A DNA stretch of 64,000 nucleotides, from NCBI GenBank assembly GCA_009015555.1, contig GCA_009015555.1_3613.1; one strand, given 5' to 3'. The stretch comes from a phage. Shown here one piece after another: positions 1 through 64,000 of the stretch. The translations under genes and the position numbers were made by a program. The notes under the pieces are model-generated. The model saw only the letters and a program-made list of their open reading frames with translations, made no database searches and was not told the DNA's origin. Positions within the stretch are counted from its first letter, which is position 1. The number at the start of each line of letters is the position of its first letter.

Positions 1-888
1 TTACGGACGCCGCCCTGAGAGGTCCACCCAAGAGACTCTTGGTACATGCGGACAATCGGCACGGTGCCTGCGTGTTTAACCTCACCACCACGAATGGCAG
101 AATCCTGACCACGAATCATGCCGAAGTTCAGGCCGATCCCGGCTCGTTGAGCCGCATATTTACCCTGCGCCGTGTTGGCGTTAAAGATCTGGTCGATATT
201 ATCACCAGACTCAATCAGTACGCAAGAGCTAAACTGACGGGTCGGGGTACGAACACCCGCCATGATCGGGGTCGGTAAAGACACCTTCATCAGCGATACG
301 TTCTCGTACAGGTCAACAATACGTTCCAGACGGGTCTTTTTGTCTTCCTGTGACAACAGGCCCATTGCAATCAGCATCAGCGCCATCTGAGGGGATTCAT
401 AAATCTCCCCGGTGACGCGGTGCTTGACCAGGTACTTGTCTTCGTACTGACGCATTGCTGCGTAAGTGTAATCGAAGTCGCGGTCGTGAACGATCTTGTC
501 ATTCAGGAAAGCAATCTCATCACGGGTGTAATCGTCCAGCAGGTGGCGGTCGTACTTGCCGTTGCCCACGTTCAGATAAATCTGATGGAACAGATCGAAC
601 GGCTGGAAATCACCATATGCCTCTTTGCGGATCTTGAACAGCAGCAGTCGTGCAGCAGCGTACTGGTAATCCGGATTCTGAACACTAATCAGGTCGGATG
701 CCGCCTTAATCAGGGTTTCGTGGATGGCCTTTGTTGTTACTCCATCGAACATTTGAATCTGGGCTTTCATAAGGATCTCTGATGCACACACATCGAGACC
801 TTCACATGCCCACTCTACCACACGGTTAGCCTTCTCGGCATCGAACTTCTCTGTCGCGCCGGAATTTTTTACAACATTAATGCTGGTC
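1..888 (-). CDS. nrdA: Ribonucleotide reductase class Ia large subunit NrdA, N-terminal ~295 aa; gene runs off the window start
   Basis: Minus-strand translation LTSINVVKNSGATEKFDAEKANRVVEW...VSLPTPIMAGVRTPTRQFSSCVLIE... is collinear with E. coli NrdA N-terminus/ATP-cone from memory; TTG start at 886-888 preceded by AAGGAG; absent from ORF track because truncated. Confidence 0.88.
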
Positions 889-908
889 AAGCGGATCTCC
901 TTATTGAA

Positions 909-1139
909 TTACTTAGCTTCAGGCTTTTTGACTTCGTACTGCTCAACATCTTCCTCGGAAGCCGCACCGAGGCGGATTGTTTTACCGGAGTACGGGTCGT
1001 GGTACGTATCGTCGTAACCCATCGACTCATCACACAGGTCGTTGAACTGCAACCAGCCAATGTACTCGGCTTTGCTTTGGAAGCCACGTTTGAACCACTT
1101 AGTCTGCTCGTCCGGAACAGCATTGTTTTTCTTTGCCAT
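909..1139 (-). CDS. hypothetical protein (76 aa)
   Basis: ORF directly upstream of nrdA on same strand; no recognisable motif. Confidence 0.4.
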   Translation of the reverse strand: MAKKNNAVPDEQTKWFKRGFQSKAEYIGWLQFNDLCDESMGYDDTYHDPYSGKTIRLGAASEEDVEQYEVKKPEAK

Positions 1140-1141
1140 GA

Positions 1142-1636
1142 TTACGCTCCTTTCACCAGGTTGAAGATATCATCCATGTCGTCGAACTCTGGCAGGTCCA
1201 TGACAACAACGTCGCTACGATCCTCGCGTTTGGTGTACTTGCGGGTGTTGACCTTTTCCACAGATGGGATGTCGAACGCCAGGGAGTTCACCAGTGCAGC
1301 ACCCACGGCGCTGTTTACATCGAGGACATCTACTTTATCATAAATCCCCACGAACGGGAAGTCACGTTCATCACGCAGACGACCTGAGAAAATGGTTGTC
1401 GTGCGGAACATGTAAGGCTTATCAGCACATCGGACATTTACGCCGTCCATGCGGTCAATCTTGCATGGGACGTACAGACCAGTCTCTTCATTCAGGACAG
1501 AGACCTCAAATCCGATCAGGTGCAACACTTGGCGAAGAGTTTCCTTTTTCTTCATGTCCTTTCCAAGAAACTTTGCACACTCGACAATGAAATCCAGAGT
1601 CACAGAGCCATATTTAATATTTTTACCGAAAGCCAT
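1142..1636 (-). CDS. hypothetical protein (~165 aa; start 1636 or 1657)
   Basis: Non-overlapping ORF in gene-dense minus-strand block; no motif recognised. Confidence 0.45.
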   Translation of the reverse strand: MAFGKNIKYGSVTLDFIVECAKFLGKDMKKKETLRQVLHLIGFEVSVLNEETGLYVPCKIDRMDGVNVRCADKPYMFRTTTIFSGRLRDERDFPFVGIYDKVDVLDVNSAVGAALVNSLAFDIPSVEKVNTRKYTKREDRSDVVVMDLPEFDDMDDIFNLVKGA

Positions 1637-1717
1637 TCTACATCTCCTCGTACACAAATTCCGGGGCCAATGCCCCGGTCATAACAGAATAGGGTAAGGT
1701 TACTTCTTTGTCAAACT

Positions 1718-2764
1718 TTATTTAGCAAAATTGCTCAGGTTGTACCCACCAACTGCAACATGGCCCGGGATTAGCTGGCGATGCTGGATAAATCCCTTGA
1801 AATTGCCCGACCAGAAGTTTCCTTCGCGATCGACGTGCGTGATCCCTTTCTCCCAAGAGGATGGGCACCATGCCGCATTCAGCAACTGGCTCTCTGGGTA
1901 CTCACAATCATCAACCGTCTCTTCAATTTCACGACCCTGGTGTTCGAATGGAGAGGCATGTACCTTCTTCCCGGCAACCAGACGGGTGTAGATGTCCAGA
2001 GCCTTGTCCTTGGTGCTGTCCAGACGGCGATAGCTCACCTGACCACAACAAGAGGCAGAGATGCGGAGCGCCTCTTCTTCTGTCAGCATTACCGGGCGGT
2101 CATTTTCATCCAGAACGCAATAGCCTTCGAAGATGTGTGCGTCACCCTCCGGCCCGAAACCGTACACGTGGTCAACATACGGGGTGTGCCATACGCCCGC
2201 CGGGAGCCACTCCGGCTCGGAGTTATCCATCGCCTCCTTCATGAGGTTAGCCAGAACCTCGATCGTTGGGTCTGCATCAGCATCGACACGAAGCCACAGG
2301 AAGTTTTCCATTTCCGTTGTGGTCATGACCGTCTTCATCATCTGGAACGGTTCGATCAGACGGTTAGCGATCTGCTTGTGGAATTTGGCCTCTTCAAAAG
2401 CCAGTGCCACTTCGCAGGCGCGATCAGCCGCCTCGGCCCATGCGTCGCGCCCAGTCATTCCCTGCTCGTACTGCGGCAGGTAAACCAACGCATCATGCTC
2501 AACACCCTTGTCCTGCATACCCGGCTGGTTGGAGCCGAAGCGGACTGGCATTGCCATGTTTTCACGAATCAGCTTCACCATCGTCTTGATCGGTACAGCG
2601 CGAGATGACATCGCGTTACGGCTGAACAGTCGGTGAGTCATGAACTCACTGTGGATGATGCGAGGGTAAGTCAATTCAAAAGTCGTGATACGACCACTGC
2701 GCTGCCCCACAGAATCGGCGATGATCTGAACTTCGATATTGCCACGACTAAATACCTGACCCAT
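1718..2764 (-). CDS. thyX: Flavin-dependent thymidylate synthase ThyX
   Basis: ThyX signature RHR-x7-S present as FMTHRLFSRNAMSSRA; AAGGAG RBS before ATG at 2764. Confidence 0.85.
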   Translation of the reverse strand: MGQVFSRGNIEVQIIADSVGQRSGRITTFELTYPRIIHSEFMTHRLFSRNAMSSRAVPIKTMVKLIRENMAMPVRFGSNQPGMQDKGVEHDALVYLPQYEQGMTGRDAWAEAADRACEVALAFEEAKFHKQIANRLIEPFQMMKTVMTTTEMENFLWLRVDADADPTIEVLANLMKEAMDNSEPEWLPAGVWHTPYVDHVYGFGPEGDAHIFEGYCVLDENDRPVMLTEEEALRISASCCGQVSYRRLDSTKDKALDIYTRLVAGKKVHASPFEHQGREIEETVDDCEYPESQLLNAAWCPSSWEKGITHVDREGNFWSGNFKGFIQHRQLIPGHVAVGGYNLSNFAK

Positions 2765-2778
2765 AAAATCTCCTTTTA

Positions 2779-2982
2779 TTACTTCAACTTACGAATTTTG
2801 TAAGGAACAACAACATCATGCCTGACGGCAAGATACAAGTCAAGCATCTCCTTGCACATATCCTGCGTCACCCTGAAAGAAGTGAGCAGGTCTCCCTGCT
2901 CCGTTCTTACCTCAATATGCTCCCCGTATCGGACAACATATCGACCTTTTCCGCAACGCATTACAGGTTTTCCAGCAACCAA
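2779..2982 (-). CDS. hypothetical protein (67 aa)
   Basis: Small ORF between thyX and nucleotidase gene. Confidence 0.3.
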   Translation of the reverse strand: MVAGKPVMRCGKGRYVVRYGEHIEVRTEQGDLLTSFRVTQDMCKEMLDLYLAVRHDVVVPYKIRKLK

Positions 2983-3572
2983 TCAGCGATTTCTTTCCAG
3001 TCCGCTGAAGTTAAGTCGTAATTGATGCGTGGCTCAACATCCTGACTGAAAGGCGTGTCGAACTTGATCTTAATCACGTCGTCCGGGAATTGATTCAGGA
3101 ACTGGTTCCGATCGTCAATGATTACCCCTCCAGCGACGCCCGCTTTAACCTTTGTGGCATAAAAACCGCTGCCGTCTGTCCCGTTGTCGAGATCAAGGAA
3201 CGGACAATGACGCTTCAGGAATCGTACCTTGCTGCTGAAGTGCCCCTTCTTGCAGTAAGATACGAAACGAATCGGGTGCCCGGCCTCGTGCAAACGACGA
3301 ATTGCATCCACTGCCCCGGCAATCGGCGTCATCTTGTCGTACAGATGAGGATCTTCCCAAAACTCATACGGCTCAATCGCCTCTTTGCAACGAGTCGGGA
3401 AGTATTTGGAGAGGTTGTAATTGAACAACCCCTTTTCCTCATAATCCTTGTCCATCAAATCAACGTCCGCAGGGATTTGATAGACACTTTCCATCCAGTA
3501 AAGCCAAGGCCACCCTGAATCAACGAACGTCAGATCTACATCTACCAGGATCGGGGTCTTAGTGAATGACAT
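2961..3572 (-). CDS. HAD-family 5'(3')-deoxyribonucleotidase-like protein
   Basis: N-terminal VDVDLTF (DxDxT HAD motif I) when started at MSFTKTPILVDVDL; AAGGGAG RBS before ATG at 3572. Confidence 0.65.
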   Translation of the reverse strand: MSFTKTPILVDVDLTFVDSGWPWLYWMESVYQIPADVDLMDKDYEEKGLFNYNLSKYFPTRCKEAIEPYEFWEDPHLYDKMTPIAGAVDAIRRLHEAGHPIRFVSYCKKGHFSSKVRFLKRHCPFLDLDNGTDGSGFYATKVKAGVAGGVIIDDRNQFLNQFPDDVIKIKFDTPFSQDVEPRINYDLTSADWKEIADWLLENL

Positions 3573-4218
3573 ACAGGTCGCTCCCTTTACAGTCTTGCAC
3601 AAAATCACAAATCTTACGGACCGTGCCGTTCAGATCGCCTTCTTCGTTCAGGATGTCAGTTTCATACATCCGAAGATGTTCAGGAAACTCTTTCGCATAG
3701 ATATATCGGCGAGAATCCCCATCGAAATTGTACTCCGTGCCATCTTTTTTCAGACGGTGGATTCGGACAAGGAAATAGTTGTCCGGGCCAACCACATTCA
3801 CAACCGGGATCGACTCCTCTAAGAAGCCCCCGTCGCTGACCACAACTACCAGTTGCACGTCTGCCGGGGTTTCATCCTTCAGCTTTTGCAACTTGGCGGC
3901 AAATGCCTTACCAAACACATCATTCCCAAATGTGGGCTTCATGATGTTCTCGGAGCAGTGGATCATCCAGTCACGAGGGCTGACGTTTACGCCGTTGATC
4001 TGGAGATACGGGCACGGCTTCTCTTTGTACTCACGCTCATACAGAGCGAACCACAGCTTACGGCTCAGGCCGGATGCCCGGATAGCGATATCGAACAGAA
4101 GTTCCTTGAACTCCATGTGGACGACTTCAAACCCCGGGGTGTTGATATAGCTGTGGAGACCTTCGCACAGTGCATCTTTTCCCGCGCCCGCCGGGGCATT
4201 CAAATTAATCAGAATCAT
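3559..4218 (-). CDS. Deoxynucleoside monophosphate kinase (P-loop)
   Basis: MILINLNAPAGAGKD Walker A at N-terminus; start overlaps upstream stop as TAATG (translational coupling). Confidence 0.72.
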   Translation of the reverse strand: MILINLNAPAGAGKDALCEGLHSYINTPGFEVVHMEFKELLFDIAIRASGLSRKLWFALYEREYKEKPCPYLQINGVNVSPRDWMIHCSENIMKPTFGNDVFGKAFAAKLQKLKDETPADVQLVVVVSDGGFLEESIPVVNVVGPDNYFLVRIHRLKKDGTEYNFDGDSRRYIYAKEFPEHLRMYETDILNEEGDLNGTVRKICDFVQDCKGSDLYVIH

Positions 4219-4529
4219 TAGTGCTCCCACTCCTCTCTGTACCATTTTGGCATAGGTGCCAAATAACCATTCACACGCTCAAGTTCGTTAAGGATCTTCT
4301 CTGCCGAACTTAATTTTGTAAAGCGGCGGAGGGTCTTCCACCCCTTGTAATGAACCGGGAGTTCAAAACACTCATAAGAGCCTTCGCAATACCTGAACTC
4401 TTGAACCCGATACTTAAAGAAATAAGCTCTCGGGTCGTACTGGATTCGATATTTGAACTGATCGCCATTATCCCGATGCGCCTGCTTTTTGTCAAGGGCC
4501 TTTTTCATTTCTTGGGAGATGAACATCAT
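4218..4529 (-). CDS. hypothetical protein (103 aa)
   Basis: ORF with coupled stop/start to downstream kinase gene. Confidence 0.5.
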   Translation of the reverse strand: MMFISQEMKKALDKKQAHRDNGDQFKYRIQYDPRAYFFKYRVQEFRYCEGSYECFELPVHYKGWKTLRRFTKLSSAEKILNELERVNGYLAPMPKWYREEWEH

Positions 4530-4546
4530 TATCCTCCTGTTTCAAA

Positions 4547-4572
4547 AAGAAAAACCGCCCCGAAGGGCGGCT
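4547..4572 (-). terminator. Rho-independent terminator hairpin (CCGCCC-TTCG-GGGCGG family) with T-run on minus strand
   Basis: Minus-strand reading ccaagccgcccttcggggcggtttttcttttt directly after stop of 4577..5659 gene. Confidence 0.6.
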
Positions 4573-4576
4573 TGGG

Positions 4577-5659
4577 TTACAGAATGTTCGCCAGCGTTTT
4601 CTTCATCGCTGCCTTCTCACGAACGTTCTGGCGGTCACGGGCACAAGACCCGCATTCCTGACAACGGTACACCTTAAATTTGGACAGGAAGGTGTGGGCA
4701 GATTTGCCTTTTTCTTCCACCAAGTCGTCGGAACCGCAGCGTACACATCGCATCACAGACTGATCCGGGTGGAACAGGGCAATGTTAGGGTGCTTACGCA
4801 TAAACGGACGAACGGTCAGGTACAGTTCTTCCAATGTCGGGATATCCCCGATGTTGTACTCTTCCATTTCGTCGAATGCCGTAGGATCACCTTCCACACA
4901 GCGACGCCACAGACCGAATCCTTCGTGAGACAACTTACGGCTGTCCAGTTCGAAGTAGTTACACGCCGCTTCCAGTGCATTGGAAGGCAGAGAGAACGAC
5001 TCCTTCAGTGCCGCCAGTGTGTCGATCGTGATATATGGGCTTGGCGGTTGCATACCGTAATATGCGAAACGCTGGTTGGCCCAACCACGGTCGAAACGGG
5101 CGTTGTGTGCAATGAAGATATCACACTCGTCAAGGACTTGCCAGAGATCCTGAATCAGTTTTTTATCCGACTGATGATCCCGTTTGAACTCTTCCGGGTA
5201 GTCGGTCAGTTTACGACTGAAGATGGACGGGTTGTGCAGCCACTTCCCGGCGAACGTCAGCATGTACGGCTCTTGAATAACCTGCTTCGGCGCGATGAAT
5301 TGCTTGAAGCGACCAAACGAATAGGCGATGCTCGGAGAGGTCTCGACATCACCAAGGAACACTTTGGCACCCGGGTTATTTTCCTTCACCTTTTCGATGA
5401 AGGTTTTCTGGATCTCTGCCAGCGTTTTACCACCATTGACTTCCTGCTGCATAAAATCAGCGTACTCATCTGGTGTTGGGATACTGTCAATCAATTGTTG
5501 GACAGTTTCCAGATTACGTGCTTCCAGTTCACGCTTCAGCATGTTGCGTACAGTTGACTCTTGAGATTCCTTGCCCAGTTGACGGGCTACCTCGCGCTGG
5601 GACAACCCACCCTTCATCAGAGCCATAACCTGTTCAACAGTAAAAGTCACATTAGCCAA
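4577..5659 (-). CDS. DEDDy-type 3'-5' exonuclease with N-terminal HTH-like region and C-terminal Cys4 ribbon
   Basis: Exo I DVET, Exo II HNARFD, Exo III YNIGD motifs in order; C-terminal CVRCG...CQECG. Confidence 0.68.
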   Translation of the reverse strand: MANVTFTVEQVMALMKGGLSQREVARQLGKESQESTVRNMLKRELEARNLETVQQLIDSIPTPDEYADFMQQEVNGGKTLAEIQKTFIEKVKENNPGAKVFLGDVETSPSIAYSFGRFKQFIAPKQVIQEPYMLTFAGKWLHNPSIFSRKLTDYPEEFKRDHQSDKKLIQDLWQVLDECDIFIAHNARFDRGWANQRFAYYGMQPPSPYITIDTLAALKESFSLPSNALEAACNYFELDSRKLSHEGFGLWRRCVEGDPTAFDEMEEYNIGDIPTLEELYLTVRPFMRKHPNIALFHPDQSVMRCVRCGSDDLVEEKGKSAHTFLSKFKVYRCQECGSCARDRQNVREKAAMKKTLANIL

Positions 5660-5673
5660 AATTAATCTCCCGA

Positions 5674-5937
5674 TTACTTACAAAATTCGATAATGTCTAC
5701 CACGGCGAAGTCACGAACATCGTCTTTATCGACATCGTGCGCCTTGATGAACCACTGAGCGCCTTTATGGTACTCACTTTCCCCGTACCAGAACATTGGG
5801 GCACCCTTGATGGTTCGATAACCGCATTCACCTCTCCAGTTACGGTAGAAGAACCGAATGTTCGGGGCATCCAACCCCGCATACAGACTTCGATCGATCT
5901 TACTCATAAAGATAGTCTTCCTCCAATTTCCGGACAA
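5674..5937 (-). CDS. hypothetical protein (87 aa)
   Basis: ORF only. Confidence 0.4.
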   Translation of the reverse strand: MSGNWRKTIFMSKIDRSLYAGLDAPNIRFFYRNWRGECGYRTIKGAPMFWYGESEYHKGAQWFIKAHDVDKDDVRDFAVVDIIEFCK

Positions 5938-6469
5938 ACTCAGTGACGTAGATGGTGATCATCACGCCCTTGTCCAGGTTCTCGTCAATAACGATACCGA
6001 AGTTCAGGTAGGCGTTACGGGCGATAGTTTCCTTTGTCCACCTCTTGAGTGACTTCTTCAAGTCGGCGACAATCTCTCCGTGGAACTTATGGTGGAGATA
6101 GTCCCTTTCAAGATAGTCTGCCAGTCTACGCAGAGTTTCACTCATTGTCAACCCTGTTTTCCCTTCCATGTGCTTAGACCACAACTTCTGGACTCCGCCC
6201 TCGAAAAGATTAAGAGTTGACCCGATGACCCCACGGCATTTTCCGTCGTAATGGTCATGGTCCAAACATGGGTCCGCCATCGGCTCCCGCAGGATAGCAC
6301 AAAGACCACCCTGCTCCAAAAGGAGTTGATCCCGGTAGGCCGCAATACTCTTCGACCCAGAGACCCACTTATCCTTGCTCAAAGGTACACGAATCGGCGT
6401 TGTAGCCTTCACTTTAGCAGTGAAGCTGGGCTTCCTCGATCGCCTTCTTCTCCCTGTCCGTATTGCCAC
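5900..6469 (-). CDS. Recombination endonuclease VII-like (HNH-type) protein; start uncertain
   Basis: CAIL...DHDH...CRGV...N motif arrangement resembles T4 endonuclease VII zinc/catalytic core from memory. Confidence 0.62.
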   Translation of the reverse strand: MAIRTGRRRRSRKPSFTAKVKATTPIRVPLSKDKWVSGSKSIAAYRDQLLLEQGGLCAILREPMADPCLDHDHYDGKCRGVIGSTLNLFEGGVQKLWSKHMEGKTGLTMSETLRRLADYLERDYLHHKFHGEIVADLKKSLKRWTKETIARNAYLNFGIVIDENLDKGVMITIYVTEFVRKLEEDYLYE

Positions 6470-7058
6470 TAATACCCTCCATCGTCAGAGCGAAAAGGAA
6501 CTCCTCCCGGGTCGGGTTTTTGAAGTCCTCAAAATATCCCAGCATGGTCCGGCGGAACAGCGTAACAGGAAAGTCAAACTTATCCGACAGTGATCCGACA
6601 TTTGTACCGACGCCTGTACTGGTCAGGGCAATATCTGAACCCAGCCCGTTCCTGATCCTCTCATCGTTTTGCGTTAAGAGGAACATAGCCATGCCCGGTA
6701 TGTAATCTGATCTTTTGCAACGAGACATCACCTCTGCCAAGTTTTCAGGATACTCCATCCTCTCAAACCCCCGCCCGGTGACGAGGACCTCATCATAGAT
6801 GAGGCCCCTTGTCTTCTCTGCCCAAGACCATTGATTAGTGCAGTAAAAGTTGATCAGGAAATCAACATTCAGCACCTTGTCACGAACAATGATCTCGTCG
6901 AAGTGTTTCCTGTCTACAGACTCGTATGTTTTATCGCGGGAAAGAGTCCCCTGCAAAGAAAACCTCCAGTCCTGCTTATCACTCCGGTCGTAACACAGGA
7001 TAATCTTACGTGTTGCGTTCTTTAAGATTGAATCCCAGTCTTTCTCCGTTTCTCTCAA
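6414..7058 (-). CDS. hypothetical protein (214 aa)
   Basis: Long ORF in operon context; no motif recognised. Confidence 0.45.
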   Translation of the reverse strand: MRETEKDWDSILKNATRKIILCYDRSDKQDWRFSLQGTLSRDKTYESVDRKHFDEIIVRDKVLNVDFLINFYCTNQWSWAEKTRGLIYDEVLVTGRGFERMEYPENLAEVMSRCKRSDYIPGMAMFLLTQNDERIRNGLGSDIALTSTGVGTNVGSLSDKFDFPVTLFRRTMLGYFEDFKNPTREEFLFALTMEGISGNTDREKKAIEEAQLHC

Positions 7059-7635
7059 GGAAACACCCTCCGATCAGGATGGCGTCGGCGAGGTCGGTAG
7101 CCCCGCCATTCTTTCCAGACTTATTATAGCCCTTCAGGAATCCCGGATGCAGGATCTCGCAAACACGCATCATTTCGTTTTTGCCCATCTTCACCTTGAC
7201 CATCTTCGTCCCGGCATCGTTCATGGTTTCCTGTTCTTCACCCGGTAACCACTTACGTGCCCAAGACTTAACCGATGTCGGCGCGATGACGTGAATTTGG
7301 TCCATAGTATACCCGTCACGAAGAAGAGTCAACTGGATGCTGTAAAATAATCCAGCCAGGTCCCTTGTGGCATCGCCAACCGACCCCAGGCTCAACGATT
7401 CAAGCACGATGTGATCCACATCGAACGAATCACACACCCCGGCAATCTGCCCGGTGATGTAGGCAATCTGTTCAGCAGTGTGCTCGAAGTACATGCACCA
7501 ACCTTTGGAGTCCTTGGCCTTCTTCTCTGACCCCGTGGTGTGGAGTACCTCCTTAAAGATCGGAATCCCGTCTTCCAACACCACATAGGCACATGAAGAC
7601 AAACTTTGGTCAATCGTCAATAAGCGCATCTTCAT
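7006..7635 (-). CDS. RuvC-like Holliday junction resolvase
   Basis: N-terminal MRLLTIDQSLSS...YVVLEDG and C-terminal DLADAILIG resemble RuvC catalytic Asp motifs. Confidence 0.58.
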   Translation of the reverse strand: MKMRLLTIDQSLSSCAYVVLEDGIPIFKEVLHTTGSEKKAKDSKGWCMYFEHTAEQIAYITGQIAGVCDSFDVDHIVLESLSLGSVGDATRDLAGLFYSIQLTLLRDGYTMDQIHVIAPTSVKSWARKWLPGEEQETMNDAGTKMVKVKMGKNEMMRVCEILHPGFLKGYNKSGKNGGATDLADAILIGGCFLERNGERLGFNLKERNT

Positions 7636-7945
7636 CCTTAGCAATAAAATGGTACTCGTTCATCAAAAACACATAGTTCTTGATGACCTTTTGAACTTCG
7701 TCGTACACCGTGAACATGGCGTACTTGTCCCCCGGGTAAGGAACACCCACCGGGTATACTTCGCACAGACTACGCACCCGTGGGTCGTACCACTGGATTC
7801 GCCAAGGTTCTTCCAGCATGGTCCACGGCTCCTCGATGAGATAGAAGGTCTTTGAAGCCCCGGGCACGAATGCCGCCCGGAGTTCATCTGCCTTAATCAT
7901 CTCCTCGACGCGAACATCCAAACCGCCAGCGTCGTTTTGACTCAT
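7610..7945 (-). CDS. hypothetical protein (111 aa)
   Basis: ORF only. Confidence 0.45.
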   Translation of the reverse strand: MSQNDAGGLDVRVEEMIKADELRAAFVPGASKTFYLIEEPWTMLEEPWRIQWYDPRVRSLCEVYPVGVPYPGDKYAMFTVYDEVQKVIKNYVFLMNEYHFIAKDEDALIDD

Positions 7946-9057
7946 TACACAACCCCCACTTTACGAAGAACATGTCCCAGAGTGGTCTTATCATCCGGGG
8001 TGCGCTTCATGTACACCGCTTGGAAGATAACAGAGGCCCACTGCCCGGCGCTGAACTTGCGATCCACGCCCATGTGATCAGTGAATGCCACCCCGTCAGG
8101 GAACCACTCCTTGTACTGATTTACGATCGCTTCCCACATGGCCTTCTCATCCTGACACGGAGAGATGACTTGGAAGGCAGAGGTCTCGCCAAACTTGATC
8201 TTGTCGAAGTTTTGGTATGGCTTCACGTTATCCGATTGATCACCGAACAACATTTGGTAACCAAAGAACTTCTGGCCCCAGCCTTTTACCTTACCCTTCT
8301 CCATCCAGATCTCCCCCATCGACTCATCAATAAGCCACGGGAGCGGATGCTTCCAGTCGCGCTCTGTTGAGTCACGCATGGTATTGAAGATAAGGCCAGG
8401 GCACTGGACTTGATCTTTGTCGAATGATGCCACGATATAGTTGAACTTGCCAGTCTTTTTGTAATGCAACCAGCCCTCATACTGTTTCATGGTCAGATAA
8501 TCATCCGCCTCGATCCCGTCAATCACGATCGCGCCGTATTTCCGTTGAACATATTCACGGGTATCCGACAGCAACAACGGGCGAACAGTGTCCTCACGGT
8601 TGCCTTTGTAGATTTCCGGCGTCGGCAGCGCCAACCGGAAGTTTCCGGTCCCACCCAAGACACCGAGTCCATTTGTCGTACCCATGTGTTCAAGGATCGC
8701 GTTGATCTTAATCTTCAGCAAGTGCAGGCAGTTTTCCACAGGTTCAGGGTACTGCTTGTCCGTAATTGTGAAATCATCACGGGTCCAAGGAGTAAACTCC
8801 CGGCCCGCTGCCGCCATCTTCGCCTCCATGTTGGTGTTCTGGTCCTTCAGCCACCCGCCGACTACTGTTTTCTGTCGGCCCCAAAACTCCGTCTTGTTCT
8901 TGAACTCCATCTGACGACCGGATTTGTTGTGGGTTGCGATAATGGTACGCTTTTCCGCGCCCGCCGCCGCAACATAACACGTCTGATCCAAATCAAGAAC
9001 AATAGTAACATCATCCGTAACGATATCCTTCAGGTTTTCTACAACGGGATAACCCAT
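7945..9057 (-). CDS. Flap endonuclease / 5'-3' exonuclease (RNase H-like, FEN family)
   Basis: GIEADDYL, FDKDQVQCPG and MLFGDQSDN motifs typical of phage 5'-3' exonucleases. Confidence 0.72.
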   Translation of the reverse strand: MGYPVVENLKDIVTDDVTIVLDLDQTCYVAAAGAEKRTIIATHNKSGRQMEFKNKTEFWGRQKTVVGGWLKDQNTNMEAKMAAAGREFTPWTRDDFTITDKQYPEPVENCLHLLKIKINAILEHMGTTNGLGVLGGTGNFRLALPTPEIYKGNREDTVRPLLLSDTREYVQRKYGAIVIDGIEADDYLTMKQYEGWLHYKKTGKFNYIVASFDKDQVQCPGLIFNTMRDSTERDWKHPLPWLIDESMGEIWMEKGKVKGWGQKFFGYQMLFGDQSDNVKPYQNFDKIKFGETSAFQVISPCQDEKAMWEAIVNQYKEWFPDGVAFTDHMGVDRKFSAGQWASVIFQAVYMKRTPDDKTTLGHVLRKVGVV

Positions 9058-9069
9058 TACTCACTCCTC

Positions 9070-9576
9070 TTAAAACGCATCACCAAAGTCCTCTTCTTCC
9101 TTGACGGGGCGCTTGAACTTAAAGTCCGGCCCCATGTACTCACTCAGGTAGTCGATATTAAGCGACCACTCCTGCTGGCTGCGCTGCCGCCATGTGGCAA
9201 ACTCACTTTTCAGATAAGCAATGGCCTGATCACGAGTGATCCCATTAACCTTCATGAATTGCTTGATCGCCCTTTCGAGTTTCCCGTTCTTCTCGGCGAG
9301 GCCCGGATGGTGGAACTCATGGCACGGCGGACACAGGCTCATGAGGCCGACCAGTTTAACCTCTCCATTTTCGAATGTCCAGCTTTCATGACACTCAACC
9401 GGATGTTTTCTTCCGTTTCCACCCTGCCCACCACAGATCTGGCAGGTGTAGTTGTGCTCGGCATAGCACTTCCGGCGCACCTTATCCCACCCGGTCTGGG
9501 TGAGGTAAGAACGGAGGTTGTTGTCCCACGCCGTTTGTGGGATCAGGCAGATTTTATGCTTAATCTTTGAAGTCAT
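9070..9576 (-). CDS. Cys/His-rich putative zinc-binding protein
   Basis: CQICGG...HPVECHE...CPPCHEFHH cluster; start taken at MTSKIKHK. Confidence 0.42.
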   Translation of the reverse strand: MTSKIKHKICLIPQTAWDNNLRSYLTQTGWDKVRRKCYAEHNYTCQICGGQGGNGRKHPVECHESWTFENGEVKLVGLMSLCPPCHEFHHPGLAEKNGKLERAIKQFMKVNGITRDQAIAYLKSEFATWRQRSQQEWSLNIDYLSEYMGPDFKFKRPVKEEEDFGDAF

Positions 9577-10111
9577 TACGCACCCTCTCATACCCGCCGC
9601 AGCGGTCAATCAGGGCGTCCGTCGCCCGGTCCCACGCCTTGCCCAAGAGGTTCATCCCCAACCAGTTGGCCTCGTCGTCAATCATCGGGTGGTCTTGGCT
9701 CAGGCCGACACCCCAGATACGATCCCGGTCAGAAGCCTCAACAAAACTCCGGCCCGCAAGTCGGTGCTGGATCGCCTCGCAGCGGAGGCCGAGGTCAAAC
9801 ACCAGACGGCAGTAACAGACATTCTCGACGATCTGCTCTCGGGACTTCTCCCACAGTTCGTTGTTGAACCCCTTTACCTTACGACCAAGCATCTTGGCTT
9901 CCTGCGGGTGGAATACCTCTGTGATCTGCCGGGCGATATTGTGATCGGCAAACAGCATGGCCTTTTCGTACATCATCATGTGCTCCCCGGTGTAGAACTT
10001 AACACCTTCCTGCTCATGTCGCGGCAGAGCGAAAGCCCTGTCGTTTCGGTAATGATTACTGAACATGTCCTTCCACGAATAGAAGAACACGTGCTTGTCG
10101 GTCACCCTCAT
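9560..10111 (-). CDS. NADAR (YbiA-like, DUF1768) domain protein
   Basis: GEHMMMYEKAMLF...IWGVGL pattern characteristic of NADAR/YbiA family from memory. Confidence 0.65.
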   Translation of the reverse strand: MRVTDKHVFFYSWKDMFSNHYRNDRAFALPRHEQEGVKFYTGEHMMMYEKAMLFADHNIARQITEVFHPQEAKMLGRKVKGFNNELWEKSREQIVENVCYCRLVFDLGLRCEAIQHRLAGRSFVEASDRDRIWGVGLSQDHPMIDDEANWLGMNLLGKAWDRATDALIDRCGGYERVRNDFKD

Positions 10112-10320
10112 ACGCAGAACTCCCCTGCCAGTCGGTTGTACTTTTCCCGGAAGAACTCAAGGCGGACCTCCAGGTCGTCGATATGGTCCGCAGCCTGAAT
10201 CATCTGGTCATACGGATCTCCGTCGCAGTTCTCCTGACTCGCAAGGTCCCGCAGGACCGTCTGAATCGGGAACATGCCGTTTTTAATTGGATGGATCACT
10301 TTCATCGGCGGCTTCCCCAC
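10108..10320 (-). CDS. hypothetical protein (70 aa)
   Basis: ORF, tandem with neighbours. Confidence 0.4.
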   Translation of the reverse strand: MGKPPMKVIHPIKNGMFPIQTVLRDLASQENCDGDPYDQMIQAADHIDDLEVRLEFFREKYNRLAGEFCV

Positions 10321-10517
10321 TCGGTGGAGATCAGGAAGGCCATAGCCACGGCAAATACCAACTCAACCATCAATGTGACATTGATCACTGTCTCCAGTTC
10401 ACGACCGTAAATACCGTTCAGGTTGAAAGTCGTTAACCCCACAATCGCCGGGGTGGCGAAAAGGATCAGTACGCCGATAACAACATAGCCGATCAAGAAT
10501 TTAACCAAACTGTTCAT
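10302..10517 (-). CDS. small membrane protein
   Basis: Hydrophobic stretch LIGYVVIGVLILFATPAIVGL; start trimmed to MNSLVKF to remove overlap. Confidence 0.4.
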   Translation of the reverse strand: MNSLVKFLIGYVVIGVLILFATPAIVGLTTFNLNGIYGRELETVINVTLMVELVFAVAMAFLISTEWGSRR

Positions 10518-10852
10518 AGTCCATCTCCAAAAATCAGGGACGCCGGGCAACTGATCCGGCAGTCTTTTGCTAACGGGAAGTCCTGCAACCACTGCGCCAG
10601 TAGGATGCTCGAACTGTTTTTGTAATCACCGGAGTTGATGTGGATGTATCCGATCTCCCAAGGGAACAGAGGGCTGTTCACGATGTGAGTCTCCACAATG
10701 TCCGTCAACTGACCATAAGTGATCAAGTTCTCTGCCTTCGATGGCAGGTACAAGCCGAAGCGAAGACCCGCCGGGCCAGTCGGTTCCATCTTACGGAACC
10801 CTACCGCCTTGGACATGTCTACCGCAAACACCTCAATAGTTACAGTTTCCAT
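10514..10852 (-). CDS. hypothetical protein (112 aa)
   Basis: ORF only. Confidence 0.45.
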   Translation of the reverse strand: METVTIEVFAVDMSKAVGFRKMEPTGPAGLRFGLYLPSKAENLITYGQLTDIVETHIVNSPLFPWEIGYIHINSGDYKNSSSILLAQWLQDFPLAKDCRISCPASLIFGDGL

Positions 10853-11229
10853 CAGTAAAGATCCTCGCTAAACAGTGTATCGTATGGCGCACCTTTTTTA
10901 CGCACCGTGTTGATCTGTCCTGCGTGAGTGGCAATGACCAGGGCATCTTGTCGGTTGTGATACTCTCCCCATTGGTCGATAAAACCCTGCTCTTCACCCG
11001 CTACAAAACGAGTAGAAATTTTATCTTCCAAGAGGTCAAGAACCTCAGCCATATCTTTGGAATAGTGACGAGACCCCGGAACTACCACAAAACCACCAGT
11101 CTTCAGTTCGAAGCGGTTGGCGGCACAAACAATCCGTCGCTGCAATTTGCGACCGTCCCACCAGTCGGCGATCTTATAACAAATTTCCGGGAGACCTTCT
11201 TTTACGGTATCTTCCATCAGTTCCTCCAA
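10852..11229 (-). CDS. hypothetical protein (125 aa)
   Basis: ORF only. Confidence 0.45.
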   Translation of the reverse strand: MEELMEDTVKEGLPEICYKIADWWDGRKLQRRIVCAANRFELKTGGFVVVPGSRHYSKDMAEVLDLLEDKISTRFVAGEEQGFIDQWGEYHNRQDALVIATHAGQINTVRKKGAPYDTLFSEDLY

Positions 11230-11429
11230 TATACGTTTTTGTCTTTTTTAATCATGCGGCTTACCTCTTTTGCCGACAAACGGTCATAACTTGCTCCGTT
11301 TTCCCGGTATGCGCCGCATGGGACCCATTCAGGGATAGAAAAGCTATAGTGCTGGTAGAAGATAGTACCTTTGGCAATTTCAATCTCCAGCCAAGGGAGA
11401 TGAACCTCGCGGATTTTGAAATATGTCAT
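11217..11429 (-). CDS. hypothetical protein (70 aa)
   Basis: ORF only. Confidence 0.38.
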   Translation of the reverse strand: MTYFKIREVHLPWLEIEIAKGTIFYQHYSFSIPEWVPCGAYRENGASYDRLSAKEVSRMIKKDKNVYWRN

Positions 11430-11599
11430 TGTCTGTTCACCAGGCTCGTCAGGATCGCAGAACCGATATATTCCAGCACATCATTGGTCGTGCTCATCTC
11501 CGGCAGTTTGATTGCCTTGCTTTCTTTATCTATTCCTGCCTGAACAGAGGGGTTTTTGAGAAGGGCCGCGATCTGCTCTTTGTTGAACTTTACTAACAT
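11426..11599 (-). CDS. hypothetical protein (~57 aa)
   Basis: ORF, start trimmed to MLVKFNKEQ. Confidence 0.33.
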   Translation of the reverse strand: MLVKFNKEQIAALLKNPSVQAGIDKESKAIKLPEMSTTNDVLEYIGSAILTSLVNRQ

Positions 11600-11609
11600 G
11601 ATGGTCTCC

Positions 11610-11819
11610 TTAGTGCTTAACGTATTTTGAAGGGCAAGAACCGCCACCTTCGTGAGTTATCGCCACGGTGGTGCGCCCGTTGCTATAAATGCACACCTTG
11701 TCACTACCGTCGGTGTAGTAATCCTCCAGGTCCAGCGTTTGAGCCGCATGTGCCGCAGAGAAATTTAACACACCTGTAATCAAAACTCCCAGCATAAACC
11801 CTAAGAATACTTCTTTCAT
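11610..11819 (-). CDS. small protein with signal-peptide-like N-terminus
   Basis: MKEVFLGFMLGVLITGVLNFSAAHA hydrophobic leader. Confidence 0.4.
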   Translation of the reverse strand: MKEVFLGFMLGVLITGVLNFSAAHAAQTLDLEDYYTDGSDKVCIYSNGRTTVAITHEGGGSCPSKYVKH

Positions 11820-12022
11820 TTCGTCACCCCTTTTGCGATATTTTCGATTCGTTGGCGAAGGATCTCTTCGCCCGGTATTGGCCCGGCCTTAATAAATTCA
11901 CGGGCCTCTGGAAATTCAGTCTCCGGAAGTGCATTCAGGATCTGTTTCAGAAAACACAAAGCCTGCATACGGTGCCCATCGAACTGAAGCGCAAGGTCTC
12001 GCCATTTCATTTCTGTACTCAC
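11816..12022 (-). CDS. hypothetical protein (68 aa)
   Basis: ORF only. Confidence 0.4.
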   Translation of the reverse strand: MSTEMKWRDLALQFDGHRMQALCFLKQILNALPETEFPEAREFIKAGPIPGEEILRQRIENIAKGVTK

Positions 12023-12522
12023 TTTGCCCCCATCGCTTTCGATATGTCGTCCAAATACTGAGTCTGTGTCTTGTCATCGTCCGGCAGGCGGAGGATGTCG
12101 GCACCCCAGCGGTTGGCGTTCATCATGATGTGCAGCGGACCGCGCCGCCATTCGCCGTACCATGCACTAAGTTTGTCGTGCTCTTTGTGCATACTGTCCA
12201 ACTGGTCAATAAGATAATACGCATGATTCAGGAACTTTGCAACCAATTTCACAATATTTTCGTACTTCGGTGGAAACGGGTTGTACTCGAACATCTTATC
12301 CAGAATAACCATCTCGCGGACCATCTCACGAACGGTGCCGATCGGGTTGGCTACCGGGGCGTTCTCCCAGTTGAAGCGGTAAAGAGACTCACAGATTTCC
12401 TTGCAGCGCTTCTCCTTCTTCTCTTGGCTCTTTGGAGCTTGGAAGAAGATCTCTGCTGGAGGGTAGATGGATACGTTGTTGATCCACTTTTCAATGAAGG
12501 CCAGGTTGATACTGTTGCTCAT
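12019..12522 (-). CDS. hypothetical protein (167 aa)
   Basis: ORF only. Confidence 0.5.
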   Translation of the reverse strand: MSNSINLAFIEKWINNVSIYPPAEIFFQAPKSQEKKEKRCKEICESLYRFNWENAPVANPIGTVREMVREMVILDKMFEYNPFPPKYENIVKLVAKFLNHAYYLIDQLDSMHKEHDKLSAWYGEWRRGPLHIMMNANRWGADILRLPDDDKTQTQYLDDISKAMGAK

Positions 12523-12593
12523 GATATTTCCTCTTTCGTTGTTTGATGGGAGTAGTATACAGGAGGGGAGGCAGGAGTCAAGAGGCAGATAAA

Positions 12594-12620
12594 GAAAAAC
12601 CGCCCCGAAGGGCGGTTCTT
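12594..12620 (-). terminator. Rho-independent terminator (hairpin CCGCCCCGAAGGGCGG plus T-run)
   Basis: Hairpin immediately after stop of 12621..12902 gene; same hairpin family as at 4547 and 22007. Confidence 0.55.
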
Positions 12621-12902
12621 TTAGTATTGATCTTCAGCGTAGCGGCGCTGATTTTCTGTGTTATCCACGTCCTTTAGCGTAAAGTTGTACTGCTCGCTAC
12701 GGACTGGGGCCGGGCGCGGTGTCGGGTCCAGATGGGCCAGCTTGACACCCGGCGGAATTTCATTGATGGTGAACGTGGTGTTGACCAGTTGTCCAGCCAG
12801 TTCATCCATACGCATGGAAACGAAGGCGGCTACGGAACGACCTTCACGGTCAGCCAGGAAACGCAGTTTTTCGAAGGTTGCATCGTTGAAGTTAATGTTC
12901 AT
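12621..12902 (-). CDS. hypothetical protein (93 aa)
   Basis: ORF only. Confidence 0.45.
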   Translation of the reverse strand: MNINFNDATFEKLRFLADREGRSVAAFVSMRMDELAGQLVNTTFTINEIPPGVKLAHLDPTPRPAPVRSEQYNFTLKDVDNTENQRRYAEDQY

Positions 12903-12974
12903 ATTGTAAATCTCCTTTCTGAATTATGTTTGGGTTAACCGCCCCCGTAGGGGCGGGGTACTGCACAGCGGGTA

Positions 12975-13292
12975 TTACTCGCCGTCTTCTTCAGAAGCGC
13001 GGCCCATCAGGATGTCCAGTTCGTTAAGCTGCTCAATCTGGCCTTCCAGCGCCGCACGTTTCTTCTCAGCGGCGTCCTGCTTGTCGTACTCGCCGTTGAT
13101 CAGGGTTCGCAGGAATTTCGGATCGATGTTCAGATCTTCTTTGGTGATCGCCAGGATGCTTTTCAGGTCTTCTGCGGCGTCCTTCTGCTTACGAATCGCA
13201 TCAACACCTTCCTGAACGATATTTGCAAGGCGCTTACGTACAGCCGGGTCAGAAGGCAGGGTGTTCAGCAGTTCAACTTTTACTTTAGCCAT
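12975..13292 (-). CDS. hypothetical coiled-coil protein (105 aa)
   Basis: Charged, heptad-like sequence. Confidence 0.45.
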   Translation of the reverse strand: MAKVKVELLNTLPSDPAVRKRLANIVQEGVDAIRKQKDAAEDLKSILAITKEDLNIDPKFLRTLINGEYDKQDAAEKKRAALEGQIEQLNELDILMGRASEEDGE

Positions 13293-13542
13293 TTGTGTTA
13301 CTCCTCTTCAGTGAATGTGTGAGCATTATGCTCGTTTTAACTCAGTGTGTCAACAACTTTTTGAAACTATCGGACGAACATTCGACCTTGTTCAAAATAT
13401 CCATTCTTAATGCCCCGAGGGGCAGAAAGAGACTGTACCGCAGTAGCACCACAATTGCAAGTGGCAGTTTTGCGGTCTGCAATCTTTCGATTCTTGTCAA
13501 ATACTGCCCCGCACCCGGGGCATTTGTAAGAATACGTCGGCA

Positions 13543-13905
13543 TTACTTGTCTGTCTCCAGGATCTTACGCTCAGTAGCCAGATCACGGTTCTCCGCCAGG
13601 TCGTTTTCGAACTTACTCGGGTAACGAGCCTTCAGCTTGCGAATCACACGGTCCTGCTCTGCATCGAAGTCGGTGTTCAGTGCATCCATCGCCAGTGCCA
13701 GATACCACAGCAGGTCACCCATTTCCTCTTTCAGGTTGGTGGTGTCCAGAGGCTTGCCGTAGAACAGGGACTTCTTCAGGGCATCCTGGAACTCTGCCGC
13801 CTCGGTCACCAGACCCATTGAAGCGTGAATCAGGCGCGGGCCAACCGCGTCCAGATAAAAGTTGTGGGACTCGGTACGGATAGCATCTTTAATAAACTGC
13901 GACAT
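13543..13905 (-). CDS. MazG-like nucleotide pyrophosphohydrolase
   Basis: EMGDLLWYLALAMDAL motif typical of MazG/all-alpha NTP-PPase family; start taken at MSQFIKD. Confidence 0.6.
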   Translation of the reverse strand: MSQFIKDAIRTESHNFYLDAVGPRLIHASMGLVTEAAEFQDALKKSLFYGKPLDTTNLKEEMGDLLWYLALAMDALNTDFDAEQDRVIRKLKARYPSKFENDLAENRDLATERKILETDK

Positions 13906-13959
13906 CAACTTCTCCTTTTCTGTTTCAGTGGGGCCATTATACATGACCCCGTTACACTG

Positions 13960-14400
13960 TCAACGACTTTTGTAAATCTTTTCTGCTTCTTCCCGGCGAC
14001 GTTCGTCACGGGCCTTCCTTTCGATGGCACACGCTTCCCGGTAGGCTTTCCGCCGGGCACCGCAGATACCTTCGACCAGACGCAGAACGCGATCCTGCTC
14101 CCAACGGTTCATCCAGTCGAGATCCCCGGAGACAACAGGGGAGCCGTGGAAGTTGTCACGGTAAAGGTACGTCTTCACCTTCCGTTCGTGGTCGAGGATC
14201 ACATAGTCCACAAAGTGGCTACAGCGGTCTCGGTCCGCTTGCGATGGGTTGTCGTACACTTCCAGCTTTTTGGCAGCGATCAATTCGAGAATCCGATTGA
14301 CCGGGGGCCGGGTCATGCGCCTTGGTGTCACGTACTTATCCCATGCCCATACGAGGACCAGAAGAATAAACAAACTTGTGCAGACCCAGAATCCCGTCAT
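13960..14400 (-). CDS. membrane-anchored hypothetical protein
   Basis: N-terminal TM helix WVCTSLFILLVLVWAW. Confidence 0.45.
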   Translation of the reverse strand: MTGFWVCTSLFILLVLVWAWDKYVTPRRMTRPPVNRILELIAAKKLEVYDNPSQADRDRCSHFVDYVILDHERKVKTYLYRDNFHGSPVVSGDLDWMNRWEQDRVLRLVEGICGARRKAYREACAIERKARDERRREEAEKIYKSR

Positions 14401-15764
14401 TCCAGATCCTCCGCAATAGCCCGCAGCAGATCCAGCAGGGAGTCAGATGCCTCGATCACCTCTTCCAGGCTGTTAGCCTTGGTCTTGTCCATACGGATCT
14501 CGACGAACTTGTAGTTCAGACGAGGCAGGAACAGAGACTGAAGCTCTTTGGTTTCCGACTTCGTGATGTCGTTGGCCTTGATCGTGATGATCTGCCCGAT
14601 GAAGAAGTCCGCTGGCTTCTTACGAAGCGCGTCCGTCAAGCCGGAGCCGACGCCAACTTCCAGCAAGCCGTCACGAGTACGACAGATCAGTGCGCCGACG
14701 AGACTAGGATCTTTCTTGTGCGGCGTTGTAGCCACGACTTCCAGATCAACATCGAACTCGTTCTTCAACTTGACGCCTTTCTTCGTCTTGTTGTCGCCCC
14801 ACGGCATCTTCGCCTCTTTGAGGACGGTGCCCTCTTTCTTCTGGAGGCGCATTTCGATGAAGTGGTCGATCGCTTCCTTCAGGCTGTTGATCTTACGGCC
14901 CGTAACCATACGGAAGTTGTAACGGCGATCGACTTCCTGCACCAGCAGATCCGCCTCGATACGACGATCAGCGTAGTCGGTCTTCGACTTACGTGCGATG
15001 TACTCTTCCATCGTCACGATGTCCCAGATCACCAGGCGCACCAGATCACGATCGATGTCTGCCGGGTCTTGGTTCAGGTAGCCGTTGCCCTCAGCACGTT
15101 CCATCACACCATGCAGGCCATCATCGTCGATAACCAGACCTTCGCCATGTGCCACAAAGGCCCCACGGTTTTCTGCCGCCTGCATCAGGCGCTGCTCGAT
15201 CTCTTCCGGAGCACGGAAGTTCAGTTCCTTCCCGGAGCGGGAGCGGTAGATCACCTGCTCAGGCCACACCATGATGTCCGCATACAGGCCATCCATTTTC
15301 TCGTCGGAGAAAGCGCCCTTGTAGTTGAACTTACGCAGCAGATCCTCTTTGAACAGGGTGTAGCTCTGGTACGGAGGCTCCGTGATCAGGTCTTTCCACA
15401 CCTTATTGGTCAGAGTGGTCTGGATGCCGCACTCCAGATCTCGGTTGATGATCTTCAGAAGTGTGCCCGGCTCCTCGCAGGTCTGTACCAGTTGAGTCAT
15501 GTACGACTTCGCATCATCACCCGTGTAAACTCGCCCTGCGATGTTCTTCACCAACAGATCCACGCTTTCAGACAGCGGGGTAAGACCAGTCGTGAAGAAT
15601 GGAACCCGCAGTCCTCGGACGAAAAAGTTCAGTTCTTTGGAATATGCAACAGCGAAGGCTTGTTTCAGGCCATCGTTATCGGCATTCGCCCGCAGGATCG
15701 CTTCCTTCTCCTTGAGGGATCGGGTTGCAGACAACTCTGCGAGAATACTCGTTACGTTTGACAT
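14397..15764 (-). CDS. ATP-dependent DNA ligase-like nucleotidyltransferase
   Basis: KMDG (KxDG motif I) about 157 aa from N-terminus, similar spacing to T4 DNA ligase from memory; RNA ligase not excluded. Confidence 0.55.
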   Translation of the reverse strand: MSNVTSILAELSATRSLKEKEAILRANADNDGLKQAFAVAYSKELNFFVRGLRVPFFTTGLTPLSESVDLLVKNIAGRVYTGDDAKSYMTQLVQTCEEPGTLLKIINRDLECGIQTTLTNKVWKDLITEPPYQSYTLFKEDLLRKFNYKGAFSDEKMDGLYADIMVWPEQVIYRSRSGKELNFRAPEEIEQRLMQAAENRGAFVAHGEGLVIDDDGLHGVMERAEGNGYLNQDPADIDRDLVRLVIWDIVTMEEYIARKSKTDYADRRIEADLLVQEVDRRYNFRMVTGRKINSLKEAIDHFIEMRLQKKEGTVLKEAKMPWGDNKTKKGVKLKNEFDVDLEVVATTPHKKDPSLVGALICRTRDGLLEVGVGSGLTDALRKKPADFFIGQIITIKANDITKSETKELQSLFLPRLNYKFVEIRMDKTKANSLEEVIEASDSLLDLLRAIAEDLE

Positions 15765-15850
15765 TTGGTCTCCTCATTAACGCCACAATTGTAAGCCCGG
15801 CGAGCATTGCCCCACCGAGAATTAAGAATACCGCAAGAAATCGGATCGCG

Positions 15851-16237
15851 TCAAGCATTATCTGGTGACCAGAGTAACACTGATTCCTCGATCTCAAAAT
15901 CGTAGTCGTCCACATGACCAGACTCCCGGTCGATATGAGTGTGATAACTGCACGTCCAGCGATAAACACCAGGGTCCATGTCATCTACGTCCGGCGGCAG
16001 GCCAAGATACTCCGCCTCCGGGCCGTTGTCCATGATACCGGGATGCAGGTTTGGTGGGTCCAGCACGGTAACCCTTCCAGCATAATCCACCGCCACGATC
16101 CACACACTCCCGTGCGGGGAGTCATATTCCGGCTCTTCGTCAACCATGATCAGCATATCCTCGGTCTCCTCTACTGGAGGATTAAGGCACTTATCGATCC
16201 CGGCGTCAAGCCACTTTTCAGATAAACTCTTACCCAC
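15851..16237 (-). CDS. hypothetical protein (128 aa)
   Basis: ORF only. Confidence 0.45.
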   Translation of the reverse strand: MGKSLSEKWLDAGIDKCLNPPVEETEDMLIMVDEEPEYDSPHGSVWIVAVDYAGRVTVLDPPNLHPGIMDNGPEAEYLGLPPDVDDMDPGVYRWTCSYHTHIDRESGHVDDYDFEIEESVLLWSPDNA

Positions 16238-16496
16238 GAACCCACCCCTTCGATTTCATATACGCCTCCGCAGAGGGCCAGTTATTATCGACAACAGCCT
16301 TTAACCAATCATGGTCGAGTCCGTCATGTACATGCTCCGAGTACAGGTCGTCAATGGTCTCCAAGTGATCCTCTTGACCTTGGTCAACGAGATAATCACG
16401 GAGCGCCGTCACCCGGCGACCCAGCTTGCACGATTCGCAATCACACATCAACTTCCTCCACGACGCAAAGTCTTTGAGCGAGAACCCAAGTTCCAC
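16230..16496 (-). CDS. hypothetical protein (88 aa)
   Basis: ORF only. Confidence 0.45.
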   Translation of the reverse strand: MELGFSLKDFASWRKLMCDCESCKLGRRVTALRDYLVDQGQEDHLETIDDLYSEHVHDGLDHDWLKAVVDNNWPSAEAYMKSKGWVRG

Positions 16497-16782
16497 CTTG
16501 TGACTCTGGTCTCTGGAATGTTCTGATCCCCTGAACCCTCACCTTGAACCACTTCCGAGTTTCCCCAGACTTCAGGTCGGTTTTCAGATGTGGGGCAACA
16601 GGTGCCAGTGTACAGTGCCAGCCGGGCCGCAGGGCGAATCCCTTTGTCGGGTGGGACTCTGCCTCCATCCACTGCCCAGGCACCACTACGAGCTTCCTGT
16701 TGATAAACAGAGGCCCTATCGTACCATCTTTCCGCACACGGAACAACTTGTATGCGGTTATTTCAAGACATATATCAGCCAT
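16441..16782 (-). CDS. hypothetical protein (~113 aa)
   Basis: ORF, start trimmed to MADICLEIT. Confidence 0.4.
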   Translation of the reverse strand: MADICLEITAYKLFRVRKDGTIGPLFINRKLVVVPGQWMEAESHPTKGFALRPGWHCTLAPVAPHLKTDLKSGETRKWFKVRVQGIRTFQRPESQGGTWVLAQRLCVVEEVDV

Positions 16783-17077
16783 CAATATGCTCCAGAACCA
16801 GAAGGTGTTTGCACCGCTTGTTGTTTGCCCAGACCAGAAGGGCCATGTCCATCCATGCAACCTGATCCGGGTCTCCGGCCACGGTTAAGTGCATGTTGTC
16901 ACAGTTCTGCCTTACTTTCGTCACAGTGAAGTCAATATTGGCCCGGTTCATCCGTTCCTCAAGATACTCCAACTGGTCGTTCAGATCAATACTCCATTTG
17001 TAAAATCGCGGTTTTTCTTGTGCCCGGTAGATCTCTTCCATTCGATCAACCACACCCTCCGCAAAGCTCAGTGTCAT
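16775..17077 (-). CDS. hypothetical protein (~100 aa)
   Basis: ORF, start trimmed to MTLSFAEGV. Confidence 0.4.
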   Translation of the reverse strand: MTLSFAEGVVDRMEEIYRAQEKPRFYKWSIDLNDQLEYLEERMNRANIDFTVTKVRQNCDNMHLTVAGDPDQVAWMDMALLVWANNKRCKHLLVLEHIDG

Positions 17078-17292
17078 CCTACCCCCTTCATTCCCGCCCG
17101 GCACTCCGGGCAATACCAAACCCCGAGACCGGGGCATTCAGGATCTTCCACGTAATTATCAGGCTTATTCGATACAGTCACTGATTGACCGATCACCGCA
17201 CCCGGTATTTTGTAGAAACAGATATGCGGCCCAACACCATAGTGAGGGTATGAACCGTCTGCACAGTTACCACACATCGCGTTTCTTCCCAC
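17074..17292 (-). CDS. Cys-rich small protein
   Basis: CGNC...CPGLGVWYCPEC. Confidence 0.4.
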   Translation of the reverse strand: MGRNAMCGNCADGSYPHYGVGPHICFYKIPGAVIGQSVTVSNKPDNYVEDPECPGLGVWYCPECRAGMKGVG

Positions 17293-17494
17293 GAGGGTGC
17301 AGATCCATATCCACAGCCAAGAACGGATTCTTACGCGCCCAGCGCTCTTCTTTAGTCTCCAGCCCGTAGTTAAGATAGGACAACAACCAACGACCCAGCA
17401 CTATCGCCAACACAATGATTACGGCAAACACAACCAGATCCAATTCGCGTTGATTAAGACCGAAAGCCACAATATCATTCACACACTGTTTCAT
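17267..17494 (-). CDS. small membrane protein
   Basis: Hydrophobic segment LVVFAVIIVLAIVLGRWLL. Confidence 0.4.
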   Translation of the reverse strand: MKQCVNDIVAFGLNQRELDLVVFAVIIVLAIVLGRWLLSYLNYGLETKEERWARKNPFLAVDMDLHPRGKKRDVW

Positions 17495-17775
17495 CAGATC
17501 ATCTCCATCGTAATCAGTACATTGTCGAGGTCATCAGCGTTAAGCTGGAGTTCAGGCTTCATACTATCTTCCACACGGTGATAAATCAACCCCTTTTCCA
17601 CATATTTGATCATCACCTCGTAATATTTCCCCAACAGGGTGTCCCATCCACACTCGTAAACAGACACCATACAGACTTTCAGGCCAGCTTTTGCTGAGTG
17701 CCATGCCTCACGCACAGCTTCCAGATGGGCTAATTCCAGTTCATCAATTTTATTACGCTGCTTATTACTTAACAT
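17494..17775 (-). CDS. hypothetical protein (93 aa); first gene of leftward block
   Basis: ORF abutting AT-rich control region. Confidence 0.45.
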   Translation of the reverse strand: MLSNKQRNKIDELELAHLEAVREAWHSAKAGLKVCMVSVYECGWDTLLGKYYEVMIKYVEKGLIYHRVEDSMKPELQLNADDLDNVLITMEMI

Positions 17776-18139
17776 TCTATAACCCTCATACGGTTGTCTC
17801 GTTTCAATGTGTGCATTCTATGATCCAATGATCCTCTTGTCAATACTTTAAATTTTAAATTTTTCATGTAAGATCTATATAAAGATCCTAAAGATCAATA
17901 GGAATCTTCTATTGTTTTCTTGTTTTTAATAATTATTATGAATGTATATGAATAATAATTATAAGATCAATAATTTATGAGTGGAACGAATAAATTATAA
18001 GATTAATAAAACCGTAGCCCGGAGGGCGAGCGTAGCGAGGTTTATAGATTCTATTATTACTTCGTGTGCCTTTCAGGGCTACATGGTTGACAACCGATTT
18101 GATTAATGAAACACTGGGTAGGGTTTCAAAGGAGGGTAT
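17776..18139. promoter_or_regulatory. AT-rich divergent intergenic control region with clustered GATC and AAGATC(A/C) direct repeats; candidate promoter hub / replication origin
   Basis: Long A/T tracts, about six GATC sites within ~130 bp, repeated AAGATC motifs, ttgaca-like -35 near 18090; genes diverge on both sides. Confidence 0.5.
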
Positions 18140-18508
18140 GTGAAGGATTTTGTTGTTCCAGAGGGTTCTTTTGTAAGCCTCCCTACTAAGTGGGGCTTCG
18201 ACTTGCCTGCTGAAGACCTGAAGCGGATGTTCTTGTTACATTTCCGATTCAAGTATTTTGCAGAGCAAGCGTTTCAGAGTGGTGAAGACGTTAGGCGTTG
18301 TTACTATGAGTCACAGGAGACCATGTGTCGCCTGTTTGGTATGTCTGAAGCATCAAGGACGAAGGTTGGAAAGTTTCTCAAGCGAATGGAGGCATCGGGC
18401 CACATTTCCATCATACGTGAGAAAGTAATGCTGTACGGTTCAATGAAGCCACGGCACTACATTGTGGTCAATGACCCTGTGCTATTGGAAAGGTATGGTC
18501 TTTCTTAG
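18140..18508 (+). CDS. hypothetical protein, possible winged-helix DNA-binding (GTG start)
   Basis: GGAGGG RBS then GTG; first rightward gene. Confidence 0.45.
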   Translation: MKDFVVPEGSFVSLPTKWGFDLPAEDLKRMFLLHFRFKYFAEQAFQSGEDVRRCYYESQETMCRLFGMSEASRTKVGKFLKRMEASGHISIIREKVMLYGSMKPRHYIVVNDPVLLERYGLS

Positions 18509-18550
18509 ACTATCTGACTGAATCTTGATAAAATGGGGGCGGAGGAACTC

Positions 18551-19201
18551 ATGAACGAAATGCTTATGCTTGGGCAGGCCAAAGCTAAAGCTGGCCTGGA
18601 TATTGATTTTGAAGACGCCGAGATTGGCAGCACCACGATTGTGGACAAGAACGGACATCCTTTCACACTCGTTGGTACTATCGCGACTGGTGGTGGGGTA
18701 GTCGAAGACCCCGAGGTAGGGAAGTGCTTCTACTTCCCCGGTACGGGATACTTCGAAACCCCTATGGTAAAGGACCTTCAACTCGCTGGAGTACCTGTCA
18801 TGATCGAGGCGGTATTTAAGTGGGACGGTGCCGCAGGAGGGTCTATCTGGGAGACTGGGAACTACCCCAGTGGACGACCACCAACACCCGGCATTTGCCT
18901 TAGTGTTGGTCAATACCCTGCTACGTACATCCAGTATTTCATGATGTATACCAACGGGTCTTGGGGCCGTGGCCTACCTCCAGCTACAACCTTCACCGGG
19001 GAATGGGAGACTGTAACCTTCCAACGGTCAAATGATGGAACGGGACCAATGGTTGTTTATCGCGACGGTGCCGAGTTCTCCAGGGTTGCCTTGGGTCCAA
19101 GCCCGATCGGTAATGGAAGCAAGCTGTCGGTTGGCGGGTCGTACACATACGGTGCCTATTGGAAGGGACGCCTGAAAAGTCTTAAAATTACACCACTCTA
19201 A
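18551..19201 (+). CDS. hypothetical protein with possible concanavalin/LamG-like fold
   Basis: GGAGGA RBS before ATG at 18551; C-terminal WKGRLKSLKI reminiscent of LamG domain ends; tentative. Confidence 0.45.
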   Translation: MNEMLMLGQAKAKAGLDIDFEDAEIGSTTIVDKNGHPFTLVGTIATGGGVVEDPEVGKCFYFPGTGYFETPMVKDLQLAGVPVMIEAVFKWDGAAGGSIWETGNYPSGRPPTPGICLSVGQYPATYIQYFMMYTNGSWGRGLPPATTFTGEWETVTFQRSNDGTGPMVVYRDGAEFSRVALGPSPIGNGSKLSVGGSYTYGAYWKGRLKSLKITPL

Positions 19202-19203
19202 CA

Positions 19204-19234
19204 AAAGGCCCTTGACGGGGCCTTTTTCTTTTTG
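19204..19234 (+). terminator. Rho-independent terminator
   Basis: aggcccttgacggggcct hairpin followed by ttttctttttg. Confidence 0.55.
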
Positions 19235-19269
19235 TAAGATCGCTTTACTTTAACTGAGAGGAGAGAGAT

Positions 19270-20160
19270 ATGATTCGTGCATATTTAGGCGGAAGTCAGT
19301 TGGACATCGAGTTCAGCACATTTGCCGGGGGCGAGAGAAACGTCCTCATCAAGGGTTTCCAATGGCCCAGTCCGTTCAATGCGGATCTGAAAGAGAAGAT
19401 GCCAGAAGGTAAAGACCTTGTTGTCTACGCCCATGTTGACAGTTCAGATGCCATCATGGACCTGCTGCTGTTTACCGACGCATTCAACCGCATGGGTCGA
19501 GGCACAGGCAACCAGGTGAAGAAGGTCTGTTATGTGCCATACATCCCGTATGCCCGTCAAGACCGAGTGATGGTTCCTGGAGAACCGCTGTCGTCGGCAG
19601 TGTTTGGAACACTTATCAACCTGTGTGGATTTGACCGTATCATTGTTGATGACCCGCACTCAGATGTGTCTCCGTCACACATCAAGAACGTTGCCATTTT
19701 CGAACAATATGAACTGGCCTTGGATATTCTTGGCCCGGGCTTCTTCGACGATGCCGTTATCGTAGCTCCGGACGCCGGGGCAATCAAGAAGGTCACGAAG
19801 TTGGCTCAGAAGGTCAACCACCGTGAAATCGGGGTTGGGACCAAGCATCGTGACCTTATGACCAATAACATCACTGACACGACTTATGCCGGGCCGGATG
19901 TTAATGGTAAGCGTGTCATCATGGTTGATGACATTTGCGACGGAGGTCGTACATTTATCGAGCTTGGTAAGGTTCTCCGTGCCAATGGTGCGAAAGAGGT
20001 TGTTCTGTACACCACGCACGGGATTTATTCCTACGGCGCGGATGTGTTTAAGGACGTTATTGATGAGGTTTACTCCGCCTATCCGTGGATGAAGAACCTG
20101 GAAGGCCGAAACGAAAATAATATTTTCAAATCTGTTGACAAGATGGTTGAGTTCAAGTAA
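19270..20160 (+). CDS. PRPP synthetase (Prs)-family phosphoribosyl-pyrophosphokinase; candidate ADP-ribose pyrophosphate synthetase (Adps) of a NARP1-type pathway
   Basis: Type I PRTase/Prs motif VIMVDDICDGGRTF and Prs-like N-terminal half (PYARQDR); strong RBS GAGGAGAGAGAT-ATG. Confidence 0.75.
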   Translation: MIRAYLGGSQLDIEFSTFAGGERNVLIKGFQWPSPFNADLKEKMPEGKDLVVYAHVDSSDAIMDLLLFTDAFNRMGRGTGNQVKKVCYVPYIPYARQDRVMVPGEPLSSAVFGTLINLCGFDRIIVDDPHSDVSPSHIKNVAIFEQYELALDILGPGFFDDAVIVAPDAGAIKKVTKLAQKVNHREIGVGTKHRDLMTNNITDTTYAGPDVNGKRVIMVDDICDGGRTFIELGKVLRANGAKEVVLYTTHGIYSYGADVFKDVIDEVYSAYPWMKNLEGRNENNIFKSVDKMVEFK

Positions 20161-20211
20161 TATTCACAACGTTCCGGGGCACATTGCCCCAATTTAACTG
20201 AGGAGATTTAT

Positions 20212-22002
20212 ATGTTACATAACGACCTGCCTATCCTGTTTGCTGACTGGTACAAACCGAGCCATATTTCCATGTACAGCAAACAGTCTGAGATCGTACA
20301 AGACAACATGACCCCACGCTCAAGCAAACACTTTCAGCACTTTTCTGACAGTGACCAGCGCGTCATGTCTGCTGGCCTGCAAGGCTTTATTAAGTGGTTC
20401 CTGATTGAACACTTCAACCGTGAGTTCTTCGGTCGTCCGAAGGAAGAAGTTATCGGGGAGTTCAAAGAGATCTGTGACCTGGCGATCGGCCCAGACATGG
20501 TTGAAACGTGGGGCTTCGAAAAGCTGCATGACCTGGGCTATCTGCCTGTTGAAATCCGCGCCCTGCCGGAAGGTACTCTTTCTCCGGTACAAGTGCCTCT
20601 GTTCACAATTCAGAACACGCACCCGGACTTCTACTGGCTTCCTAACTACCTGGAGTCAGTGATCTCCTCTGAAAACTGGAAAACCGTAACTACGGCAACC
20701 ATTTTCTGGCAGTATCGTAAGCTGGCTGAACTGTGGGCGCAGAAAACCTGCGACAACAACCTGCACGTCCCGTTCCAGATTCATTGCTTCGCTTATCGCG
20801 GCCAGGCTGGCACTCACGATGCGGCCCAGTCTGAACTGGGACAACTGATGAACTCTCAGGGCACCGACACCATCCCGGCGATCCTGTATGCAAACCGTTA
20901 TTACGGTATGAAAGGCAAGTTCGTATCCGGCTCCATCCCGGCATCCGAGCACAGCGTTGCAACAACGAACATCGGGTTCATCATCGGACGCCTCCGTTCT
21001 GAGCATCCGGAAATGTCGCTGGATGACCTGCGTTTCCACGCAGAAGTCGAGTTCCTGCGCCGATACATCACTGAAATCTTCCCGAAAGGTTTCGTGTCTT
21101 ATGTCGGCGACAGTTATGACTGGTTCCGCCTGATCACTCAGGGTGTTCGTATCCTGAAAGACGAAATCATGGCCCGTGATGGTCGTGTGGTATTCCGCCC
21201 GGATTCCGGCGTACCGGAAGACATCATCTGCGGCACACTGGACTGGCGTAAGATTGAAGACCTCGACACGGCAGGTACTCTGGAACGCGCTGCCAATTGG
21301 GCACTGGAAAGTGCCGAAGATGAAGTTCGTGAGAACACCCCGCACGGTGAATGCGGTGATGAATCCGTTGAACGTTACTTCCTGTTCGATGGCGATCTGT
21401 ACCTGATGAAGGGTGAGATTGACTGGAACCGTCACGACAAAACGTATTACTACATCGACGGTCGCCGTGTTCTGTCTTACGAAAAGGCAGAACTCACTGA
21501 TGAGCAGAAAGGTTCTGTTGAACTGCTGTACGATGTGTTCGGTGGCGACCTGAACTCCAAAGGCTATCGTACTCTGGACACCCACGTCGGCCTGATTTAC
21601 GGTGACTCCATCACCGTTGCTCGCGCCAAAGAGATCTTCGAGCGCCTGGAAGCAAAAGGCTTTGCATCGAACAACGTTGTGTTCGGTGTCGGTTCCTTCA
21701 CCACCCAGTTCAACACTCGTGATTCTCTGGGTCAGGCAGTCAAGGCGACAGGCGCGGTTATTGACGGTCAGCAGATCATGGTCGTCAAAGAGCCTAAGAC
21801 CGACCTCGGCAAGAAGTCTGCTCAGGGCTTCCTGAAGGTTGTTCGTGGTGAAGACGGTGAACTGAAGCTGGTTGATAACCTCCAACTGGAGCAAGTCAAC
21901 GATACCGACAATGAACTGCGTGTGGTTTTCCGTGACGGCGTTCTGCTGGTTGACGAAACGCTGACTGAAATCCGTGAGCGTGTCACAGCAAACCTGAAAT
22001 AA
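20212..22002 (+). CDS. Nicotinamide phosphoribosyltransferase (NAMPT/NadV) family protein; candidate nicotinamide ADPR transferase (Namat)
   Basis: 596-aa NAMPT-family translation immediately downstream of the Prs-like gene; RBS GAGGAG; no NMN adenylyltransferase seen in window. Confidence 0.8.
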   Translation: MLHNDLPILFADWYKPSHISMYSKQSEIVQDNMTPRSSKHFQHFSDSDQRVMSAGLQGFIKWFLIEHFNREFFGRPKEEVIGEFKEICDLAIGPDMVETWGFEKLHDLGYLPVEIRALPEGTLSPVQVPLFTIQNTHPDFYWLPNYLESVISSENWKTVTTATIFWQYRKLAELWAQKTCDNNLHVPFQIHCFAYRGQAGTHDAAQSELGQLMNSQGTDTIPAILYANRYYGMKGKFVSGSIPASEHSVATTNIGFIIGRLRSEHPEMSLDDLRFHAEVEFLRRYITEIFPKGFVSYVGDSYDWFRLITQGVRILKDEIMARDGRVVFRPDSGVPEDIICGTLDWRKIEDLDTAGTLERAANWALESAEDEVRENTPHGECGDESVERYFLFDGDLYLMKGEIDWNRHDKTYYYIDGRRVLSYEKAELTDEQKGSVELLYDVFGGDLNSKGYRTLDTHVGLIYGDSITVARAKEIFERLEAKGFASNNVVFGVGSFTTQFNTRDSLGQAVKATGAVIDGQQIMVVKEPKTDLGKKSAQGFLKVVRGEDGELKLVDNLQLEQVNDTDNELRVVFRDGVLLVDETLTEIRERVTANLK

Positions 22003-22006
22003 TTTC

Positions 22007-22029
22007 AGCCGCCCTTCGGGGCGGTTTTT
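22007..22029 (+). terminator. Rho-independent terminator
   Basis: agccgcccttcggggcggttttt immediately after NAMPT-like stop. Confidence 0.7.
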
Positions 22030-22047
22030 AACTATCCGGAGGATGAA

Positions 22048-22206
22048 ATGAAACTGAATGAATCTCAGTATCTGGCGGCAAGAAAGGCGTTTGTGGAAAA
22101 TTCCGTATTCGATAATATCCGTATGTGGGTGGAAGATGGGCAAATGTCAGAGGATGAGCTTCGGGTGTTGATTGGAGAGATCTTCGCTCCCGTGGAGGTA
22201 GAATGA
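22048..22206 (+). CDS. small hypothetical protein (52 aa)
   Basis: ATG with GGAGGATGAA RBS; not in ORF track (<60 aa). Confidence 0.3.
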   Translation: MKLNESQYLAARKAFVENSVFDNIRMWVEDGQMSEDELRVLIGEIFAPVEVE

Positions 22207-22394
22207 GAAACCCAGTTGCACGAAACGACTTTAACCGGGCAGCAACGCACCCAGATCGCTCTAAGCGGCCTCAAAAGACTGTAGACGAGGGTTTGCTCGA
22301 CTACTTTGCAGAAAACGCTGAGAACGTCGCATACAGCGAATATGAACGTGCCTCTACAAACGCTCCGGGCGCTCCCCTTCCACCCGGGCGTTGA
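22203..22394 (+). CDS. hypothetical protein (63 aa)
   Basis: ORF with ATGA overlap to upstream small ORF. Confidence 0.3.
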   Translation: MRNPVARNDFNRAATHPDRSKRPQKTVDEGLLDYFAENAENVAYSEYERASTNAPGAPLPPGR

Positions 22395-22453
22395 CTATCA
22401 TTAAGTCCTCCAGTAAAATGACCATATCACTTGATTAACTTACTGTTGGACTT

Positions 22454-22705
22454 ATGAATCCCTATAAACTCACTCTCAGCTTTATCACCCCTGATTACAC
22501 TTCTGAAGAACATTGTGAGCATTACCCTACCCTTCAAGACGCTCTCGATGACGCCGACGATTTAGCTTTCAGTACCGTCGGATTCCCTCTTGAGGATTGG
22601 CAAAGTGTTGACTTTGGTGAAGGTAATTACTTATACTCGTTTTACCCGAACGAGGTTGATAAAACCTCTCGCTATAAACTGGCAATCCTGAAGGAGGAAG
22701 TTTGA
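22454..22705 (+). CDS. small highly acidic protein (83 aa)
   Basis: Asp/Glu-rich composition (e.g. DALDDADDLAF, EDWQSVDFGEG). Confidence 0.45.
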   Translation: MNPYKLTLSFITPDYTSEEHCEHYPTLQDALDDADDLAFSTVGFPLEDWQSVDFGEGNYLYSFYPNEVDKTSRYKLAILKEEV

Positions 22706-22938
22706 GAAAGTTCCATTACTTAGTCACCATCGACCTGGATGATGACCACCTTGAGCAGATGGTTAAGGACCAGCCTGACCTTATCGACTGCGAGACGTTC
22801 GAAGGAGTAGCCCCGGAAAACTTCGTAAGTGTTTTCGCAGAGAAGATGACCGAAGGTATTGACGAGGCTTTACAAGAAGGTCTCGGTGACGCTGGCAACA
22901 GCAAAGTTAAAACTATTTTCGCAGGAGAATGCAAATGA
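22702..22938 (+). CDS. small highly acidic protein (78 aa)
   Basis: Asp/Glu-rich (TIDLDDDHLEQMVKDQPDLIDCETFEG); ATGA-coupled to upstream acidic ORF. Confidence 0.45.
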   Translation: MRKFHYLVTIDLDDDHLEQMVKDQPDLIDCETFEGVAPENFVSVFAEKMTEGIDEALQEGLGDAGNSKVKTIFAGECK

Positions 22939-23161
22939 ACAGCACCGAATTAGTGATCGGCTACGGAGAAGGCATTCGTAGCGAAGAGGACTGGGGAGTT
23001 TTCGATGAGCGCCCGGACCTTTAATCACCTGCCGGGGGCGGATGACCCCCGGAACCACGAATATAAGGGATACATCTGCCTTTGTTTTGTGTGCGGAAAC
23101 AAATATCTTGGTCCAAAACGCTCGGTTATGTGCAATCTTTGTGCAAACGGTAAAAAGCCTG

Positions 23162-23190
23162 TTGACAAAGAGTAGAGCTACAGGTAATCT
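23162..23190 (+). promoter_or_regulatory. Candidate sigma70-type promoter upstream of tRNA array
   Basis: TTGACA at 23162-23167, 17-nt spacer, TAATCT at 23185-23190. Confidence 0.4.
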
Positions 23191-23477
23191 GAATATGTCC
23201 CGAACGAGATGACAATCAAGTAGGTGGATGGATAAGTCAACCCGGTCTGTTAAACGACCAAAGTGCCATTGCGGTTCGGGTTGAGTTCAGCCGGATAAAC
23301 AGCGGCTCCATCGACGGCCTCTGGAATAGCGACGGTTGCTTCAGGTCTCACGACCACCCGTTACGTGAAACACGCTTTTGCTGGACGAGAAGGGGAAGTC
23401 AACCCCACGGGCATACGTCCTCTGCCCATTTCTCCCTCCCCCGGAGCGTAACAACTACCGGACTTGCTGGGAGACTT

Positions 23478-23553
23478 GCTGGATTAGCTCAGTAGGTAGA
23501 GCGCCTCACTTGTAATGAGGATGTCGCGGGTTCGATTCCTGCATCCAGCACCA
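23478..23553 (+). tRNA. tRNA-Thr (anticodon TGT)
   Basis: Cloverleaf read by eye: acceptor gctggat/atccagc, anticodon loop cttgtaa, T-loop ttcgatt, CCA encoded. Confidence 0.8.
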
Positions 23554-23559
23554 GATCAT

Positions 23560-23636
23560 GCAACGTTGCCGGAGTCTGGTAACGGCTCTCGCTGCAAACG
23601 AGATGAGCACTGGTTCGAATCCAGTACGTTGCTCCA
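23560..23636 (+). tRNA. tRNA-Cys (anticodon GCA)
   Basis: Acceptor gcaacgt/acgttgc, anticodon stem tctcg/cgaga, loop ctgcaaa, T-loop ttcgaat, CCA. Confidence 0.75.
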
Positions 23637-23637
23637 A

Positions 23638-23714
23638 GCGCCTTTGGTCCAATTGGTAGAGGCACTACATTCAAAATGTAGGGGTTCCCAGTTCGAATCT
23701 GGGAAGGCGCACCA
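23638..23714 (+). tRNA. tRNA with CAA anticodon (Leu by anticodon) but short variable arm
   Basis: Acceptor gcgcctt/aaggcgc, anticodon stem ctaca/tgtag, loop ttcaaaa, T-arm cccag-ttcgaat-ctggg, CCA; only 5-nt variable region. Confidence 0.6.
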
Positions 23715-23730
23715 AAATTTATGTAACCTA

Positions 23731-23759
23731 TTGACATAGTGTAATTATACTGCTAATAT
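23731..23759 (+). promoter_or_regulatory. Sigma70-type promoter for the small gene embedded in the tRNA array
   Basis: TTGACA 23731-23736, 17-nt spacer, TAATAT 23754-23759, then RBS and ATG at 23786. Confidence 0.6.
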
Positions 23760-23785
23760 GGATACACTAATTCAATGGGGGCATT

Positions 23786-24160
23786 ATGAGCAAGGCTGCG
23801 ATTGTAACTCGTAAGCGTGGTCGCCCAAGCAAAGAAGAGAGCACAGCAATCGCCCTTGAAAAGGCAATGCTTGATCTCCGAGGCGAATTGGCCCGTCTGA
23901 CGCCGAAGGCCATTCATACTCTCGAAAACCTGCTCACAACAGGCACAGAGAAAGTGAAGGAAACCACGGCGAAGTATATCCTTGAGCAGGCGAAAGAGGT
24001 TAACAACCTCTATACTGAAGAGGATAACGAAGACGACGCAGCAGGCGGCACAACATCTGCCTCTTCTGAAACTCACGCTGGTTCTTCTGACGAGATGAAA
24101 AATGCCATCCCGTTGACAACCCAGATTCGTGAGTATAAAGCAGTAGGCGAAGATGATTAA
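23786..24160 (+). CDS. small protein with AT-hook-like RKRGRPSK motif (124 aa)
   Basis: Own promoter, RBS and downstream hairpin; basic N-terminus, acidic Ser/Thr-rich C-terminus. Confidence 0.5.
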   Translation: MSKAAIVTRKRGRPSKEESTAIALEKAMLDLRGELARLTPKAIHTLENLLTTGTEKVKETTAKYILEQAKEVNNLYTEEDNEDDAAGGTTSASSETHAGSSDEMKNAIPLTTQIREYKAVGEDD

Positions 24161-24162
24161 CT

Positions 24163-24190
24163 GGAAGGCTCCCGAAGGAGCCTTTATTAG
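24163..24190 (+). terminator. Terminator-like hairpin
   Basis: aaggctcccgaaggagcctt hairpin followed by tattag (weak T tract). Confidence 0.4.
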
Positions 24191-24325
24191 AAGTTCTCTT
24201 TTGACGGGCACTTGTTAACGACCCGCAGAATGACGACGGTGTACAACGGCGTTTGATGGCGAGGAAGGTCTATAGGGATCAGCGCAGATCCTTGGATGTC
24301 AGGTGAGCCGTACAAAAGAGAATTT

Positions 24326-24413
24326 GGGGAGTTATTTCCGTAGAGGTAGCGGTGCAGACTGTAAATCTGTTGTCATTGCGACTCGGGTGGTTCGACTCCA
24401 TCACTCCCCACCA
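24326..24413 (+). tRNA. tRNA-Tyr (anticodon GTA), long variable arm
   Basis: Acceptor ggggagt/actcccc, anticodon loop ctgtaaa, T-loop ttcgact, CCA. Confidence 0.75.
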
Positions 24414-24419
24414 AATTAT

Positions 24420-24514
24420 AGTAGGATGGCTGAGTGGCTTAAAGCAGCATCTTGGAAAGGTGTCGGATCAGGTAACCCCTGGTCCCGGGAGTTCAAATCT
24501 CCCTCCTACTGCCA
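24420..24514 (+). tRNA. tRNA-Ser (anticodon GGA), long variable arm
   Basis: Acceptor agtagga/tcctact, anticodon loop cttggaa, T-loop ttcaaat, CCA. Confidence 0.7.
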
Positions 24515-24518
24515 GACC

Positions 24519-24595
24519 GGATCGTTAGCTCAATTGGTTAGAGCAAGGGACTTTTAATCCCGAGGTTCGGGGTTCGAGTCCCTGACGGTCCACCA
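24519..24595 (+). tRNA. tRNA-Lys (anticodon TTT)
   Basis: Acceptor ggatcgt/acggtcc, anticodon loop cttttaa, T-loop ttcgagt, CCA. Confidence 0.75.
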
Positions 24596-24760
24596 GAAAG
24601 GAAGAGGGTCCAAGCTGGTAATGCGAGAGGCGAGTCCTCAGACCAAAGCCCAGATGGAGGCCACCCTAAAGTCGTCCAACCGAAGGTCCCTGATTGAGTA
24701 ATACTTCCCCGCTTGTCGGGTACAGTTCTCAGTCACACCGGAAGGGGCGCACCCTATAAT

Positions 24761-24836
24761 TGACGGTGAGCATATAAGGACATGCGGGGGCCTGTTAAGT
24801 CCAGGATAGCTGGTTCGAATCCAGTACCGTCAGCCA
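24761..24836 (+). tRNA. tRNA-Asn (anticodon GTT)
   Basis: Acceptor tgacggt/accgtca, D-stem gcat/atgc, anticodon loop ctgttaa, T-loop ttcgaat, CCA. Confidence 0.7.
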
Positions 24837-24945
24837 ATTTGGTTCCGACAAGGTGACGGCGCACCCCGGAGCGACGCTGAAAGATGCAGGCCGACGAACA
24901 CATACGTGTACTTAATCAATAGTCATTGCGATGGCTATTCGTTAA

Positions 24946-25023
24946 GTCCTGGTAGACAAACTGGATAAAGTCACCACCCTTTCAAGGTGGGGTTTGAGGG
25001 TTCGATCCCCTCTCAGGACGCCA
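24946..25023 (+). tRNA. tRNA-Glu (anticodon TTC)
   Basis: Acceptor gtcctgg/tcaggac, anticodon stem ccacc/ggtgg, loop ctttcaa, T-loop ttcgatc, CCA. Confidence 0.75.
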
Positions 25024-25117
25024 ATCTTTTAGGTCGGTAGATTAATGAGCAAAGGCCGCTCGCTGGATTCCAACCCCAGTTCAAGGCGTTCGATTCGTCA
25101 CCTTCCTGCCAAATTCA

Positions 25118-25193
25118 GGTCCTATGGTATTAGCGGTAAACATACTCGCCTGTCACGCGAGAGTCACGGGTTCGAATCCCGTTAGGACCGCCA
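25118..25193 (+). tRNA. tRNA-Asp (anticodon GTC)
   Basis: Acceptor ggtccta/taggacc, anticodon stem ctcgc/gcgag, loop ctgtcac, T-loop ttcgaat, CCA. Confidence 0.75.
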
Positions 25194-25200
25194 CTTCAAA

Positions 25201-25275
25201 TGGGGATTAGCTCAGGGGTAGAGCGCACAACTGATAATTGTGAGGTCGGTGGTTCGAAACCACCATCCCCAACCA
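25201..25275 (+). tRNA. tRNA-Ile (anticodon GAT)
   Basis: Acceptor tggggat/atcccca, D-arm gctc-aggggta-gagc, anticodon loop ctgataa, T-loop ttcgaaa, CCA. Confidence 0.75.
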
Positions 25276-25345
25276 AACAGCCCCTCCCGGGATTGGACCG
25301 GGTTAACGGCAATCGCACACTGAGGCGTCTTCCGGGGGAACAATA

Positions 25346-25422
<77 letters not shown>

Positions 25423-25428
25423 AATTAT

Positions 25429-25503
25429 TGCGAGGTAGTTCAGCGGTAGAACAGGGGTTTCATACGCCTCATGTCGGCAGTTCGATTCTGCCCTTCGCAA
25501 CCA
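25429..25503 (+). tRNA. tRNA-Met (anticodon CAT; initiator, elongator or Ile-lysidine type not distinguished)
   Basis: Acceptor tgcgagg/cttcgca, anticodon loop ttcatac, T-loop ttcgatt, CCA. Confidence 0.7.
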
Positions 25504-25509
25504 AATCAT

Positions 25510-25587
25510 GCTCCAGTAGCCCAATTGGTAGAGGCACTTGATTTAGGATCATGTCAGCGATGAGTTCGAATCTCTCCTGGAGTACCA
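25510..25587 (+). tRNA. tRNA with TAG anticodon (Leu by anticodon), short variable arm, weak T-stem
   Basis: Acceptor gctccag/ctggagt, anticodon stem cttga/tcatg, loop tttagga, T-loop ttcgaat with only ~3 bp T-stem, CCA. Confidence 0.5.
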
Positions 25588-25593
25588 CATAAA

Positions 25594-25667
25594 GCGGGCA
25601 TGGTATAGTGGTTGTGCCTTAGCCTTCCAAGCTAATGAGTCCGGTTCGATCCCGGATGTCCGCTCCA
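25594..25667 (+). tRNA. tRNA-Gly (anticodon TCC)
   Basis: Acceptor gcgggca/tgtccgc, anticodon stem ttagc/gctaa, loop cttccaa, T-loop ttcgatc, CCA. Confidence 0.75.
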
Positions 25668-25740
25668 ATTCACGGTGAGTCACTGCCGTTAAGTGTGAAG
25701 TTAAAAATGCCCGTGGTGATCGGGTTATCTCACCCAGTGT

Positions 25741-25816
25741 AGGGGATTAGTTTAATTGGTAAAACATCGGGTTTTGATCCCGACATCGCGAGGTTCGAAT
25801 CCTCCATCCCCCGCCA
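25741..25816 (+). tRNA. tRNA-Gln (anticodon TTG)
   Basis: Acceptor aggggat/atccccc (A1-C72 mismatch), anticodon stem tcggg/cccga, loop ttttgat, T-loop ttcgaat, CCA. Confidence 0.7.
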
Positions 25817-25898
25817 CATTAATGCTCATTAGCTCTTGTCAGTGGAACTCGAACCCTTAGAGCAGGCGACACAGACGTGTGTTTTAGTGAGCATCAAT

Positions 25899-25974
25899 GT
25901 GGCCTTAATTCAGCAGGTAGAATCCCCGGTTGTGAACCGGGCAGTCGTGGGTTCAAGTCCCACAGGTCACCCCA
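25899..25974 (+). tRNA. tRNA-His (anticodon GTG)
   Basis: Acceptor gtggcct/aggtcac, anticodon stem cccgg/ccggg, loop ttgtgaa, T-loop ttcaagt, CCA. Confidence 0.75.
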
Positions 25975-25978
25975 ATCT

Positions 25979-26071
25979 GGAAGATAGGGCGTAGTGGTAC
26001 GCACCCGGATTTGAACCCCGGCCCGCTGTGGCGACCCCACGGTGATAGTTCGACTCTATTATCTTCCGCCA
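25979..26071 (+). tRNA. tRNA-Ser (anticodon TGA), long variable arm
   Basis: Acceptor ggaagat/atcttcc, anticodon loop tttgaac, long variable arm, T-loop ttcgact, CCA. Confidence 0.65.
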
Positions 26072-26092
26072 CCCCTGATCATAAGGCAAACT

Positions 26093-26785
26093 ATGTTAGA
26101 AATGTTAACAGTGGGTAAATACACCCCTAGTCCTATAATTTCTAGCCCTATGGATGCTTATTTTGAGGGCGAGAGGAATAATAAATACGGCACTGTTGAG
26201 TGGGTTGTTCCTCAAGGCGTCACCTCAATCTGCTGTGTAGTGATAGGCGCAGGATCTTCTGGCAGAAGCGGCGGTCTTTCTTGGAGAAACAACATTCCAG
26301 TTACACCTGGTGAAAAACTTAAAATGCAGGTTAACTCCACAGCCAGCGCCCTCTTGAGAGAGACAACTATCCTTTGTGCTGCCCAGTGTGGCGGCAACGG
26401 AGGAAAAACATATAACTCTGTGAACGACGGTGGAGGCAATGCTGGACAATCACCACATGGTAGAGGTGGTGCTGGCGGCTACACCGGGAATGGTGGTGAT
26501 GGGCATACGTTCACAGGTGGTCCAGGACCAGGGTCCCCAGGTTCAGGTGGCGGCGGCGGCGGAGGCGCAGTTGTGTATCTGAACGGATCATTGACACCAA
26601 CTGTCTGCGGCGGAGTCGGCATGTATGGACAGGGGTCGAATGGTGGCGCTGATAACAGCGCCGGATATCCAGGCTCCGGCGGTTCTGGAACAAGATACGG
26701 AAGAGCAGTCGATGGTTATGGTGTTGTCAGGGTTGTGTGGGGAAATTATTCATTCCCAACAAATGCCCCGAGACCGAAATCCTGA
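26093..26785 (+). CDS. glycine-rich hypothetical protein (~230 aa) embedded in tRNA array
   Basis: Start taken at MLEMLTVGKY (track ORF start at 26042 lies inside tRNA-Ser); Gly-rich GGxGG runs and C-terminal GYGVVRVVWG. Confidence 0.5.
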   Translation: MLEMLTVGKYTPSPIISSPMDAYFEGERNNKYGTVEWVVPQGVTSICCVVIGAGSSGRSGGLSWRNNIPVTPGEKLKMQVNSTASALLRETTILCAAQCGGNGGKTYNSVNDGGGNAGQSPHGRGGAGGYTGNGGDGHTFTGGPGPGSPGSGGGGGGGAVVYLNGSLTPTVCGGVGMYGQGSNGGADNSAGYPGSGGSGTRYGRAVDGYGVVRVVWGNYSFPTNAPRPKS

Positions 26786-26856
26786 TAGGGATGGTCCCTA
26801 CGAGGATCGTCTTTTGCTCAGTGGTACTCAGCATTTACTTAGTATTCAAACAATAT

Positions 26857-26943
26857 AGAAGAGTGGCGAAATAGGTAGCCGCACCGGACTGCTAATCCGG
26901 GGTCCTTCGGGGCCTGAGAGTTCAAGTCTCTCCTCTTCTGCCA
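26857..26943 (+). tRNA. tRNA-Ser (anticodon GCT), long variable arm
   Basis: Acceptor agaagag/ctcttct, anticodon stem ccgga/tccgg, loop ctgctaa, T-loop ttcaagt, CCA. Confidence 0.75.
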
Positions 26944-26948
26944 AGCAT

Positions 26949-27024
26949 GGAACTGTAGCTCAGTTGGTAGAGCGGTTGCCTGAAGAGCAGCGCGTCAGCG
27001 GTTCAAATCCGTTCAGTTCCACCA
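26949..27024 (+). tRNA. tRNA-Phe (anticodon GAA)
   Basis: Acceptor ggaactg/cagttcc, D-arm gctc-agttggtaga-gagc, anticodon loop ctgaaga, T-loop ttcaaat, CCA. Confidence 0.8.
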
Positions 27025-27066
27025 CATTCTAACAAGAATAAAATATCTCCTCTCCTTCGCCTCAGT

Positions 27067-27091
27067 GCCCTCCTTCGTGGAGGGCTTTTTT
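27067..27091 (+). terminator. Rho-independent terminator closing the tRNA array
   Basis: gccctcc-ttcgt-ggagggc hairpin followed by tttttt. Confidence 0.65.
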
Positions 27092-27130
27092 ATTTCTGGT
27101 TTCGGTGATAAAATACCCAAAGGAGGTATT

Positions 27131-27502
27131 ATGACAACTTTCATATTGAAGTACAAGAAGTACCTGATCGGCATCGGGGTCGCGGCCCTTCTGCTGTTCT
27201 CCTTTAATTGGTATGTCGGCACCAAGGAGGATGCGGCTTATGACCGTGGCTTTCAGTATGCAAACACCCAGTGGGAGAAAAAGGGAAAAGAGTACGTTGA
27301 TCTTATCGACAAAGGTAAGGCTGACAACACGGCTCTTAATGAAGAACTGGCTCGGGTATCTGAGGAAAAGCGTAAGCTGGAAGAAGCCCGCCGTCATAAT
27401 GTAAACGACAAACAGGTCGAATACAACAAAACTGAAGCCGCCCGGAAGAAAGGGTTGGACGATGACTTTGTGGATCTGTACAACGAATCCTTGGGGGACT
27501 GA
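27131..27502 (+). CDS. i-spanin-like (Rz-like) inner-membrane lysis protein
   Basis: AAAGGAGG RBS; N-terminal TM helix LIGIGVAALLLFSF then charged coiled-coil region. Confidence 0.58.
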   Translation: MTTFILKYKKYLIGIGVAALLLFSFNWYVGTKEDAAYDRGFQYANTQWEKKGKEYVDLIDKGKADNTALNEELARVSEEKRKLEEARRHNVNDKQVEYNKTEAARKKGLDDDFVDLYNESLGD

Positions 27503-27816
27503 TGAGAAAATTTATTCTCGGAATGTTCATGGTTCTGGCACTGTCAGCGTGCAGCAACAAAGACAGAATCCCAGAGGTTGCCTTCAAGGGCACCACGGTA
27601 GAAGACCTTGTAGATAAGCCGGACCGAGAGCTAATGCGTAAGGCTCCACCAAAGCAGTACCTCAAGAAAGGTACAGACAACGGTGAAGGCGCGGTTGTTA
27701 TAAGTAACAACAACTTGCGGGCAGCGACAGTCGAGCGCAGGCTCGAAGACCTCCAGCAATACGTCTGCAACCTCTTCCAAGACCCAGTTGGGGAAGTCTG
27801 CGTAAAGGGTAAGTGA
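27502..27816 (+). CDS. o-spanin-like (Rz1-like) outer-membrane lipoprotein
   Basis: Lipobox LALSAC after signal peptide; ATGA overlap with upstream i-spanin-like gene. Confidence 0.62.
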   Translation: MRKFILGMFMVLALSACSNKDRIPEVAFKGTTVEDLVDKPDRELMRKAPPKQYLKKGTDNGEGAVVISNNNLRAATVERRLEDLQQYVCNLFQDPVGEVCVKGK

Positions 27817-27824
27817 TTGTGCCA

Positions 27825-27858
27825 AAAGGCTCTCCATACGTGGAGGGCCTTTTCTTTT
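27825..27858 (+). terminator. Terminator-like hairpin with T-run
   Basis: ggctctcca-tacg-tggagggcc followed by ttttctttt; lies inside the TTG-initiated track ORF, supporting the later terminase start. Confidence 0.5.
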
Positions 27859-27921
27859 AGGTCACTTTGTGATAATATACCTACTATCGAAGCATGTCAA
27901 TTTATTTATTCAGGAGAGTTA

Positions 27922-29409
27922 ATGTCCGCTACATTCGCACCCGCGAGTCGTAAGCAACAGATGGTTCTCGAATCTAAAGCACAGATCCTCATCATGGGTG
28001 GCGCAGCAGGCTCCGGCAAATCTTACCTGCTCCAGTTGATGCCCCTGTTGATCATTGATGATCCTCGTACAGCTTGCATCATGTTCCGCCGTACAGTGCC
28101 TCAGATTCGTGGTCAGGGCGGTCTGTTCGACAAAGCGAAAGATATTTACAACCAGCTTCCTCCGGTCGTCAAGCCTAAGTTCAAAGAGAACGAGATGATT
28201 GCGACCTTCCCGAACGGGGCGACGGTGAAGTGGCAGTCCATGCAGCACATCAACGATAAGTATAACATCCAGGGTCTGGAATTTACTTTCATTGGTGTGG
28301 ATGAAGGGACCCAGTTTGACTGGGAACAGCTTGAGTACATGATGTCGCGTTTGCGTTCAAACTCAAAGTACCCTTCCCGTATGGTCGTATCTTGTAACCC
28401 CGACCCGGATCATAAGCTCCGGGAAATGATTGACTGGTATCTGGATGAGAATGGTCTGCCGATCCCTGAACGTGACGGAGTTATCCGTTGGTTTGTTCGT
28501 GTGGATGACAACTACATCTGGGGTTCCACCAAGGAAGAACTGAAGCAACGCTTCGGTAAGAAATGTAAGCCTGTTTCATTCAGCTTCATCTCTTCCACCA
28601 TTTACGACAACCCTCCGATGCTGATCAACAACCCGGAGTACCTTGCCCAGTTGGAAGGTCTGAACGATGTTGACCGCGCCCGCCTGCTTCACGGCAACTG
28701 GGACGCTCGCCCGGAAGGTGCAAACTATTTCAAACGTGAGTTCCTGAAAGAGGTGGATTGCCTCCCGATGAACGTCACGAAAGTCCGTGCTTACGATAAG
28801 GCAGGTACGGAGCGATCCACAGCAAACAAAACCCCTGACTTTACGGCGGGGATTGGTGTGGCCCGCGATGACGACGGATTTTATTACCTGTATGGAAACT
28901 ACCATGACGATTTCATCGACAATGGTGAGTGGTCCACTGGCACCGCCGGGCGCTTCTGTAAGAAAGCTGGCGAACGTGACGTGATTATCACGAAGCAGGC
29001 AATGCTGGACGGTGACGACACAATCGTCATTTTCTCCGTTGACCCCGGTCAGGCAGGTATCTCCGAGTTCACCACGTCATCCCGTGATCTTATCTCGAAA
29101 GGGTATATGGTAGAGAAAGACCCGACACCCGGTAACAAATCGAAGCTAACCCGCTTCTCCCCGTTTGCCCAGTTGGCACAGAACGGATTTGTCCGGATCG
29201 TTAAGAAGTCATTCCCTCTGGACACGTACAACGCATTGATGAAAGAACTTGAGTCTTTCAACGGTGAACGTTCTACCGGGTCCCGTAAGGATGACTGGGC
29301 GGATGCCGTGGCATCAGGAATTAACTTCCTGGAGAAGACCGAGGTCGTCCGCGCCGTCGCTATTCCTCGACCAAATGCCCCTACTCTGTACGCCTCACGT
29401 CGTTATTAA
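27922..29409 (+). CDS. Terminase large subunit
   Basis: Walker A GGAAGSGKS, Walker B-like FIGVDEG, nuclease-domain SCNPDPDH; RBS AGGAGA before ATG at 27922. Confidence 0.85.
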   Translation: MSATFAPASRKQQMVLESKAQILIMGGAAGSGKSYLLQLMPLLIIDDPRTACIMFRRTVPQIRGQGGLFDKAKDIYNQLPPVVKPKFKENEMIATFPNGATVKWQSMQHINDKYNIQGLEFTFIGVDEGTQFDWEQLEYMMSRLRSNSKYPSRMVVSCNPDPDHKLREMIDWYLDENGLPIPERDGVIRWFVRVDDNYIWGSTKEELKQRFGKKCKPVSFSFISSTIYDNPPMLINNPEYLAQLEGLNDVDRARLLHGNWDARPEGANYFKREFLKEVDCLPMNVTKVRAYDKAGTERSTANKTPDFTAGIGVARDDDGFYYLYGNYHDDFIDNGEWSTGTAGRFCKKAGERDVIITKQAMLDGDDTIVIFSVDPGQAGISEFTTSSRDLISKGYMVEKDPTPGNKSKLTRFSPFAQLAQNGFVRIVKKSFPLDTYNALMKELESFNGERSTGSRKDDWADAVASGINFLEKTEVVRAVAIPRPNAPTLYASRRY

Positions 29410-29427
29410 TATCACAGGGGATATGCC

Positions 29428-30951
29428 GTGTCAAGAAAACGTAATCGTAACCGCTCCGTTAAAGTGGCTAAGGCCACCAGCGAGCAACTTAACGTATCCC
29501 GTATGCGTATGAGTGAGCAAGGGACCTTTGCTCTGGCTAAGGTTCAGGTTGACTCCGAACGTATGAAGGCCGAAGAGATTCGCTGGCCCAACCTGATTGG
29601 TACAGTCGAGTCAATGAAGCAGGACGCCACCGTTGCGACGGGCCTTGACATGCTGTACACTTTCGTGGAGAAGGCGTTCAAGGATTTCAAGGTAATCCCT
29701 GGCGAATCTGAGGAGTCCAAAAAGGCTGCTAAGTTTGTTGAGTATTGCCTGAAGAACATGGAAGGTCAAACCCTTCGTCAGTTCGCCCGTGACGCCGCAA
29801 CATTCAACGAGTATGGCCTGTCAGTTGTGGAGAAAGTCTACACTCAGGTTACTGTTGGGGAATACATCGGCAAGTACAAGGTAAAGAACCTTGCTTTCCG
29901 ACCGCAGGCGTCCTTGAGCCGGACAAACCCGATTGTTTACAATGAGGACGGCTCTGCCATCATCGGTATTAAACAATCCCTATCTGCGTTCCAGAACTAC
30001 ACAGCCAGTGAGATTGGTGTTGGTGGCGTATCCACCCGCATGAGTGATGTCATTATCCCAATCAATCGTGTCATGCTGATGAACACGGGAGGCTCTTCAT
30101 CTCAGGCTCTCGGTGTCTCTCCTCTGGTAGGGTGCTACCGAGCGTGGCGTGAAAAGATTCTGATTGAGAACCTTGAGGTTGTTGGCGCAACCAAGGACAT
30201 GGGTGGTGTGATCGAATTGAAGATCCCTTCCCAGATCCTGAACAAAGCTGCAATGGACCAGTCTTCTCCTGAAGCAGAAATGGTCCGTGGCCTGATGTCT
30301 GACGCTGCAAATGCCCACTCCGGTGAGCAGTCATTCTTCATGCTGCCATCTGATACAAAGGATAACGCCCCTCAGTATTCAATGACCCTCAAGGGCATCG
30401 ACGGGATGGGTAAGCAGTACAGCACCGCACAGTTGATCAGTGACCGTAAGAAGTCAATCCTTGATCGTCTGGGCGCTGGCTTCATCAACGTGGGTAACGA
30501 CAAAGGCGGTTCTTACAACCTGTCTGAGTCCAAGCAGACTATCCACACCCAGTTTGTTCAACGTGTAAACGAGATCATTCTGGAAGCTCTGAACGAAAAC
30601 CTGCTGCCACAATTGCTGGCTCTGAACGATATGCGCCTCCCGGAGACGGAGATGCCATACGTCAAGGCTGGGGAAATCGTGGACGTGGACATGGAAGGTT
30701 TCTCCAAGGCGATTCAGCGTATTGGTGCCGTTGGATACCTGCCGAAAACTCCGAAGGTTATCAACCGTGTACTGGAAGTTCTGGGCATTGATGAGAAGAT
30801 TGAGGAAGACATTTCTCAGGAAGAACTCATGAAGCTGTTGGGTGAAGATACGAGCCGCGCCGGAGACGGCATGACGAAAGGATCTTCTGGTAACGGTACT
30901 GGCAAAATCTCTTCCACAAGAGATAATTCAGCGGCTAATTTGGATAATTAA
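29428..30951 (+). CDS. Portal protein (putative; GTG start)
   Basis: ~500-aa ORF immediately after large terminase, size and position typical of portal. Confidence 0.65.
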   Translation: MSRKRNRNRSVKVAKATSEQLNVSRMRMSEQGTFALAKVQVDSERMKAEEIRWPNLIGTVESMKQDATVATGLDMLYTFVEKAFKDFKVIPGESEESKKAAKFVEYCLKNMEGQTLRQFARDAATFNEYGLSVVEKVYTQVTVGEYIGKYKVKNLAFRPQASLSRTNPIVYNEDGSAIIGIKQSLSAFQNYTASEIGVGGVSTRMSDVIIPINRVMLMNTGGSSSQALGVSPLVGCYRAWREKILIENLEVVGATKDMGGVIELKIPSQILNKAAMDQSSPEAEMVRGLMSDAANAHSGEQSFFMLPSDTKDNAPQYSMTLKGIDGMGKQYSTAQLISDRKKSILDRLGAGFINVGNDKGGSYNLSESKQTIHTQFVQRVNEIILEALNENLLPQLLALNDMRLPETEMPYVKAGEIVDVDMEGFSKAIQRIGAVGYLPKTPKVINRVLEVLGIDEKIEEDISQEELMKLLGEDTSRAGDGMTKGSSGNGTGKISSTRDNSAANLDN

Positions 30952-31020
30952 TCCGGTCGTGAAAACAACCTGTTGCAAAACAGTCAGTTCAGTGCTAAAA
31001 TAATTATCACGGGAGCAATG

Positions 31021-31596
31021 ATGGAAAACATTACCCTTTCCGACCTTCCTTCACAAACTAATCTGACTCGAATCCAAAAGAGTCGGTTTGTGAAAAAGGC
31101 CAACGACCTGTTGAAGCAGGGCTTTAATAAAGCTGCTGCCGTTAACGGGGCCGTTGGCTCCGTCCTCGTCCAGAAAGCCGCTGGTGAAGAAGAGATGATT
31201 TCTTATGAGATCATCTACGAACCTGACACCCCGGACCTTCACGGACAGTGGATGTCGAAAGAGACCTTGGTAAAGGCTCAACAGGATTTCAAAAAGGCTC
31301 AGGAACTCGGTGCTGTCACGGAGAACCTGTATCACCTTTTCGACACCGACTCTTGGAAAATCGTTGACCACTGGATTCAACCAGAGTTCGACGTTAATGT
31401 AGCGCAAACTGGCGAAGTAATCAAGGCCGGATCTTGGGTTGCAAAAGTTCAGTACACCCCTGAGACATGGGAGTTGAAGAAGGCCGGACTTATCGGTGGC
31501 CTGTCACTTCAGTGCGGCGGAATGCTGAACGAAGAGACGAATGAACTTTCCGAACTGGACTTCAGTATTTCACTCGAAGAAGAGGAAGCCAAATGA
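31021..31596 (+). CDS. head morphogenesis protein (possible prohead protease or scaffold-associated)
   Basis: Position between portal and scaffold-like gene; no catalytic motif confirmed. Confidence 0.35.
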   Translation: MENITLSDLPSQTNLTRIQKSRFVKKANDLLKQGFNKAAAVNGAVGSVLVQKAAGEEEMISYEIIYEPDTPDLHGQWMSKETLVKAQQDFKKAQELGAVTENLYHLFDTDSWKIVDHWIQPEFDVNVAQTGEVIKAGSWVAKVQYTPETWELKKAGLIGGLSLQCGGMLNEETNELSELDFSISLEEEEAK

Positions 31597-32702
31597 TCAA
31601 GACGTGGATCGAGAAAGGTCGCCAGATTAAATCTCGCGGCATTGCTCTCACTCACCGAGATCAGGGCTACAGCGCGAATAACCGCCACGTCAGCCTCCTG
31701 ACCAAATCCGAAGTTGACCCTGAGAAACTCACGGTTGACATCATCAAATCTCTCGAACAGGTCCAACTCACCATTTCTATGGAAGAGTACCTGCGCCGCT
31801 TCTTCCACCTGTGGAGTGGAGATGCAGAGTTGCTCACCAAAGTGCTGGGCATGAAGACCGAGTTCGAACAGTCCATCGAAGACAACCCGCCGGATGATGA
31901 TTCCTGGGAAGCAGAATGGAATGAGCGCCACCAAGAATACTTGGAACAGAAGCTCTCCTCTGTCACCCTTATCAAGAAAGCGAAGGCTGGCGATGAACTG
32001 TCACTGCTTGAACAGTTTGAACTTATCAAGGCCCGTAAGGACTTCGAAGAAGGTTGCCGTGACCTCGGCATCGACTTCGGTGATGATTCAACTGTAGTCA
32101 AACCCGCCACTGAAGTCAAGCCTGTTGTGGAAACGCAAAAGTCTGTGACTCCTGTAGCGCCAACTGAAAGCTCCGCTGGAGCGACTATCAAACCCGACGA
32201 GGAGATTCCCGTGGAGAAAGAAGTTGATGTAACCAAATCCCAGCAGTTCATTGACCTGATGAAGGCCAACGAAGCTCTGGTGGCGCAGATGAAATCTATG
32301 GAAGGCACTCTTACCGCTGCCCAAGAGATCGTCAAGTCCCAAGCTGCTGCTAAACGTGCAATCGCCGTTGAGAAAGCCGCTGGCTTTAGCTTCGTAGCTG
32401 CTGACCAGCGCGATGTTGTTGCTGACGTTATCGAAAACCCGGCGCAGGCTGTTCTGGTGGCTGTACTGGAAAAAGCTGCTGCTGATCTGAAAGCGAAAGA
32501 CGAAGCTCTGGCTGCTAAAGATCTGGAGATCGAAGAAGTTAAAAAATCCTTCGCAAATGGCAAAGAAGTCGGTGCTGATGGCACTCTGACTGAAGTAGCC
32601 AAAGGTTCCGAAGATGCACAGGCCCGCCTGGACCGTGTGATCAAAGAACGCGCTGCGGAACTGGCGAAAGCCGCTAAATCCGCTGAATTTATTAACGCCT
32701 AA
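31593..32702 (+). CDS. scaffolding-like protein (Ala/Glu/Lys-rich, coiled-coil)
   Basis: Low-complexity acidic coiled-coil sequence upstream of capsid gene. Confidence 0.5.
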   Translation: MIKTWIEKGRQIKSRGIALTHRDQGYSANNRHVSLLTKSEVDPEKLTVDIIKSLEQVQLTISMEEYLRRFFHLWSGDAELLTKVLGMKTEFEQSIEDNPPDDDSWEAEWNERHQEYLEQKLSSVTLIKKAKAGDELSLLEQFELIKARKDFEEGCRDLGIDFGDDSTVVKPATEVKPVVETQKSVTPVAPTESSAGATIKPDEEIPVEKEVDVTKSQQFIDLMKANEALVAQMKSMEGTLTAAQEIVKSQAAAKRAIAVEKAAGFSFVAADQRDVVADVIENPAQAVLVAVLEKAAADLKAKDEALAAKDLEIEEVKKSFANGKEVGADGTLTEVAKGSEDAQARLDRVIKERAAELAKAAKSAEFINA

Positions 32703-32719
32703 TCTGGAGAACCTGACAA

Positions 32720-33169
32720 ATGGCTAAAGCACACGTTGCTACTCTCGAAGGTAACTACTCTGACATCGTTCTGGGCCGTGTTGTCGCTTTCGGCGATACT
32801 GGTTGGAACTTCAAAGAAGTGGACATGACCTTCATCGCATCTGATGCGGATGCAGATTCCAAAACTGCTCTGTTCGCTGGTATGCTGGTTGGCGAAGATG
32901 GAACCCCTGCTACTGCGGCTGATGGCGTCTTCGGCGTTCTGGTTGACCGTAAGGTTCTGCCGGGCGTTGACCACTACATCGGCGTTTTCGAACCGGGCGA
33001 AAAAGTCCCTATGGTTCTCGCTGTTCGCGGCCTGACCCTGAACCAGTTGAAACTGAAGTATGCTGACGGCTCTGACATTGATGCTGCTGGCATTAAAGCT
33101 CTGGAAGCCCAAGGTAACCAGGTAACTGATAAGATTGTCGGCACCCAGTTCATCGGTTCCGTACTGTAA
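32720..33169 (+). CDS. head decoration-like / hypothetical protein (149 aa)
   Basis: Small gene immediately upstream of putative major capsid gene. Confidence 0.35.
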   Translation: MAKAHVATLEGNYSDIVLGRVVAFGDTGWNFKEVDMTFIASDADADSKTALFAGMLVGEDGTPATAADGVFGVLVDRKVLPGVDHYIGVFEPGEKVPMVLAVRGLTLNQLKLKYADGSDIDAAGIKALEAQGNQVTDKIVGTQFIGSVL

Positions 33170-33188
33170 TTTAACAGGAGATATTTAA

Positions 33189-34187
33189 ATGCAAAACGGC
33201 GATTTCCAGATTCTCGACTACACTGGCCTGATCTCTACCATGCCACGTGTGGACACTCTGCTTCAGAGCATGAACCTGTTCACCGAACATTTCGGTCGTA
33301 CCACTGTTGCCCGTATCGAACGTCTGGATGACGGCGCTGGTGACATCAAGGCTGTTCAGCGTGGCGGTGTGCGTCAGCACCTGGCTAACGATCGTAAAAA
33401 GATCGTCAACCTGAACATCCCGTTCTTCCCTCTGGACCGTTCCATCGACCGTGCAGACATTCAGAACTTCCGTGAGTTCGGAACTGAGAATGCCCCTGCA
33501 ACTGTTGATGCGGAAGTTCAGCGTCACATGGCACGTATTCGTCGTAGCCACGCGATCCTGAAGTCCAAGGCCATGTATGCTGCCCTGAAGGGCACCTCTT
33601 GGTCTCCGGATGACCCGGTTTCTGACTACAACTACTACGAAGTTTGGGGCGCAACTCAGCAGACTGCTGACGTTGACTTCACCAAGCTGGGCGTAGACCC
33701 GATTGAAGTCCTGGAAGCTGAAGCACGTGCTCACATCATCGACTGGGCTGGCGACAACGGTGACAACTACGAGATCGTCGTTCTGGCGTCCCGTCAGTGG
33801 TTCTCCGCGCTGATCGCTCACCCGCAGGTGACTGGTGCGTACTCTCAGTACCCGTCAACTCAGGAAATGCTGCGTCGTCGTCTGGGCGGTAACGCTAACA
33901 ACCGTATCTTCGAGCACAAGAACATCCTGTTCATCGAAGACATTTCCGGGAACATCCCGGCGGGTGAAGCGTACATCTTCCCACGTGGTATCTCTCGTAT
34001 GTTCGAGATCTACTACGCGCCGAGCGACACCCTGCGTGACGCTAACCAGGTGGCTCAAGAACTGTACGTGTTCTTCAAAGAGTCCAACTACCTGCGTGAA
34101 GCGAAGATCGAGTCTGAGACTTCCTTCCTGACTGTGAACAACCGTCCTGAACTGGTTGTTAAGTCCACAGGTAAGTTCACTGCATAA
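33189..34187 (+). CDS. Major capsid protein (putative)
   Basis: 332-aa ORF with strong RBS, followed by strong terminator; position after scaffold/decoration genes. Confidence 0.6.
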   Translation: MQNGDFQILDYTGLISTMPRVDTLLQSMNLFTEHFGRTTVARIERLDDGAGDIKAVQRGGVRQHLANDRKKIVNLNIPFFPLDRSIDRADIQNFREFGTENAPATVDAEVQRHMARIRRSHAILKSKAMYAALKGTSWSPDDPVSDYNYYEVWGATQQTADVDFTKLGVDPIEVLEAEARAHIIDWAGDNGDNYEIVVLASRQWFSALIAHPQVTGAYSQYPSTQEMLRRRLGGNANNRIFEHKNILFIEDISGNIPAGEAYIFPRGISRMFEIYYAPSDTLRDANQVAQELYVFFKESNYLREAKIESETSFLTVNNRPELVVKSTGKFTA

Positions 34188-34189
34188 TT

Positions 34190-34222
34190 GGAAAAGGTCA
34201 CCCTCGGGTGGCCTTTTTTATT
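34190..34222 (+). terminator. Rho-independent terminator after capsid gene
   Basis: aaggtcaccctcgggtggcctt hairpin followed by ttttatt. Confidence 0.65.
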
Positions 34223-34307
34223 GACTGCGGTATAACTGTACATTTTAAGCAAAATAGTGTACCATTGTAAGATAGGCTTTTGATTATCAACGAAGGAGTA
34301 TCCTATA

Positions 34308-34922
34308 ATGGCACAACCTCATCTGGAAGTGTTCCAGAGCGAATACCACATGCTCAAGTTCTTCGGTCAATACCTGCCGAAACTGGACGTTGACGCATCT
34401 GCCCGCCTGGCACCGTTCCTGTATTCCTATGACAACGAACTGGTGATGGGCCGAAACCTTTATGAGTTCCTGAACCAGATTGAAGCGATGACCGCACTGG
34501 GCATCAATACGATCGCATCTGTTCAGAAAGGTGCTGCATTCCTCGTCTTCTTCGACGAGACCCCTAAGTCTCCAGAGAAGTTCTTGGCTAACATCGGTGA
34601 GATCAAGGCGGCTCGCGCCAACGTGATCCCAGAAGATGTTGAGACCGAGGTGGAATCACCACTGTCCTCTCTGGTACAAACAACTGTAATTGATCCTACG
34701 CCGGAAGTCAAGGAAGAAGTGAAGGAAGAAGAAAAATCTGCTTCTGCCCGCACTGACGAACAAAAGGCAGAGATCCTCGCTCATGCAGAAACCCTGCGTG
34801 ACGACACCAAAAAAGCGGCTGCTAAGGCTGCGCTGGAATCCTACGCTTTGACTATGGAGATCTCTCTGAGCAAGGCTAAGACTTTTGACGCAATGTTGGA
34901 AGACCTGAAAGCTGCACTGTAA
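34308..34922 (+). CDS. hypothetical protein (204 aa)
   Basis: ORF with RBS; acidic C-terminal half. Confidence 0.45.
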   Translation: MAQPHLEVFQSEYHMLKFFGQYLPKLDVDASARLAPFLYSYDNELVMGRNLYEFLNQIEAMTALGINTIASVQKGAAFLVFFDETPKSPEKFLANIGEIKAARANVIPEDVETEVESPLSSLVQTTVIDPTPEVKEEVKEEEKSASARTDEQKAEILAHAETLRDDTKKAAAKAALESYALTMEISLSKAKTFDAMLEDLKAAL

Positions 34923-34982
34923 TTCCCTCCGGCCCCCGTGCGGGGCCATCCTCCTCCAATCCCGCCTCCGGAGAAGCAAGTA

Positions 34983-45872: not shown

Positions 45873-48317
45873 ATGGCAAGTGGAAACGTGATTGTCACCA
45901 AAACAGTCAACCGTACAACGTTTGAGGTGGACAAATCCTCGTATGCCCGGGCGGTCAAACAGATCCGTCAAGTTGGCAAAGAGTGGGAGAAGGCATCTGA
46001 TGCAATCTCTAAACCAAAGAAAGACCCGGCTAAAGCCTACGACAAATCAGCCCAGCAGATGCGCCTGGTGAATAAGCGCTTGGCAGAAACCCGCGCCCGT
46101 GAAGAGAAACGCGCCTCTGAACGCAGCATCGCGCTGGCCCGTCGAGAGGCGAAGGCCAAAGAAGCGATCGCCAAGGTATCCGCTGCTCGTATTAAGCAGC
46201 AGGTACAGCAGATGACCGCCCCTCGTGCCGGAATGAGCGAGATGAAGAAGTTCTACCAGCAGCAAGAGCGTGAGGCCAAGAAGGCTAACCGTAAAGCTAC
46301 GACTGGTATGAATGCAGCATCCCGTCCGATGAACGTTACCCGAATCAACTCTCTCCAACTGCCCCCTCGTGGTGGTCAGGGGACCGGAATGGTGGGTGAT
46401 CCGAATAAAGTTTACAACCCGGAATTGATCGCTGCCCAGAACCGTGCAATGGCAGGTCGAATCCGCAGTCAGTCTCAGGCCCAGGACCGCAGAACCAAGG
46501 CAGAGACACGCCGCAAGGCGGCTGAAGCGGCTCGTGCAGCCCGCATCGAAGATGTTATGGCACAACAGCGTATTCGTTTGTCATCCAAGTATGGCCGCAA
46601 CTATGCGGGCCGTCTTGGTGGAAATGCCGCTGGTCAAGGTATCCAAGATCTGAACCGTCAGTTCCGTACCGGGGCGCTGTCCGCCGGACAGTATCGCCAG
46701 AGTATTCAAGCACTGGAACGCCAGTTCCGTTCGGCACAGGCAAGTGCAGGCGGGTTTGGGGCCGTCATTGGAGACATCCGCTCCCAACTGTTGGGCGCAG
46801 GTGCAGCATACGGTGTATTTGCCGCAGGCGCAAGTGTTCTTCAACAAGGCCAGTTCTTCCAGGGTATGGATGCAACGATGACGATGGTTTCTGATTCATC
46901 CGAAGAAGCTGCAAAAAGAATCCAGTTCTTGAAGGATCAGGCTTATCGACTCGGATTGGATCTTAAAATCGCTTCTCAGGGCTACGTGCAGATGTCCGTC
47001 AACTCCGACGGTATCCTGAATAAGGCTCAGAACGATGAATTGTTCAAAGGCTTCTCTGAGTACGCAACGGCCCTTCAGGTTGACCCGGTTAAGTTCCAGC
47101 GTGGTATCACCGCGATCGGGCAGATGATGGGTAAAGGCCAGATCATGGCTGAAGAATTGAAAGGCCAGTTGGCTGAAGGTATCCCGGGTTCATTGCAGGT
47201 ATTCGTGAAGGCGTCTCAGGAAGCGTTCAACGACACCACCATCGACGTTGAAAAACTCATGGATATGATGCAGAAGGGTGAACTGAAAGCTGCCAAAGTT
47301 CTGCCATTCGTAGCCAAATACTTCGCCGAAGCTGCCCGTAACGGCGGCGCGTTGGATAAGGCATTGCAGAGCAACCGTGTGGCGATGCAACAGATGCAGC
47401 AGACGTGGGTTAACTTCCAGAACGCCATCTTCCAGGGTGGTTTCGGCGAGCAAATGACCCGTGTGTTCCGTGATCTCGCAACAATCCTTGATAGTAACGG
47501 TGAACTGGCAACCAACCTCGGGGCCTTCTTCGGCAATGTGATCGAGGGGTTCTGGGACATGGTTACAGAGATCCACGATGACTTCGTTCTGTTGGACCGT
47601 ATCGTCAGCTACTATGCTGAGAAACTCGGTTACCAAGGTGAACTCCTCAAGGATGTTTTCAACTGGGCAGGGTATGCAGTCGGCATGGCGATCTTCGTCG
47701 GCAGTCTCTACAAAATCTTCGGTATCCTTAGCAAAATCGCTGGACTGCGTGGTGCTCTTAAAGAGATCCGTGGTACAATGGGTGGCGATATGGGCGGAGG
47801 CCGTGGAGGAAGAGGTGGTAGAGGCGGACGTGGGGGCGGAGGCCGTGGAAATGGTTGGGGTGCTCCTCGCGGGGGTGGTGGATTCAAGCTGCCTGTTGTT
47901 CCTGGGCCGTGGCCTATGGTGGCAGGTATCCTTGGATGGAACTGGCTGAACGATGAGGAAGTTAACGCCAAAGCTCAGGCTGTAAATGAGTTCATGGCAC
48001 CTGCCCGTGCAACCCAGTCCCCTATCGAGCAAGCACTCACGGGGGACATGGGTCTCTTCATGAAGACAGCGTTCTACTCTTTGTTTGGTTCCAAGAAGGA
48101 AGCTCCAAGCACAACCATCGATCCTGAACGTTTGGTTACCGCTGGCGCTTCTGGGCCATATCCGGGGCCGTTCCCAATCAATCAGCCTCCTCAAAAGGTT
48201 GAGGGCAACGTGACCATCGAGATCAAGGCTGGCGAATTGAAGAACATGATTCGTGCCGTTGTTGATGAGAACAACCAGTTCAACTTCAACATGCTCATCC
48301 AGGGTGGGCCTAACTAA
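45873..48317 (+). CDS. Tail tape measure protein
   Basis: 814-aa largely alpha-helical/Ala-Gln-Arg-rich protein following chaperone pair; RBS GGAGGAGG; contains Gly-Arg-rich RGG segment. Confidence 0.72.
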   Translation: MASGNVIVTKTVNRTTFEVDKSSYARAVKQIRQVGKEWEKASDAISKPKKDPAKAYDKSAQQMRLVNKRLAETRAREEKRASERSIALARREAKAKEAIAKVSAARIKQQVQQMTAPRAGMSEMKKFYQQQEREAKKANRKATTGMNAASRPMNVTRINSLQLPPRGGQGTGMVGDPNKVYNPELIAAQNRAMAGRIRSQSQAQDRRTKAETRRKAAEAARAARIEDVMAQQRIRLSSKYGRNYAGRLGGNAAGQGIQDLNRQFRTGALSAGQYRQSIQALERQFRSAQASAGGFGAVIGDIRSQLLGAGAAYGVFAAGASVLQQGQFFQGMDATMTMVSDSSEEAAKRIQFLKDQAYRLGLDLKIASQGYVQMSVNSDGILNKAQNDELFKGFSEYATALQVDPVKFQRGITAIGQMMGKGQIMAEELKGQLAEGIPGSLQVFVKASQEAFNDTTIDVEKLMDMMQKGELKAAKVLPFVAKYFAEAARNGGALDKALQSNRVAMQQMQQTWVNFQNAIFQGGFGEQMTRVFRDLATILDSNGELATNLGAFFGNVIEGFWDMVTEIHDDFVLLDRIVSYYAEKLGYQGELLKDVFNWAGYAVGMAIFVGSLYKIFGILSKIAGLRGALKEIRGTMGGDMGGGRGGRGGRGGRGGGGRGNGWGAPRGGGGFKLPVVPGPWPMVAGILGWNWLNDEEVNAKAQAVNEFMAPARATQSPIEQALTGDMGLFMKTAFYSLFGSKKEAPSTTIDPERLVTAGASGPYPGPFPINQPPQKVEGNVTIEIKAGELKNMIRAVVDENNQFNFNMLIQGGPN

Positions 48318-48318
48318 T

Positions 48319-48346
48319 CAAGGGGGCTTCGGCCCCCTTTTTTATT
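48319..48346 (+). terminator. Rho-independent terminator
   Basis: aagggggcttcggccccctt followed by ttttatt. Confidence 0.65.
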
Positions 48347-48386
48347 GCCTGCATTCATGCTAAAATACTAGCACAGGAGGACTTTT

Positions 48387-49250
48387 ATGGCAAGTTACGA
48401 AAACGGTGTTTACGTTCCGTCAACGGAACAAGAGAAGAAAATGAAGGAGGCCGTTGACGACTGGCGGGCTGGAGTCGATCGGAAGGAAAAGGCGGTTTCT
48501 AACGCCAAGGCACGTGAAGACATTCAGTACACCATGTTCGTTTCCGGACTGCGCCGTGGACGGTTGAACGAGTTCGAGAGCAAAAACCAGACAGATGACC
48601 TGGCAATCCTCTTCGACTCAGTTACCAACCATAGTTACACAAAGGACTACAACAAGTCAAGCTATGCGGTGGAGTCAAAGGCAAAAGCCTCTGACCACGT
48701 AACAACGCAGGATGGCAAGTTTACGTTCTCTGGCACAGTTACCGACTCCCCTTACTTGATTGACCCTCGGAACATGATTGATCGGGACACAGATAAGGAA
48801 AACCCGATGCTTGCCCGCCGCCCGGCGAAGGCCATCGAGATTCTCGAACTGATTGCCGACTCACACCAGCTTGTAACTCTCGTCACCGAGGACAATATCC
48901 TCAGTAATTATGTTATCACCAACTTCCAAGTGGATCGTAGTTCAGAGACAGGATCTTCAATCAACGTGCAGGTTACGTTGGAAGAGTTCCGCTTCAAGAT
49001 GGTTAACAAGACCGTAATGGCTCGTACTTCTGACCCCAAGAAGGCTAAAAACGCCAACACCGGGACGAAGCAAACGGCTGAAGGTGGCGCGGTGGATGAC
49101 AGTGCGAAGCAGAAGCGTCAAACACCGTATATCGGGAAGAATGCTGAAACAAAAGAGCGCTGGGAAAACGCAGCTATCGGTACTACTGATTTCGGCGGGA
49201 AGCCGGGGGCGAAGCTACCGTTTGACCCATCTGACCTGATGAGGAAGTAA
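48387..49250 (+). CDS. tail/baseplate protein (putative, 287 aa)
   Basis: First gene after tape measure. Confidence 0.4.
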   Translation: MASYENGVYVPSTEQEKKMKEAVDDWRAGVDRKEKAVSNAKAREDIQYTMFVSGLRRGRLNEFESKNQTDDLAILFDSVTNHSYTKDYNKSSYAVESKAKASDHVTTQDGKFTFSGTVTDSPYLIDPRNMIDRDTDKENPMLARRPAKAIEILELIADSHQLVTLVTEDNILSNYVITNFQVDRSSETGSSINVQVTLEEFRFKMVNKTVMARTSDPKKAKNANTGTKQTAEGGAVDDSAKQKRQTPYIGKNAETKERWENAAIGTTDFGGKPGAKLPFDPSDLMRK

Positions 49251-49252
49251 TT

Positions 49253-49627
49253 TTGGCTAACACTACAGAACGTACTGTGGTTCGGACCTTTGACTTTGAG
49301 TTGAGTGGCTATCCGGACGAAACATTCCGTGTGGTATTGGACTCCGTGACTTACGAACTCCGATTCATGTGGAATGAACGAGATGACTCATGGTTCATGT
49401 CTTTGGGGGATGTCGGTGCCCAGCGCCCAACCATTACCTCTAAACTGACCTGCTACTCTGACATCTTGGCCCCTTACCGCTATCTTGACAACGTACCTAA
49501 TGGCAACCTTTACCTCTGGCCCCTTGGGGACATCAGAACCCGGGCTGGACGTTTTAACATCGGCCCCCTTAAAGGTATCCAGATGACCTATTCGTCCCTT
49601 ATTGAGGACGTGGAGGATATTGAATAA
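49253..49627 (+). CDS. baseplate-region hypothetical protein (124 aa)
   Basis: Alternative (TTG) start per ORF track; position. Confidence 0.35.
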   Translation: MANTTERTVVRTFDFELSGYPDETFRVVLDSVTYELRFMWNERDDSWFMSLGDVGAQRPTITSKLTCYSDILAPYRYLDNVPNGNLYLWPLGDIRTRAGRFNIGPLKGIQMTYSSLIEDVEDIE

Positions 49628-50619
49628 TGCGAGCTATGGAGAGGACTTATACCCTGGTGATTGGTCGTCCGGTGGTTATCGGCGAGAAGCCCGTTAACAT
49701 CGAGAAGTTTGCCAACACCAGTAAAGGTGATGCCTACGAGATCAAAGACCTCCACATTGAATTTAATGTGAAGAAGGATAACTCGAAGGAACCCAACAAA
49801 GGATACGTCACAGTTTACAACTTGTCAGATGAGGTTGTCAACTATCTCTCTGTAAACCAGCGTGAATCTCTTGCGGTTATGCTTCATGCGGGTTACAACG
49901 GTGACGAAAAGCTGATCTTCTCAGGGACAGTGGAGTATGTAGAGGACGACTTCCCAGAAGAAACGCGAACAACAAAGTTCATTCTCGGCGACGGTACATT
50001 GAACCTGACAACTGCGACCACAGCGCGGTCTTACCGCAAAGGGACTCCTATCAACAGCGTACTCAATGACCTGATTGCTGATTTGAAACTGCCAAAGGGT
50101 CGTGTGATTGACTTTGGTAATCAGACTCTGCAAACCTCTATGGCCTTTACAGGTAACGCTTCCCAGAACCTTGCCAATTTGGCGAAGAATACAGGATCTA
50201 CGTTCTCTGTGCAAGACGGCGCGGTGTATTGGACGAAAGAAGGTTCTCGTTTCAACAACGTGATGTTTGAGATTTCCGAAGAGGGCGGGATGGTTGGCAC
50301 ACCGACACCGAAACAACCATCATCCTCTAAAAAGCTGATTAAGGCTAAAGCTAAGGCCAAGGCGGACGCGGCGGAGGGTAAAAAACCCAAAGCTCCGTCG
50401 AAGAAGAAGAAAGAGCACGACATCAAGGAAGATGTGGGGATGACAGTCTCAACCCTCCTGAATGGTGCGATCCTACCTGAATCGACGGTCTATCTCAACA
50501 CTCGCTACCACAAAGGCTTCTACAAAGTTGCCGAGTTGACGCACAGAGGTGGCTACGAAACCGGGGATTGGATTACCGAACTTGGCCTGGTGGAAACACG
50601 TGGCGAATTGATCAAATAA
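49627..50619 (+). CDS. baseplate hub-like protein (putative)
   Basis: Position upstream of spike-like gene; Lys-rich linker. Confidence 0.4.
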   Translation: MRAMERTYTLVIGRPVVIGEKPVNIEKFANTSKGDAYEIKDLHIEFNVKKDNSKEPNKGYVTVYNLSDEVVNYLSVNQRESLAVMLHAGYNGDEKLIFSGTVEYVEDDFPEETRTTKFILGDGTLNLTTATTARSYRKGTPINSVLNDLIADLKLPKGRVIDFGNQTLQTSMAFTGNASQNLANLAKNTGSTFSVQDGAVYWTKEGSRFNNVMFEISEEGGMVGTPTPKQPSSSKKLIKAKAKAKADAAEGKKPKAPSKKKKEHDIKEDVGMTVSTLLNGAILPESTVYLNTRYHKGFYKVAELTHRGGYETGDWITELGLVETRGELIK

Positions 50620-50628
50620 GGAGTTGAC

Positions 50629-51372
50629 GTGGCATACGCTGACCGCTATGATGCAGCATTTGGAATTTACATTTCCCGATTCCTGCGTAATAACGTCCAC
50701 ACGAACATTCGTGGGAAGGTGGTTGGGGTGAACTACAGTGGGCCGTCTGTTGATGTTCAACCGATGGCCTACACAGAGTTCCCTTCTGGAACCACAGACC
50801 GATACCCGGTTATTTATGATGTCCCTGTCCTGTTGCCGTCAGGCGCAGGGGGTAAGGCCCGCCTGACCATGCCGATTAAGCCCGGCGACGTGGTAGGTCT
50901 CTCCTTCTCTGAGCGGAACGAGGGGGACAATAACGATCAGAACACTCACCAACTGTTTGCCGGGTGGGCCGTCACCCAGATCTTCACCGATGGCAACTCA
51001 AAGGCGATTCATCCAGACAACGTTGTCTTGGAGAACGATAAAGCCATTATCACCCTGAAGCCTAACGGGGACACTTCCCTTCAGAACCCCAAGGTTACTG
51101 TGGAAGCCCTTGCGGACGGCAACGTCAAGATCAGTAATGGCACCGGGGAGTTCACCATGAGTCCTTCCGGGGAGATCAAGGGCGGAAACAAAGGAGGGTC
51201 ATTCACCCTTCAGTCCTCTGGGCAGTTGATGTGTAACGGAGCACGGATCACCACCTCTGGAAGAATCATTACTGCCAATGGTGTTGACATGGACGACTTC
51301 TATCAGAAGTATATGTCCCACACCCACGGCGGCGTAGAGCGCGGCGGTGATAACACCAATCCGCCGAACTAA
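50629..51372 (+). CDS. Baseplate central spike-like protein (gpV/gp5-like) with C-terminal HxH motif
   Basis: Gly-rich beta-rich sequence ending ...YMSHTHGGVERGG, resembling apex metal-binding HxH of spike proteins. Confidence 0.45.
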   Translation: MAYADRYDAAFGIYISRFLRNNVHTNIRGKVVGVNYSGPSVDVQPMAYTEFPSGTTDRYPVIYDVPVLLPSGAGGKARLTMPIKPGDVVGLSFSERNEGDNNDQNTHQLFAGWAVTQIFTDGNSKAIHPDNVVLENDKAIITLKPNGDTSLQNPKVTVEALADGNVKISNGTGEFTMSPSGEIKGGNKGGSFTLQSSGQLMCNGARITTSGRIITANGVDMDDFYQKYMSHTHGGVERGGDNTNPPN

Positions 51373-51380
51373 GGAGAATC

Positions 51381-51914
51381 ATGGCTACTCAGTTTAAAGA
51401 CCTGCTCCTCGATCCCTTGACCGGGGATCTGGACTTCGGAACCCCGGGAGACCGGGGCATGAGACTGGCTCTTACGAACCAACTGTCCCTGCGCCAGCGC
51501 CTGTATTTGCGTTTCGCAATTTGGGCAGGGGATTGGTACTTTGACGAAACATTCGGATTCCCTTACCGGACCTTCATTGGCAAGAAAACGGTAAAGGCAG
51601 TCCTCGACGGAAGGATCAAGTCGGAGGTTCGGCAAGAGCCGGATGTTCTTCAAATCACCGACTTCCAGTCAACGATGGATGTGGTTGGTCGTTCGTATAA
51701 GTGCTTCTTCACCGTGGTGACTGCCGAAGGTGAAGAGATCAACTTGGCGTTCGTTGGTGAGGACCAGTACCAATATCCTACACCACCGGAGAGCAACGTG
51801 CAACTTTGCGGTGACGAAGGCGTCATCATCAATTTCAAAAACAAACTGTACTACCTTATTAACTTCCAACTGCCGAAATACGGTGACAGTACGTGGGTTA
51901 ATACTTGGAAATGA
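51381..51914 (+). CDS. baseplate protein (putative, 177 aa)
   Basis: Position. Confidence 0.35.
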   Translation: MATQFKDLLLDPLTGDLDFGTPGDRGMRLALTNQLSLRQRLYLRFAIWAGDWYFDETFGFPYRTFIGKKTVKAVLDGRIKSEVRQEPDVLQITDFQSTMDVVGRSYKCFFTVVTAEGEEINLAFVGEDQYQYPTPPESNVQLCGDEGVIINFKNKLYYLINFQLPKYGDSTWVNTWK

Positions 51915-51915
51915 C

Positions 51916-51944
51916 AAAGGGAGCCTCTGGCTCCCTTTTCTTTT
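51916..51944 (+). terminator. Rho-independent terminator
   Basis: gggagcctctggctccc followed by ttttctttt. Confidence 0.6.
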
Positions 51945-51952
51945 AATTCTCA

Positions 51953-53488
51953 GTGGAATATGATAAAATACGCTTATCGCCTAATTTAAGCGCAGGAGGA
52001 GTAATGGCGGAGAATTACGGTTTGACAGGCAGCGGATTTAACCTCCCGCCGATGGACGACCTTGTTCAGGAAACGAAGAAGACTTTCAAGTCCGCCTTTG
52101 GTGAAGATTTCAACACCGAGAGCAACTCCGTTGCCGACAAGCTGATTCAGATTTTTAACGAGCGAGAGTATCAACTCTGGCTCCTGATGGGTTCTGTTTA
52201 CTACGCCCAGACCATGCAGGGTGCCGAAGGCATTTACCTGGATGACCTCTTGGGCAAGCGCGGTATCTACCGCCTCGGCAAGACCCGCAGTACCGGGACA
52301 GTCGTGATGACGATCGACTCCTCAGTCCCGTATAACATGATTTATTCCGCCGCTACTTATACAATCGACACCGATTATGAACTGTCTTCTGACGTTCAGG
52401 TAGCAGGTAATATTGTGGCCCAGCTTATTAAGGGTACTGATTTGTCAGTCGGAACTTACCGCCTGCAAATTCAGAACACAACCGACCAGTCTGTAAAAAC
52501 CCTCTCCCTGAATTTGACCGCGACCTCTGGTCAGCCCTTGATGACATTCTTCGGGCAGATCAAGGACTTTATCGTGAACAACACGATCCTGTCCAACCAA
52601 GATCGTATCTGGATCGATTCCACAGAGGGTGCGCTGTACATCGGTTATGATACTAACAAGAACATGATCGGCTTGTCAAGTCGCGTGGACTTCCGTACTA
52701 ACCCGATGGCTGGCACTCGCAGCATCTCTATGGATGTTCGCTCAATTGAACCGGGCTACATTTCCCGTGATGTCCATTCTGTCCGTAGCATCAACCCGAC
52801 CCCGGGTGGATTTGTTGATATTGATAACCTGTCTGCGTTTATCGACGGCTCTGATGTTGAGTCAGATAACGAATACCGCATCCGTGCAGCGACCTCCATC
52901 AACGAGGGCAAAGCAACCCGCCCGGCGATCCTTGCAGCGTTGCTGAACAAGGTGGAAGGTATCGAGAAGGTTCGTATCTTTAACAACAACACGGACAAGA
53001 CAAACAGTCTTGGAATCCCGCCCTATCGTTTCATGACTGTGTGTTATGGTGGCGGTACTGCTGAGATCAGTCAGGTTCTTTACGACACGATTGCAGCCTC
53101 TAACAACACGTATGGAGACACCTTCTACGATATCACCACAGAAGATGACCAAGTGGAACGTATTTGGCACACCAAGGCCACTGCCCGGCAGTTGGCTATT
53201 CGTGTTCGGTATCGAGGACGACCACTCTCCGTGACAGAGGAAACAACGATTGCCAATGGTTTGGCGACGGCTGTTAATGGAACGATGATTGCGGGCACCC
53301 TGTACAACGTTCGCTTGGTGGGCACTGTGATGAGTTCTACCTCTCCGGACCGTTTCACACAGGTCTATGTGGACATCAAAAACAAGGGCGAGCCGGATTC
53401 AGCATACGTTAACACTGACGTTACCGCAGGGACTACGCAGGTATTCTCCTTGGAGCCGGAAGACGTAATTTTCAGCCAGATTGTGTAA
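51953..53488 (+). CDS. baseplate wedge protein (J-like, putative, 511 aa)
   Basis: Size and position in baseplate cluster. Confidence 0.45.
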   Translation: MEYDKIRLSPNLSAGGVMAENYGLTGSGFNLPPMDDLVQETKKTFKSAFGEDFNTESNSVADKLIQIFNEREYQLWLLMGSVYYAQTMQGAEGIYLDDLLGKRGIYRLGKTRSTGTVVMTIDSSVPYNMIYSAATYTIDTDYELSSDVQVAGNIVAQLIKGTDLSVGTYRLQIQNTTDQSVKTLSLNLTATSGQPLMTFFGQIKDFIVNNTILSNQDRIWIDSTEGALYIGYDTNKNMIGLSSRVDFRTNPMAGTRSISMDVRSIEPGYISRDVHSVRSINPTPGGFVDIDNLSAFIDGSDVESDNEYRIRAATSINEGKATRPAILAALLNKVEGIEKVRIFNNNTDKTNSLGIPPYRFMTVCYGGGTAEISQVLYDTIAASNNTYGDTFYDITTEDDQVERIWHTKATARQLAIRVRYRGRPLSVTEETTIANGLATAVNGTMIAGTLYNVRLVGTVMSSTSPDRFTQVYVDIKNKGEPDSAYVNTDVTAGTTQVFSLEPEDVIFSQIV

Positions 53489-53497
53489 GGAGCTAAG

Positions 53498-54142
53498 ATG
53501 GCAGAGGAAATTGTACTGAAGGATGTTAACCACATCCACCCTCTGCCGGATTTCGTGAAGGGAGGTTTTGATTACGTCCCTTCCGATATTTTCACAGGCA
53601 AAGAGAACTTCGAGAAGACCCTCCGGATCTTGTTGGAGCGCCTTGAGTATATCGACCAAAAGATGGTTGAACTTGCTGAACTGCGTACCACATTGAACGC
53701 AGAAGACGCCATCCTTGACGAAATCGGCAGACAGTTGGGCATTTACCGTAACGGCCTGAATGACCCCGAGTACCGTGCTGTTATTATGATCTTGACCGGG
53801 AACAACTCCAAGAGCGGGACCCGCGCCGATATCATTGCCACCCTGAAGCAACTCTTCGGGGAAGACGGAGTTACGACCTACAAGGGGCACAACTACCGTC
53901 TCGATATTAACATTTTCAATACCTGTATGGAAGTCACCGACATCCTGCCGGAGATCATCGACATGCTTCCCTTGGTCACTCACCTCCGTGTGGTTGAGAA
54001 CCAGGGTTACCCATTCGGTTTCAACGGTGACGCACAGGCATTTGGGTTCGCATCGGTTTATGACTCAGAGCGTACCGGGGCAGGTGGCATGTCCACCCTA
54101 ATTTATGTATCGGACGACGAGGAAGACTGGTCGTTCACGTGA
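53498..54142 (+). CDS. baseplate/tail protein (I-like, putative)
   Basis: Position following J-like gene. Confidence 0.4.
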   Translation: MAEEIVLKDVNHIHPLPDFVKGGFDYVPSDIFTGKENFEKTLRILLERLEYIDQKMVELAELRTTLNAEDAILDEIGRQLGIYRNGLNDPEYRAVIMILTGNNSKSGTRADIIATLKQLFGEDGVTTYKGHNYRLDINIFNTCMEVTDILPEIIDMLPLVTHLRVVENQGYPFGFNGDAQAFGFASVYDSERTGAGGMSTLIYVSDDEEDWSFT

Positions 54143-54152
54143 GGAGATTTTC

Positions 54153-55808
54153 ATGGCTAAACCAAAGGACCCTATTTACGTTTGGGCTGCTGCCGACGTA
54201 AACCTTCCAGGCACGGGTCGTCCTAACAAATCAAAACCTATTGACGACTTGCTCGCCAAGGGTTACGATAAAGGACAAAAGCCAGCAGCAGAAGAGTTCA
54301 ACTATATCCTGAATATGTCCTCTGCCTGGGTTAACTGGATCGTCAACGAGAAGTTTCCAGAGCTTGAGGCAGAAATCGCCCGGCTCTTGGCAGAACTTGA
54401 AAACCGCATCAACCAGCAGTTGGCTGTTATCCGTCAGGATATTGCCCAACTGAAGCAAGATGTCGCAGACCTTCGTCGGTATGTCGATCAGAAGGTTCAA
54501 GAACTGAAGCAAGAAATCCAAGGCGTCCGAAACGACCTGAACAAACTGCGTCAAGACTTTGATGCTGCGATTGCTCAAGTCAACGGACGAATTGATGACC
54601 TTGAGCCACGCCTTGTTCCAATCGGTGCCGTTATCCCTTGGCCTGGGGCTACAGTCCCTAACGGCTGGTTGGAGTGTAACGGCCAGGTGTTTAATACCGG
54701 GACAAACCCTAAGCTGTATGGAGTCTTGGGGCGTAACGTTGTTCCTGACTACCGTGGTCTCTTCCTGCGCGGCTGGGCACACGGCTCCGGTGCTAACGAT
54801 CCTGATGCTGGTCGTGCTCTCGGTTCTGTTCAGGGTGACGCCATCCGTAACATCACGGGTTACTTCCCTGCGGATATCGGTCAGTCAGGCTGGATCGGTC
54901 GTTACGTTGGTGGTGTGTTCCGGGACGATGGCGCACTGACCTCTGGTGACCAAGGATCTCGTAGTGGTGAAGTACGTAAGTATAGCCTCGATGCTTCCCG
55001 CCAGGTCCCAACGGCCCCGGAAAACCGTCCGAAGAACGTCGCGGTTATGTACATCATCAAGACTGACCAGGCACAATCCTCCGGAGGCAACTCACCAACG
55101 GCGATCGTCGTCTCTCCAGACACAATCACCAACCGTGTAGGATACACCGTCAAAGCGACTGCGAGTGTACTCCCTGCTTCCATCGCAGGTCAATACCCTG
55201 TAACATGGTCTACTCAAAATGCTGCGGTGGCAACGGTTGATGGTTCTGGCAACATCCGCCTTGTAGGGCCGGGTGAAACCAACATCATCGCTTCCATCTC
55301 TACCGGGATGAACGTAGCGATCCGTGTGACGAGCTATTCTGTTCTGACCAGCATCTCCATTGCTGATCCGGGCCAGATTCCGGTCACAGAATCGAAGATG
55401 CTGGTTGTTACCAAAAACCCGGGGAGCGCGAACGAACCTCTGCAATTCCTGTCAAATAACTCCGGTGTTGCGACTGTGAACGACGCAGGTTACGTAACTG
55501 GTGTTTCCCCGGGAAGTGCCACAATCACGGTTCGTGGTACTCTTTCCGGAGTGTCATCAACTCGTTCAGTGACTATTATCCCTGAGCAAGTGGAGGAGAG
55601 CGTACAGGACAACCGTCTCGGTGCGGTAGGATCTTACATCCCACCCGGCAACGAAATCAGTTGGACTTTCCAAGCCCCTCAAGGTTGTGCTCTGACAGGT
55701 ATCATCGTACAAGACGTCGGGTCCAACTCCGCCGACAACATCGGTGGTGTTTATTACAAACCGATCCAGAAGAAAGTTAACGGCGTCTGGGTCACGATCA
55801 CGGGGTAA
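54153..55808 (+). CDS. Tail fibre protein with coiled-coil, tail-collar-like and Ig-like regions
   Basis: RBS GAGGAG; heptad region LAELENRINQQLAVIRQDIAQLKQDVADLRR; IPWPGATVPNGWLECNGQ...PDYRGLFLRGW resembles phage tail-collar domain. Confidence 0.62.
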   Translation: MAKPKDPIYVWAAADVNLPGTGRPNKSKPIDDLLAKGYDKGQKPAAEEFNYILNMSSAWVNWIVNEKFPELEAEIARLLAELENRINQQLAVIRQDIAQLKQDVADLRRYVDQKVQELKQEIQGVRNDLNKLRQDFDAAIAQVNGRIDDLEPRLVPIGAVIPWPGATVPNGWLECNGQVFNTGTNPKLYGVLGRNVVPDYRGLFLRGWAHGSGANDPDAGRALGSVQGDAIRNITGYFPADIGQSGWIGRYVGGVFRDDGALTSGDQGSRSGEVRKYSLDASRQVPTAPENRPKNVAVMYIIKTDQAQSSGGNSPTAIVVSPDTITNRVGYTVKATASVLPASIAGQYPVTWSTQNAAVATVDGSGNIRLVGPGETNIIASISTGMNVAIRVTSYSVLTSISIADPGQIPVTESKMLVVTKNPGSANEPLQFLSNNSGVATVNDAGYVTGVSPGSATITVRGTLSGVSSTRSVTIIPEQVEESVQDNRLGAVGSYIPPGNEISWTFQAPQGCALTGIIVQDVGSNSADNIGGVYYKPIQKKVNGVWVTITG

Positions 55809-55813
55809 TTAAC

Positions 55814-56329
55814 ATGCGTATGAATAACTTCAAACACTACAACCCGAAGGCGAAAGCCTTCGGGGACGGTGTTCAATATTTTTCTGATGACAAGGGCCGT
55901 GATTTTTACGAGAGTCTCGGCCTGTTTACCAAGAAATATGCGGTCCTTTTCGATGAGTTCGGAATGGTCCGCTTCTTGGTCAAGTCTGTGGATATTTCTA
56001 TGACTTATCCATTGGGCCTGTCTATTTCTGACCTGAACAGCATCCCAAAGGACTTCGACATCATGAAGGGGCCTTGGATGTTCGATGGGAAGAAAATTAC
56101 CAAGGTGGACTTCGACTTGGCTATCGGAACTGCCAAGCGTAAGAAAGCCATCATGGGGTCTCTGTCCAGCCAGATCACACCATTGGCTGATGCAGTGGGA
56201 CTGGGTGAAGCAACAGAAGAGGAGATTGAGAAATATAATGCTCTTCTGAAACTTCGTGTTAAGCTAAATCGGATCTCTGATGACACTCCCGCGAGTGAAA
56301 TTGATTGGTCTGAGTTCACCGCTGCATAA
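55814..56329 (+). CDS. hypothetical protein, possible tail fibre assembly (171 aa)
   Basis: Position immediately after fibre gene. Confidence 0.38.
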   Translation: MRMNNFKHYNPKAKAFGDGVQYFSDDKGRDFYESLGLFTKKYAVLFDEFGMVRFLVKSVDISMTYPLGLSISDLNSIPKDFDIMKGPWMFDGKKITKVDFDLAIGTAKRKKAIMGSLSSQITPLADAVGLGEATEEEIEKYNALLKLRVKLNRISDDTPASEIDWSEFTAA

Positions 56330-56370
56330 CCTTTCAGGCCGGGTATTTGCCCGGCCCCAGGAGAACACAC

Positions 56371-56709
56371 ATGGCTCTTGATATTATGTTGATTCTGAAG
56401 TCTCTTTGGGGTTTGGTGACTTTCCTTCTGTTGGGGGTACTCAAAATCTTTTATTCCGACTTCAAGAAAATGCAGGAGAAGCAGGACGCTCTTGAAAAAG
56501 ATCTGATTCGGCTTCGTGGTGAGATGGTCAGCAAAGATAGTATTGATGACATCCTGGATCGTAAGATCAAGCATATCACCGACACTATTGGCGACATTCG
56601 TGCCGACATCACTGACATGCGGAAAGAGGCCAAAGAAGAGACTAACGCTCTTCAGAAGGACATCCGCTCCGTACTTAACGTCATGTTGGAGAGTCGTCGC
56701 AACAAATGA
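56371..56709 (+). CDS. small membrane protein with coiled-coil C-terminus
   Basis: RBS AGGAGA; N-terminal TM LILKSLWGLVTFLLLGVLKIF. Confidence 0.45.
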   Translation: MALDIMLILKSLWGLVTFLLLGVLKIFYSDFKKMQEKQDALEKDLIRLRGEMVSKDSIDDILDRKIKHITDTIGDIRADITDMRKEAKEETNALQKDIRSVLNVMLESRRNK

Positions 56710-57164
56710 TCACGTCCATTATTTTTGGACTCTGCTTCGTCATCCTGGCAACTCGCCCGGATGCCGGGGCCAAGATTATGGCGGGGCTTGGCCTCGCCTA
56801 TCTTGTTCTCGAAAACCTGATGTTTTGGTTTTTCAGCGGGGCCGAGTTCTTCGACATCACGCTGTACTTTACCACAGCTTGGGCATTGGATTCAATACTT
56901 TTATTTGCCGTGGCACTCTTTGTCCGAGGGTATCGTCAGGTCGCTGTTTTGGCGCTGGCCCTGCCTCTGATGCTGGTACAAGTATTCGCAATCCAATATC
57001 CAATCTTATTCCCCGATTGGGTTTATTCCTTCGCCGTACAGGATGCACACAGGTATTTCATCGAGGTGTTTATCTTCGTCTATTCCTGGAAGGACAATAC
57101 AGTCTCCGAGTGGCTCAGAACAGGAACCGTTCTGGCACTTGTTATTGTTGCCCATCTGGTGTGA
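56706..57164 (+). CDS. polytopic membrane protein (about 4 TM)
   Basis: Four hydrophobic segments; ATGA-coupled to upstream membrane protein. Confidence 0.5.
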   Translation: MITSIIFGLCFVILATRPDAGAKIMAGLGLAYLVLENLMFWFFSGAEFFDITLYFTTAWALDSILLFAVALFVRGYRQVAVLALALPLMLVQVFAIQYPILFPDWVYSFAVQDAHRYFIEVFIFVYSWKDNTVSEWLRTGTVLALVIVAHLV

Positions 57165-57187
57165 CGCATTGATAATGAAGGTGTTCT

Positions 57188-57451
57188 ATGCTAAAATTCT
57201 TCAAAGACCTCGTAACTTCCCCCATCGAACCTGACAAGGCTTCCCACACGAAGTTCTGGTCAAACGTGGGTATGGCGGCTATGACGGCAGTTTTCCTCTG
57301 GTACGGCTTCAACAACACCCTCCCGGAGTGGTATGTTTGGGTTTATGCACCCACAGTAGTAGCACCTCACCTTCTGAGTGACCTCATCAATCTTCGTTGG
57401 GGTATTGCCAAGAAAGAGTCGGAAGTTTCCAACAACGAAGAATCCAAATAA
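57188..57451 (+). CDS. small membrane protein (87 aa)
   Basis: Hydrophobic segment MAAMTAVFLWYGF, charged C-terminus. Confidence 0.42.
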   Translation: MLKFFKDLVTSPIEPDKASHTKFWSNVGMAAMTAVFLWYGFNNTLPEWYVWVYAPTVVAPHLLSDLINLRWGIAKKESEVSNNEESK

Positions 57452-57463
57452 GAGGAGATTCGC

Positions 57464-60400
57464 GTGTCATCCAATACTGATATCATTGCCCTGTTGAGCA
57501 GCGATGCTGACAAGGCAGTTGACCAGATCATCGAAGACTCCAAACGTCTTCACATCGTGGTCAACGGGACGGGCACCGAGCAGGCTGTTGCAGAGGATGG
57601 GAGCTTGCTCCCGTCTGTTCGCAAAGCGCTGATCGACAACCTGTATTTCAAAACCCCACCTCTTCCCTGGAGAAACGGTGGGTCTGTCAACGAGTTCAAC
57701 CAGCTTTACTCCTTCACCGACGTAAGCGGGAACACCACTTGGTGGTATGCGCCCGGAGCTACGGTATCAAACCCGGTTGTGATGCGTGACAGCCCGATCA
57801 ATGACGGCAAGTTCAAGGTTTTCTTGGACAAAACCAACATCGCCGATATCTATGCCCCTCTGAACTCTCCGAACTTCGTCGGTAACCCCCGTGTGCCTAC
57901 CCCGGCCCCTGGCGACAACAGCCAAACCGTCCCGACAACCGGGTGGGTTCAGTCAGAGATGCAGGACCTGGAAGACCAGATCATTGCCTCTATGAAGGGT
58001 GATTTCGAAAACATCACCGTCCGTAACGATGCCGTTCTCAAAGACACGTATATCAGCGGTGAGTTCATTGTCACCAGTGATAAGTTGTCCGCTGCCAGCG
58101 CCGAAGCAACCTTCCGTCGTATTCGTGTGGTCGGCACCGCAGACAATACTGAGATCGCTTTTGAGCAGAACACCGCACCTCCAGCGGGGGCGAGCACAAA
58201 GACTAACATCAAGCCGTACACGATGTCAACAGGCATCTTGACGATTGACCAGTTGAAAGGAAAATCTGCCCAGATTGGTGATGTTGCTGTTGCCACGGAC
58301 TCCCTGAATGTCGATGGGTACATGCGTGGGGATTACCTGCATCTGGAAGGTAACAACCGAAACAGCACAACCCGCCCTCAGTTGATCGTTGATGGTATTG
58401 CAGAGATCAATACGCTGCGGGTGACTGGAACCATCGAGGGTGTAAAAGCTGATGTTGATGGCTTGGATATTCATCCTCGTAGTGTTATCATCGACGAAGG
58501 TTTGACGGTTGGCAAAGATACCTCCCTGACAGGAAAGCTGACTGTCGGCGGTACAACCAAGGTGAATAACCTGGAGGTTACTGGAACCCTGTCTGGTGTT
58601 GCTATCAGTGTTGACGGTAAAGACATCAAGCCCCGCTCTGTTAACACCGGGAACTTGGTTGCTACTGGCAACGTGCAGATCAGTGGGACGACCACTGCAA
58701 CCGGGAAGATCACAACTCAAGATCTTGAAGTGCTTGGCACACTGACAGCTAACCTCGACCTGTCCGGGTCGGATCTGAGTGTTGATAATATCAACGTTGC
58801 AGAAACCGCGACAATAAAGGATTTGGTGGTTACCGGAAAAACAACCGGGGTCAAAGGTGACGTTGATGGAACCTTGATCAAGCCTTCTTCTGTTCAGGCA
58901 ACGGGCCTTGTGTCAGCAGGTTCATTGTCTACCAATGCAAATGCCTCTATCGGGGGTAACCTGACGGTGACTGGAGAGTTCCGTCCCGCCAGCATGGAAA
59001 CAGGTGCAGTTGAGGCAGATAGTCTGGTTGTTAATGGTAACATTTCCCAGACGACAGGAACAACCTCTGTAGTCAACCTGGTTGTCACAGGAACGACAAC
59101 TGGCGTAACAGCCGATGTCAATGGTGACGACATTTTGCCTCGCTCCGTGACTACTACTGCGGGGGTTAAAGTCGGAACCACCCTCGACGTAACTGGAAAG
59201 ACTACCCTCGGAGATGTTGATTTCACTGGGGTTGTTACCGGGCTTGAACTTGATCTTTCTCAAAAGAACGTGACAGTTAAGTCAATTGCTGCTGTAGATC
59301 CTTCTGCATTTGGGGATGTGACGACAGATAATCTGACCAACAGCGAGAAGATCATCACTCAAGACATCCAAGTTCTGGGTGATATTCTGGATGCTGCGGG
59401 GAATCCTGTCAACACCTTTGATGTTACAGGCAAAGATATTCTGCCAAACAGTGTTCAATCTGCGACGTTTATTCGCGGAAAAACTCTGGACATCAGTGAC
59501 GGTTCCACCCTCCGTGGCCCTGTCGAGTTCCGTAACGGGCTGACAGTAACTCTTGGAGACATCATGTCGCCCCAAGGGAAGGCAACGTTCAACGATGTAC
59601 AGGTCAATGGTGCATTGACGGACGCTAACGGCAACGTCATCGGCTCCGTTGAAAGCATCAAGGGCAAGGACATTGAACCACGCTCCGTTGTGGCTACCGT
59701 GTCTGTACAGGCCCCTCGTCTCCAATCAACTGGGGATATTTTGGGCCAGAGCGCGACAATCACCAATAACGTCTCTGCGGGGACCTTGGGTGTTTCCGGG
59801 TTGACAAACCTGGCAGAAACTCGTGTGAATGCGAAGCTAACAGGGCAATCCACAGAGTTCGAAACTCTGCTCCTGAAGCGCGTTGCTGGTCAAGATACAC
59901 CTCGCTTGGTTGTGCAGGGGGATTCAGATCTCCAGGGGGACCTGAACGTCTCGGGGACCATTACCGGGATTGTTGACCTGACGGCTCAAGATATCCGTAT
60001 GAACAGCCTTGTGCTCGCCGAGGATCTTTCTGCAAGGAATATTACAGGATCAGGCACGGTTCAGGGCGCTAATGGAATTTTCGGCCAGTCTTCCCAGCCC
60101 ACCACCCAGTACGGTTTGCAGTCTCTTTCCAGCGCTAAGGTAGATAAAAACCTCGATGTTGGAGGAAACTTGCGGGTAACTGGGGCCATTACCGGAAGTA
60201 TGGACTTCACAGGGAAGGATATTACCCCACGGAGTGTCGCGGCGTCAGCCGGAATCGGGGCCGTGGATATCACGGCATCCGGCACGACAACGACGAAGGA
60301 CCTTGTGGTCACCGGGACGACAAGTTTTGCGGGAGACAGCGTTTTCAATGCAGGCCAGGTTAAGTCCAAGTTGTTCACCGTTGACATTGGTACTGATATC

Positions 60401-60688
60401 ACTTCAGGATCGGGGTCTTGGATTCCAGACGGGCTTCAGTCCGTTTATAACGTGACGGTTACCGCCGATACCGTTATCGGTTCCATTGCTCAGTTGCCGG
60501 GCGCGGGGACTTACTTCTTCTATATCGAGCAGGATGCTGTTGGGGGCCACACTGTGACCTTTGACCCAGCTTACCTCAAGATTGGTGATGGAGAAGTGGC
60601 TACAGCGCCAAACGCAATCTCTCTGGTCCAAGTAATCTACCGTGGTAAAGGTTCAATCTTCGACTACGTGATTCTTAACCGAGGTTAA
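57464..60688 (+). CDS. Long tail fibre protein with internal repeated modules (GTG start)
   Basis: 1074-aa protein with repeated VTGT..GV..DVDG.DI.PRSV units; RBS GAGGAG before GTG. Confidence 0.62.
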   Translation: MSSNTDIIALLSSDADKAVDQIIEDSKRLHIVVNGTGTEQAVAEDGSLLPSVRKALIDNLYFKTPPLPWRNGGSVNEFNQLYSFTDVSGNTTWWYAPGATVSNPVVMRDSPINDGKFKVFLDKTNIADIYAPLNSPNFVGNPRVPTPAPGDNSQTVPTTGWVQSEMQDLEDQIIASMKGDFENITVRNDAVLKDTYISGEFIVTSDKLSAASAEATFRRIRVVGTADNTEIAFEQNTAPPAGASTKTNIKPYTMSTGILTIDQLKGKSAQIGDVAVATDSLNVDGYMRGDYLHLEGNNRNSTTRPQLIVDGIAEINTLRVTGTIEGVKADVDGLDIHPRSVIIDEGLTVGKDTSLTGKLTVGGTTKVNNLEVTGTLSGVAISVDGKDIKPRSVNTGNLVATGNVQISGTTTATGKITTQDLEVLGTLTANLDLSGSDLSVDNINVAETATIKDLVVTGKTTGVKGDVDGTLIKPSSVQATGLVSAGSLSTNANASIGGNLTVTGEFRPASMETGAVEADSLVVNGNISQTTGTTSVVNLVVTGTTTGVTADVNGDDILPRSVTTTAGVKVGTTLDVTGKTTLGDVDFTGVVTGLELDLSQKNVTVKSIAAVDPSAFGDVTTDNLTNSEKIITQDIQVLGDILDAAGNPVNTFDVTGKDILPNSVQSATFIRGKTLDISDGSTLRGPVEFRNGLTVTLGDIMSPQGKATFNDVQVNGALTDANGNVIGSVESIKGKDIEPRSVVATVSVQAPRLQSTGDILGQSATITNNVSAGTLGVSGLTNLAETRVNAKLTGQSTEFETLLLKRVAGQDTPRLVVQGDSDLQGDLNVSGTITGIVDLTAQDIRMNSLVLAEDLSARNITGSGTVQGANGIFGQSSQPTTQYGLQSLSSAKVDKNLDVGGNLRVTGAITGSMDFTGKDITPRSVAASAGIGAVDITASGTTTTKDLVVTGTTSFAGDSVFNAGQVKSKLFTVDIGTDITSGSGSWIPDGLQSVYNVTVTADTVIGSIAQLPGAGTYFFYIEQDAVGGHTVTFDPAYLKIGDGEVATAPNAISLVQVIYRGKGSIFDYVILNRG

Positions 60689-60690
60689 TA

Positions 60691-60716
60691 CAGCCGCCTT
60701 CGGGCGGCTTTTATTT
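60691..60716 (+). terminator. Rho-independent terminator
   Basis: agccgccttcgggcggct followed by tttatttt. Confidence 0.65.
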
Positions 60717-60726
60717 TGGAGGTATT

Positions 60727-61923
60727 ATGTTTCCTTTTGCTATTATTCCACCGTTTGTTCTTTCAGGCAAGGAAAAAATCAAGCAGTTTTCGGTTACGTC
60801 TTACGACAGTATGGTCCTGACTGATAAGGGGAACCTGTATGTTACAGGATTCAACCGGGTGGGTGAGCTTGGTGTTGGGGACACAACTAACCGAAATAAC
60901 CAATGGGTTTTGGTAATGCAGGACGTAAACTGGATTGCAAGCAACCGTGAGAAGCTGTGGGCAATTAAGAACGACGGTTCCATTTACACCCCGGATCTTC
61001 GGTCATCCAGTACAACTGCATATACTTGGCAAATCGACACGGTAGCACCTGGAAGTATTGGGGATTTGTCTGGGGATAATATCAAGGAGATTTACAGCGA
61101 CACAGAGAGCGTATATATCCTCAAAAAGGATGGTTCACTGTGGTATCTGGGAAATAACTCTAAAGGCCAAGCTGGAAACGGGGGAACTTCCTTAACCACA
61201 CGCTTTGTGAAGGTTTCAGATGGTGTGGTATCTTGGTCATCCAGTGGACCCACTGTTGTTTTCGTGAAAACAGACGGATACTTCTGGGGCTGCGGATCAA
61301 ATTCCCGAAATATCATTTCCTCTGCTGGCAGCAGTATCACAACCCCTACCCGGATGTTTAGCACCACCCACGCTGACGGAGGTGTTGTAACAGATTACAC
61401 GCTGGCCTCTGACCAAGCGTTTTTGATCAGATATAGTAATGGTAAATATCGTACCAAAGGTCTCAATATCGGACAACTTCCTTCAGGGGATGCAAGTCCA
61501 TACAATACCCTTACGGACGTTCCTGACGGATACACCCCCGGTGATGGAACGGAGCCTCTGGTAAGCAAAACAGGAGGGGTGTCGGCCTCTGGAACTTGGC
61601 CTAACTATAGTGGTCTTTTCTTCTACCATACGGGAGGGAAATTCATAGTCACTGGTCAAGCAAGCGGGAGAATTTCCGGGACCAGCCAAACCAGCGGTAC
61701 ACTCTCAAACTGGACCAATGTCGATGCGGCAAGTGACGAGATCCCATCTATCAAGGGAATGACCTTCGGACTGGGTTGGGTTGCTGCCTACAACGATACG
61801 CAGATTCTGTACTGGGGGTATACGGGAAACTCCTCTGCATATCCGGTTGTGGGATACCTAATGCCCGGACCTTCAAGGCTTGAATATGTGGCACGTTTTG
61901 CAACCCCGCCGATCGAGGCATAA
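60727..61923 (+). CDS. RCC1-like repeat (beta-propeller) protein
   Basis: Recurrent G.N..GQ.G.G / LG.G units (GFNRVGELGVGD, GNNSKGQAGNGG, GLNIGQLPSG). Confidence 0.5.
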   Translation: MFPFAIIPPFVLSGKEKIKQFSVTSYDSMVLTDKGNLYVTGFNRVGELGVGDTTNRNNQWVLVMQDVNWIASNREKLWAIKNDGSIYTPDLRSSSTTAYTWQIDTVAPGSIGDLSGDNIKEIYSDTESVYILKKDGSLWYLGNNSKGQAGNGGTSLTTRFVKVSDGVVSWSSSGPTVVFVKTDGYFWGCGSNSRNIISSAGSSITTPTRMFSTTHADGGVVTDYTLASDQAFLIRYSNGKYRTKGLNIGQLPSGDASPYNTLTDVPDGYTPGDGTEPLVSKTGGVSASGTWPNYSGLFFYHTGGKFIVTGQASGRISGTSQTSGTLSNWTNVDAASDEIPSIKGMTFGLGWVAAYNDTQILYWGYTGNSSAYPVVGYLMPGPSRLEYVARFATPPIEA

Positions 61924-61926
61924 TAA

Positions 61927-61955
61927 AAAGGCACCCTAACGGGTGCCTTTCTTTT
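61927..61955. terminator. Bidirectional terminator between convergent genes
   Basis: aaggcaccc-taac-gggtgcctt hairpin flanked by A-run upstream and T-run downstream. Confidence 0.6.
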
Positions 61956-61967
61956 TATCATGACAAC

Positions 61968-63200
61968 TTAGAAGGGGATGTCATCGTCGAAATCAACTTC
62001 CGGCGGAGTCATGTCGATATGACCGTTGCTGCTTGTCGCAGGAGTCGATTGTAGAGTCTCCGGTTTAGGGTCCACCTTAGGGTCAGGCTGGGACTGTGCA
62101 GTTTGTGCCACAGAGCCACCAGAACTTTGCTCACCCTTGACGTATGCAGATACGCCCGGGACAACCTCGCTCATGAGACCACGAGCATAAGCCAACAGCT
62201 TACCAGTGATCTCTTCTGGATTGTCGTTCTCACCAACCTGGATATCACGGGTGGCGTTCAGAACAGCATGGCCCACCATCGCACCCAGATCGTAATCAGA
62301 CATACCCTTGTTAGCCGGATCATTTGCAGCGTCCAGCTTCAGATGTTTGGTGACATCATGAACAACCTTGGCTACTTCCACCACCGGAGGGATAGTCAGA
62401 CCGCTACGACGCAGGTTCAGGGCACCGTTCAGTGCATGGCCCGTTTCCATACCGGAGTTGTCCTTCTTGAAACCACCTTTGGAACCGCCCGCACCTGCAC
62501 CAGCAGAACCTTTTGGACCGTAGGCTTTGAAACCTGACAATGTACCATCCTCAGCACGTTGCCCTGCCAGGCGACCACCCACCTGAACTTGGGCGATCTG
62601 CTCTTTGTTCAGAACCACAGAGACTTCATTACCGTTCTCATCCTTCACCACAGCGCCTGTATCGCTCAGGGAGAGGATTTCTCCGTAAACCTTAGTGGTT
62701 TTGCCACCTGGGGCGTTGGACGACGCAGAGGACGTCTGAGAGCCTCCTGCATTGCCTGCCGGGGCGGCATCACGGGCACCGGATTTGTCGGTAATAACGA
62801 TCTTGGATTTCTTACCCTCCGGGGCAGAGCGTTCGTTGCCGTCACTATCAGTCCACTTACGGATCTGGACAGGAACACGAATTGCCATACCCGGCTTCAG
62901 GTCAACCCATACTTCGCCTTCTTTTACCTGATACTGGCTTTCGTATTTCATGTTCTTCACTTCGTGAGTTCCGAAGCTGATCCACACCTGATCTTCACCG
63001 TTTTTAACCAGCAGAGATGCACGGTGAGTGGCAACGATAGTCTTACCCTTGTTCGGACCCTTGTTAATGGGGGTAATTTTCGGACTGCCGTCCTCGTTGA
63101 TGCGTTTAATGTTGATACGTTCGATAGTACCAACAGCCAGGCTTACCGTAGAGTTGTCGATCGGGTTAACTACTTCGGTAATTACTTTAACATCAGACAT
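61968..63200 (-). CDS. SSB-like protein with C-terminal DFDDDIPF tip motif (410 aa)
   Basis: C-terminus ...PPEVDFDDDIPF matches the acidic tip of bacterial SSB from memory; long Gly/Ala/Ser-rich linker; RBS AAGGAG. Confidence 0.5.
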   Translation of the reverse strand: MSDVKVITEVVNPIDNSTVSLAVGTIERINIKRINEDGSPKITPINKGPNKGKTIVATHRASLLVKNGEDQVWISFGTHEVKNMKYESQYQVKEGEVWVDLKPGMAIRVPVQIRKWTDSDGNERSAPEGKKSKIVITDKSGARDAAPAGNAGGSQTSSASSNAPGGKTTKVYGEILSLSDTGAVVKDENGNEVSVVLNKEQIAQVQVGGRLAGQRAEDGTLSGFKAYGPKGSAGAGAGGSKGGFKKDNSGMETGHALNGALNLRRSGLTIPPVVEVAKVVHDVTKHLKLDAANDPANKGMSDYDLGAMVGHAVLNATRDIQVGENDNPEEITGKLLAYARGLMSEVVPGVSAYVKGEQSSGGSVAQTAQSQPDPKVDPKPETLQSTPATSSNGHIDMTPPEVDFDDDIPF

Positions 63201-63285
63201 TCACTTCTCCTTCGAGGATAAACAAGGCCCCAGAATTGAGGCCAGGACAACAGGTTACCACATTTACTCAGAATTGCAAGGTGCC

Positions 63286-63471
63286 TTACCAGACACCGAA
63301 CCAAACGCCGACCCCGTGGATAACACCGACCGGGGCGAAGATAGCACCCGCAATCAGGAACAGCCACGACGCAGTTTTGATACACACCACAACGTGGGTG
63401 ATCCATGCGACGATGGATGCGATTACGATTGCCAGCCAACCCAGACCTAAACCTGCCAGTAACTTGTTCAT
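63286..63471 (-). CDS. small membrane protein (61 aa)
   Basis: Two hydrophobic segments. Confidence 0.4.
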   Translation of the reverse strand: MNKLLAGLGLGWLAIVIASIVAWITHVVVCIKTASWLFLIAGAIFAPVGVIHGVGVWFGVW

Positions 63472-63483
63472 TTCCTCTCCTTT

Positions 63484-63861
63484 TTACAAATAGACGCGCT
63501 GCACCTCTTTGTCTGCTTGATCAAACATCAAGTTTGCAGCATTAATGTCCTTAATCATCTCCTCCGTCATCTGATCCGGGCGCAATGCCCGCAGTGAACG
63601 TTTGAAGAGGACTTTCGGATCTTCAGTTACATCTCCCGACACATCGAACATCTTGATGATCATCTTCACCGGAACCTCACGAGAAATCTGTCCGCCGACG
63701 TTGATGGCGTATGTAGCCCCTACTTCAACTTGACGGTGGTCCAGTTCGTACATCAGATTCAGGTTAACGTATTTGTATTCGTCGCAGCGAGTAATGTTCT
63801 TCTGTGCCTGAACACAAACCCAGCCCGGCTCAACAAAAGTGTTATCGAAAATGCTCATCAT
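63484..63861 (-). CDS. hypothetical protein (125 aa)
   Basis: ORF only. Confidence 0.45.
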   Translation of the reverse strand: MMSIFDNTFVEPGWVCVQAQKNITRCDEYKYVNLNLMYELDHRQVEVGATYAINVGGQISREVPVKMIIKMFDVSGDVTEDPKVLFKRSLRALRPDQMTEEMIKDINAANLMFDQADKEVQRVYL

Positions 63862-64000
63862 GTCTTCCTCATCAGTTAATGTTGTGACCAGTATACCTAC
63901 ATTCCCGTAGAAGTCAACTTACTTTTGAAATTACCAGTTTTTGAACGTAGCCCTGCAACAGGGCGTAAGTTACACCACCCACATAACTACCGCCGACAGA

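Follow-up and report, generated by a model that had tools for sequence, protein, structure and literature searches.

At the origin of Vibrio cholerae chromosome II, the 11/12-mers recognized by RctB contain GATC, and their methylation is required for binding. The pac site of phage P1 consists of clustered GATC-containing hexamers and requires Dam methylation. Iterons of the RepA_N type are direct repeats of semi-palindromic form, containing inverted sub-repeats of 8-13 bp (PMC7145576). The rV5-like phages (Vequintavirinae) are a large group with uses in biocontrol and phage therapy, and have been studied for transduction and for escape from ToxIN. No replication origin is known for them, nor has any initiator or element of early-to-late control so far been defined. 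The authors of the rV5 genome searched the GC skew for an origin without success, the signal being inseparable from transcription switches (PMC3606486). The literature on transcriptomes and origins in the subfamily yielded a single relevant result, a transposon map of the related phage Bas54, in which a ~2-kb intergenic region tolerated no insertions (preprint 10.1101/2025.11.20.689424). Early promoters of Certrevirus have a published consensus, AAAA(N3-4)TGTTGAC(N17-19)TATAAT, with an UP element (PMC7344957).

The window, the whole 64,000-nucleotide stretch of phage DNA analysed here, is from a Certrevirus and is ~98.8% identical to Cronobacter phage CR3 at the control region (17776-18139). 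This 364-bp gap extends from the start of a minus-strand 93-aa ORF to the GTG of a plus-strand 122-aa ORF, and lies between two outward-facing promoters. Judged from its sequence, it is a genuine control hub and a candidate origin that can be put to the test, because easily melted DNA and conserved GATC repeats are combined with hairpin repeats and an adjoining initiator-like gene. The features referred to below are as follows.

17494..17775, minus strand: first leftward gene, 93 aa (PHROG 12865; no Pfam match)
17815..17843, minus strand: P_left, putative sigma-70-type promoter; -35 TTGACA (17843..17838), 17-bp spacer, -10 TAGAAT (17820..17815)
17844..17868, minus strand: A/T-only tract adjoining the P_left -35 on its upstream side, putative UP-like element
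17870..17896, plus strand: three tandem TA(A)AGATC repeats in the same orientation, one GATC each (starts 17870, 17882, 17891)
17896..17914, no strand assigned: inverted repeat CAATAG-N7-CTATTG, kept in Certrevirus
17912..17927, plus strand: T-rich tract TTGTTTTCTTGTTTTT, two TTGTTTT units, strand-asymmetric
17925..17966, plus strand: semi-palindromic repeat unit 1, A/T-only arms (17929-17939 and 17952-17962) around the centre GAATGTATATGA
17970..17998, plus strand: semi-palindromic repeat unit 2, arms ATAATTTAT and ATAAATTAT around GAGTGGAACGA, followed by TAAGATT (17998-18004)
18006..18045, plus strand: GC-rich stem element, closing stem ATAAAACC / GGTTTAT, conserved core
18046..18063, plus strand: region C (AGATTCTATTATTACTTC), variable 12-mer
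18064..18084, plus strand: hairpin/palindrome D (GTGTGCC-TTTCAG-GGC(T)ACAT), its end 2 bp short of the P_right -35
18087..18115, plus strand: P_right, putative promoter; -35 TTGACA (18087-18092), 17-bp spacer, TG at 18107-18108, weak -10 AACACT (18110-18115)
18129..18508, plus strand: first rightward gene, 122-aa winged-helix protein; RBS 18129-18136, GTG at 18140

The initial annotation had described about 360 bp of low-GC DNA between divergent gene blocks, and this holds: the GC content is 31.9% (116 G+C in 364 bp), falling to 17.4% in the core (17844-18010). The least stable duplex in all 149 kb of CR3 lies in the control region, at the 100-, 150- and 200-bp scales alike. Over 150 bp its stability is -1.041 kcal/mol per bp, compared with a genome mean of -1.422 +/- 0.054 (z ~7), and the runner-up stretch has a value of -1.203. 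Sequence and comparison identify the region as one of two divergent junctions in the Certrevirus genome. The other (CR3 69.0-69.1 kb, 125 bp) has no A/T island, so that the extreme composition is not explained by divergent-promoter status. Conservation of the core exceeds that of third codon positions in the adjacent gene, both in POP15 (0.89 versus 0.83) and in A7_1 (0.69 versus 0.57). The promoters flank ~245 bp of strongly conserved cis elements, and this array of repeats, T-tract, semi-palindromes, stem element and hairpin appears to be under purifying selection. A hidden small gene was considered and rejected: the 41-aa ORF at 17981-18106, where a CDS is annotated in F1M1E, is broken by stops or frameshifts in phiTE, KaOmega, PcCB7V and P7_Pc, indicating that the segment is non-coding.

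Both outward-facing host-type promoters are very probably present, to judge from motif and comparison. P_left matches the consensus at 11 of 12 positions, has the highest PWM score in the window and ranks first or close to it in 11 of the 12 orthologs scanned; its start is predicted near 17808. Together with its upstream A/T-only tract it resembles the published early-promoter consensus, and the promoter at the second locus described below has a corresponding tract ahead of it. P_right (PWM 13.1 in the window, rank 1-2 in 11 of 12 orthologs scanned, predicted start near 18122) is present in 21 of 22 orthologs, 53-76 nt ahead of the annotated start codon in each except F1M1E, whose annotated start lies 33 nt downstream. 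Comparison thus supports the promoter hub that had been proposed, both promoters being conserved throughout the subfamily with hexamers and spacing kept while the spacers drift. In SSBI34 and A7_1 the P_left hexamers are retained around a variable spacer, and the P_right orthologs keep the -35, the spacing and mostly the TG, with spacer and -10 variable. PVP-SE1, KB57 and Av-05 carry a third strong promoter (PWM 11-13.2) directed into the GATC cluster and T-rich tract. By our own reading, the window has only a weak candidate that reads into the A/T-rich block, TTTAAA-16-TAAGAT (17847-17874; 8 of 12 positions).

About six GATC sites had been counted in ~130 bp; there are six in 147 bp (17822, 17830, 17872, 17884, 17893 and 17965). 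If the 385 GATC of the window were scattered uniformly, six within 150 bp would be expected somewhere with P = 0.46, which is not significant, and the ligase gene cluster at 14927-15050 has a GATC density equal to that of the control region. This uniform-placement statistic was replaced by composition-aware dinucleotide shuffles, in which 1.26 sites are expected against the 6 observed and none of 1000 shuffles reaches 6. Over 16 orthologous regions, 70 GATC are observed and 17.4 expected; enrichment over local composition is therefore ~4-5 fold in the control region and these orthologs. AAGATC begins at 17870, 17882, 17891 and 17963, always in the same orientation, with no GATCTT anywhere in 17776-18139. 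Of the AAGATC(A/C) units noted originally, those near 17870, 17885 and 17965 were found, but there is none near 17840, where TGTCAA is the complement of the -35 hexamer, and the one near 18000 is AAGATT (17999). No other place in the complete CR3 genome, on either strand, has three AAGATC within 40 bp. The sites at 17822 and 17830 are incidental; they lie in the P_left spacer and are not conserved in the A7_1 group, and the meaningful cluster is therefore 17870-17896 with its dispersed copies. The first two TA(A)AGATC repeats are invariant across 10 Certrevirus sequences, and an (A/T)AGATC(T/A) cluster of variable number and spacing is also present in SSBI34, A7_1, UPEC06, PVP-SE1, KB57, Av-05 and FBKp34. 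The distance from the cluster to the P_right -35 is 195-216 bp in the window and 82-139 bp in PVP-SE1.

On the 3' side of the GATC cluster, a TTGTTTT(N)TTGTTTT-like tract is found in every lineage examined. The two semi-palindromic units form a direct repeat with a period of ~40 bp and inverted arms of 9-11 bp. In unit 1 the arms are 100% complementary, the asymmetric centre is conserved, and TAAGATC follows (17962-17968). Compensatory changes in the arms occur in L025, A7_1 and Kashira, with the centre kept as GAnTG..nGA. Serratia phage Kashira has a unit 1 that is ~94% identical, against only 39% identity for its winged-helix protein. The metagenomic relative L023 has three tandem modules, and its unit 2 arms are different in sequence and still complementary. 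The GC-rich stem element, with its core of an inner hairpin GCCC-GGA-GGGC (18017-18027) and GAGCGTAGCGA, is 100% conserved in 10 Certrevirus sequences, except for a loop insertion in one. Compensatory changes maintain its closing stem in 10 copies, which represent ~6 independent types, the pairs being counted on a manual alignment; a MAFFT alignment analysed with RNAalifold recovers only the inner hairpin, with the closing stem out of register. The sequence of region C changes together with the winged-helix allele and, in any one phage, agrees with that of the second genomic copy; it is thus a putative binding site of the 122-aa protein. Hairpin D has compensatory variants across lineages (TGTGCC/GGCACA, TATGCC/GGCATA, TATTCC/GGAATA and TGTCCCC/GGGGACA), and several copies contain T-G pairs on the plus strand only. 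Inverted-repeat unit, stem element and hairpin D together make up a ~130-nt module present in two inverted copies ~64 kb apart; the second copy lies just upstream of an early promoter and runs antisense into the 3' end of a gene. The motif TTATAAGAT was rejected as a general phage promoter motif, since in CR3 it occurs only at the two module loci.

Sequence searches with both flanking proteins (PDB, Pfam, PHROGs) gave nothing specific. Homologs of the 93-aa protein were found by tblastn in 31 records, from Certrevirus, SSBI34 and the A7_1 group, all of them phages that also carry the AT-rich inverted-repeat units. For the 122-aa protein, the best structural matches of the predicted fold are the DNA-binding N-terminal domains of RepA_N-type initiators. 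The top PDB match in Foldseek is 4pql_B ('N-terminal domain of DNA binding protein'), which we take to be of the same staphylococcal RepA family, and among the BFVD matches are phage 'replication initiator' proteins, matched in their N-terminal domains. No RepA_N match was detected at the sequence level, the MarR, ArsR and TrmB profiles match weakly, and the PcCB7V ortholog is annotated as a transcriptional regulator. The protein is a single domain, lacking the second, host-specific C-terminal domain of RepA_N initiators. Remote homologs of 220-334 aa have an extra C-terminal domain, in one case with HTH_36 and a weak RP-C match; their genomic contexts are short or uninformative contigs. The gene and its repeat-laden upstream region are linked in Certrevirus, Seunavirus, Mydovirus, Henunavirus, Avunavirus and one phage of the Stephanstirmvirinae.

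The reading that we tentatively place first is that the central block is a replication origin, in an origin-type cassette with an autoregulated initiator-like protein. The winged-helix protein would bind region C and hairpin D (18046-18084), just upstream of its own -35. Further factors would then assemble and the duplex would open at the invariant A/T-rich part (TA(A)AGATC repeats, T-tract and semi-palindromic repeats), an opening that transcription from the flanking promoters may assist. The T7-gp4-like primase-helicase of the phage (PMC3606486) would load onto the opened DNA. As the repeats contain GATC, their occupancy could depend on the Dam methylation state, by analogy with oriC, P1 oriR and Vibrio oriCII. 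A fuller version, which is somewhat unlikely, takes the block at 17870-18084 and the 122-aa gene to be the origin and initiator of Certrevirus and allied Vequintavirinae, with a minimal RepA_N/DnaD-like protein, firing tied to Dam and the two-copy module coupling the sites; the ~130-nt module would then be a new cis element, acting as DNA hairpin or RNA, that couples two sites.

The initial annotation had taken clustered GATC in AT-rich DNA as the signature of a Dam/SeqA-regulated origin. The enrichment of GATC in the least stable DNA agrees with this, but the oriC-type analogy fails one defining test, because DnaA boxes are absent: 17776-18139 has no exact TTWTNCACA and a single one-mismatch match (TTATTCATA, 17947-17955, minus strand). 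Five exact boxes occur in the whole window, including one at 17594 inside the left gene. GC skew, suggested at the outset as a check, does have its minimum at the region but is uninformative for an origin, since the skew flips with the direction of transcription (also PMC3606486, PMC7344957). The lowest stability genome-wide, the tandem semi-palindromes and the RepA_N-like structural matches are observations additional to those from which an origin was first proposed, and they strengthen it as a plausible reading. Also in its favour are the GATC enrichment, the purifying selection on the core, the conserved linkage of gene and repeats, the third promoter of PVP-SE1, KB57 and Av-05 and the co-variation of region C with the protein allele at two loci.

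Other findings weaken the origin reading. The protein has only 122 aa and no second domain for helicase recruitment, and rV5-type Vequintavirus phages, in which no homolog of the 122-aa gene or of the control region was detectable, do replicate. Phages with T7/T5-like replisomes are not known to require an initiator protein. The repeats and the AAGATC cluster are invariant while winged-helix alleles differ by 40-50%, which suggests that the protein may bind only region C and hairpin D, in an operator-like manner. The ~2-kb intergenic region of Bas54 in which insertions were not tolerated likewise counts against an origin here, as does the dependence of the skew minimum on the direction of transcription. 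A rival origin site is present at CR3 92.3-93.8 kb, which is non-coding, has at least seven palindromes GAGAAT(G/C)ATTCTC and, at the 150-bp scale, contains the second least stable stretch.

That rival site is also in keeping with a switch of transcription only, which we consider nearly as likely as an origin. The block would then be an operator or enhancer array for both divergent promoters with no role in replication, and the winged-helix protein an ordinary autoregulator at region C and hairpin D, beside its own -35. The AAGATC and inverted-repeat units would bind a host nucleoid protein or an early phage protein, for which the 93-aa product is a candidate, and early transcription would be boosted or shut off, possibly in a Dam-sensitive manner as at the Mu mom promoter. 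The position of the block between two conserved promoters fits this well, as do a hairpin D that abuts the -35, a region C that co-varies with the protein allele, the second module copy just upstream of an early promoter and the restriction of the 93-aa gene to lineages with the inverted-repeat units. Small winged-helix proteins are mostly regulators, in line with the PcCB7V annotation and the weak profile matches; the best structural matches, however, are initiators and not regulators. The absence of an A/T island from the other divergent junction also speaks against a purely transcriptional role, as does the distance between GATC cluster and promoter, which is highly variable, unlike that of a phased activator site; the inverted-repeat units are at least 120 bp from both predicted starts. 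The alternative put forward in the initial annotation, operator repeats for an early regulator, is equally alive.

It is improbable that the central block acts as a structured RNA, transcribed rightward from the plus strand as a leader of the rightward operon or as a two-copy small RNA, with the A/U hairpins, the GC-rich stem element and hairpin D functioning as RNA. Folding of 17920-18090 gives -47.8 kcal/mol (z -4.7) for the plus strand versus -30.7 (z -3.5) for the minus strand; compensatory changes preserve the stems while the loops are conserved, several T-G pairs suit the plus strand only, and the module occurs twice per genome and three times in tandem in L023. The closing stems, though, have Watson-Crick pairs only, and stems of 9-11 A-U pairs are weak as RNA. 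Transcription would start at a weak internal promoter (e.g. TTATGA-17-TAAGAT, 17975-18003) or upstream as in PVP-SE1, which, with KB57 and Av-05, has a strong read-through promoter, but Certrevirus has no convincing one (the best internal candidates match 7-8 of 12 positions) and no terminator follows the block. Furthermore, the second-locus module is antisense to the 3' end of a gene, and an Rfam 15 search (17000-19000, E<=10) returned chance matches only (E>=1.3, far below gathering scores). The orthologous phiTE fragment (99,267-99,536) was inactive when over-expressed from a plasmid, in a sole assay in which it served as the negative control for ToxIN escape (PMC3475682). The pseudo-ToxI of phiTE, a type III antitoxin mimic whose tandem ~36-nt repeats resemble ToxI and suppress ToxIN, was itself rejected as an identity for the region: this fragment was the inactive control, the published locus (106,714-106,772) is 7 kb away (PMC3475682), and the window has no ToxI-like sequence or tandem array, its 36-bp-spaced repeat being dissimilar to the ToxI sequence. 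Least probable is another DNA transaction site, either a P1-like Dam-dependent pac with GATC hexamers as recognition elements or a nicking or injection-control site. PhiTE and CB7 are circularly permuted headful packagers, and a candidate pac fragment is seen in phiTE digests (PMC3475682). The clustered hexamers of P1 would offer an analogous precedent, and a near-IHF core (ATCAATAATTTA) lies at 17966-17977. Against this, the region is ~11 kb upstream of the large terminase gene and not in or beside the small terminase gene, and the repeats are AAGATC in one orientation, not P1 TGATC(A/G) in two flanking sets. No collection record starts here; that of PBES 02 has its start in the non-coding region at 92-93 kb.

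Out of an anonymous gap between genes, the comparison resolves parts that have exact coordinates and can be tested: promoters, a GATC cluster, iteron-like repeats, a covarying stem element present twice and an initiator-like protein. If the block is an origin, it would be the first defined for the subfamily, would extend RepA_N-like initiators to virulent enterobacterial (Gram-negative) myophages, and would provide an engineering handle, for example for minimal replicons or replication-dependent reporters. If it is regulatory, it would be the main switch for one early operon as well as for a ~45-kb operon running into the late genes.

Among cellular and plasmid systems, the block resembles the unwinding region of oriC and the P1 origin core in being A/T-rich and easily melted with tandem short GATC-containing repeats. 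Its first unit, AAGATCTAT, is identical to what we take to be the start of the oriC left 13-mer, although the oriC 13-mer GATCTnTTnTTTT has no match within one mismatch in the window, and PVP-SE1 has three tandem 13-bp units starting AGATC (GATC at 139, 152 and 165). The hosts are Dam-positive enterobacteria, and CB7 DNA is apparently Dam-methylated, being resistant to ClaI in a Dam-like pattern (PMC7344957). Unlike those of oriC, the repeats of the window are 12 and 9 bp apart, not 13, and lack DnaA boxes, and a virulent phage has its own replisome. The likeness to RepA_N replicons (RepA of pSK41/pTZ2162 and of the V. cholerae satellite PLE) lies in the neighbouring protein, whose best structural matches are the DNA-binding N-terminal domains of these initiators, and in the candidate binding repeats, two tandem ~40-bp semi-palindromic direct repeats with 9-11-bp inverted arms; as in PLE, the initiator-like gene adjoins a non-coding repeat region. 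The differences are that only the N-terminal domain is present (122 aa), with no match at the sequence level, that there are only two repeats, that their centres are GAnTG..nGA and not a poly-A tract, and that region C, not the repeats, co-varies with the protein allele.

The layout of dyad repeats beside an A/T-rich stretch with flanking promoters recalls lambda ori, T4 oriF/ori(uvsY) and the T7 primary origin, and the strong promoter that enters the A/T-rich block in PVP-SE1, KB57 and Av-05 gives the T4/T7 arrangement of promoter plus unwinding element. In the window, however, the two strong promoters are directed outward from the block, and there is no O-like initiator with a helicase-recruiting domain as in lambda. 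About three GATC clustered in putative protein-binding DNA upstream of a promoter also recall Mu mom/OxyR, pap/Lrp and agn43, and the ATAG...CTAT ends of the CAATAG-N7-CTATTG dyad resemble an OxyR half-site, agreeing by our own reading at 8 of 10 specified positions. In contrast to mom, pap and agn43, the block has more elements, is far larger and is not at a conserved distance from the promoter, and no full match to an OxyR or Lrp site was established. The origin of V. cholerae chromosome II is a direct precedent for GATC-containing iterons, although the initiator family and the repeat sequence are unrelated and binding of a protein to TA(A)AGATC is putative. If the block is an origin, the arrangement of the module at two sites would be comparable, by analogy, to ori and crr of P4.

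A 1.2-kb query around the region gave identities of 98.7-98.8% to Cronobacter phage CR3 and PBES 02 and 88-96% to other Certrevirus phages, and the window corresponds to CR3 120,185-149,273 joined to 1-36,019. Given the gene-block directions in CR3, the gap is one of two divergent junctions in the genome.

Gene blocks of phage CR3
1-34,055, plus strand: late genes
34,103-69,004, minus strand: block including the polymerase and primase-helicase genes
69,129-92,267, plus strand: small early-type genes
92,825-138,053, minus strand: gene block
138,418 onward, plus strand: NAD-metabolism genes, tRNAs and spanins, then the terminase gene

The same four-block layout is described for CB7 (PMC7344957) and rV5 (PMC3606486); in both papers GC skew tracks gene orientation, and by that route the rV5 authors failed to place an origin. 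The skew check proposed in the initial annotation does place the minimum of the window at about 18,000, near the region, but since skew goes with gene orientation this is not evidence for an origin. Elsewhere in the window, at 22028-22203, about 175 bp stand in place of about 727 bp holding gp258 (N6_N4 DNA methylase, Pfam PF01555) in CR3, and the phage appears to lack this methylase. A query with the ToxI sequence found no ToxI-like or pseudo-ToxI repeat array in window 17000-28000, the part syntenic with the phiTE escape locus; the antitoxin mimic seems to be missing from this CR3-like phage.

Features in and around the gap (window coordinates)
17494-17775, minus strand: leftward 93-aa ORF, counterpart of CR3 gp253 and phiTE_191
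17843-17838 (-35, TTGACA) and 17820-17815 (-10, TAGAAT), minus strand: promoter P_left, 17-bp spacer, 11/12 consensus matches
17844-17868: A/T-only tract behind P_left, resembling an UP element
17822, 17830, 17872, 17884, 17893, 17965: GATC sites
17870, 17882, 17891, 17963: AAGATC units, with AAGATT at 17999
17870-17896: three tandem TA(A)AGATC units
17896-17914: dyad CAATAG-N7-CTATTG
17912-17927: T-tract
17925-17966 and 17970-17998: two tandem ~40-bp units
18006-18045: GC-rich element, closing stem ATAAAACC/GGTTTAT around GCCC-GGA-GGGC and GAGCGTAGCGA
18046-18063: region C, variable
18064-18084: hairpin D, ending 2 bp upstream of the P_right -35
18087-18092 (-35, TTGACA) and 18110-18115 (weak -10, AACACT), plus strand: promoter P_right, 17-bp spacer ending TGn
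18140 (GTG start), plus strand: rightward 122-aa ORF, counterpart of CR3 gp254 and phiTE_192

The gap between the divergent blocks is AT-rich, as first described: GC content is 31.9% over the 364 bp and 17.4% in the core (17844-18010). Over 100-200 bp it has the lowest duplex stability in the CR3 genome by a wide margin (at 150 bp, -1.041 kcal/mol per bp, against a mean of -1.422 +/- 0.054 and a next lowest value of -1.203). The reported clustering of GATC and AAGATC was confirmed, but there is no AAGATC unit near 17840 and the unit near 18000 is AAGATT. Under uniform scatter the GATC cluster is not significant (P = 0.46); against local composition, 1.26 sites are expected where six occur, a count reached in 0/1000 shuffles, and 16 orthologous regions show a like enrichment (70 observed, 17.4 expected). 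Three AAGATC within 40 bp are found only at this locus in CR3. The observation is real and singular. GATC density by itself is not diagnostic, because a cluster in the coding sequence of the ligase gene (ORF 14397-15764, minus strand) is equally dense; the window's densest run (8 in 183 bp, 14868-15050) lies inside that DNA ligase gene and is probably a codon or composition effect. GATC is over-represented window-wide (385 sites; 296 +/- 16 expected from shuffles), and Dam sites are not avoided by the phage.

The notion of a promoter hub is supported by the two outward-facing sigma-70-type promoters, P_left and P_right, the latter 24 nt upstream of the GTG start. In a position-weight model scan each was among the two best-scoring sites in 11 of 12 orthologs. 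Amongst orthologs the hexamers and their spacing persist as the spacer sequence drifts, and real promoters are expected to leave such a footprint. GATC sites 17822 and 17830 are incidental, since they fall in the P_left spacer and are missing from the A7_1 group. PVP-SE1, KB57 and Av-05 possess another strong promoter besides these two; it stands back to back with P_left and reads into the GATC/T-rich block. The phiTE_191 annotation (375 bp) extends 93 bp further upstream than the conserved 282-bp ORF, across the leftward promoter. No description of region 17776-18139 was found in the searched literature: the CB7 paper, in which the Certrevirus early-promoter consensus has an UP element, lists early promoters only (PMC7344957), and in the phiTE paper the orthologous 269-bp fragment served as a negative control without anti-ToxIN activity (PMC3475682).

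Between the promoters, in each ~40-bp unit a conserved asymmetric centre (GAATGTATATGA, GAGTGGAACGA) is flanked by inverted arms of 9-11 bp that consist of A/T only, and TAAGATC or TAAGATT comes after the unit. The stretch 17838-18042 is nearly invariant in 10 Certrevirus genomes, including those with strongly diverged downstream sequence and gene. Third codon positions of the adjacent gene are less conserved than this stretch, within the genus as well as in relatives with a 73-75% identical flanking protein. A 41-aa ORF at 17981-18106, to which a CDS annotated in F1M1E is similar, is interrupted in phiTE, KaOmega, PcCB7V and P7_Pc, and is almost certainly not a gene.

The order of small leftward genes, A/T-rich gap, winged-helix gene (the 122-aa ORF), then PRPP synthetase and NAMPT genes recurs in Seunavirus (PVP-SE1), Mydovirus (KB57), Henunavirus (Hena1) and Avunavirus (Av-05), in the unclassified relatives SSBI34, Kashira and the A7_1 group, and in the Stephanstirmvirinae phage FBKp34. 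In most of these gaps there is an (A/T)AGATC(T/A) cluster, its sites differing in number and spacing and often forming the full palindrome AAGATCTT; only one or two such sites are left in Hena1 and Kashira. A TTGTTTT-type tract is also present in most. The arms of the ~40-bp units show compensatory changes in A7_1, Kashira, L025 and the metagenomic relative L023, with centres remaining GAnTG..nGA. Unit 1 is ~94% identical in Kashira, though the Kashira winged-helix protein is only 39% identical. All relatives except SSBI34 have a hairpin upstream of the conserved -35, its arms varying compensatorily (TGTGCC/GGCACA, TATGCC/GGCATA, TATTCC/GGAATA, TGTCCCC/GGGGACA). A contig (JAAETK010001392.1, GCA_024228455.1; L041:800-1100) carries three TGTTCCC-loop-GGGAACA hairpins then ATTAG, upstream of a 233-aa two-domain winged-helix homolog, and the same kind of motif occurs in PVP-SE1 (ATTCCC...GGGAAT AATTAG) and FBKp34. 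This hairpin-plus-ATTAG element is widespread and linked to this gene family.

In CR3 all elements of the central block are unique to this locus apart from one module, comprising a diverged inverted-repeat unit, TTATAAGATC, the GC-rich element, region C and hairpin D. Its second copy, at a locus kept in all Certrevirus, lies outside the window ~64 kb away and in the opposite orientation (CR3 74,496-74,606, L032:24496-24606; minus strand). It is flanked by gp114 and gp115 and sits immediately behind the UP-like tract that belongs to an early promoter facing outward. Module copy number varies, since the metagenomic relatives L023 and L024 (IMG/VR 3300000333_000061 and _000177) have three in tandem instead of one, each an inverted-repeat unit plus GC-rich element, at ~60-400 nt upstream of the winged-helix gene. 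Compensatory changes preserve the closing stem of the GC-rich element (10 copies, ~6 independent types): AAAACC/GGTTT, AACACC/GGTGTT, ATAAAAC/GTTTTAT, ATAAAATA/TATTTTAT and ATAAACCC/GGGTTTAT. RNAalifold recovered the inner hairpin alone, because the closing arms are out of register in the MAFFT alignment. The rest of the module retains locus-specific differences, whereas a 12-mer in region C varies amongst phage lineages but is identical, or one base different, between both loci of each phage.

Region C 12-mers by phage
CR3, KaOmega, phiTE: TATTATTACTTC
F1M1E: TATTATTGT(C/T)TT
CR9: T(T/C)ATATACTCTT
POP15: TAGTATAGTCTT

The lineages with a differing region C are exactly those with a differing winged-helix protein (identity to the window 99, 86 and 83% in CR3, KaOmega and phiTE; 57, 51 and 61% in F1M1E, CR9 and POP15). 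From this co-variation we infer that region C with hairpin D would be the specific binding site of the protein.

The 122-aa protein has only weak generic HTH profile matches, and its PHROG has no assigned function. A confident AlphaFold model from 16 homologs (pLDDT 90.2) consists of a long helix, helix-turn-helix, long beta-hairpin wing and C-terminal helix. The best Foldseek match in the PDB was 4pql_B ('N-terminal domain of DNA binding protein'), presumably from the same staphylococcal RepA study as 4PTA. Structural match scores were 6.8-7.8 for ORC2/Cdc6 winged helices, 6.8 and 6.2 for the DnaB and DnaD N-terminal domains, and ~6 for MarR-type regulators. 4PTA and 4RO3, the N-terminal domains of staphylococcal and PLE RepA, represent RepA_N-family initiators and are structurally related to the DnaD N-terminal domain (PMC7145576). 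Amongst viral models, Foldseek matched the N-terminal domains of phage proteins of 200-350 aa that are named replication initiator or replicon initiation protein, plus generic HTH proteins. An exhaustive profile search gave 26 relatives, nine of them 220-334 aa long with an extra, mostly C-terminal, domain; one longer relative matches HTH_36 and, weakly, Replication protein C.

Outside the window, a convergent junction of CR3 (92,267-93,805; L032:42267-43805) may rival the gap as an origin, pac or other cis site. Over ~1.5 kb it is almost free of coding sequence and carries the palindrome GAGAAT(G/C)ATTCTC at least seven times, as well as a perfect 18-bp inverted repeat; amongst 150-bp stretches of the genome, it includes the second least stable. 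It is conserved across Certrevirus; the PBES 02 record begins inside it, and 58 nt of it are similar to terminal regions in T5-like phages. It may correspond to the intergenic stretch of ~2 kb that lies between oppositely transcribed genes of the Vequintavirinae phage Bas54, where no transposon insertion was tolerated (preprint 10.1101/2025.11.20.689424).

An origin role for the central block is put forward tentatively, at somewhat less than an even chance. It is favoured by the singular melting-prone island, unique repeat clusters with iteron-like units of variable copy number, the deeply conserved linkage to an initiator-like protein and a promoter-into-A/T layout in three genera. GATC-containing repeats also have precedents in oriC, P1 oriR and Vibrio oriCII. 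The Dam/SeqA-regulated origin first proposed is a reasonable analogy, but no DnaA boxes were found in the gap. The single domain of the winged-helix protein, its modest structural margin over regulators, the rival site, and the rV5-type phages, with no detectable homolog of gene or region, also count against an origin. Moreover, the repeats stay constant while the winged-helix allele changes, so the protein may bind only the operator-like site by its own promoter. That the region is a switch for transcription only, its repeats being operators as in the alternative of the initial annotation, is a rather doubtful but serious possibility; the readings overlap, since it is common for initiators to regulate their own genes from sites at the origin. 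A structured RNA is unlikely: the plus strand folds at -47.8 kcal/mol (z -4.7), but neither a convincing promoter nor a terminator or Rfam match was found for it. Packaging or another DNA-site function is very improbable.

The repeat units of the central block can be compared with RepA_N iterons (PMC7145576). These have poly-A centres, unlike the ~40-bp units here, but are semi-palindromic direct repeats with 8-13-bp inverted sub-repeats, a description that the two units fit.

Follow-up and report, generated by a model that had tools for sequence, protein, structure and literature searches.

A putative winged-helix regulator gene and a tagged LamG-fold gene with a late-type promoter motif precede the NAD+ genes of a CR3-like phage

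The window, i.e., the whole stretch of phage DNA analysed (64,000 nucleotides of contig GCA_009015555.1_3613.1), shares ca. 99% identity with CR3, a Cronobacter phage of the genus Certrevirus (Vequintavirinae). Immediately to the right of an AT-rich region it contains, as originally predicted, two rightward ORFs on the plus strand, 18140–18508 and 18533/18551–19201, both of which are conserved genes; they are homologues of gp254 and gp255 and are referred to by these names below. They are followed by a Prs-like/NAMPT-like pair (19270..22002) arranged like NARP1 (Adps and Namat; 10.1101/2024.02.11.579819), as predicted from Pfam and PHROG matches (Table 1). Relatives of gp254 were found in 74 phage records and of gp255 in 50. 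A word-indexed protein search gave just seven per protein, and it took exhaustive and profile searches to go further. Neither protein has any match in NCBIfam or PADLOC.

Table 1. Features of the gp254–gp255 locus and its surroundings (positions in the window)
Feature	Position	Strand	Basis
Leftward sigma70-like promoter, TTGACA-17-TAGAAT	17843-17815	-	11/12 match
Divergent control region, AT-rich, nearly invariant	17812..18046	.	Alignment, 6 phages
Promoter-like site of gp254: -35 TTGACA (18087-18092), 17-nt spacer, weak -10 AACACT (18110-18115)	18087..18115	+	Read from sequence
gp254 homologue, 122 aa, winged helix, GTG start	18140..18508	+	RBS AGGAGG 18130-18135
TTGATAAAAT, late-type (extended -10-like) promoter motif just upstream of gp255	18525..18534	+	Motif enrichment
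gp255 homologue, 216-aa LamG/ConA-like jellyroll protein	18551..19201	+	RBS GGAGGA 18541-18546
N-terminal tag (aa 1-6, MNEMLM) and Lys/Gly-rich linker (aa 7-15), before the jellyroll	18551..18595	+	Family logo, pLDDT
Intrinsic terminator, stem 19203-19226 and T-run, ending the gp254–gp255 pair	19203..19237	+	Hairpin folding
Sigma70-like promoter-like site TTGACG-17-TAAGAT, inside the terminator and ahead of the Prs-like gene	19212..19240	+	Sequence match
Prs-like gene	19270-20160	+	Pfam, PHROG matches
NAMPT-like gene	20212-22002	+	Pfam, PHROG matches

The divergent control region is a non-coding block of ca. 235 bp with a G+C content of 29–38%, in which the identity among the six aligned phages is almost 100%, while the flanking genes diverge. 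It comprises a leftward sigma70-like promoter, a cluster of GATC/AAGATC sites, a G+C-rich island, and two copies of a 17-mer, AATTATAAGAT(C/T)AATAA, at a spacing of 36 nt. The region adjoins a switch of strand bias, and on its far side it is followed by genes of DNA metabolism, among them that for DNA ligase. The spacing of the AATTATAAGAT repeats raised the suspicion of a pseudo-ToxI locus like that of phiTE, which was dropped as the window holds no ToxI-like sequence; the real pseudo-ToxI of CB7 is situated elsewhere. An Rfam scan of positions 17000–20000 gave chance-level matches only.

gp254 is the first rightward gene after the divergent region in every Vequintavirinae phage checked, with or without NAD+ genes next to it. 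Its GTG start, already proposed in the original prediction, is preceded by an RBS, and five other certreviruses have retained this start together with its RBS. The site upstream of it probably serves as the gp254 promoter, its -35 box and an (A/C)A(C/A)ACT hexamer occupying the same positions in six certreviruses while the spacer sequence varies. The published certrevirus early promoter, TGTTGAC-N19-TATAAT, is absent upstream of both gp254 and gp255. The protein belongs to PHROG 8453, a function-unknown, phage-only entry restricted to Vequintavirinae-like phages. Its AF2 model (pLDDT 91.9) has a long N-terminal helix followed by a helix-turn-helix and a beta-hairpin wing (helices 59–65 and 70–85, strands 89–98/101–110). 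The best 50 PDB fold matches are all winged-helix DNA binders or proteins containing a winged helix, a few of them plant O-methyltransferases, but the matches are weak (E 5e-3 to 0.1, TM ca. 0.4), and a PDB profile search gave E values of at least 0.17. The earlier guess of a winged-helix protein is supported by the model and these matches, at the fold level only. No Pfam match to a specific regulator family (MarR, ArsR, TrmB, HTH_36) reaches the threshold; wHTH matches stay below it in all 47 of the 47 family members, the best being HTH_5 (E 1.7e-5) and, for gp254 itself, TrmB (E 0.059). gp254 shares the HTH and wing topology with small winged-helix regulators (MarR/ArsR/TrmB-like) and with winged-helix replication proteins (DnaD-N, RTP), but it differs from these families in lying below every Pfam threshold and in being confined to a phage-only PHROG.

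Judging from the fold and the conserved position, gp254 is most likely a regulator of the divergent early units. Expressed from the sigma70-like promoter where the divergent control region ends on the right, it would control transcription by acting on this region, and the invariant, repeat-containing DNA at 17812–18046 is by its position the candidate target. The winged-helix gene and the invariant region are likely to form an early control switch of Certrevirus genomes. The nearly invariant AT-rich DNA with its GATC cluster and repeated 17-mers, the adjoining strand-bias switch, and the DNA-metabolism genes on the opposite side would also suit a replication origin, with gp254 as an origin-binding or replication-organising winged-helix protein. 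Replication terminator protein, the N-terminal domain of DnaD, and the winged helix of ORC/Cdc6 are among its weak fold and profile matches. However, the matches to regulators (MarR, ArsR, TrmB, TFIIE) are as good or better, divergent transcription alone explains the skew switch, and iterons matching a known initiator were not found; a role at an origin is considered unlikely.

Read from the RBS-preceded ATG at 18551, gp255 codes for 216 residues and not for the 217 first given. Its suspected LamG/concanavalin-like fold was recovered in several ways: gp255 matches Pfam Laminin_G_3 (PF13385) at 29.6 bits, above the cut-off of 27.6 (E 9e-7), its family profile matches neurexin LNS domains (E 2e-4), and the AF2 model (pLDDT 93.8) is an all-beta, two-sheet jellyroll of 15 strands. 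The structure prediction and fold search proposed as a check on the original prediction did find a lectin-like fold, the Foldseek matches (E ca. 1e-7, prob 1.00, TM ca. 0.6) including the lectin-like domain of clostridial neurotoxins (Hc-N), domain 4 of the arabinanase AbnA (carbohydrate-binding-like), and TSPN/LamG. The fold is not confined to the C-terminus, as had been thought, since the jellyroll spans residues 16–216; the pLDDT is 55 for residues 1–10, averages 81 for residues 11–20, and is at least 91 in all later blocks. LamG_3 is the sole Pfam domain of the protein, and no ADPR/NAD-metabolite-handling domain (Macro, RyR-type, phosphatase) was found in it. Moreover, residues 1–216 align with positions 4–220 of the 221 of PHROG 6011, annotated as “virion structural protein” (E 4.4e-73). 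The family is small: a search of 1.84 billion proteins gave just 85 cluster representatives, 84 of which are stand-alone proteins of no more than 231 aa. The closest GenBank relatives, 62–69% identical, all come from Cronobacter phages of another genus. There is no second copy within the window, and the CR3 paralogue, gp194, lies outside it.

According to the original prediction gp255 belonged to the same operon as the Prs-like/NAMPT-like pair, and, as an early, non-structural protein, could be a counter-defence or host-takeover factor. The shared operon was not confirmed, as a terminator with an embedded promoter-like site intervenes. The terminator, a 10-bp G+C-rich hairpin with a T-run (-15.8 kcal/mol, z -3.0), is conserved in PcCB7V, phiTE (where it is annotated as such), L018, and L019, and the promoter-like site is kept in PcCB7V, phiTE, and L019. 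gp255 and Adps/Namat lie on the same strand; terminators can be leaky, and read-through across this one is possible. On its other side gp255 has a promoter motif of its own, TGNTAAAAT, which occurs nine times on the plus strand of the window and not once on the minus strand (shuffled sequences give ca. one per strand), six of the copies being located 20–35 nt upstream of virion-module genes. In L018 and L019 the motif is likewise kept ahead of the LamG gene, and it also lies upstream of CB7_24 and CB7_29. It matches TggTAaAAtA, a late-gene motif of rV5 proposed to be a late promoter (PMC3606486), so that its assignment as late combines a published in silico proposal with the positional enrichment found here. 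TGNTAAAAT also occurs a few times outside the structural regions of CR3, and the other tagged genes, gp194, gp063, and 60727, are not directly preceded by it. gp255 with its TGNTAAAAT element and RBS would form a cassette, located after the stop codon of gp254 and before the conserved terminator that precedes the NAD+ genes, and its product would be made late, together with the structural proteins.

It is only within a CR3-like sub-lineage (CR3, PBES 02, and two related contigs) that a gp255-type gene adjoins the NAD+ genes. The gene is absent from CR8, CR9, KaOmega, F1M1E, PcCB7V, phiTE, and CB7; most certreviruses with NARP1 lack it, and only some certreviruses have it at all. In Seunavirus and in jumbo phages the family is sited elsewhere, far from NAD+ genes, and no recurrent association with Adps/Namat was found across phages. 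A lectin fold outside the structural module, regarded earlier as unusual, is normal for this family. The idea of a recent one-off insertion of gp255 into CR3 was dropped because two diverged contigs share the arrangement.

The conserved terminator with its promoter-like site, the late-type element, the patchy presence among certreviruses combined with the location of relatives far from NAD+ genes, and the detection of homologues in CBB virions (see below) all disfavour the early, counter-defence view of gp255, which is not supported. In its most explicit form, this view places gp255 in the cytoplasm, where it would assist the NAD+ module or serve counter-defence or host takeover in another way, co-expressed by read-through and binding an ADPR-derived molecule or a defence protein. 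Such a functional link would agree with the order wHTH–LamG–Adps–Namat, which three lineages share despite a LamG identity of only ca. 65–70%. NARP1 operons elsewhere contain accessory genes, coding for a Macro-domain phosphatase (Adpp) and a RyR-domain glycosidase (RyDEP), and gp255, which lies on the same strand as its NARP1 genes, is likewise a variable addition to such a locus. In other Vequintavirinae its slot holds other accessory genes, such as that for a wHTH+T5orf172 protein in PVP-SE1 and for the HAD-family protein HAD_SAK_2 in Kashira, though a Macro-domain phosphatase was not found there. Nevertheless, gp255 differs from the NARP1 accessories in having no ADPR-handling fold or other nucleotide-handling domain, in being separated from Adps by a terminator, in its own late-type motif, and in belonging to a family otherwise unlinked to NARP1. 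Also, in a published survey covering genes up to two positions away from 859 NARP1 loci, Macro domains are among the commonest accessories and LamG is mentioned nowhere in the paper. A role of this kind, NAD+-related or otherwise cytoplasmic, is judged very unlikely for gp255. The lectin-fold gene next to a NARP1-type module probably does not belong to this counter-defence pathway, and a tempting false lead is removed, which is relevant when NARP1 neighbourhoods are mined for accessory enzymes.

What gp255 shares with other phage proteins is its N-terminus. The tag takes one of two forms, M-x-E-x-[LM]-[LM] (type 1, that of gp255) or M-[LIF]-P-F (type 2), followed by a beta-rich domain, and logos were built from 52 sequences of type 1 and 15 of type 2. 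In type 1, E3 is present in 51 of the 52 family members, and L or M at position 5 in 46 and at position 6 in 41. The same tag is found on unrelated folds: LamG, Kelch, RCC1, and others. All seven proteins CBB_548–554 (four LamG, three Kelch) begin with MLPF-x-R/I; GAP32_001, an RCC1-like protein reported to be detected by MS, with MLPFSRIIQYGN; and, in the certrevirus CB7, CB7_55 (confirmed by MS) with MQEMMIV, CB7_37 with MIPFAII, and the LamG_3-like CB7_251 with MNELLLIG, the last with a re-read start and resting on a single peptide. The ordinary structural proteins CB7_24–36 have no such tags. In CR3-like phages and in CB7 a type-2-tagged gene lies directly 3' of the long tail-fibre gene.

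Several gp255-family members and other tag-bearing proteins of phages CB7, CBB, and GAP32 are virion components verified by MS (PMC5259590, PMC7344957). CBB_549, 36% identical to gp255, was detected with 6 peptides covering 50.7% of its sequence, as were the neighbouring tagged LamG proteins CBB_548, 551, and 553 (PMC5259590), of which only 553 is similar to CBB_549 by BLAST. For gp255 the virion evidence thus comes from homologues of another phage group, 33–36% identical, and from non-homologous proteins with the same tag. Together with CBB_549, GAP32_531, and GAP32_002, the stand-alone LamG_3 proteins of Rak2-like jumbo phages, gp255 belongs to PHROG 6011. Like it, they are ca. 215–225 aa long (identity of gp255 to CBB_549, 33–36%) and consist of a single jellyroll after a short conserved N-terminal peptide, but they bear an MLPF-type tag and are encoded in tandem arrays with Kelch proteins, while gp255 has the M-x-E-x-L-L tag and is a single extra copy beside NAD+ genes. 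Proteins with a tag and a beta-rich domain are grouped here, as a proposal, under the name of N-terminally tagged accessory virion proteins, and gp255, with MNEMLM, fits the group.

The most likely interpretation of gp255 in the present analysis is a tagged, virion-borne adhesin. The protein is made up of the 6-residue tag and the jellyroll with a short Lys-rich linker in between; it would enter the virion by docking of the tag on a structural partner of the phage, and there it would act as an accessory adhesin for a glycan or protein of the host surface. In jumbo phages, tail fibres and further parts of the virion have already been reported to carry LamG_3 lectin domains (PMC7824862). gp255 has a beta-sandwich similar to those of phage lectin-type receptor-binding and decoration domains (LamG_3/ConA-fold domains on fibres, T4 Hoc-type adhesins), which provide weak adhesion to host polymers (PMC7824862). 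These are usually either parts of a large fibre or baseplate protein, or decoration proteins that bind the capsid, while gp255 is a free 23-kDa protein whose sole candidate for attachment is the N-terminal peptide of 6–15 residues. Taken as a whole, the picture of two functionally separate genes, a winged-helix regulator (gp254) and a late-made, tag-docked virion adhesin (gp255), is given about an even chance.

The virion association can also be understood in another way, namely that gp255 travels within the particle and leaves it together with the DNA, the tag being a capsid-targeting signal and the beta-rich domain a cargo blocking a host defence or another protein early in infection, which would rescue the counter-defence idea. 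The internal proteins IPI–III of T4 have a capsid-targeting sequence of roughly 10 residues, and, as in the gp255 group, a short conserved N-terminal peptide stands on unrelated, highly variable proteins of the particle. The tagged genes are situated outside the structural module and vary among close relatives, as those of the T4 proteins do; the tagged proteins are virion-associated by MS, and LamG, Kelch, and RCC1 domains bind proteins as much as glycans. However, the gp255 group shows no sequence similarity to IPI–III, and no protease cleavage motif was recognised after the tag, the E of type-2 tags not being conserved. The cargo differs as well, consisting of beta-sandwich and beta-propeller binding domains in the gp255 group and of small basic or acidic proteins in T4. 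Moreover, the type-2-tagged gene directly after the tail-fibre gene points to the tail and not to the head, and phage LamG_3 domains are tied to fibres in the literature (PMC7824862). Ejection of gp255 with the DNA is considered improbable.

For the tagged group as a whole, it is tentatively proposed, with somewhat less than even confidence, that the tags (in full, M-x-E-x-L-L...K-K and M-L-P-F-x-R-L-x-x-Y-G-N) are a fold-independent signal for virion incorporation in large myoviruses of enterobacteria, namely Vequintavirinae and Rak2-like jumbo phages, gp255 being one of its cargoes. That the tag may drive incorporation is suggested by its correlation with the MS data. If so, interchangeable LamG, Kelch, RCC1, and other domains would be loaded onto or into the particle, and the scattered tagged “non-structural” genes would represent a hidden, fast-exchanging layer of host-interaction proteins, which may be adhesins or else binders that are ejected and act against defences. 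Several phage proteomes found small proteins of the LamG, Kelch, and RCC1 types, encoded outside structural modules, in virions but left them unplaced there, and the tag now offers a testable handle on them. An incorporation signal would explain the diversification of host-interaction domains in these phages, give a simple rule to predict hidden virion proteins, and equip therapeutic phages with a tag by which foreign domains could be displayed.

Finally, gp255 has paralogues or orthologues with its tag and fold in a different genomic slot, next to nucleotidyltransferase genes, namely CR3 gp194, gp182 of the Seunavirus 4MG, and ORF154 of EspYZU15. The late-type motif is not directly upstream of these core-slot copies. 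EspYZU15 ORF154 is 69% identical to gp255 and 4MG gp182 ca. 33%; gp194 has MNEML in common with gp255 despite an overall identity of just 33%.

Over positions 17700-19300 the sequence shares 99.3% identity with Cronobacter phage CR3 and 99.1% with PBES 02 (Certrevirus, Vequintavirinae), and the two ORFs correspond to annotated CR3 genes, CR3_gp254 and CR3_gp255 (the window homologues are called gp254 and gp255 below; coordinates are listed in the table). The ATG of gp255 is preceded by GGAGGA, and no ribosome-binding site is found for the longer ORF beginning at 18533. The two genes lie directly to the right of a divergent intergenic region of 29-38% GC, at which the strand bias switches, with small leftward genes and a DNA ligase gene on the left side of the locus and the Prs-like and NAMPT-like genes on the right. 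The latter pair, judged by sequence, has the architecture of NARP1, a published NAD+ reconstitution pathway comprising Adps and Namat (10.1101/2024.02.11.579819). Just downstream of the NAMPT-like gene, the 720-nt CR3 gene gp258 ('putative DNA methylase 2'; CR3 142308-143035) is missing and replaced by ca. 175 nt, so the window phage is not identical to CR3.

Coordinates of features in the window and in stretches of related phages (L008, PVP-SE1; L010, Kashira; L011 and L012, CR3; L013, CB7)
Feature	Stretch	Position	Strand	Remarks
AT-rich non-coding region	window	~17812-18046		~235 bp, near-identical across certreviruses
-35 box upstream of gp254	window	18087-18092		TTGACA
gp254	window	18140-18508		GTG start, 122 aa
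Ribosome-binding site of gp255	window	18541-18546		GGAGGA
gp255	window	18551-19201		ATG start, 216 aa
Terminator stem	window	19203-19226		10 bp
Prs-like gene	window	19270-20160
NAMPT-like gene	window	20212-22002
Place of gp258	window	22029-22203		52-aa ORF
TGNTAAAAT sites	window	18526, 27106, 30993, 40774, 41374, 43422, 48358, 51961, 57189	+
RCC1-like gene	window	60727-61923	+	398 aa
PVP-SE1 gp98	L008	3833-4393		wHTH+T5orf172 protein
Kashira gene	L010	3863-4372		HAD_SAK_2 (HAD-family) protein
CR3_gp063	L011	14437-15390	-	317 aa
CR3_gp194	L012	21419-22069	-	database start
ToxI-like repeat	L013	~11130-11235		just upstream of CB7_251
CB7_251	L013	11248-11892	+	database start

Six certreviruses, with Cronobacter, Enterobacter and Pectobacterium as hosts, are almost 100% identical in the AT-rich region but diverge in the flanking proteins. 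The region holds a predicted strong leftward sigma70-like promoter, a cluster of AAGATC/GATC sites, two copies of AATTATAAGAT(C/T)AATAA with a spacing of 36 nt, and a G+C-rich island (ACCGTAGCCCGGAGGGCGAGCGTAGCGAGG) that is invariant; Rfam gave no match. The region may consist of stacked promoters and operators, or may be an origin or encode a small RNA.

gp254 has relatives in 74 phage records (tblastn), essentially all Vequintavirinae-like, and belongs to PHROG 8453, with the function label 'unknown'. The original prediction of a winged-helix protein with a GTG start agrees with the annotated start and with an AF2 model built from 47 relatives (pLDDT 91.9), in which a long helix is followed by a helix-turn-helix (59-65, 70-85) and a beta-hairpin wing (89-110). 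The best 50 PDB fold matches, weak as they are (E 5e-3 to 0.1, TM ca. 0.4), are nearly all winged-helix DNA binders, including TFIIE, MarR/MepR, ArsR, the replication terminator protein, DnaD-N and ORC/Cdc6. Since no sequence match attains any family threshold, the fold class is supported and a specific family is not. The gp254 homologue is the first gene to the right of the divergent region in all eight phages compared (PVP-SE1, W70, Kashira, PcCB7V, phiTE, CB7, CR9 and F1M1E), its identity falling to 51-57% in the last two, and in W70 it keeps this position although the NAD+ genes do not follow; gp254 is tied to the control region rather than to the NAD+ genes. The perfect -35 box upstream of it and a weak -10 box, AACACT, keep their positions, and the sequence between them varies. 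In the best-supported picture, gp254 would be an early winged-helix regulator of the adjacent control region; an origin-binding protein is a live alternative.

The second gene had been described as encoding a 217-aa protein with a lectin-like C-terminus. Structure prediction and fold searches bear out the fold: gp255 exceeds the gathering score of Pfam Laminin_G_3, its family profile (75 sequences) matches neurexin LNS/LamG domains in PDB, and its all-beta AF2 model (pLDDT 93.8, pTM 0.89, low confidence at residues 1-10 only) retrieves lectin-like jellyrolls with Foldseek (E ca. 1e-7, TM ca. 0.6), among them the clostridial neurotoxin Hc-N domain, the carbohydrate-binding-like domain 4 of arabinanase AbnA, and TSPN/LamG domains. 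The protein is one residue shorter than described, however, and its jellyroll covers residues 16-216, so it is one domain throughout, not just at the C-terminus. An exhaustive search of 1.84 billion representatives gave only 85 relatives, 84 of them stand-alone proteins of at most 231 aa, which marks the family as compact and phage-type. PHROG 6011, "virion structural protein", matches gp255 over its full length (E 4e-73), and proteins of this kind, phage virion-associated LamG_3 lectins, are already known. The closest GenBank relatives (62-69% identity) all come from Cronobacter phages of the genus Seunavirus, whereas the CR3 paralogue gp194 is just 33% identical, which suggests exchange between phages with a common host.

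Directly 3' of the gp255 stop codon lies a canonical intrinsic terminator, whose stem is followed by TTTTTCTTTTT (-15.8 kcal/mol, z -3.0; 0 of 200 shuffles fold as well), with a promoter-like site, TTGACG-17-TAAGAT, embedded in it. In PcCB7V and phiTE, which have no gp255, the same element directly follows the gp254 homologue, labelled as a terminator in the phiTE annotation; gp255 is therefore a cassette between the gp254 stop and the conserved terminator/promoter. CR8, KaOmega, PcCB7V, phiTE, CB7, CR9, F1M1E and others lack the cassette. Two diverged SRA-derived contigs carry it in the same slot (LamG identity 65-66%, compared with 76-87% for Adps and 87-90% for Namat), so the arrangement is old within the sub-lineage and no one-off. 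Outside the CR3-like slot, family members show no relation to NAD+ genes: the copies in Seunavirus (4MG, EspYZU15) and CR3 gp194 adjoin nucleotidyltransferase and tRNA-nucleotidyltransferase genes, and jumbo phage CBB has four copies in an array with Kelch proteins. The proposed single operon with the Prs-like/NAMPT-like pair is disfavoured, as the terminator and the promoter-like site intervene. Alternatively, gp255 could assist the NAD+ module from the cytoplasm, a reading that draws on nothing beyond the gene order conserved in one sub-lineage and the precedent of accessory genes with Macro and RyR domains in NARP1 operons.

Between the winged-helix gene and the Prs-like gene lies a hotspot of variable genes. 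Most certreviruses have no gene there; CR3-like phages carry the LamG gene, PVP-SE1 carries gp98 and Kashira the HAD_SAK_2 gene. The product of the last may be analogous to the ADPR-1P phosphatase associated with NARP1.

The 42-nt gp254-gp255 spacer is conserved in both SRA-derived contigs while the flanking proteins diverge, and contains TTG(A/T)TAAAAT 16 nt ahead of the ATG. The window has nine + strand copies of the motif TGNTAAAAT and no - strand copy (ca. one per strand in shuffles). Seven of the nine copies lie 16-35 nt before start codons, those of gp255 and of six virion-module genes: the gene at the prohead-protease position (gp003), gp012, the neck/tail-completion gene gp013, gp021, the baseplate gene gp026 and the gene at ~27132. 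These six, out of the eight copies other than that of gp255, are 20-35 nt upstream of the starts, several directly after terminators. For the homologues of CB7_24 and CB7_29, conservation of the upstream site extends to CB7, and a few copies are found elsewhere in CR3. TGNTAAAAT matches a motif, TggTAaAAtA, that Kropinski et al. detected with MEME ahead of the late genes in rV5, the Vequintavirinae type phage, proposed as a late-gene motif and compared with the T4 late promoter (PMC3606486). TGNTAAAAT is likely the late promoter of the window phage, and gp255 would then be expressed late, which counts against its earlier label as "early".

The PHROG label of gp255 traces to jumbo-phage proteomics. 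CBB_549, 36% identical to gp255, was detected in CBB virions (6 peptides, 50.7% coverage), as were its tagged LamG neighbours CBB_548, 551 and 553 (PMC5259590), and LamG_3 lectin domains have been described on fibres and other virion parts of jumbo phages (PMC7824862). Among the 75 family sequences, two alternative short conserved peptides, or tags, were recognised ahead of the jellyroll: type 1, M-x-E-x-[LM]-[LM] with a Lys-rich linker (52 sequences, E3 in 51 of them), and type 2, M-[LIF]-P-F-[AP]-R-[ML]-[IL]-x-Y-G-N (15 sequences). The Leu codons of the tag differ among relatives, so conservation is at the protein level. CR3 gp194 with a corrected start begins MNEMLL and gp255 MNEMLM, despite their 33% overall identity.

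The tags extend beyond LamG proteins. All seven of CBB_548-554 (four LamG, three Kelch) begin with type 2, five of them MS-verified, and the RCC1-like GAP32_001, reported as MS-detected, has the N-terminus MLPFSRIIQYGN. Type 1 is borne in Vequintavirinae by CR3 gp063 (Kelch/DUF6923-like), EspYZU15 ORF163 (RCC1-like) and 4MG gp170 (another LamG_3 protein). In the virion proteome of CB7, the only one for the genus, three structural proteins are tagged (PMC7344957): CB7_55 (MQEMMIV, 4 peptides), whose gene lies among those for replication; the LamG_3-like CB7_251 (MNELLLIG with the start moved 30 codons upstream, 1 peptide), encoded downstream of the NAD+ genes; and CB7_37 (MIPFAII, 4 peptides; function label 'unknown'), whose gene directly follows that of the tail fibre. 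The homologue distribution of the first two puzzled the CB7 authors (PMC7344957). Such N-termini are missing from CB7_24-36, which are ordinary structural proteins. The positional counterpart of CB7_37 in the window, directly after a 1074-aa tail-fibre gene and a terminator, is an RCC1-like beta-propeller starting with MFPFAII (type 2), the bodies of the two being barely alignable (ca. 20% identity). No description of the tag was found in the CBB, phAPEC6, CB7 or jumbo-phage comparative papers; this peptide, shared across folds, is the single surprise and merits experimental attention.

The best-supported picture of gp255 is that of a late-promoter-driven, N-terminally tagged LamG lectin-fold accessory virion protein, which would join the virion by tag-mediated docking as a binding module, an adhesin being the simplest case. 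In an alternative modelled on the T4 internal proteins, the tag might direct its bearers into the head, to be ejected from there, and the otherwise disfavoured counter-defence role would be revived. The original observation largely holds, with both folds guessed correctly; its reading as one operon with the NAD+ genes and as counter-defence is disfavoured.

The database starts of CR3_gp194 and CB7_251 look too far downstream; extension by 15 and 30 codons, respectively, gives the N-termini MNEMLLIS... and MNELLLIG..., which are RBS-independent but carry the tag and match full-length family members. Upstream of CB7_251, a 36-nt ToxI-like repeat (AGGTGATTTGCTACCTTTAAGTGCAGCTAGAAATT) is present in ca. 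1.5 copies, joined to a tRNA-like 3' end; phiTE is known to have this pseudo-ToxI locus, and the window has no equivalent. The beta-propeller CR3_gp063 carries the type-1 tag as MIELLMAGGKKG; its gene lies among DNA-polymerase and replication genes, and CB7_55 likewise lies beside the CB7 DNA polymerase gene, in a position not exactly syntenic with CR3_gp063.

Follow-up and report, generated by a model that had tools for sequence, protein, structure and literature searches.

A probable two-gene NARP1 operon for NAD+ reconstitution in a Certrevirus-type phage

Described NAD+ reconstitution pathways and layout of the operon

NAD+ reconstitution pathway 1 (NARP1) has been described in Bas63 (Felixounavirus) and in the Bacillus phages SpβL1 and FADO, where it is encoded by a two-gene operon with adps preceding namat (10.1101/2024.02.11.579819). 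The NARP1-AP version of Vibrio phage Gary comprises Adps, the Macro-domain phosphatase Adpp and Namat (10.64898/2026.01.28.702374), and NARP2 of Vibrio phage KVP40 is made up of a Nampt (NadV) and an Nmnat (NatV). Tables S1/S2 of the paper reporting the discovery of NARP1 list CR3, CR8, PcCB7V and phiTE as encoding a Namat-linked Adps together with an "Adps-associated" Namat, the Adps entries of CR3, CR8 and PcCB7V being flagged as Namat-linked in Table S1 (Osterman et al. 2024, 10.1101/2024.02.11.579819).

The stretch of DNA analysed here (hereafter, the window) covers 64 kb of the ~149-kb genome of a Certrevirus (CR3/PcCB7V-like), and its positions 19270-22029 very probably represent a core two-gene NARP1 operon, the same Adps-then-Namat arrangement as in Bas63, SpβL1 and FADO. 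As such, the operon is an ordinary, already known member of the published NARP1 family. It adds no new biology, since the pathway, its occurrence in these phages and the structural determinants behind it have all been published.

The genes, sites and signals of the operon and the terminator just upstream lie on the + strand. The first gene, adps (ORF A; 19270..20160), codes for a 296 aa-long protein of the Prs family, a putative ADP-ribose pyrophosphate synthetase, and is followed after a 51-nt spacer (20161..20211) by namat (ORF B; 20212..22002), which codes for a 596 aa-long protein of the Nampt family, a putative nicotinamide ADP-ribose transferase. Ribosome-binding sites, AGGAG for adps (19259..19263) and GAGGAG for namat (20200-20205), are found 6 nt before the respective ATG and share a TTTAACTGAG(A)GGAG context. 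The operon is closed by an intrinsic terminator (22007..22029) with a GC-rich 8-bp stem (six G-C pairs, one A-U and one G-U), a UUCG loop and a U5 run (fold of -15.2 kcal/mol, z -2.2). This hairpin is not among the terminators listed by a simple terminator scan, and the phiTE annotation has a terminator at the equivalent place after namat. The original prediction, which had described a Prs-family gene and a 596-aa Nampt-family gene 51 nt apart, both preceded by ribosome-binding sites and closed by a terminator, is thus borne out by the coordinates and signals as well as by the profile matches: ORF A matches PF00156, PF14572 and PF13793 in Pfam and PHROG 619 (E 1.5e-87), and ORF B matches PF04095 and PHROG 448 (E 3e-188). 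The PRTase motif that it had noticed in ORF A is located at aa 216-229 (VIMVDDICDGGRTF).

The pair had also been placed just after the divergent control region. The operon is indeed downstream of this AT-rich region (17776-18139) but does not directly adjoin it, as two genes (18140-18508 and 18533-19201) and a terminator intervene. The latter, belonging to the upstream gene, is a hairpin at 19203-19226 followed by a T-run (fold of -15.7 kcal/mol, z -3.0), and it overlaps the operon's own promoter-like site, TTGACG-17-TAAGAT at 19212-19240 (joint span 19203..19241). The -10 element of this site is contained in a recurring motif, TGTAAGATC (19233-19241); T[GA]TAAGATC occurs 6 times vs 0.67 expected, two of these (17867 and 17960) lying within the divergent region. 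The site and its motif are consensus matches only. A further promoter-like sequence, TTGACA-17-TAATAT, is found at 20135-20163. Early expression of the operon may be proposed solely from these promoter-like motifs.

Class of the two proteins

The product of adps is identical to CR3 gp256 at 295 of 296 positions (99.7%), and that of namat to CR3 gp257 at 581 of 596 (97%). Deposited annotations of CR3, PcCB7V and phiTE all read Prs and Nampt, which would fit ordinary PRPP/NMN salvage: ORF A would be a true Prs producing PRPP, ORF B a NadV/Nampt converting it to NMN, and host NadR or PncC would complete NAD+. ORF A does share its fold and its chemistry, pyrophosphoryl transfer from ATP, with cellular Prs (E. 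coli Prs, PDB 4s2u), and it exceeds the cut-off of the broad NCBIfam subfamily model TIGR01251 (139.9 vs 113). However, the models passed by the two proteins date from before Adps and Namat were split off and do not tell the classes apart, and ORF A stays below the cut-off of all remaining NCBIfam Prs models scored at full length, equivalogs and subfamilies alike, with no more than 112 bits vs cut-offs of 296-536 (at best 112 vs 297 for the subfamily model NF002320 and 98 vs 296 for the equivalog NF002095).

Pairwise phmmer scoring left the class of ORF A ambiguous, with 79 bits to E. coli Prs vs 69 to SpβL1 Adps; this was settled by a tree with several Prs outgroups. In this neighbour-joining tree (35 sequences, 277 columns; E. 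coli and actinobacterial Prs as outgroup), the Namat-linked sequences are monophyletic with respect to the 7 Prs in 200/200 bootstraps. ORF A belongs to this Adps clade, and its place there is nested between the lineages of Bas63 and SpβL1, whose Adps have been validated.

ORF A is 25% identical to E. coli Prs, and at columns that distinguish 12 Namat-linked proteins from 7 Prs in our alignment it displays Adps-type states: DPHS where Prs have DLH(A/T), and, in the ribose-phosphate loop (aa 220-229; 19927..19956), DDICDGGRTF instead of DDMIDTGGT[ILV]. Such class-specific columns, those of DDICDGGRTF for example, may act as specificity determinants. Lys192 (19843..19845) is aligned with K162 of SpβL1 Adps, the K162A mutant of which is inactive (10.1101/2024.02.11.579819). 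The catalytic Lys is followed by TNN in the window Adps, whereas most other Adps show T-G-x at this place.

The Nampt-like protein likewise has the fold and chemistry of NadV/Nampt enzymes (H. ducreyi NadV, 9ke8; Xcc Nampt, 7yqo; human NAMPT), in which nicotinamide displaces pyrophosphate. It surpasses the NCBIfam equivalog cut-off of NF006629 (459.6 vs 405) and reaches 354 bits vs the bona fide NadV of H. ducreyi, both of which would be expected under salvage, although neither NF006629 nor PF04095 discriminates Namat from Nampt. In the PDB it is best matched by crystal structures of Namat, 9w5x/9w5w (PMC12774641; E 5e-124, 418 bits), with lower scores for H. ducreyi NadV, Xcc Nampt (190 bits) and human Nampt (~152 bits). 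Identity amounts to 47% with SpβL1 Namat, 42% with Bas63 Namat and 33% with KVP40 NadV. Assignment to Namat rather than Nampt is based on the clamp motif, the PDB scores and published labels, with KVP40 as the single full-length NARP2 Nampt in the comparison.

In a four-way alignment of the window protein with those of Bas63, SpβL1 and KVP40, no variation is seen at the core residues D12, Y14, F193, R196, D219, H247, R329, D331 and G464-D465. His247 (20950..20952), part of an invariant E-H-S motif, occupies the alignment column of the Nampt/Namat catalytic His. In SpβL1 Namat the core set comprises D13, Y15, F189, R192, D215, the catalytic His, R306, D308 and G360-D361.

A further feature in which the two classes differ is the adenine clamp. 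The published signature of the selectivity-clamp helix (SCH) is GS-X-Φ-X-Φ-X-Φ-TRD with aromatics at motif positions 3 and 7 (PMC12774641), and ORF B carries GSFTTQFNTRD at aa 494-504 (21691..21723), which provides the adenine-stacking aromatics F496 (position 3) and F500 (position 7); Φ1, Φ2 and Φ3 are T, Q and N. Position 5, usually aromatic, is Thr in ORF B and is not an adenine-contacting residue. Among relatives, position 3 is aromatic in 120/120 and position 7 is F or Y in 114/120. In contrast, NadV/Nampt enzymes have non-aromatic residues where ORF B has F496 and F500, and the clamp aromatics are missing from both KVP40 NadV (GGGLLQQLDRD) and H. ducreyi NadV (GAQTYQRNTRD), which argues against salvage.

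The second clamp element, the selectivity-clamp loop (SCL), corresponds to S37-S38-K39-H40-F41 after TPR (20320..20334) and is of the Bas63 type (TPR-S-D-K-W). The third SCL residue is Arg, Lys or Tyr; with Lys or Tyr in this place, stacking falls to the residue that follows (PMC12774641). In 50 relatives K39 is invariant, and H40 and F41 are at least 90% conserved; we infer that H40 or F41 stacks on the adenine. An AlphaFold2 model of ORF B, built from a shallow 50-sequence alignment (at least 69% identity), has a mean pLDDT of 58 with most of the catalytic core below 50 and is too poor for clamp geometry; a Foldseek search with it ranks the Namat structure 9w5x first, lending weak support (TM 0.34, rmsd 23 Å).

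Published experiments on the homologues also speak against salvage: SpβL1 Adps yielded no PRPP in the reported assay (Fig. 2D, 10.1101/2024.02.11.579819), and the Bas63 operon is functional in a ΔpncC ΔnadR host (10.1101/2024.02.11.579819). Ordinary salvage is therefore very improbable. The original prediction had favoured a NARP1 module over ordinary PRPP/NMN metabolism and had proposed profile and structure comparisons of both proteins; these turned out in its favour, ORF A failing the NCBIfam Prs models except TIGR01251 and ORF B having a Namat as its best PDB match, and the NARP1 reading is supported by the Adps clade, the clamp motif, the catalytic residues and the listing of CR3.

Partner genes and predicted pathway

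A Pfam scan (E≤1e-3) of the 93 ORFs in the first 27.8 kb of the window (1-27.8 kb) matched only 12 families and detected no CTP_transf_like/Nmnat, NadR, Nudix, Macro (Adpp) or RyR (RyDEP) domain; the part beyond 27.8 kb corresponds to structural genes in CR3. That the window holds no NMN adenylyltransferase, as originally noted, is consistent with this result and, for the 64 kb of the ~149-kb genome covered, sets the locus apart from NARP2. The two have in common a Nampt-fold enzyme and, by prediction for the window, the restoration of NAD+ during infection, but KVP40 NadV prefers PRPP and requires an Nmnat, whereas in the window a Prs-like gene adjoins instead. The Adps and Namat core is shared with NARP1-AP of phage Gary, which differs in its Macro-domain gene; none was found in the operon, among its immediate neighbours or elsewhere in 1-27.8 kb. 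The locus thus displays the sequence features of NARP1: an Adps-clade protein with the catalytic Lys, a Namat catalytic core with the SCH motif and a Bas63-type SCL, the Adps-then-Namat gene order on one strand with adjoining genes and a single terminator downstream, and no Nmnat in the window.

The Adps and Namat pair would almost certainly act to produce NAD+ from ADP-ribose and nicotinamide, countering NAD+-depleting bacterial immunity. Host defences with a SIR2-, TIR- or SEFIR-based NADase would split NAD+ into ADP-ribose and nicotinamide; Adps would pyrophosphorylate the free ribose of ADP-ribose at the expense of ATP to give ADPR-PP, and Namat would replace the pyrophosphate with nicotinamide, yielding NAD+ directly with neither an NMN intermediate nor an adenylyltransferase. 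The preference of Namat for ADPR-PP over PRPP would be conferred by the adenine-binding clamp, to which the GSFTTQFNTRD helix contributes F496 and F500 and the N-terminal loop of the partner subunit contributes K39/H40. Both reactions and the anti-defence effect are proposed by analogy with Bas63, SpβL1 and FADO; identity between the tested NARP1 enzymes and those of the window is no higher than 31-33% for Adps and 42-47% for Namat.

If the assignment is right, the phage should resist SIR2-HerA/Nezha, type I Thoeris, DSR1/2 and SEFIR systems, a prediction that extends to Kongming and SPARSA. Against aRES the operon would be expected to give no protection and the phage should stay sensitive, since the product of this defence is ADPR-1''-phosphate (ADPR-1''-P) and no Adpp phosphatase gene was found in the window. 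Such predictions could be used in forecasting the host range of biocontrol phages of Cronobacter, Enterobacter and Pectobacterium, and the assignment could help to correct the misleading 'Prs/Nampt' annotations of CR3-like genomes.

The operon adjoins nucleotide-metabolism and replication genes, and the catalytic core of Namat is fully conserved. Both observations would accord with a dual use, in which, besides NARP1, Namat would make NMN from host PRPP when no defence is active and the operon would serve in part as a general metabolic booster. We consider this unlikely: in an assay supplying the two substrates together, NAD+ was the sole product, and during Bas63 infection the pathway-specific metabolites appeared only with a defence system present (both 10.1101/2024.02.11.579819). 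A role of the extra NAD+ in serving NAD+-consuming enzymes of the phage itself is similarly doubtful, the DNA ligase of the window matching the ATP-dependent and not the NAD+-dependent ligase domain. A further idea, weaker than that of a functional insertion in Namat (see below), is that a NADAR hydrolase, the gene of which was located by a Pfam scan 9 kb from the operon, might feed the pathway with ADP-ribose stripped from DarT-modified DNA.

Insertions in Namat

Relative to SpβL1 Namat, ORF B contains two insertions, at about aa 255-280 (insertion 1; 20974..21051) and at aa 343-431 (insertion 2, ~90 aa; 21238..21504). Both sites match those of Bas63 Namat, which is of nearly the same length (593 aa vs 596) and, as a validated enzyme, also has a ~90-aa insertion; the insertion sequences themselves are, however, unrelated to those of Bas63. 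KVP40 NadV is devoid of both insertions.

In phiTE, CB7 and DU_PP_I/IV, namat is split by an HNH endonuclease gene at the site of insertion 1, and in phiTE an HNH endonuclease gene is also located in the adps-namat spacer. This tolerance of homing-endonuclease insertions between the genes and inside namat could suggest that the two genes are decaying and no longer functional. Such a reading is exceedingly improbable, as both ORFs are intact and of full length with dN/dS of 0.02-0.10 vs CR3 and PcCB7V, no catalytic residue varies among 50-120 relatives, and conservation extends to the ribosome-binding sites and terminator.

Insertion 2 is lineage-specific and is predicted to fold into a helix and a three-stranded β-meander, with pLDDT mostly between 70 and 94 within an AlphaFold2 model that is poor overall. 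It is absent from the crystallised SpβL1 enzyme and from KVP40, whereas Bas63 and all close relatives in the comparison (120/120) have it at the same site, with varying length. No homologues were detected in the PDB or Pfam at E≤10, and no intein-like or mobile-element signature was found. It is rather improbable that this insertion is a functional add-on and not a passive loop. As such an add-on, it might dock Adps and thereby channel the labile ADPR-PP, an idea prompted by the lack of a stable complex between SpβL1 Adps and Namat, the latter without the insertion; or it might offer a surface by which Namat evades host factors directed against it.

Between the window Namat and that of CR3, 12 of the 15 substitutions fall in insertion 2. 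Positive selection was considered and rejected, since dN/dS is 0.09 and the insertion is under purifying selection; dS reaches 0.79 in the insertion vs 0.22 in the rest of namat, and this excess of divergence also at silent sites suggests instead that the region is of mosaic or recombinant origin. Among close relatives, insertion 2 is the most divergent and most length-variable part of Namat, and it is the only mildly unusual feature of the operon.

Identity of the Prs-like and Nampt-like proteins

ORF A (the adps candidate; 19270-20160, plus strand, 296 aa, containing VIMVDDICDGGRTF) and ORF B (the namat candidate; 20212-22002, plus strand, 596 aa) lie exactly where the original prediction had placed them, with ORF B starting 51 nt past ORF A. 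ORF A matches three Prs-related Pfam domains and PHROG 619, while PF04095 and PHROG 448 cover ORF B over its full length. The strong ribosome-binding sites and terminator that had been proposed were also recovered: AGGAG or GAGGAG is found 6 nt before each ATG, in a TTTAACTGAG(A)GGAG context common to both genes, and the pair is closed by a hairpin at 22007-22029 (8-bp stem with six G-C pairs, UUCG loop, U5; -15.2 kcal/mol, z -2.2). At the DNA level, the operon region shares 95.9% identity with Pectobacterium phage PcCB7V and 95.6% with Cronobacter phage CR3; these two Vequintavirinae of the genus Certrevirus have genomes of some 146-149 kb. ORF A is identical to CR3 gp256 at 295 of 296 residues and ORF B to CR3 gp257 at 581 of 596. 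The deposited labels in these relatives are ribose-phosphate pyrophosphokinase and nicotinamide phosphoribosyltransferase.

Phage pairs of this kind have been reported not to be Prs and Nampt (Osterman et al., 10.1101/2024.02.11.579819): Adps pyrophosphorylates ADP-ribose (ADPR) to ADPR-PP, and Namat converts ADPR-PP and nicotinamide to NAD+, together forming NAD+ reconstitution pathway 1 (NARP1). In the same study, operon deletion rendered Bas63 sensitive to SIR2-HerA and FADO to DSR2, and the SpβL1 operon cancelled type I Thoeris, DSR1, DSR2 and SEFIR. The CR3, CR8, PcCB7V and phiTE proteins are present, by sequence, in its supplementary tables as Adps homologues with Namat neighbour 'Yes' and as 'Adps-associated' Namat; in the closest relatives, this exact gene pair has therefore already been recorded as NARP1.

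Whether ORF A is an Adps or an ordinary Prs was ambiguous from pairwise scores alone (Vequintavirus JohannJBalmer protein, 155 bits; Bas63 Adps, 119; E. coli Prs, 79; SpβL1 Adps, 69), and the solved structures that match it best belong to Prs enzymes, which score just 52-81 bits. A bootstrapped neighbour-joining tree was therefore built from 12 Namat-linked reference proteins, another 16 homologues of ORF A taken from databases and seven bona fide Prs (E. coli and six actinobacterial 'No' entries of Table S1). All Namat-linked proteins, ORF A among them, were monophyletic with respect to Prs in 200/200 bootstraps, the window lineage being nested between those of Bas63 and SpβL1. Among NCBIfam Prs models, ORF A passes only the broad subfamily model TIGR01251 (139.9 bits, cut-off 113) and falls far short of all others, equivalog or subfamily (no more than 112 bits, where 296-536 are required). 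In the alignment ORF A carries the Adps state D-P-H-S rather than the D-L-H-(A/T) of Prs, and its ribose-phosphate loop reads DDICDGGRTF, again the Adps state, instead of DDMIDTGGT(I/L/V); we infer that these columns may set ADPR specificity. Its K192 aligns with K162 of SpβL1 Adps, the alanine mutant of which is inactive. The tree and the failed Prs models support the proposed identification of the Prs-like gene as Adps.

For ORF B, neither NCBIfam NF006629 nor Pfam PF04095 is informative, since these models do not separate Namat from Nampt. Among PDB entries, ORF B scores highest against 9w5x and 9w5w, the crystal structures of SpβL1 Namat (E 5e-124, 418 bits); H. ducreyi NadV reaches 354 bits, Xanthomonas Nampt 190 and mammalian NAMPT about 152. 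Sequence identity falls from 47% with SpβL1 Namat to 42% with Bas63 Namat and 33% with KVP40 NadV. Lan et al. (PMC12774641) defined a Namat-specific 'selectivity clamp' around adenine, consisting of a helix (SCH) and a loop (SCL) whose residue 3 is Arg, Lys or Tyr. The SCH of ORF B, G494-S-F-T-T-Q-F-N-T-R-D504, resembles those of the validated Namats (SpβL1 GSFTYQYNTRD, Bas63 GSYTYQYMTRD) and differs from the same site in NadV (KVP40 GGGLLQQLDRD, H. ducreyi GAQTYQRNTRD); in 120 close homologues, position 3 is always aromatic, and 114 of them have F or Y at position 7. The SCL, TPR-S-S-K39-H40-F41, follows the Bas63 pattern (TPR-S-D-K-W), and the catalytic core (D12, Y14, F193, R196, D219, H247, R329, D331, G464-D465) is fully invariant. 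Structural match, clamp and core together support the assignment of the Nampt-like gene to Namat.

The clamp residues and the adjacent Adps gene, together with the absence of an NMN adenylyltransferase (Nmnat) from the window ORFs scanned, rule out the alternative NARP2 pathway, in which KVP40 pairs Nampt with Nmnat. As anticipated, a Pfam scan of 93 candidate ORFs in 1-27.8 kb, which returned only 12 families, contained no NMN adenylyltransferase, NadR, Nudix, Macro or RyR domain; the remainder of the window corresponds to the CR3 structural module. About 15% of NARP1 phages possess the Macro-domain phosphatase Adpp, which overcomes aRES defence, and some encode RyDEP, a RyR-domain glycosidase converting cyclic ADPR signals to ADPR. 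Neither gene was found in the same scan, which points to a putative core NARP1 of two genes, predicted to be aRES-sensitive. All sequence-level hallmarks of NARP1 in the literature are present and, judging from these and from homologues at 31-47% identity, the window pair very probably operates by the NARP1 mechanism. Within this published anti-defence family it is an unremarkable member that had been catalogued before, offering nothing new for specialists.

Namat insertions and homing endonuclease genes

Relative to SpβL1 Namat, ORF B possesses two insertions, one at about aa 255-280 and the other at aa 343-431, both present in 120/120 close homologues. Insertions of unrelated sequence occupy these two sites in Bas63 Namat, a 593-aa enzyme validated in vivo. 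The second insertion of ORF B is variable in length and less conserved than any other part of the protein (frequency of the top residue 0.62, about 0.9 elsewhere), has no detectable homologues, and is modelled by AlphaFold as a helix with a three-stranded sheet, confident locally within a poor overall model. Although 12 of the 15 Namat substitutions relative to CR3 fall within it, positive selection was rejected: its dN/dS of 0.09 indicates purifying selection, and silent sites have diverged as well (dS 0.79, 0.22 elsewhere). The corresponding segment (21238-21504, plus strand) shows dS of about 0.7-0.8 to both CR3 and PcCB7V, against 0.12-0.22 in the rest of the gene. Since dS too is raised, this suggests a mosaic history, with segment exchange by recombination among related phages.

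The window namat is uninterrupted, unlike those of phiTE, CB7 and DU_PP_I/IV, in which HNH homing-endonuclease genes lie between adps and namat and inside namat (phiTE locus, 1562-5398; window equivalents 20161-20211 and about 20974-21051). The latter gene interrupts namat at the site of the first insertion, leaving ORFs of 278 and 332 aa, which may be joined by intron splicing or may work as a two-piece enzyme.

Genomic neighbourhood and ADP-ribose

Minus-strand genes upstream of 17775, including thymidylate synthase ThyX, an exonuclease, ATP-dependent DNA ligase, MazG and a NADAR protein, are separated from plus-strand genes starting at 18140 by a 364-nt AT-rich gap (GC 0.35) with a strong promoter-like site on its minus strand (11/12 match). 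The window contains six copies of the motif T[GA]TAAGATC (0.67 expected): at 17867, 17960, 19233 and 43600 on the plus strand and at 11170 and 55630 on the minus strand. Two plus-strand copies lie inside the gap, and a third, 29 nt upstream of the adps ATG, forms the -10 of TTGACG-17-TAAGAT and overlaps the terminator of the preceding gene. Because it is concentrated in this divergent region and directly upstream of adps, the motif may represent the extended -10 of a phage promoter class. Being shared by both places, it suggests that a dedicated promoter of the control-region type probably drives the operon, which would fit early expression.

Two genes separate the control region from adps, encoding a 122-aa protein of unknown function and, at 18533-19201 on the plus strand, a 222-aa protein with a Laminin_G_3/ConA-like lectin fold (PF13385, E 9e-7; PHROG 6011 'virion structural protein'). 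The latter gene is located away from the structural module; CR3 has it and PcCB7V does not. Directly 3' of namat, CR3 carries a 720-nt 'DNA methylase 2' gene (22820-23539 of its locus), where the window (22003-22450) holds only small ORFs (52 and 63 aa; DUF7230-like); this slot is a variable accessory site adjoining the operon. About 1.5 kb downstream of the operon begins an array of 18 tRNA genes with interspersed small ORFs (23478-27024, plus strand).

The NADAR-domain protein (9560-10111, minus strand, 183 aa; PF08719, E 1.4e-32) belongs to a class described in phages as orphan antitoxin-like enzymes that strip DarT1 ADP-ribose from DNA (PMC11257639, PMC11543638). Given this reported activity, it is likely a second anti-defence gene centred on ADP-ribose; its product, free ADPR, would be the NARP1 substrate. 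That the inserted subdomain of Namat has a function of its own, or that the pathway is linked with NADAR, we consider unlikely. The minus-strand nucleotide-metabolism cluster that includes ThyX and the ATP-dependent DNA ligase also contains an NT5C-type 5'-deoxynucleotidase (2961-3608, minus strand; PF06941) and the MazG pyrophosphohydrolase (13543-13944, minus strand).

Follow-up and report, generated by a model that had tools for sequence, protein, structure and literature searches.

The window, a 64-kb stretch of DNA, came from a myophage that is Certrevirus-like and falls in the subfamily Vequintavirinae. The nearest relatives over positions 22000-23300 were the Pectobacterium phages DU_PP_I/DU_PP_IV, the Cronobacter phages CR3/CR8 and phage phiTE, at 90-97% nucleotide identity. 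Two short acidic genes, ORF A and ORF B, headed a putative operon flanked by the NAD+ genes on one side and the tRNA/terminase/structural block on the other, outside a cluster of short minus-strand ORFs. The features of the locus were as follows:

19270-20160, plus strand: Prs-type gene (Pfam Pribosyltran/Pribosyl_synth)
20212-22002, plus strand: Nampt-type gene (Pfam NAPRTase)
22048-22206, plus strand: small acidic ORF of 52 aa, between the Nampt-type gene and ORF A
22203-22394, plus strand: small DUF7230-like ORF of 63 aa, between the Nampt-type gene and ORF A
22391-22419, plus strand: promoter-like site of sigma-70 type, TTGACT-N17-TAAAAT, 35 nt upstream of ORF A
22454-22705, plus strand: ORF A, ATG start, 83 aa, acidic protein modelled as α/β, phrog_5676
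22691-22705, plus strand: predicted coupling junction of A and B, with Shine-Dalgarno AAGGAGG at 22691-22697, B start codon TTG at 22702-22704 and A stop codon TGA at 22703-22705
22702-22938, plus strand: ORF B, TTG start, 78 aa, acidic, phrog_14656, member of the B/C' cassette family described below
22935-23024, plus strand: acidic ORF of 29 aa, phrog_6828, in ATGA overlap with the stop codon of B at 22935-22938
23005-23175, plus strand: basic, Cys-rich ORF of 56 aa (CxxC...CxxC), phrog_8931, the last protein gene ahead of the tRNA array

The tRNA array lay downstream of the operon and began with a tRNA-Thr at 23478.

An earlier note on this DNA had described two strongly acidic ORFs of 83 and 78 amino acids at 22454-22938, and both were confirmed, overlapping by four bases. 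Computed values bore out their acidity: ORF A had a pI of 4.10 and a net charge of -12 (17 Asp+Glu against 5 Lys+Arg; 20.5% Asp+Glu), and ORF B a pI of 4.26 and a net charge of -11 (18 against 7; 23.1%). Of 98 crude ORF calls in the window, a single one, a 128-aa ORF on the minus strand at 15851-16237, was more acidic per residue than these two, which leaves A and B in second and third place. Small phage proteins are often acidic, as were two neighbouring tiny ORFs, so charge alone was weak evidence of function. Both genes were annotated as coding sequences in every related phage genome, and both gave end-to-end matches to PHROG families, A to 5676 (E-value 2e-39) and B to 14656 (4e-51). Compared with relatives, dN/dS was 0.02-0.12 for A (against Certrevirus relatives, at dS up to ~1) and 0.14-0.49 for B, a coding constraint that identifies A and B as real genes under selection. 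An RNA element in place of the ORFs was rejected, as the pattern of dN/dS was one of coding constraint and an Rfam search of 22454-22938 found no family, returning one sub-threshold snoRNA match only (E 0.4).

The overlap of A and B had been reported as ATGA. The junction letters are gTTTGAg: the start codon of B is a TTG at 22702, which makes TTGA the four letters that the two genes share; the ATGA overlap occurs one gene further on, at 22935-22938, between B and the 29-aa ORF. Three observations supported the TTG start: the AAGGAGG Shine-Dalgarno sequence lies 4 nt upstream, the N-terminus that it yields, MRKF(H/Q)Y..T(I/V)DLDD, is the best-kept stretch of B, and ATG occupies the equivalent position in POP15 and SSBI34. 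A stop/start overlap (TTGA or ATGA) was retained in CR8, CR9, phiTE, KaOmega, F1M1E, SSBI34 and A7_1, and equivalent overlaps were present in all relatives carrying B. With an overlap and an internal Shine-Dalgarno sequence kept in relatives, A and B are predicted to be translationally coupled; the start of B also falls inside a weak local hairpin, which slightly favours coupling. The chain of short genes continued downstream, where the 29-aa ORF overlapped the 56-aa Cys-rich ORF. Orthologs of the 29-aa ORF followed C' (a second small gene, described below) in F1M1E and KaOmega and came directly after A in PVP-SE1 and KpS8.

Placement of the pair immediately downstream of an NAD+ module was correct as to direction and inexact as to distance, since 452 bases, holding two small ORFs and the promoter-like site, separate the end of the Nampt-type gene (22002) from ORF A. 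In relatives, DNA methylase or HNH genes were inserted in this interval. By its architecture the Prs-type/Nampt-type pair appears to be NARP1-like, corresponding to the Adps+Namat genes of NARP1, a proven counter to NAD+-depleting defences (bioRxiv 10.1101/2024.02.11.579819). Synteny running from Prs and Nampt to A was retained in Certrevirus, Seunavirus, Mydovirus, SSBI34 and ChuuTotoro, and in Bas54 and A7_1 the locus held A but no Prs/Nampt. The constant neighbour of A is the head of the tRNA region and not the NAD+ module. The suggestion of a counter-defence island accordingly survived in part: the neighbourhood does hold a NARP1-type pair and a tRNA array, and in phiTE the downstream tRNA region carries a pseudo-ToxI (a search of the 64-kb window found no pseudo-ToxI), while the tie between A and the NAD+ module did not hold. 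These counter-defence functions raise the prior for a similar role of B and lend the island idea some support.

The promoter-like site was found by a consensus scan, and its -35 and -10 hexamers were conserved in Certrevirus, SSBI34, ChuuTotoro and A7_1 despite diverged flanks, so that the site was kept across relatives of ~40% identity. The motif GTTGAC-N17-19-TANAAT occurred twice in 64 kb against 0.09 expected occurrences. In the paper on phage CB7 a similar sigma70-like promoter is described as conserved in Certrevirus and as clustering in putative early regions (PMC7344957). Sigma-70-like promoters are found throughout rV5-type genomes (PMC3606486), so the candidate promoter is no proof of early expression, and we infer the timing of A and B expression. 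On the plus strand no terminator-like site was found between the 56-aa ORF that ends the operon and tRNA-Thr at 23478, which makes transcriptional read-through from the operon into the tRNA array plausible.

ORF A was a core gene of the whole subfamily Vequintavirinae. Searches with tblastn recovered 94 records carrying A when the window protein was the query and 228 when the PVP-SE1 ortholog was used, spanning Certrevirus, Seunavirus, Mydovirus, Vequintavirus (rV5 and the BASEL phages) and Erwinia phages. When 5.8 billion proteins were searched with a profile, 52 clusters were recovered, all of stand-alone proteins of 81-118 aa on phage-sized contigs, and a Rosetta-stone search of these clusters found no fusions of A to other proteins. 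One 118-aa member of the family was labelled 'metallo-beta-lactamase', which looks like a misannotation. Within Certrevirus, A kept 90-98% identity among the phages of Cronobacter, Pectobacterium, Klebsiella, Enterobacter and Pantoea. It was present without B in Seunavirus, Mydovirus and Vequintavirus, and, given the occurrence of A alone in the first two of these genera, A and B are not an obligate pair. Patchy occurrence, fast divergence and exchange, the marks of an arms-race accessory gene, were not seen for A, a core gene with dN/dS of 0.02-0.12.

The net charge of the A family was negative throughout (-6 to -15), and 11 alignment columns were at least 80% acidic (E19, D29, D32, D33, D35, D36, E47, D53, E56, E67 and D69), alongside ten conserved aromatic and three conserved basic columns. 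An AlphaFold2 model of A (pLDDT 87.7) had the topology β-β-α-β-β-β, an open five-stranded sheet with one helix, and an independent BFVD model of the CR3 ortholog superposed on it at TM 0.95. Five of the 11 conserved acidic columns (D29, D32, D33, D35 and D36) lay on the sole helix, residues 27-42, and helical periodicity places these carboxylates on what is probably an exposed face. A BFVD fold search with the model matched uncharacterised phage proteins only. Structure prediction, called for by the earlier note, gave an Ocr-like fold for neither A nor B.

ORF B had a different history. It was limited to 24 Certrevirus-like records among the ~228 that carry A, at identities of 35-96%, and when both genes were compared within one genome pair its dN was 10-20-fold higher than that of A. 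Between KaOmega and phiTE, dS was 0.04 for A and 1.18 for B, a gap that means allelic replacement and not just faster drift. Binned identity of the window to KaOmega was 95-100% over 22240-22720, fell to 47-72% over 22720-22880 and then returned to 82-100%, so that the divergent core of B was bounded by conserved flanks, as at a mosaic boundary. One B allele (96% identity) was common to Cronobacter and Pectobacterium phages, and the alleles of the two Cronobacter phages CR8 and CR9 were just 44% identical. From its patchy occurrence, divergence, exchange and position beside counter-defence genes, B behaves like an arms-race accessory gene, a pattern that does not in itself imply anti-defence activity.

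In CR9, POP15, F1M1E, KaOmega, phiTE, SSBI34 and A7_1, B was followed by a further ORF of ~75 aa, here called C' (phrog_28002, E-value 3e-21), which was missing in the window. B and C' were paralogous (hhalign 88%, E 3e-6), and a joint B/C' profile, run as an HMM exhaustively over 1.84 billion representatives, found only 22 true relatives, all of 71-80 aa. The slot after A was found as A alone, A-B, A-B-C', A-C' and A-C'-B, the contents in metagenomic contigs being A-C' or A-C'-B; it held zero to three B/C' members, whose order varied and which were in every case linked through overlapping stop and start codons. The A, B and C' families are already catalogued in PHROGs, only as 'unknown function', and the families of B and C', unlinked there, were joined here by hhalign. 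What is new, and only mildly so, is the B/C' paralogy and the A-anchored cassette slot.

Net charge in the B family ranged from -3 to -14, and the only acidic columns kept were D11, D13, D14, E55, D63 and E76, so the acidity of B is compositional and not positionally conserved. In the AlphaFold2 model of B (pLDDT 82.7), helices spanned residues 15-23 and 38-61, and the N- and C-terminal segments were extended and unpaired. These terminal segments were the conserved parts of the protein and the helical middle the variable part. Conserved but unpaired termini in the model suggest oligomerisation or docking on a partner; they could also have arisen in the modelling, given how shallow the alignment was (32 sequences). 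The model had no fold match in the PDB.

Comparison with characterised proteins gave no match to either family. Neither A, nor B, nor any of 53 homologs matched a Pfam family at E<=1, the Ocr family included, and NCBIfam returned no match for A, B or any homolog. Searched against PDB sequences, the A and B family profiles hit only 8etq, a designed repeat protein, and that match was compositional. No relation of sequence or fold to Ocr, ArdA, Arn, UGI or a similar mimic was found for A or B, and neither showed similarity to RNA-processing or RNAP-binding families. A link to tRNA maturation through T4 Cef or the Trna.2-4 ORFs was considered and rejected, as these did not match the A or B profiles; T4 Cef is not adjacent to the T4 tRNAs. 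No publications were found on the A/B locus tags or PHROG identifiers.

Published experiments bear on A through its distant orthologs. In the BASEL study, Vequintavirinae were 'exceptionally susceptible' to RM systems and without effective protection (PMC8594841). All BASEL-tested Vequintavirinae carry an A ortholog (~40% identity), which makes a broad Ocr-like anti-restriction role of A unlikely. One of the phages concerned, Bas54 (phage MaxBurger), was included in a HIDEN-SEQ preprint (10.1101/2025.11.20.689424). Bas54 lacks B, and its A ortholog, bas54_0218, is ~40% identical to A. In that preprint bas54_0218 tolerated insertions at 16 of 19 TA sites and was called non-essential; on K-12 its mean insertion count was 12.1, compared with 128-140 for genes 0216, 0217 and 0219 (10.1101/2025.11.20.689424). 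On a clinical isolate the count was 35.6 (log2FC +1.49, p 0.028, adjusted 0.195), a value to be read with the observation that the tables are identical for both isolates (10.1101/2025.11.20.689424). The fitness cost of disrupting bas54_0218 was gene-specific and not polar, since the downstream gene 0219 was unaffected. Because the cost arose on a laboratory host, a general fitness factor fits better than a narrowly defence-specific one. That host, K-12 BW25113, is one that we take to be without EcoKI restriction.

We tentatively favour the reading that A and B are protein-binding inhibitors of host factors, A a general one and B an exchangeable arms-race accessory, and put its chances somewhat short of even. 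A and B would open a short operon that is driven by the conserved sigma-70-type promoter and continues through two further tiny ORFs towards the tRNA array, and their products would be small, stoichiometric inhibitors. In A, the conserved carboxylate row (D29, D32, D33, D35 and D36) adjoins conserved aromatic residues and might allow the protein to dock on a target conserved across Enterobacterales, at a basic surface that probably binds nucleic acid, so that A would act as a general host-takeover or fitness factor and not as a defence-specific one. B is one allele of the paralogous B/C' family, which occupies a swappable slot after A and is exchanged by recombination. Its conserved terminal strands may serve oligomerisation or docking, and the variable helical hairpin may contact a host target that itself varies, a strain-specific defence protein being the most plausible candidate. 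Binding, targets and any counter-defence role of A or B, like the timing of their expression, we infer. Against the reading speak the lack of resemblance of A and B to any characterised inhibitor and the position of the operon next to the late structural block, and for A it is weakened by the ~40% identity of the Bas54 ortholog and the absence of B from that phage.

Possible, if somewhat unlikely, is a phage-internal or housekeeping role of A and B unrelated to immunity, in takeover of the host RNA polymerase or nucleoid or in the expression or maturation of the tRNA cluster. The whole subfamily carries A, invariably at the head of the tRNA region whether the NAD+ genes are present or not, no terminator-like site stands between the operon and the first tRNAs, and disruption of the Bas54 ortholog costs fitness even on a laboratory host. 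Certrevirus phages, moreover, are without an RNA polymerase of their own, and modifiers of the host enzyme are expected among their genes (PMC7344957). Such a role is hard to square with the rapid allelic turnover of B, and the acidic charge speaks against direct binding of tRNA or DNA; the lack of similarity to T4 Cef, Trna.2-4 and RNA-processing or RNAP-binding families also counts against it.

A bolder form of the inhibitor reading, which we consider unlikely, would have A mark a conserved, promoter-equipped cassette slot in Vequintavirinae-like phages, where new-fold B/C' proteins undergo duplication, loss and recombinational swapping; these would be strain-specific defence inhibitors, and A an anchor for finding them by association, comparable to aca for anti-CRISPRs. 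Less probable again is a heteromeric complex in which A would be the constant scaffold, the terminal strands of B/C' would extend its β-sheet and cassette exchange would retarget the whole. Every B/C' member was seen directly downstream of A or of another member, with overlapping codons that would favour equimolar co-translation, and the extended termini of B, unpaired in the monomer model around a variable helical hairpin, could be accommodated by the open five-stranded sheet and single helix of A. Against this, A does its work in Seunavirus, Mydovirus and Vequintavirus with no B/C' present, it hardly varies where B changes by more than 60%, the termini of C' differ from those of B, and the adjacency may merely mark an insertion hotspot.

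It is very improbable that A and B are Ocr-like DNA mimics, inhibiting R-M, BREX or other DNA-targeting defences through surface carboxylates arranged like the DNA backbone: their size and charge lie in the range of known small DNA mimics, one helix of A bears a conserved acidic row and the neighbourhood is rich in counter-defence elements, but neither protein is related in sequence or fold to Ocr, ArdA or any solved mimic, the acidic positions of B are not conserved, the A-carrying Vequintavirinae remain 'exceptionally susceptible' to RM (PMC8594841), and A is a constrained core gene whose loss is already costly on K-12 BW25113. The prior is also low, as DNA mimics make up 11 of the 268 anti-defence proteins catalogued in the EVADES preprint, which makes acidity alone a weak predictor of mimicry. 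The interpretation given in the earlier note is thus partly supported as a description of genomic context, and the mechanism that it proposed, DNA mimicry against restriction, is unsupported.

Should B and C' be defence inhibitors, as the favoured inhibitor reading would have it, the two would make up a new family whose fold has no match and whose genomic address is easily recognised, directly after a core gene and beside NARP1 and the tRNA array. Were this true, that address would help the mining of counter-defence genes in therapy and biocontrol phages of Cronobacter, Pectobacterium, Klebsiella, Salmonella and E. coli. A, for its part, would be a new factor for host takeover in a subfamily that has been little studied, if its target is a conserved nucleic-acid-binding protein of the host; the transposon data on its distant ortholog already show a measurable fitness effect. 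At present A and B, orphan genes with well-defined limits, make reasonable candidates for a counter-defence screen; they are not a discovery.

The operon shares features with three known systems. Like Ocr (T7 gp0.3), ArdA, Arn and gp5.9, A and B are small, strongly acidic and associated with a host-type promoter; both have the low pI and high Asp/Glu content typical of the DNA-mimic class, and A has a conserved row of carboxylates on a helix, probably on its exposed face. Ocr, however, is an elongated, all-helical dimer with the shape of bent B-DNA, whereas A is modelled as an α/β protein and B as a helical hairpin with loose termini, and the charge density of A and B (about -0.14 per residue) is below that of Ocr and other mimics. 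With respect to NARP1, the NARP1-like pair lies on the same strand, 452 bases upstream of A, but A and B have their own candidate promoter and are set off from Prs/Nampt by variable inserts. From the arrangement of the locus across relatives, A and B are neighbours of the NARP1 pathway and not members of it, as they appear to be neither co-transcribed nor co-inherited with it. The likeness to anti-CRISPR loci, where variable acr genes sit beside aca, is one of organisation: here too a conserved anchor, A, is joined to a slot of exchanged small B/C' genes, and A and B/C' stand together in one operon with its own candidate promoter.

The acidic pair, ORF A (83 aa) and ORF B (78 aa), was flanked on both sides by short ORFs, with a tRNA array downstream. 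The features of this neighbourhood, together with two on the opposite strand elsewhere in the window, were:

13936-13964, minus strand: exact match to the promoter pattern GTTGAC-N17-19-TANAAT
15851-16237, minus strand: 128-aa ORF, net charge -24, pI 4.05; phrog_4953 (unknown function)
20212-22002, plus strand: Nampt/Namat-type gene, second of the NARP1-like Prs/Nampt pair, uninterrupted, 596 aa
22203-22394, plus strand: 63-aa ORF whose N-terminal MRNPVARNDFNRA motif is conserved
22935-23175, plus strand: 29-aa acidic ORF (phrog_6828) and an overlapping 56-aa ORF (phrog_8931)
23478-27024, plus strand: array of 18 tRNA genes
23731-23759: promoter-like site upstream of the 124-aa ORF
23786-24160, plus strand: 124-aa ORF within the tRNA array; phrog_3330

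Downstream of ORF B, the 29-aa ORF (motif GYGEGI...ERPDL) and the Cys-rich 56-aa ORF (CxxC...CxxC) were chained to it by overlaps, and both were kept throughout Vequintavirinae; in relatives, the 29-aa ORF came after C', a ~75-aa paralogue of ORF B, or directly after ORF A. Upstream, the 63-aa ORF matched DUF7230 slightly below the Pfam cut-off, and it varied in its C-terminal part, with 63 aa in the window against 109-113 aa in CR9, POP15 and the metagenomic contig L020. The Nampt/Namat-type gene was split by HNH-endonuclease insertions in phiTE, DU_PP_I and CB7, and in CR3 and CR8 a DNA methylase gene lay between it and ORF A.

The most acidic protein of the window was encoded by the 128-aa ORF, which had no Pfam match and, on charge alone, is a better DNA-mimic candidate than ORF A or ORF B. 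The minus-strand promoter match, the only further exact one within the window, sat among a cluster of short minus-strand ORFs and probably represents a further promoter of the early type.

The operon that begins with ORF A ended 300 bases before the tRNA array, and no terminator-like site was found between the two. Within the array, the 124-aa ORF shared 34% identity across 67 aa with bas54_0220, which was called essential in the HIDEN-SEQ transposon data on Bas54, with 1 of 20 TA sites hit (10.1101/2025.11.20.689424). In the analysed copy of that study's Extended Data Table 8, the final rows of resampling sheets S6 and S7 (K-12 vs CFE303 and K-12 vs CFE311) were numerically identical, suggesting that one sheet was duplicated in the source file. 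The pseudo-ToxI repeat had no match in the window with up to three mismatches allowed; in phiTE (L003), this antitoxin-mimicking RNA against ToxIN is located in the tRNA region (6880-6938), ~2.3 kb downstream of that phage's ORF A.

Follow-up and report, generated by a model that had tools for sequence, protein, structure and literature searches.

A class I-sized leucine tRNA with anticodon CAA in the tRNA cluster of a Certrevirus-like phage

The sequence at 23638-23714 of the window (the whole 64,000-nucleotide stretch of phage DNA that was analysed) is confirmed as a real phage tRNA gene. It encodes a leucine tRNA that looks unusual, having a variable loop of only 5 nt, and is otherwise ordinary. 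The molecule has a perfect cloverleaf fold, the nucleotides that specify leucine in E. coli are present and conserved in diverged homologues, the tRNA body is leucine-like, and the codon that its anticodon matches, UUG, is aligned with leucine in a related phage. We consider it a working phage type I leucine tRNA that is charged by the host's leucyl-tRNA synthetase (LeuRS), with a probability of roughly three in four.

The tRNA gene, its cluster and its close relatives

ARAGORN predicted a tRNA-Leu(caa) of 77 nt on the plus strand at 23638-23714, with the CCA encoded and the anticodon starting at tRNA position 35 (window 23672-23674). The Rfam model RF00005, which has a gathering score of 29 bits, covered 23638-23711 over its full length (model positions 1-71 of 71) with 56.5 bits (E = 1.4e-10). 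The two programs agree on fold and anticodon with the initial annotation, which had described a class-I-sized tRNA carrying a CAA anticodon. Its details, a ctaca/tgtag stem around the loop ttcaaaa, the CAA anticodon, a variable region of about 5 nt and A73, are all correct by the ARAGORN cloverleaf, which divides the gene as follows.

23638..23714, plus strand: type I tRNA-Leu, anticodon CAA, 77 nt including CCA (ARAGORN; Rfam, 56.5 bits; covariance model R1, described below, 60.3 bits; CR3 annotation)
23647..23663, plus strand: D arm, 3-bp stem GTC/GGC (G-C, U.G, C-G) and 11-nt loop CAATTGGTAGA (ARAGORN cloverleaf)
23665..23681, plus strand: anticodon arm CTACA / TTCAAAA / TGTAG, 5-bp stem, with A36-A37-A38 (ARAGORN cloverleaf)
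23682..23686, plus strand: variable loop GGGTT, 5 nt, last base U48 (ARAGORN cloverleaf)
23711..23714, plus strand: discriminator A73 (the A at 23711) and encoded CCA (ARAGORN cloverleaf)

The acceptor stem has 7 bp in this cloverleaf, and the T arm consists of a 5-bp stem, CCCAG/CTGGG, and the T loop TTCGAAT. A14, A15 and G18G19 are located within the 11-nt D loop, CAAUUGGUAGA. The molecule has the stems expected of a tRNA (7, 3-4, 5 and 5 bp), U33 in a 7-nt anticodon loop, a TTCRA T loop and G18G19. The long variable arm that gives class II tRNAs their shape is absent, the loop being only 5 nt, and the combination of this loop with a leucine anticodon makes it a type I tRNA-Leu.

On sequence identity the window is assigned to a Certrevirus that resembles Cronobacter phage CR3 (Vequintavirinae); the region and the right end of CR3 share 97.6% identity. 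The CAA tRNA is 98.7% identical to the annotated tRNA-Leu of CR3 and relatives, and across 15 records, from phages of Cronobacter, Enterobacter, Pantoea, Klebsiella and Pectobacterium, it shows 96-99% identity. A chance match is excluded: the gene lies in a cluster of 19 tRNA genes and has this identity to an annotated tRNA-Leu. In CR3, CR8, PBES 02 and their Certrevirus relatives the homologue occupies the same cluster position and bears the label tRNA-Leu in GenBank/RefSeq. The differences amount to one or two base changes; position 4 of the tRNA, for example, is T in CR3 and C in the window, so that a G.U pair of CR3 is a G-C pair here. From the copy in Certrevirus POP17 it differs by double substitutions that compensate each other, in the acceptor stem and in the anticodon stem. 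Because RefSeq annotates the CR3 homologue, the gene and its tRNA-Leu label are already public. Neither the annotation of the relatives, as listed, nor the literature searched comments on the missing variable arm or the class I size.

The cluster and the features around it are given below.

1718-2764, minus strand: gene with a Pfam match to ThyX (Thy1)
14397-15764, minus strand: gene with a Pfam match to ATP-dependent DNA ligase
20212-22002, plus strand: gene with a Pfam match to a nicotinate/nicotinamide phosphoribosyltransferase-family protein
23478..27024, all genes on the plus strand: tRNA cluster of 19 genes, 18 found by ARAGORN plus tRNA-Tyr (ARAGORN, Rfam, CR3 comparison)
~24326-24411, plus strand: long-armed tRNA-Tyr, anticodon GTA, ending in CACCA (Rfam; CR3 annotates the homologue as tRNA-Tyr)
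25510..25587, plus strand: second short leucine tRNA (UAG anticodon); D arm and A73 as in the CAA tRNA (ARAGORN; Rfam, 44.1 bits; R1, 47.2 bits)
27067..27085, plus strand: terminator-like hairpin GCCCTCC-TTCGT-GGAGGGC followed by TTTTTTATTT, just 3' of the last tRNA gene (consensus scan)

ARAGORN and Rfam found no long-armed leucine tRNA in the 19-gene cluster. Long variable arms are retained by its three serine tRNAs (87-95 nt) and by the tyrosine tRNA. By ARAGORN the phage also has its own Phe and Met tRNAs, and its tRNA set is near-complete. The second leucine tRNA has a weaker fold, with three Watson-Crick pairs in the T stem and one U.U mismatch in the anticodon stem; it and the CR3 copy differ in the variable region, TCAATGATG against TCAGCGATG. 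This UAG tRNA may be decaying, or it may fold in an unusual way. The tyrosine tRNA was missed by ARAGORN and appeared in Rfam as a sub-threshold tRNA-Sec match of 32.9 bits; it scored 30.5 bits in R1. Terminator-like sites were not more numerous in the consensus scan than expected from shuffled sequence, and the promoter scan gave 8 promoter-like sites against 4.9 +/- 2.4 in shuffled sequence, which is not above expectation.

The cluster varies among close relatives, evidently by insertion of a putative mobile endonuclease. In CR3 tRNA-Asn and tRNA-Glu are separated by the gene of an HNH endonuclease (gp262), at 2520-2876 of the compared CR3 segment; this gene is absent in the window, where the gap from tRNA-Asn to tRNA-Glu is 24837-24945 or about 109 nt. 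ARAGORN also finds in CR3 an extra tRNA-Glu(ctc) right after tRNA-Glu(ttc), at 2984-3063 of the CR3 segment, which is not in the window's list. In a comparison of window 23000-38264 with CR3, window 23000-27922 corresponds to CR3 143917-149273, the end of that record, and window 34938 corresponds to CR3 7017. Since the window spans the ends of the CR3 record, the source genome is permuted, or joined across its termini, relative to CR3. The three genes with Pfam matches lie 5' of the cluster, and the genes for the terminase large subunit, portal and major capsid proteins lie 3' of it.

Leucine identity of the tRNA body and the meaning of UUG

The identity set of E. coli LeuRS consists of A73, A14, A15-U48, G18G19 and A20a (PMC9976931; PMC6614811, introduction). 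The anticodon and the long arm are reported to be dispensable for leucine identity in E. coli, and minimal tRNA-Leu variants without the arm are still charged (PMC9976931; PMC6614811). For alignment, the E. coli genes leuX (CAA) and leuW (UAG) were taken by coordinates. The D loop AAT(T/C)GGTAGA, U8, A14, A15, G18G19, U48 and A73 are common to both phage leucine tRNAs in this alignment. The anticodon loop of the CAA tRNA, TTCAAAA, is exactly that of leuX, and its G18G19 sit in a leucine-type D arm (3-bp stem, loop AAUUGGUAGA) whose loop is that of leuW and is one base off that of leuX. What separates the CAA tRNA from leuX and leuW in the alignment is a deletion of about 8 nt at the variable arm. 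The CAA tRNA combines A73, A14, A15 with U48, and G18G19 in a leucine-type D arm with an anticodon of the leucine series (NAG or YAA), and A15 and U48 would form the tertiary pair of the E. coli set. Two of the options raised by the initial annotation gain support here. One was a non-canonical leucine tRNA, and the molecule is indeed type I, with a short arm on a leucine-type body. The other was an identity set by elements such as A73, and A73, A14, the putative A15-U48 pair and G18G19 are present and are invariant in the 63 homologues described below.

The tRNAs of the cluster were scored with R1, a covariance model built from 54 long-armed leucine tRNAs only (viral sequences plus leuX and leuW). 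The CAA tRNA scored 60.3 bits, the UAG tRNA 47.2 bits and the best other class I tRNA 41.9 bits. The CAA tRNA reaches its score even though it offers 4 nt in place of 12 arm positions of the model. It is the top short tRNA of the cluster in R1 and only 10th of 17 in the generic Rfam tRNA model, so its body is specifically leucine-like. The long-armed tRNA-Ser(GCU) at 26857-26943 (plus strand) scored 67.7 bits in R1, above every other tRNA of the cluster. It has a leucine-like D arm (GAAATAGGTAGCC) but G73, and illustrates how few positions divide the class II serine and leucine tRNAs.

The meaning of UUG was assessed by aligning 55 ORFs of the window with Escherichia phage W70, of whose 137 kb two regions totalling 52 kb were used. 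This Vequintavirinae relative has 63.5% amino-acid identity, and its tRNA region holds five tRNA genes, none of them for leucine. At 95 of 150 aligned TTG codons (63.3%) W70 has leucine, the other residues being Ile, Val, Ala, Phe and Met. The corresponding figures for other leucine codons of the window are 63.4% for CTT, 64.7% for CTC and 71.2% for CTG. The 95 leucine matches at TTG are encoded in W70 by other leucine codons in 69 cases and by TTG in 26. By this comparison UUG keeps its standard meaning, leucine, in the phage. The CAA anticodon reads a sense codon whose meaning is unchanged, which is not what a suppressor or recoding tRNA does. With UUG used as leucine, a tRNA that inserted another residue there would be harmful.

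In 57 ORFs of the window TTG makes up 15.9% of leucine codons, or 12.3 per 1000, and is not enriched; this usage is about the E. coli level. Codon compensation was considered as a sufficient explanation for the leucine tRNAs and rejected, TTG (15.9%) and CTA (2.1%) not being enriched in these ORFs. TTA (2.2% of leucine codons, 1.7 per 1000) and CTA (2.1%, 1.6 per 1000) are nearly avoided despite a G+C content of 51%. TTA is the sole leucine codon that neither phage leucine tRNA (CAA, UAG) can read. The two tRNAs could between them read up to about 98% of the phage leucine codons, if the UAG tRNA reads all CUN codons including CUC (17.3%). Such coverage fits a near-complete phage tRNA set that lessens the dependence of late translation on the host pool.

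Short leucine tRNAs in other viruses and in bacteria

A pattern that combined the D loop of the window type, a leucine anticodon and a variable loop of 4-6 nt had at least 120 matches in viral contigs. The loci of the matches listed contained 165 unique short viral tRNAs with leucine anticodons, 93% of which have A73 (153/165) and 95% U48 (156/165). A73 and U48 occur together in 88% of these 165, as against 18% of 1305 other class I tRNAs. A D arm with a 3-bp stem and an 11-nt loop was found in 72% of the short viral leucine tRNAs, 55% of the long leucine tRNAs and 5% of other class I tRNAs, again among the matches listed; most other class I tRNAs have a 4-bp stem and an 8-nt loop. The same figures were obtained from 68 short leucine tRNAs that lack the exact search motif. 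When the anticodon was left free in the scan, a D arm spaced in this way was found in 30 short tRNAs, and 23 of them had leucine anticodons. In 63 representatives with less than 90% mutual identity, U8, A14, A15, G18, G19, U33, A35, U48 and A73 are invariant. These representatives contain 475 double-sided changes across the four stems, and all of the stems covary; their 100% pairing is partly a matter of selection, as sequences were picked for a fully paired ARAGORN structure.

The same architecture carries three leucine anticodons. CAA is found on it in Pectobacterium phage POP17, Vibrio phage VH7D and Streptomyces phage Alone3, UAA in Escherichia phage 4MG, Salmonella phage KE22 and Klebsiella phage Sealy, and UAG in Pectobacterium phage DU_PP_V and, once more, Alone3. 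A near-identical body has the anticodon CAA in Certrevirus but UAA in both Seunavirus and Klebsiella phage Sealy, as expected if identity is independent of the anticodon, that is, if the synthetase is anticodon-blind. The tRNAs of KE22, 4MG and Sealy have acceptor, D and T arms nearly identical to those of the window's CAA tRNA and a completely different anticodon arm, TGAGG/CTTAAGA/CTTCA (UAA, G37). This looks like an exchange of anticodon arms between orthologous tRNA bodies, common to a myovirus genus and Klebsiella phage Sealy. Isolates whose hosts were E. coli K-12, Salmonella, Klebsiella, Pectobacterium, Cronobacter and Vibrio contain homologues, so the fold has been maintained in hosts with LeuRS of the E. 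coli type.

The frequency of short leucine tRNAs was estimated in an independent viral sample of about 120 loci, which was collected by a neutral search for a common T arm followed by CCA and scored as short when the variable region was at most 6 nt. Bacterial serine and tyrosine tRNAs are normally long-armed. In the neutral sample 25 of 53 unique leucine tRNAs (about 47%) were short, against 4 of 60 for serine (7%) and 1 of 35 for tyrosine (3%); the sample is small and the counts ignore relatedness, and the contrast of leucine with serine and tyrosine is large. Leucine tRNAs that do not themselves match the neutral pattern were short in 16 of 39 cases. For serine identity a portion of the long arm is important, and for leucine identity in E. 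coli it is not (PMC9976931); a loss of the arm from leucine tRNAs alone fits this difference in arm dependence. Class I-sized tRNAs with the tyrosine anticodon GTA do occur in viral contigs, rarely (one of 72 nt, and one in the anticodon-free scan), as do a few for serine. Short-armed leucine tRNAs seem to be frequent in phages and the pattern seems under-reported; the literature searched contained no description of them, which is weak evidence given its poor coverage of subscription journals.

The same pattern applied to one genome per bacterial species gave at least 80 loci. Among the matches listed, solo chromosomal tRNA-Leu(CAA) genes of 75-77 nt, which combine a variable loop of 5 nt with A73 and U48, were found in Bifidobacterium, Alloscardovia, Gardnerella, Actinomyces, Mobiluncus and Actinomadura. 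A short leucine tRNA therefore appears, from these genes, to be the normal reader of UUG in several actinobacterial families beyond Streptomyces. Solo short genes with UAA were found in Verrucomicrobia, and, in cyanobacteria, Bradyrhizobium and Nocardioides, short leucine tRNAs within arrays that hold 14-39 tRNA genes, likewise among the matches listed. The leucine tRNAs of the Bifidobacteriaceae, Actinomyces, Mobiluncus and Actinomadura and those of the arrays share with the phage CAA tRNA the CCCAATTGGTAGAGG D arm, a 5-nt loop ending in U, and A73. They differ in being cellular genes and in a body identity of about 60-70%. There were no Enterobacteriaceae among the 80 loci listed for the bacterial pattern, and a blastn search of all complete E. 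coli genomes with the 77-nt query gave no match at E up to 1.

The closest counterpart in E. coli by decoding is leuX, which has the same anticodon and anticodon loop, the D-arm plan xAAT(T/C)GGTAGA, U8, A14, A15, G18G19, U48, A73 and CCA. Its variable arm has 13 nt and that of the phage tRNA 5 nt. The phage CAA tRNA is not a recent copy of a host gene, because it has only about 62% identity to leuX outside the arm. Outside the variable region its identity is about 62% to leuX and leuW and averages 57-63% to the short and 57% to the long leucine tRNAs of other viruses, and 60% to short ones of cellular origin. Two origins were considered and set aside, a recent deletion of the arm from a host gene and a single type I lineage; these identities hold no signal for either.

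A published bacterial relative in kind is the type I tRNA-Leu(CAA) of S. coelicolor, a substrate of that species' own LeuRS (Fan et al. 2019, PMC6614811). It resembles the phage tRNA in its CAA anticodon and 5-nt variable loop and in being a bacterial-type leucine tRNA. It shares a single compartment with class II tRNAs (PMC6614811). In this tRNA U8-A14 matters and a loop of 5 nt is the minimum for good charging, and S. coelicolor LeuRS charges it through a specialised leucine-specific domain and does not use A73 (PMC6614811). E. coli LeuRS (EcLeuRS) could not leucylate it, and the authors stated that this enzyme charges only type II tRNA-Leu (PMC6614811). The S. coelicolor tRNA however has C48 where the phage tRNA has U48, which with A15 makes a putative pair of the type that the E. 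coli enzyme reportedly needs, and so the failure of the E. coli enzyme may not transfer to the phage tRNA. Animal mitochondrial tRNA-Leu is also type I, without a long arm, and its identity depends on A73 and A14 (PMC9976931). It is degenerate and floppy and has a dedicated mitochondrial LeuRS, whereas the core of the phage tRNA is of the canonical bacterial type throughout.

According to a review, tRNA-Leu carries the long arm everywhere except in animal mitochondria (PMC9976931), and the one paper found on type I tRNA-Leu in bacteria regards it as a rarity of Streptomyces (PMC6614811). The present scans suggest the opposite in phages, those of E. coli, Salmonella, Klebsiella and Vibrio included, where short-armed leucine tRNAs with the E. 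coli-type identity set intact would be about as common as long-armed ones. The premise of the initial annotation, that bacterial tRNA-Leu is canonically type II with a long arm, is too strong if taken as universal, with type I molecules in S. coelicolor, in phages and in Actinobacteria.

Charging by the host synthetase and other explanations

The CAA tRNA would be transcribed with the plus-strand cluster and processed to a CCA-ended 77-mer. The enterobacterial LeuRS of the host, which is of the E. coli type, would then charge it with leucine, ignoring both the anticodon and the lack of a long arm. Recognition would depend on A73 and the tertiary core, that is, A14, A15-U48 and G18G19 placed in the leucine-type D loop. 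C34 would decode UUG, and A37, within A36-A37-A38, is a likely target of isopentenyl modification by the host, as it is in E. coli leuX. With the CAA and UAG tRNAs the phage may be able to read UUG and most CUN codons without host leucine tRNAs. The perfect fold and the identity set, conserved in phages of six host groups, argue that the CAA tRNA works. Counting against this explanation are the failure of EcLeuRS on the S. coelicolor type I tRNA, the only direct test of the E. coli enzyme on a type I tRNA-Leu, the lack of any special codon demand, and the weak T stem of the companion UAG tRNA. The literature searched describes neither expression nor aminoacylation of this tRNA or of another type I tRNA-Leu from a phage.

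The initial annotation also proposed a recoding tRNA. On that reading a class I body would be charged by another synthetase, for example PheRS, TrpRS or MetRS, and would insert another residue at UUG. The class I size is in its favour, as is the CAA anticodon, one base removed from GAA, CCA and CAU (Phe, Trp and Met), together with A73, which is common to tRNA-Phe. Against these stand the TTG positions, which face leucine in W70 (63.3%) just as CTT and CTC do, and a body that scores as leucine in R1 and as no other isotype. The D arm is of the leucine type, unlike the 4-bp stem and 8-nt loop of most other class I tRNAs, and the phage carries Phe and Met tRNAs of its own. Recoding is accordingly given very little credence. 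The CAA tRNA could instead be an RNA of tRNA shape that is a poor substrate, or none, for enterobacterial LeuRS, a passenger of a mobile cluster or perhaps a decoy or processing signal. Movement of tRNA clusters between phages with homing endonucleases has been discussed (PMC8421152), and the HNH gene that CR3 has in the cluster and the window lacks is consistent with it; EcLeuRS fails on the Streptomyces tRNA-Leu(CAA), the sister UAG tRNA has a degraded T stem, and codon usage shows no demand. A passenger or decoy would not, however, be expected to show a perfect fold, compensatory changes and identity nucleotides that are invariant across very diverged copies. Nor does it agree with leucine anticodons in 23 of 30 homologues from a search that left the anticodon free, or with the presence of the whole E. 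coli identity set, including the U48 that the Streptomyces tRNA lacks. We regard it as improbable, less so than recoding.

A further explanation concerns why the arm is short rather than whether the tRNA is charged. The short arm may be an adaptation by which the tRNA escapes host enzymes that recognise or cleave the long arm of class II tRNAs, so that decoding of UUG and CUN is sustained under attack. The idea that arm loss could protect phage decoding from tRNA-targeting defences is raised by analogy with published anti-phage systems that act on the variable arm or on class II tRNAs; AbiEii and MenT3 prefer long-armed class II tRNAs (bioRxiv 10.64898/2026.01.19.700257). Escape of a short-armed tRNA from such arm-directed systems is plausible. 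It would agree with the enrichment of type I leucine tRNAs in viral contigs (47% of leucine tRNAs in the neutral sample), with the lack of similar sequences in E. coli genomes by blastn, and with a near-complete tRNA set in which two leucine tRNAs could cover up to about 98% of leucine codons. We know of no defence system that targets tRNA-Leu through its arm, and the literature searched yielded nothing that does. The serine and tyrosine tRNAs of the same phages keep their arms, although this could simply reflect what each synthetase accepts. T5, the best-studied carrier of anti-defence tRNAs, has a long-armed tRNA-Leu(UAG). A type I tRNA-Leu is a normal solo gene in Bifidobacteriaceae and other Actinobacteria, and so needs no anti-defence rationale. 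Such an adaptation is unlikely on balance, though it is the least remote of these alternatives. Equally tentative is the broader proposal that type I leucine tRNAs are a general and hitherto undescribed phage hallmark (about half of viral leucine tRNAs, against a few per cent for serine and tyrosine), charged by E. coli-type LeuRS in contradiction to the published view of that enzyme as type II-specific, and kept for immunity to factors directed at class II tRNAs.

A working type I leucine tRNA remains the preferred reading, and for the window the annotation is settled as a leucine tRNA and not a recoding element. It raises a testable question, whether enterobacterial LeuRS charges a natural type I tRNA-Leu with A15-U48, for which the CAA tRNA offers a natural and compact LeuRS substrate. 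Phage T5, whose tRNAs have been investigated by biochemical means, was considered as a source of experimental support and rejected, its only leucine tRNA being long-armed (85 nt, UAG). Both short and long kinds of leucine tRNA thus occur in phages of E. coli.
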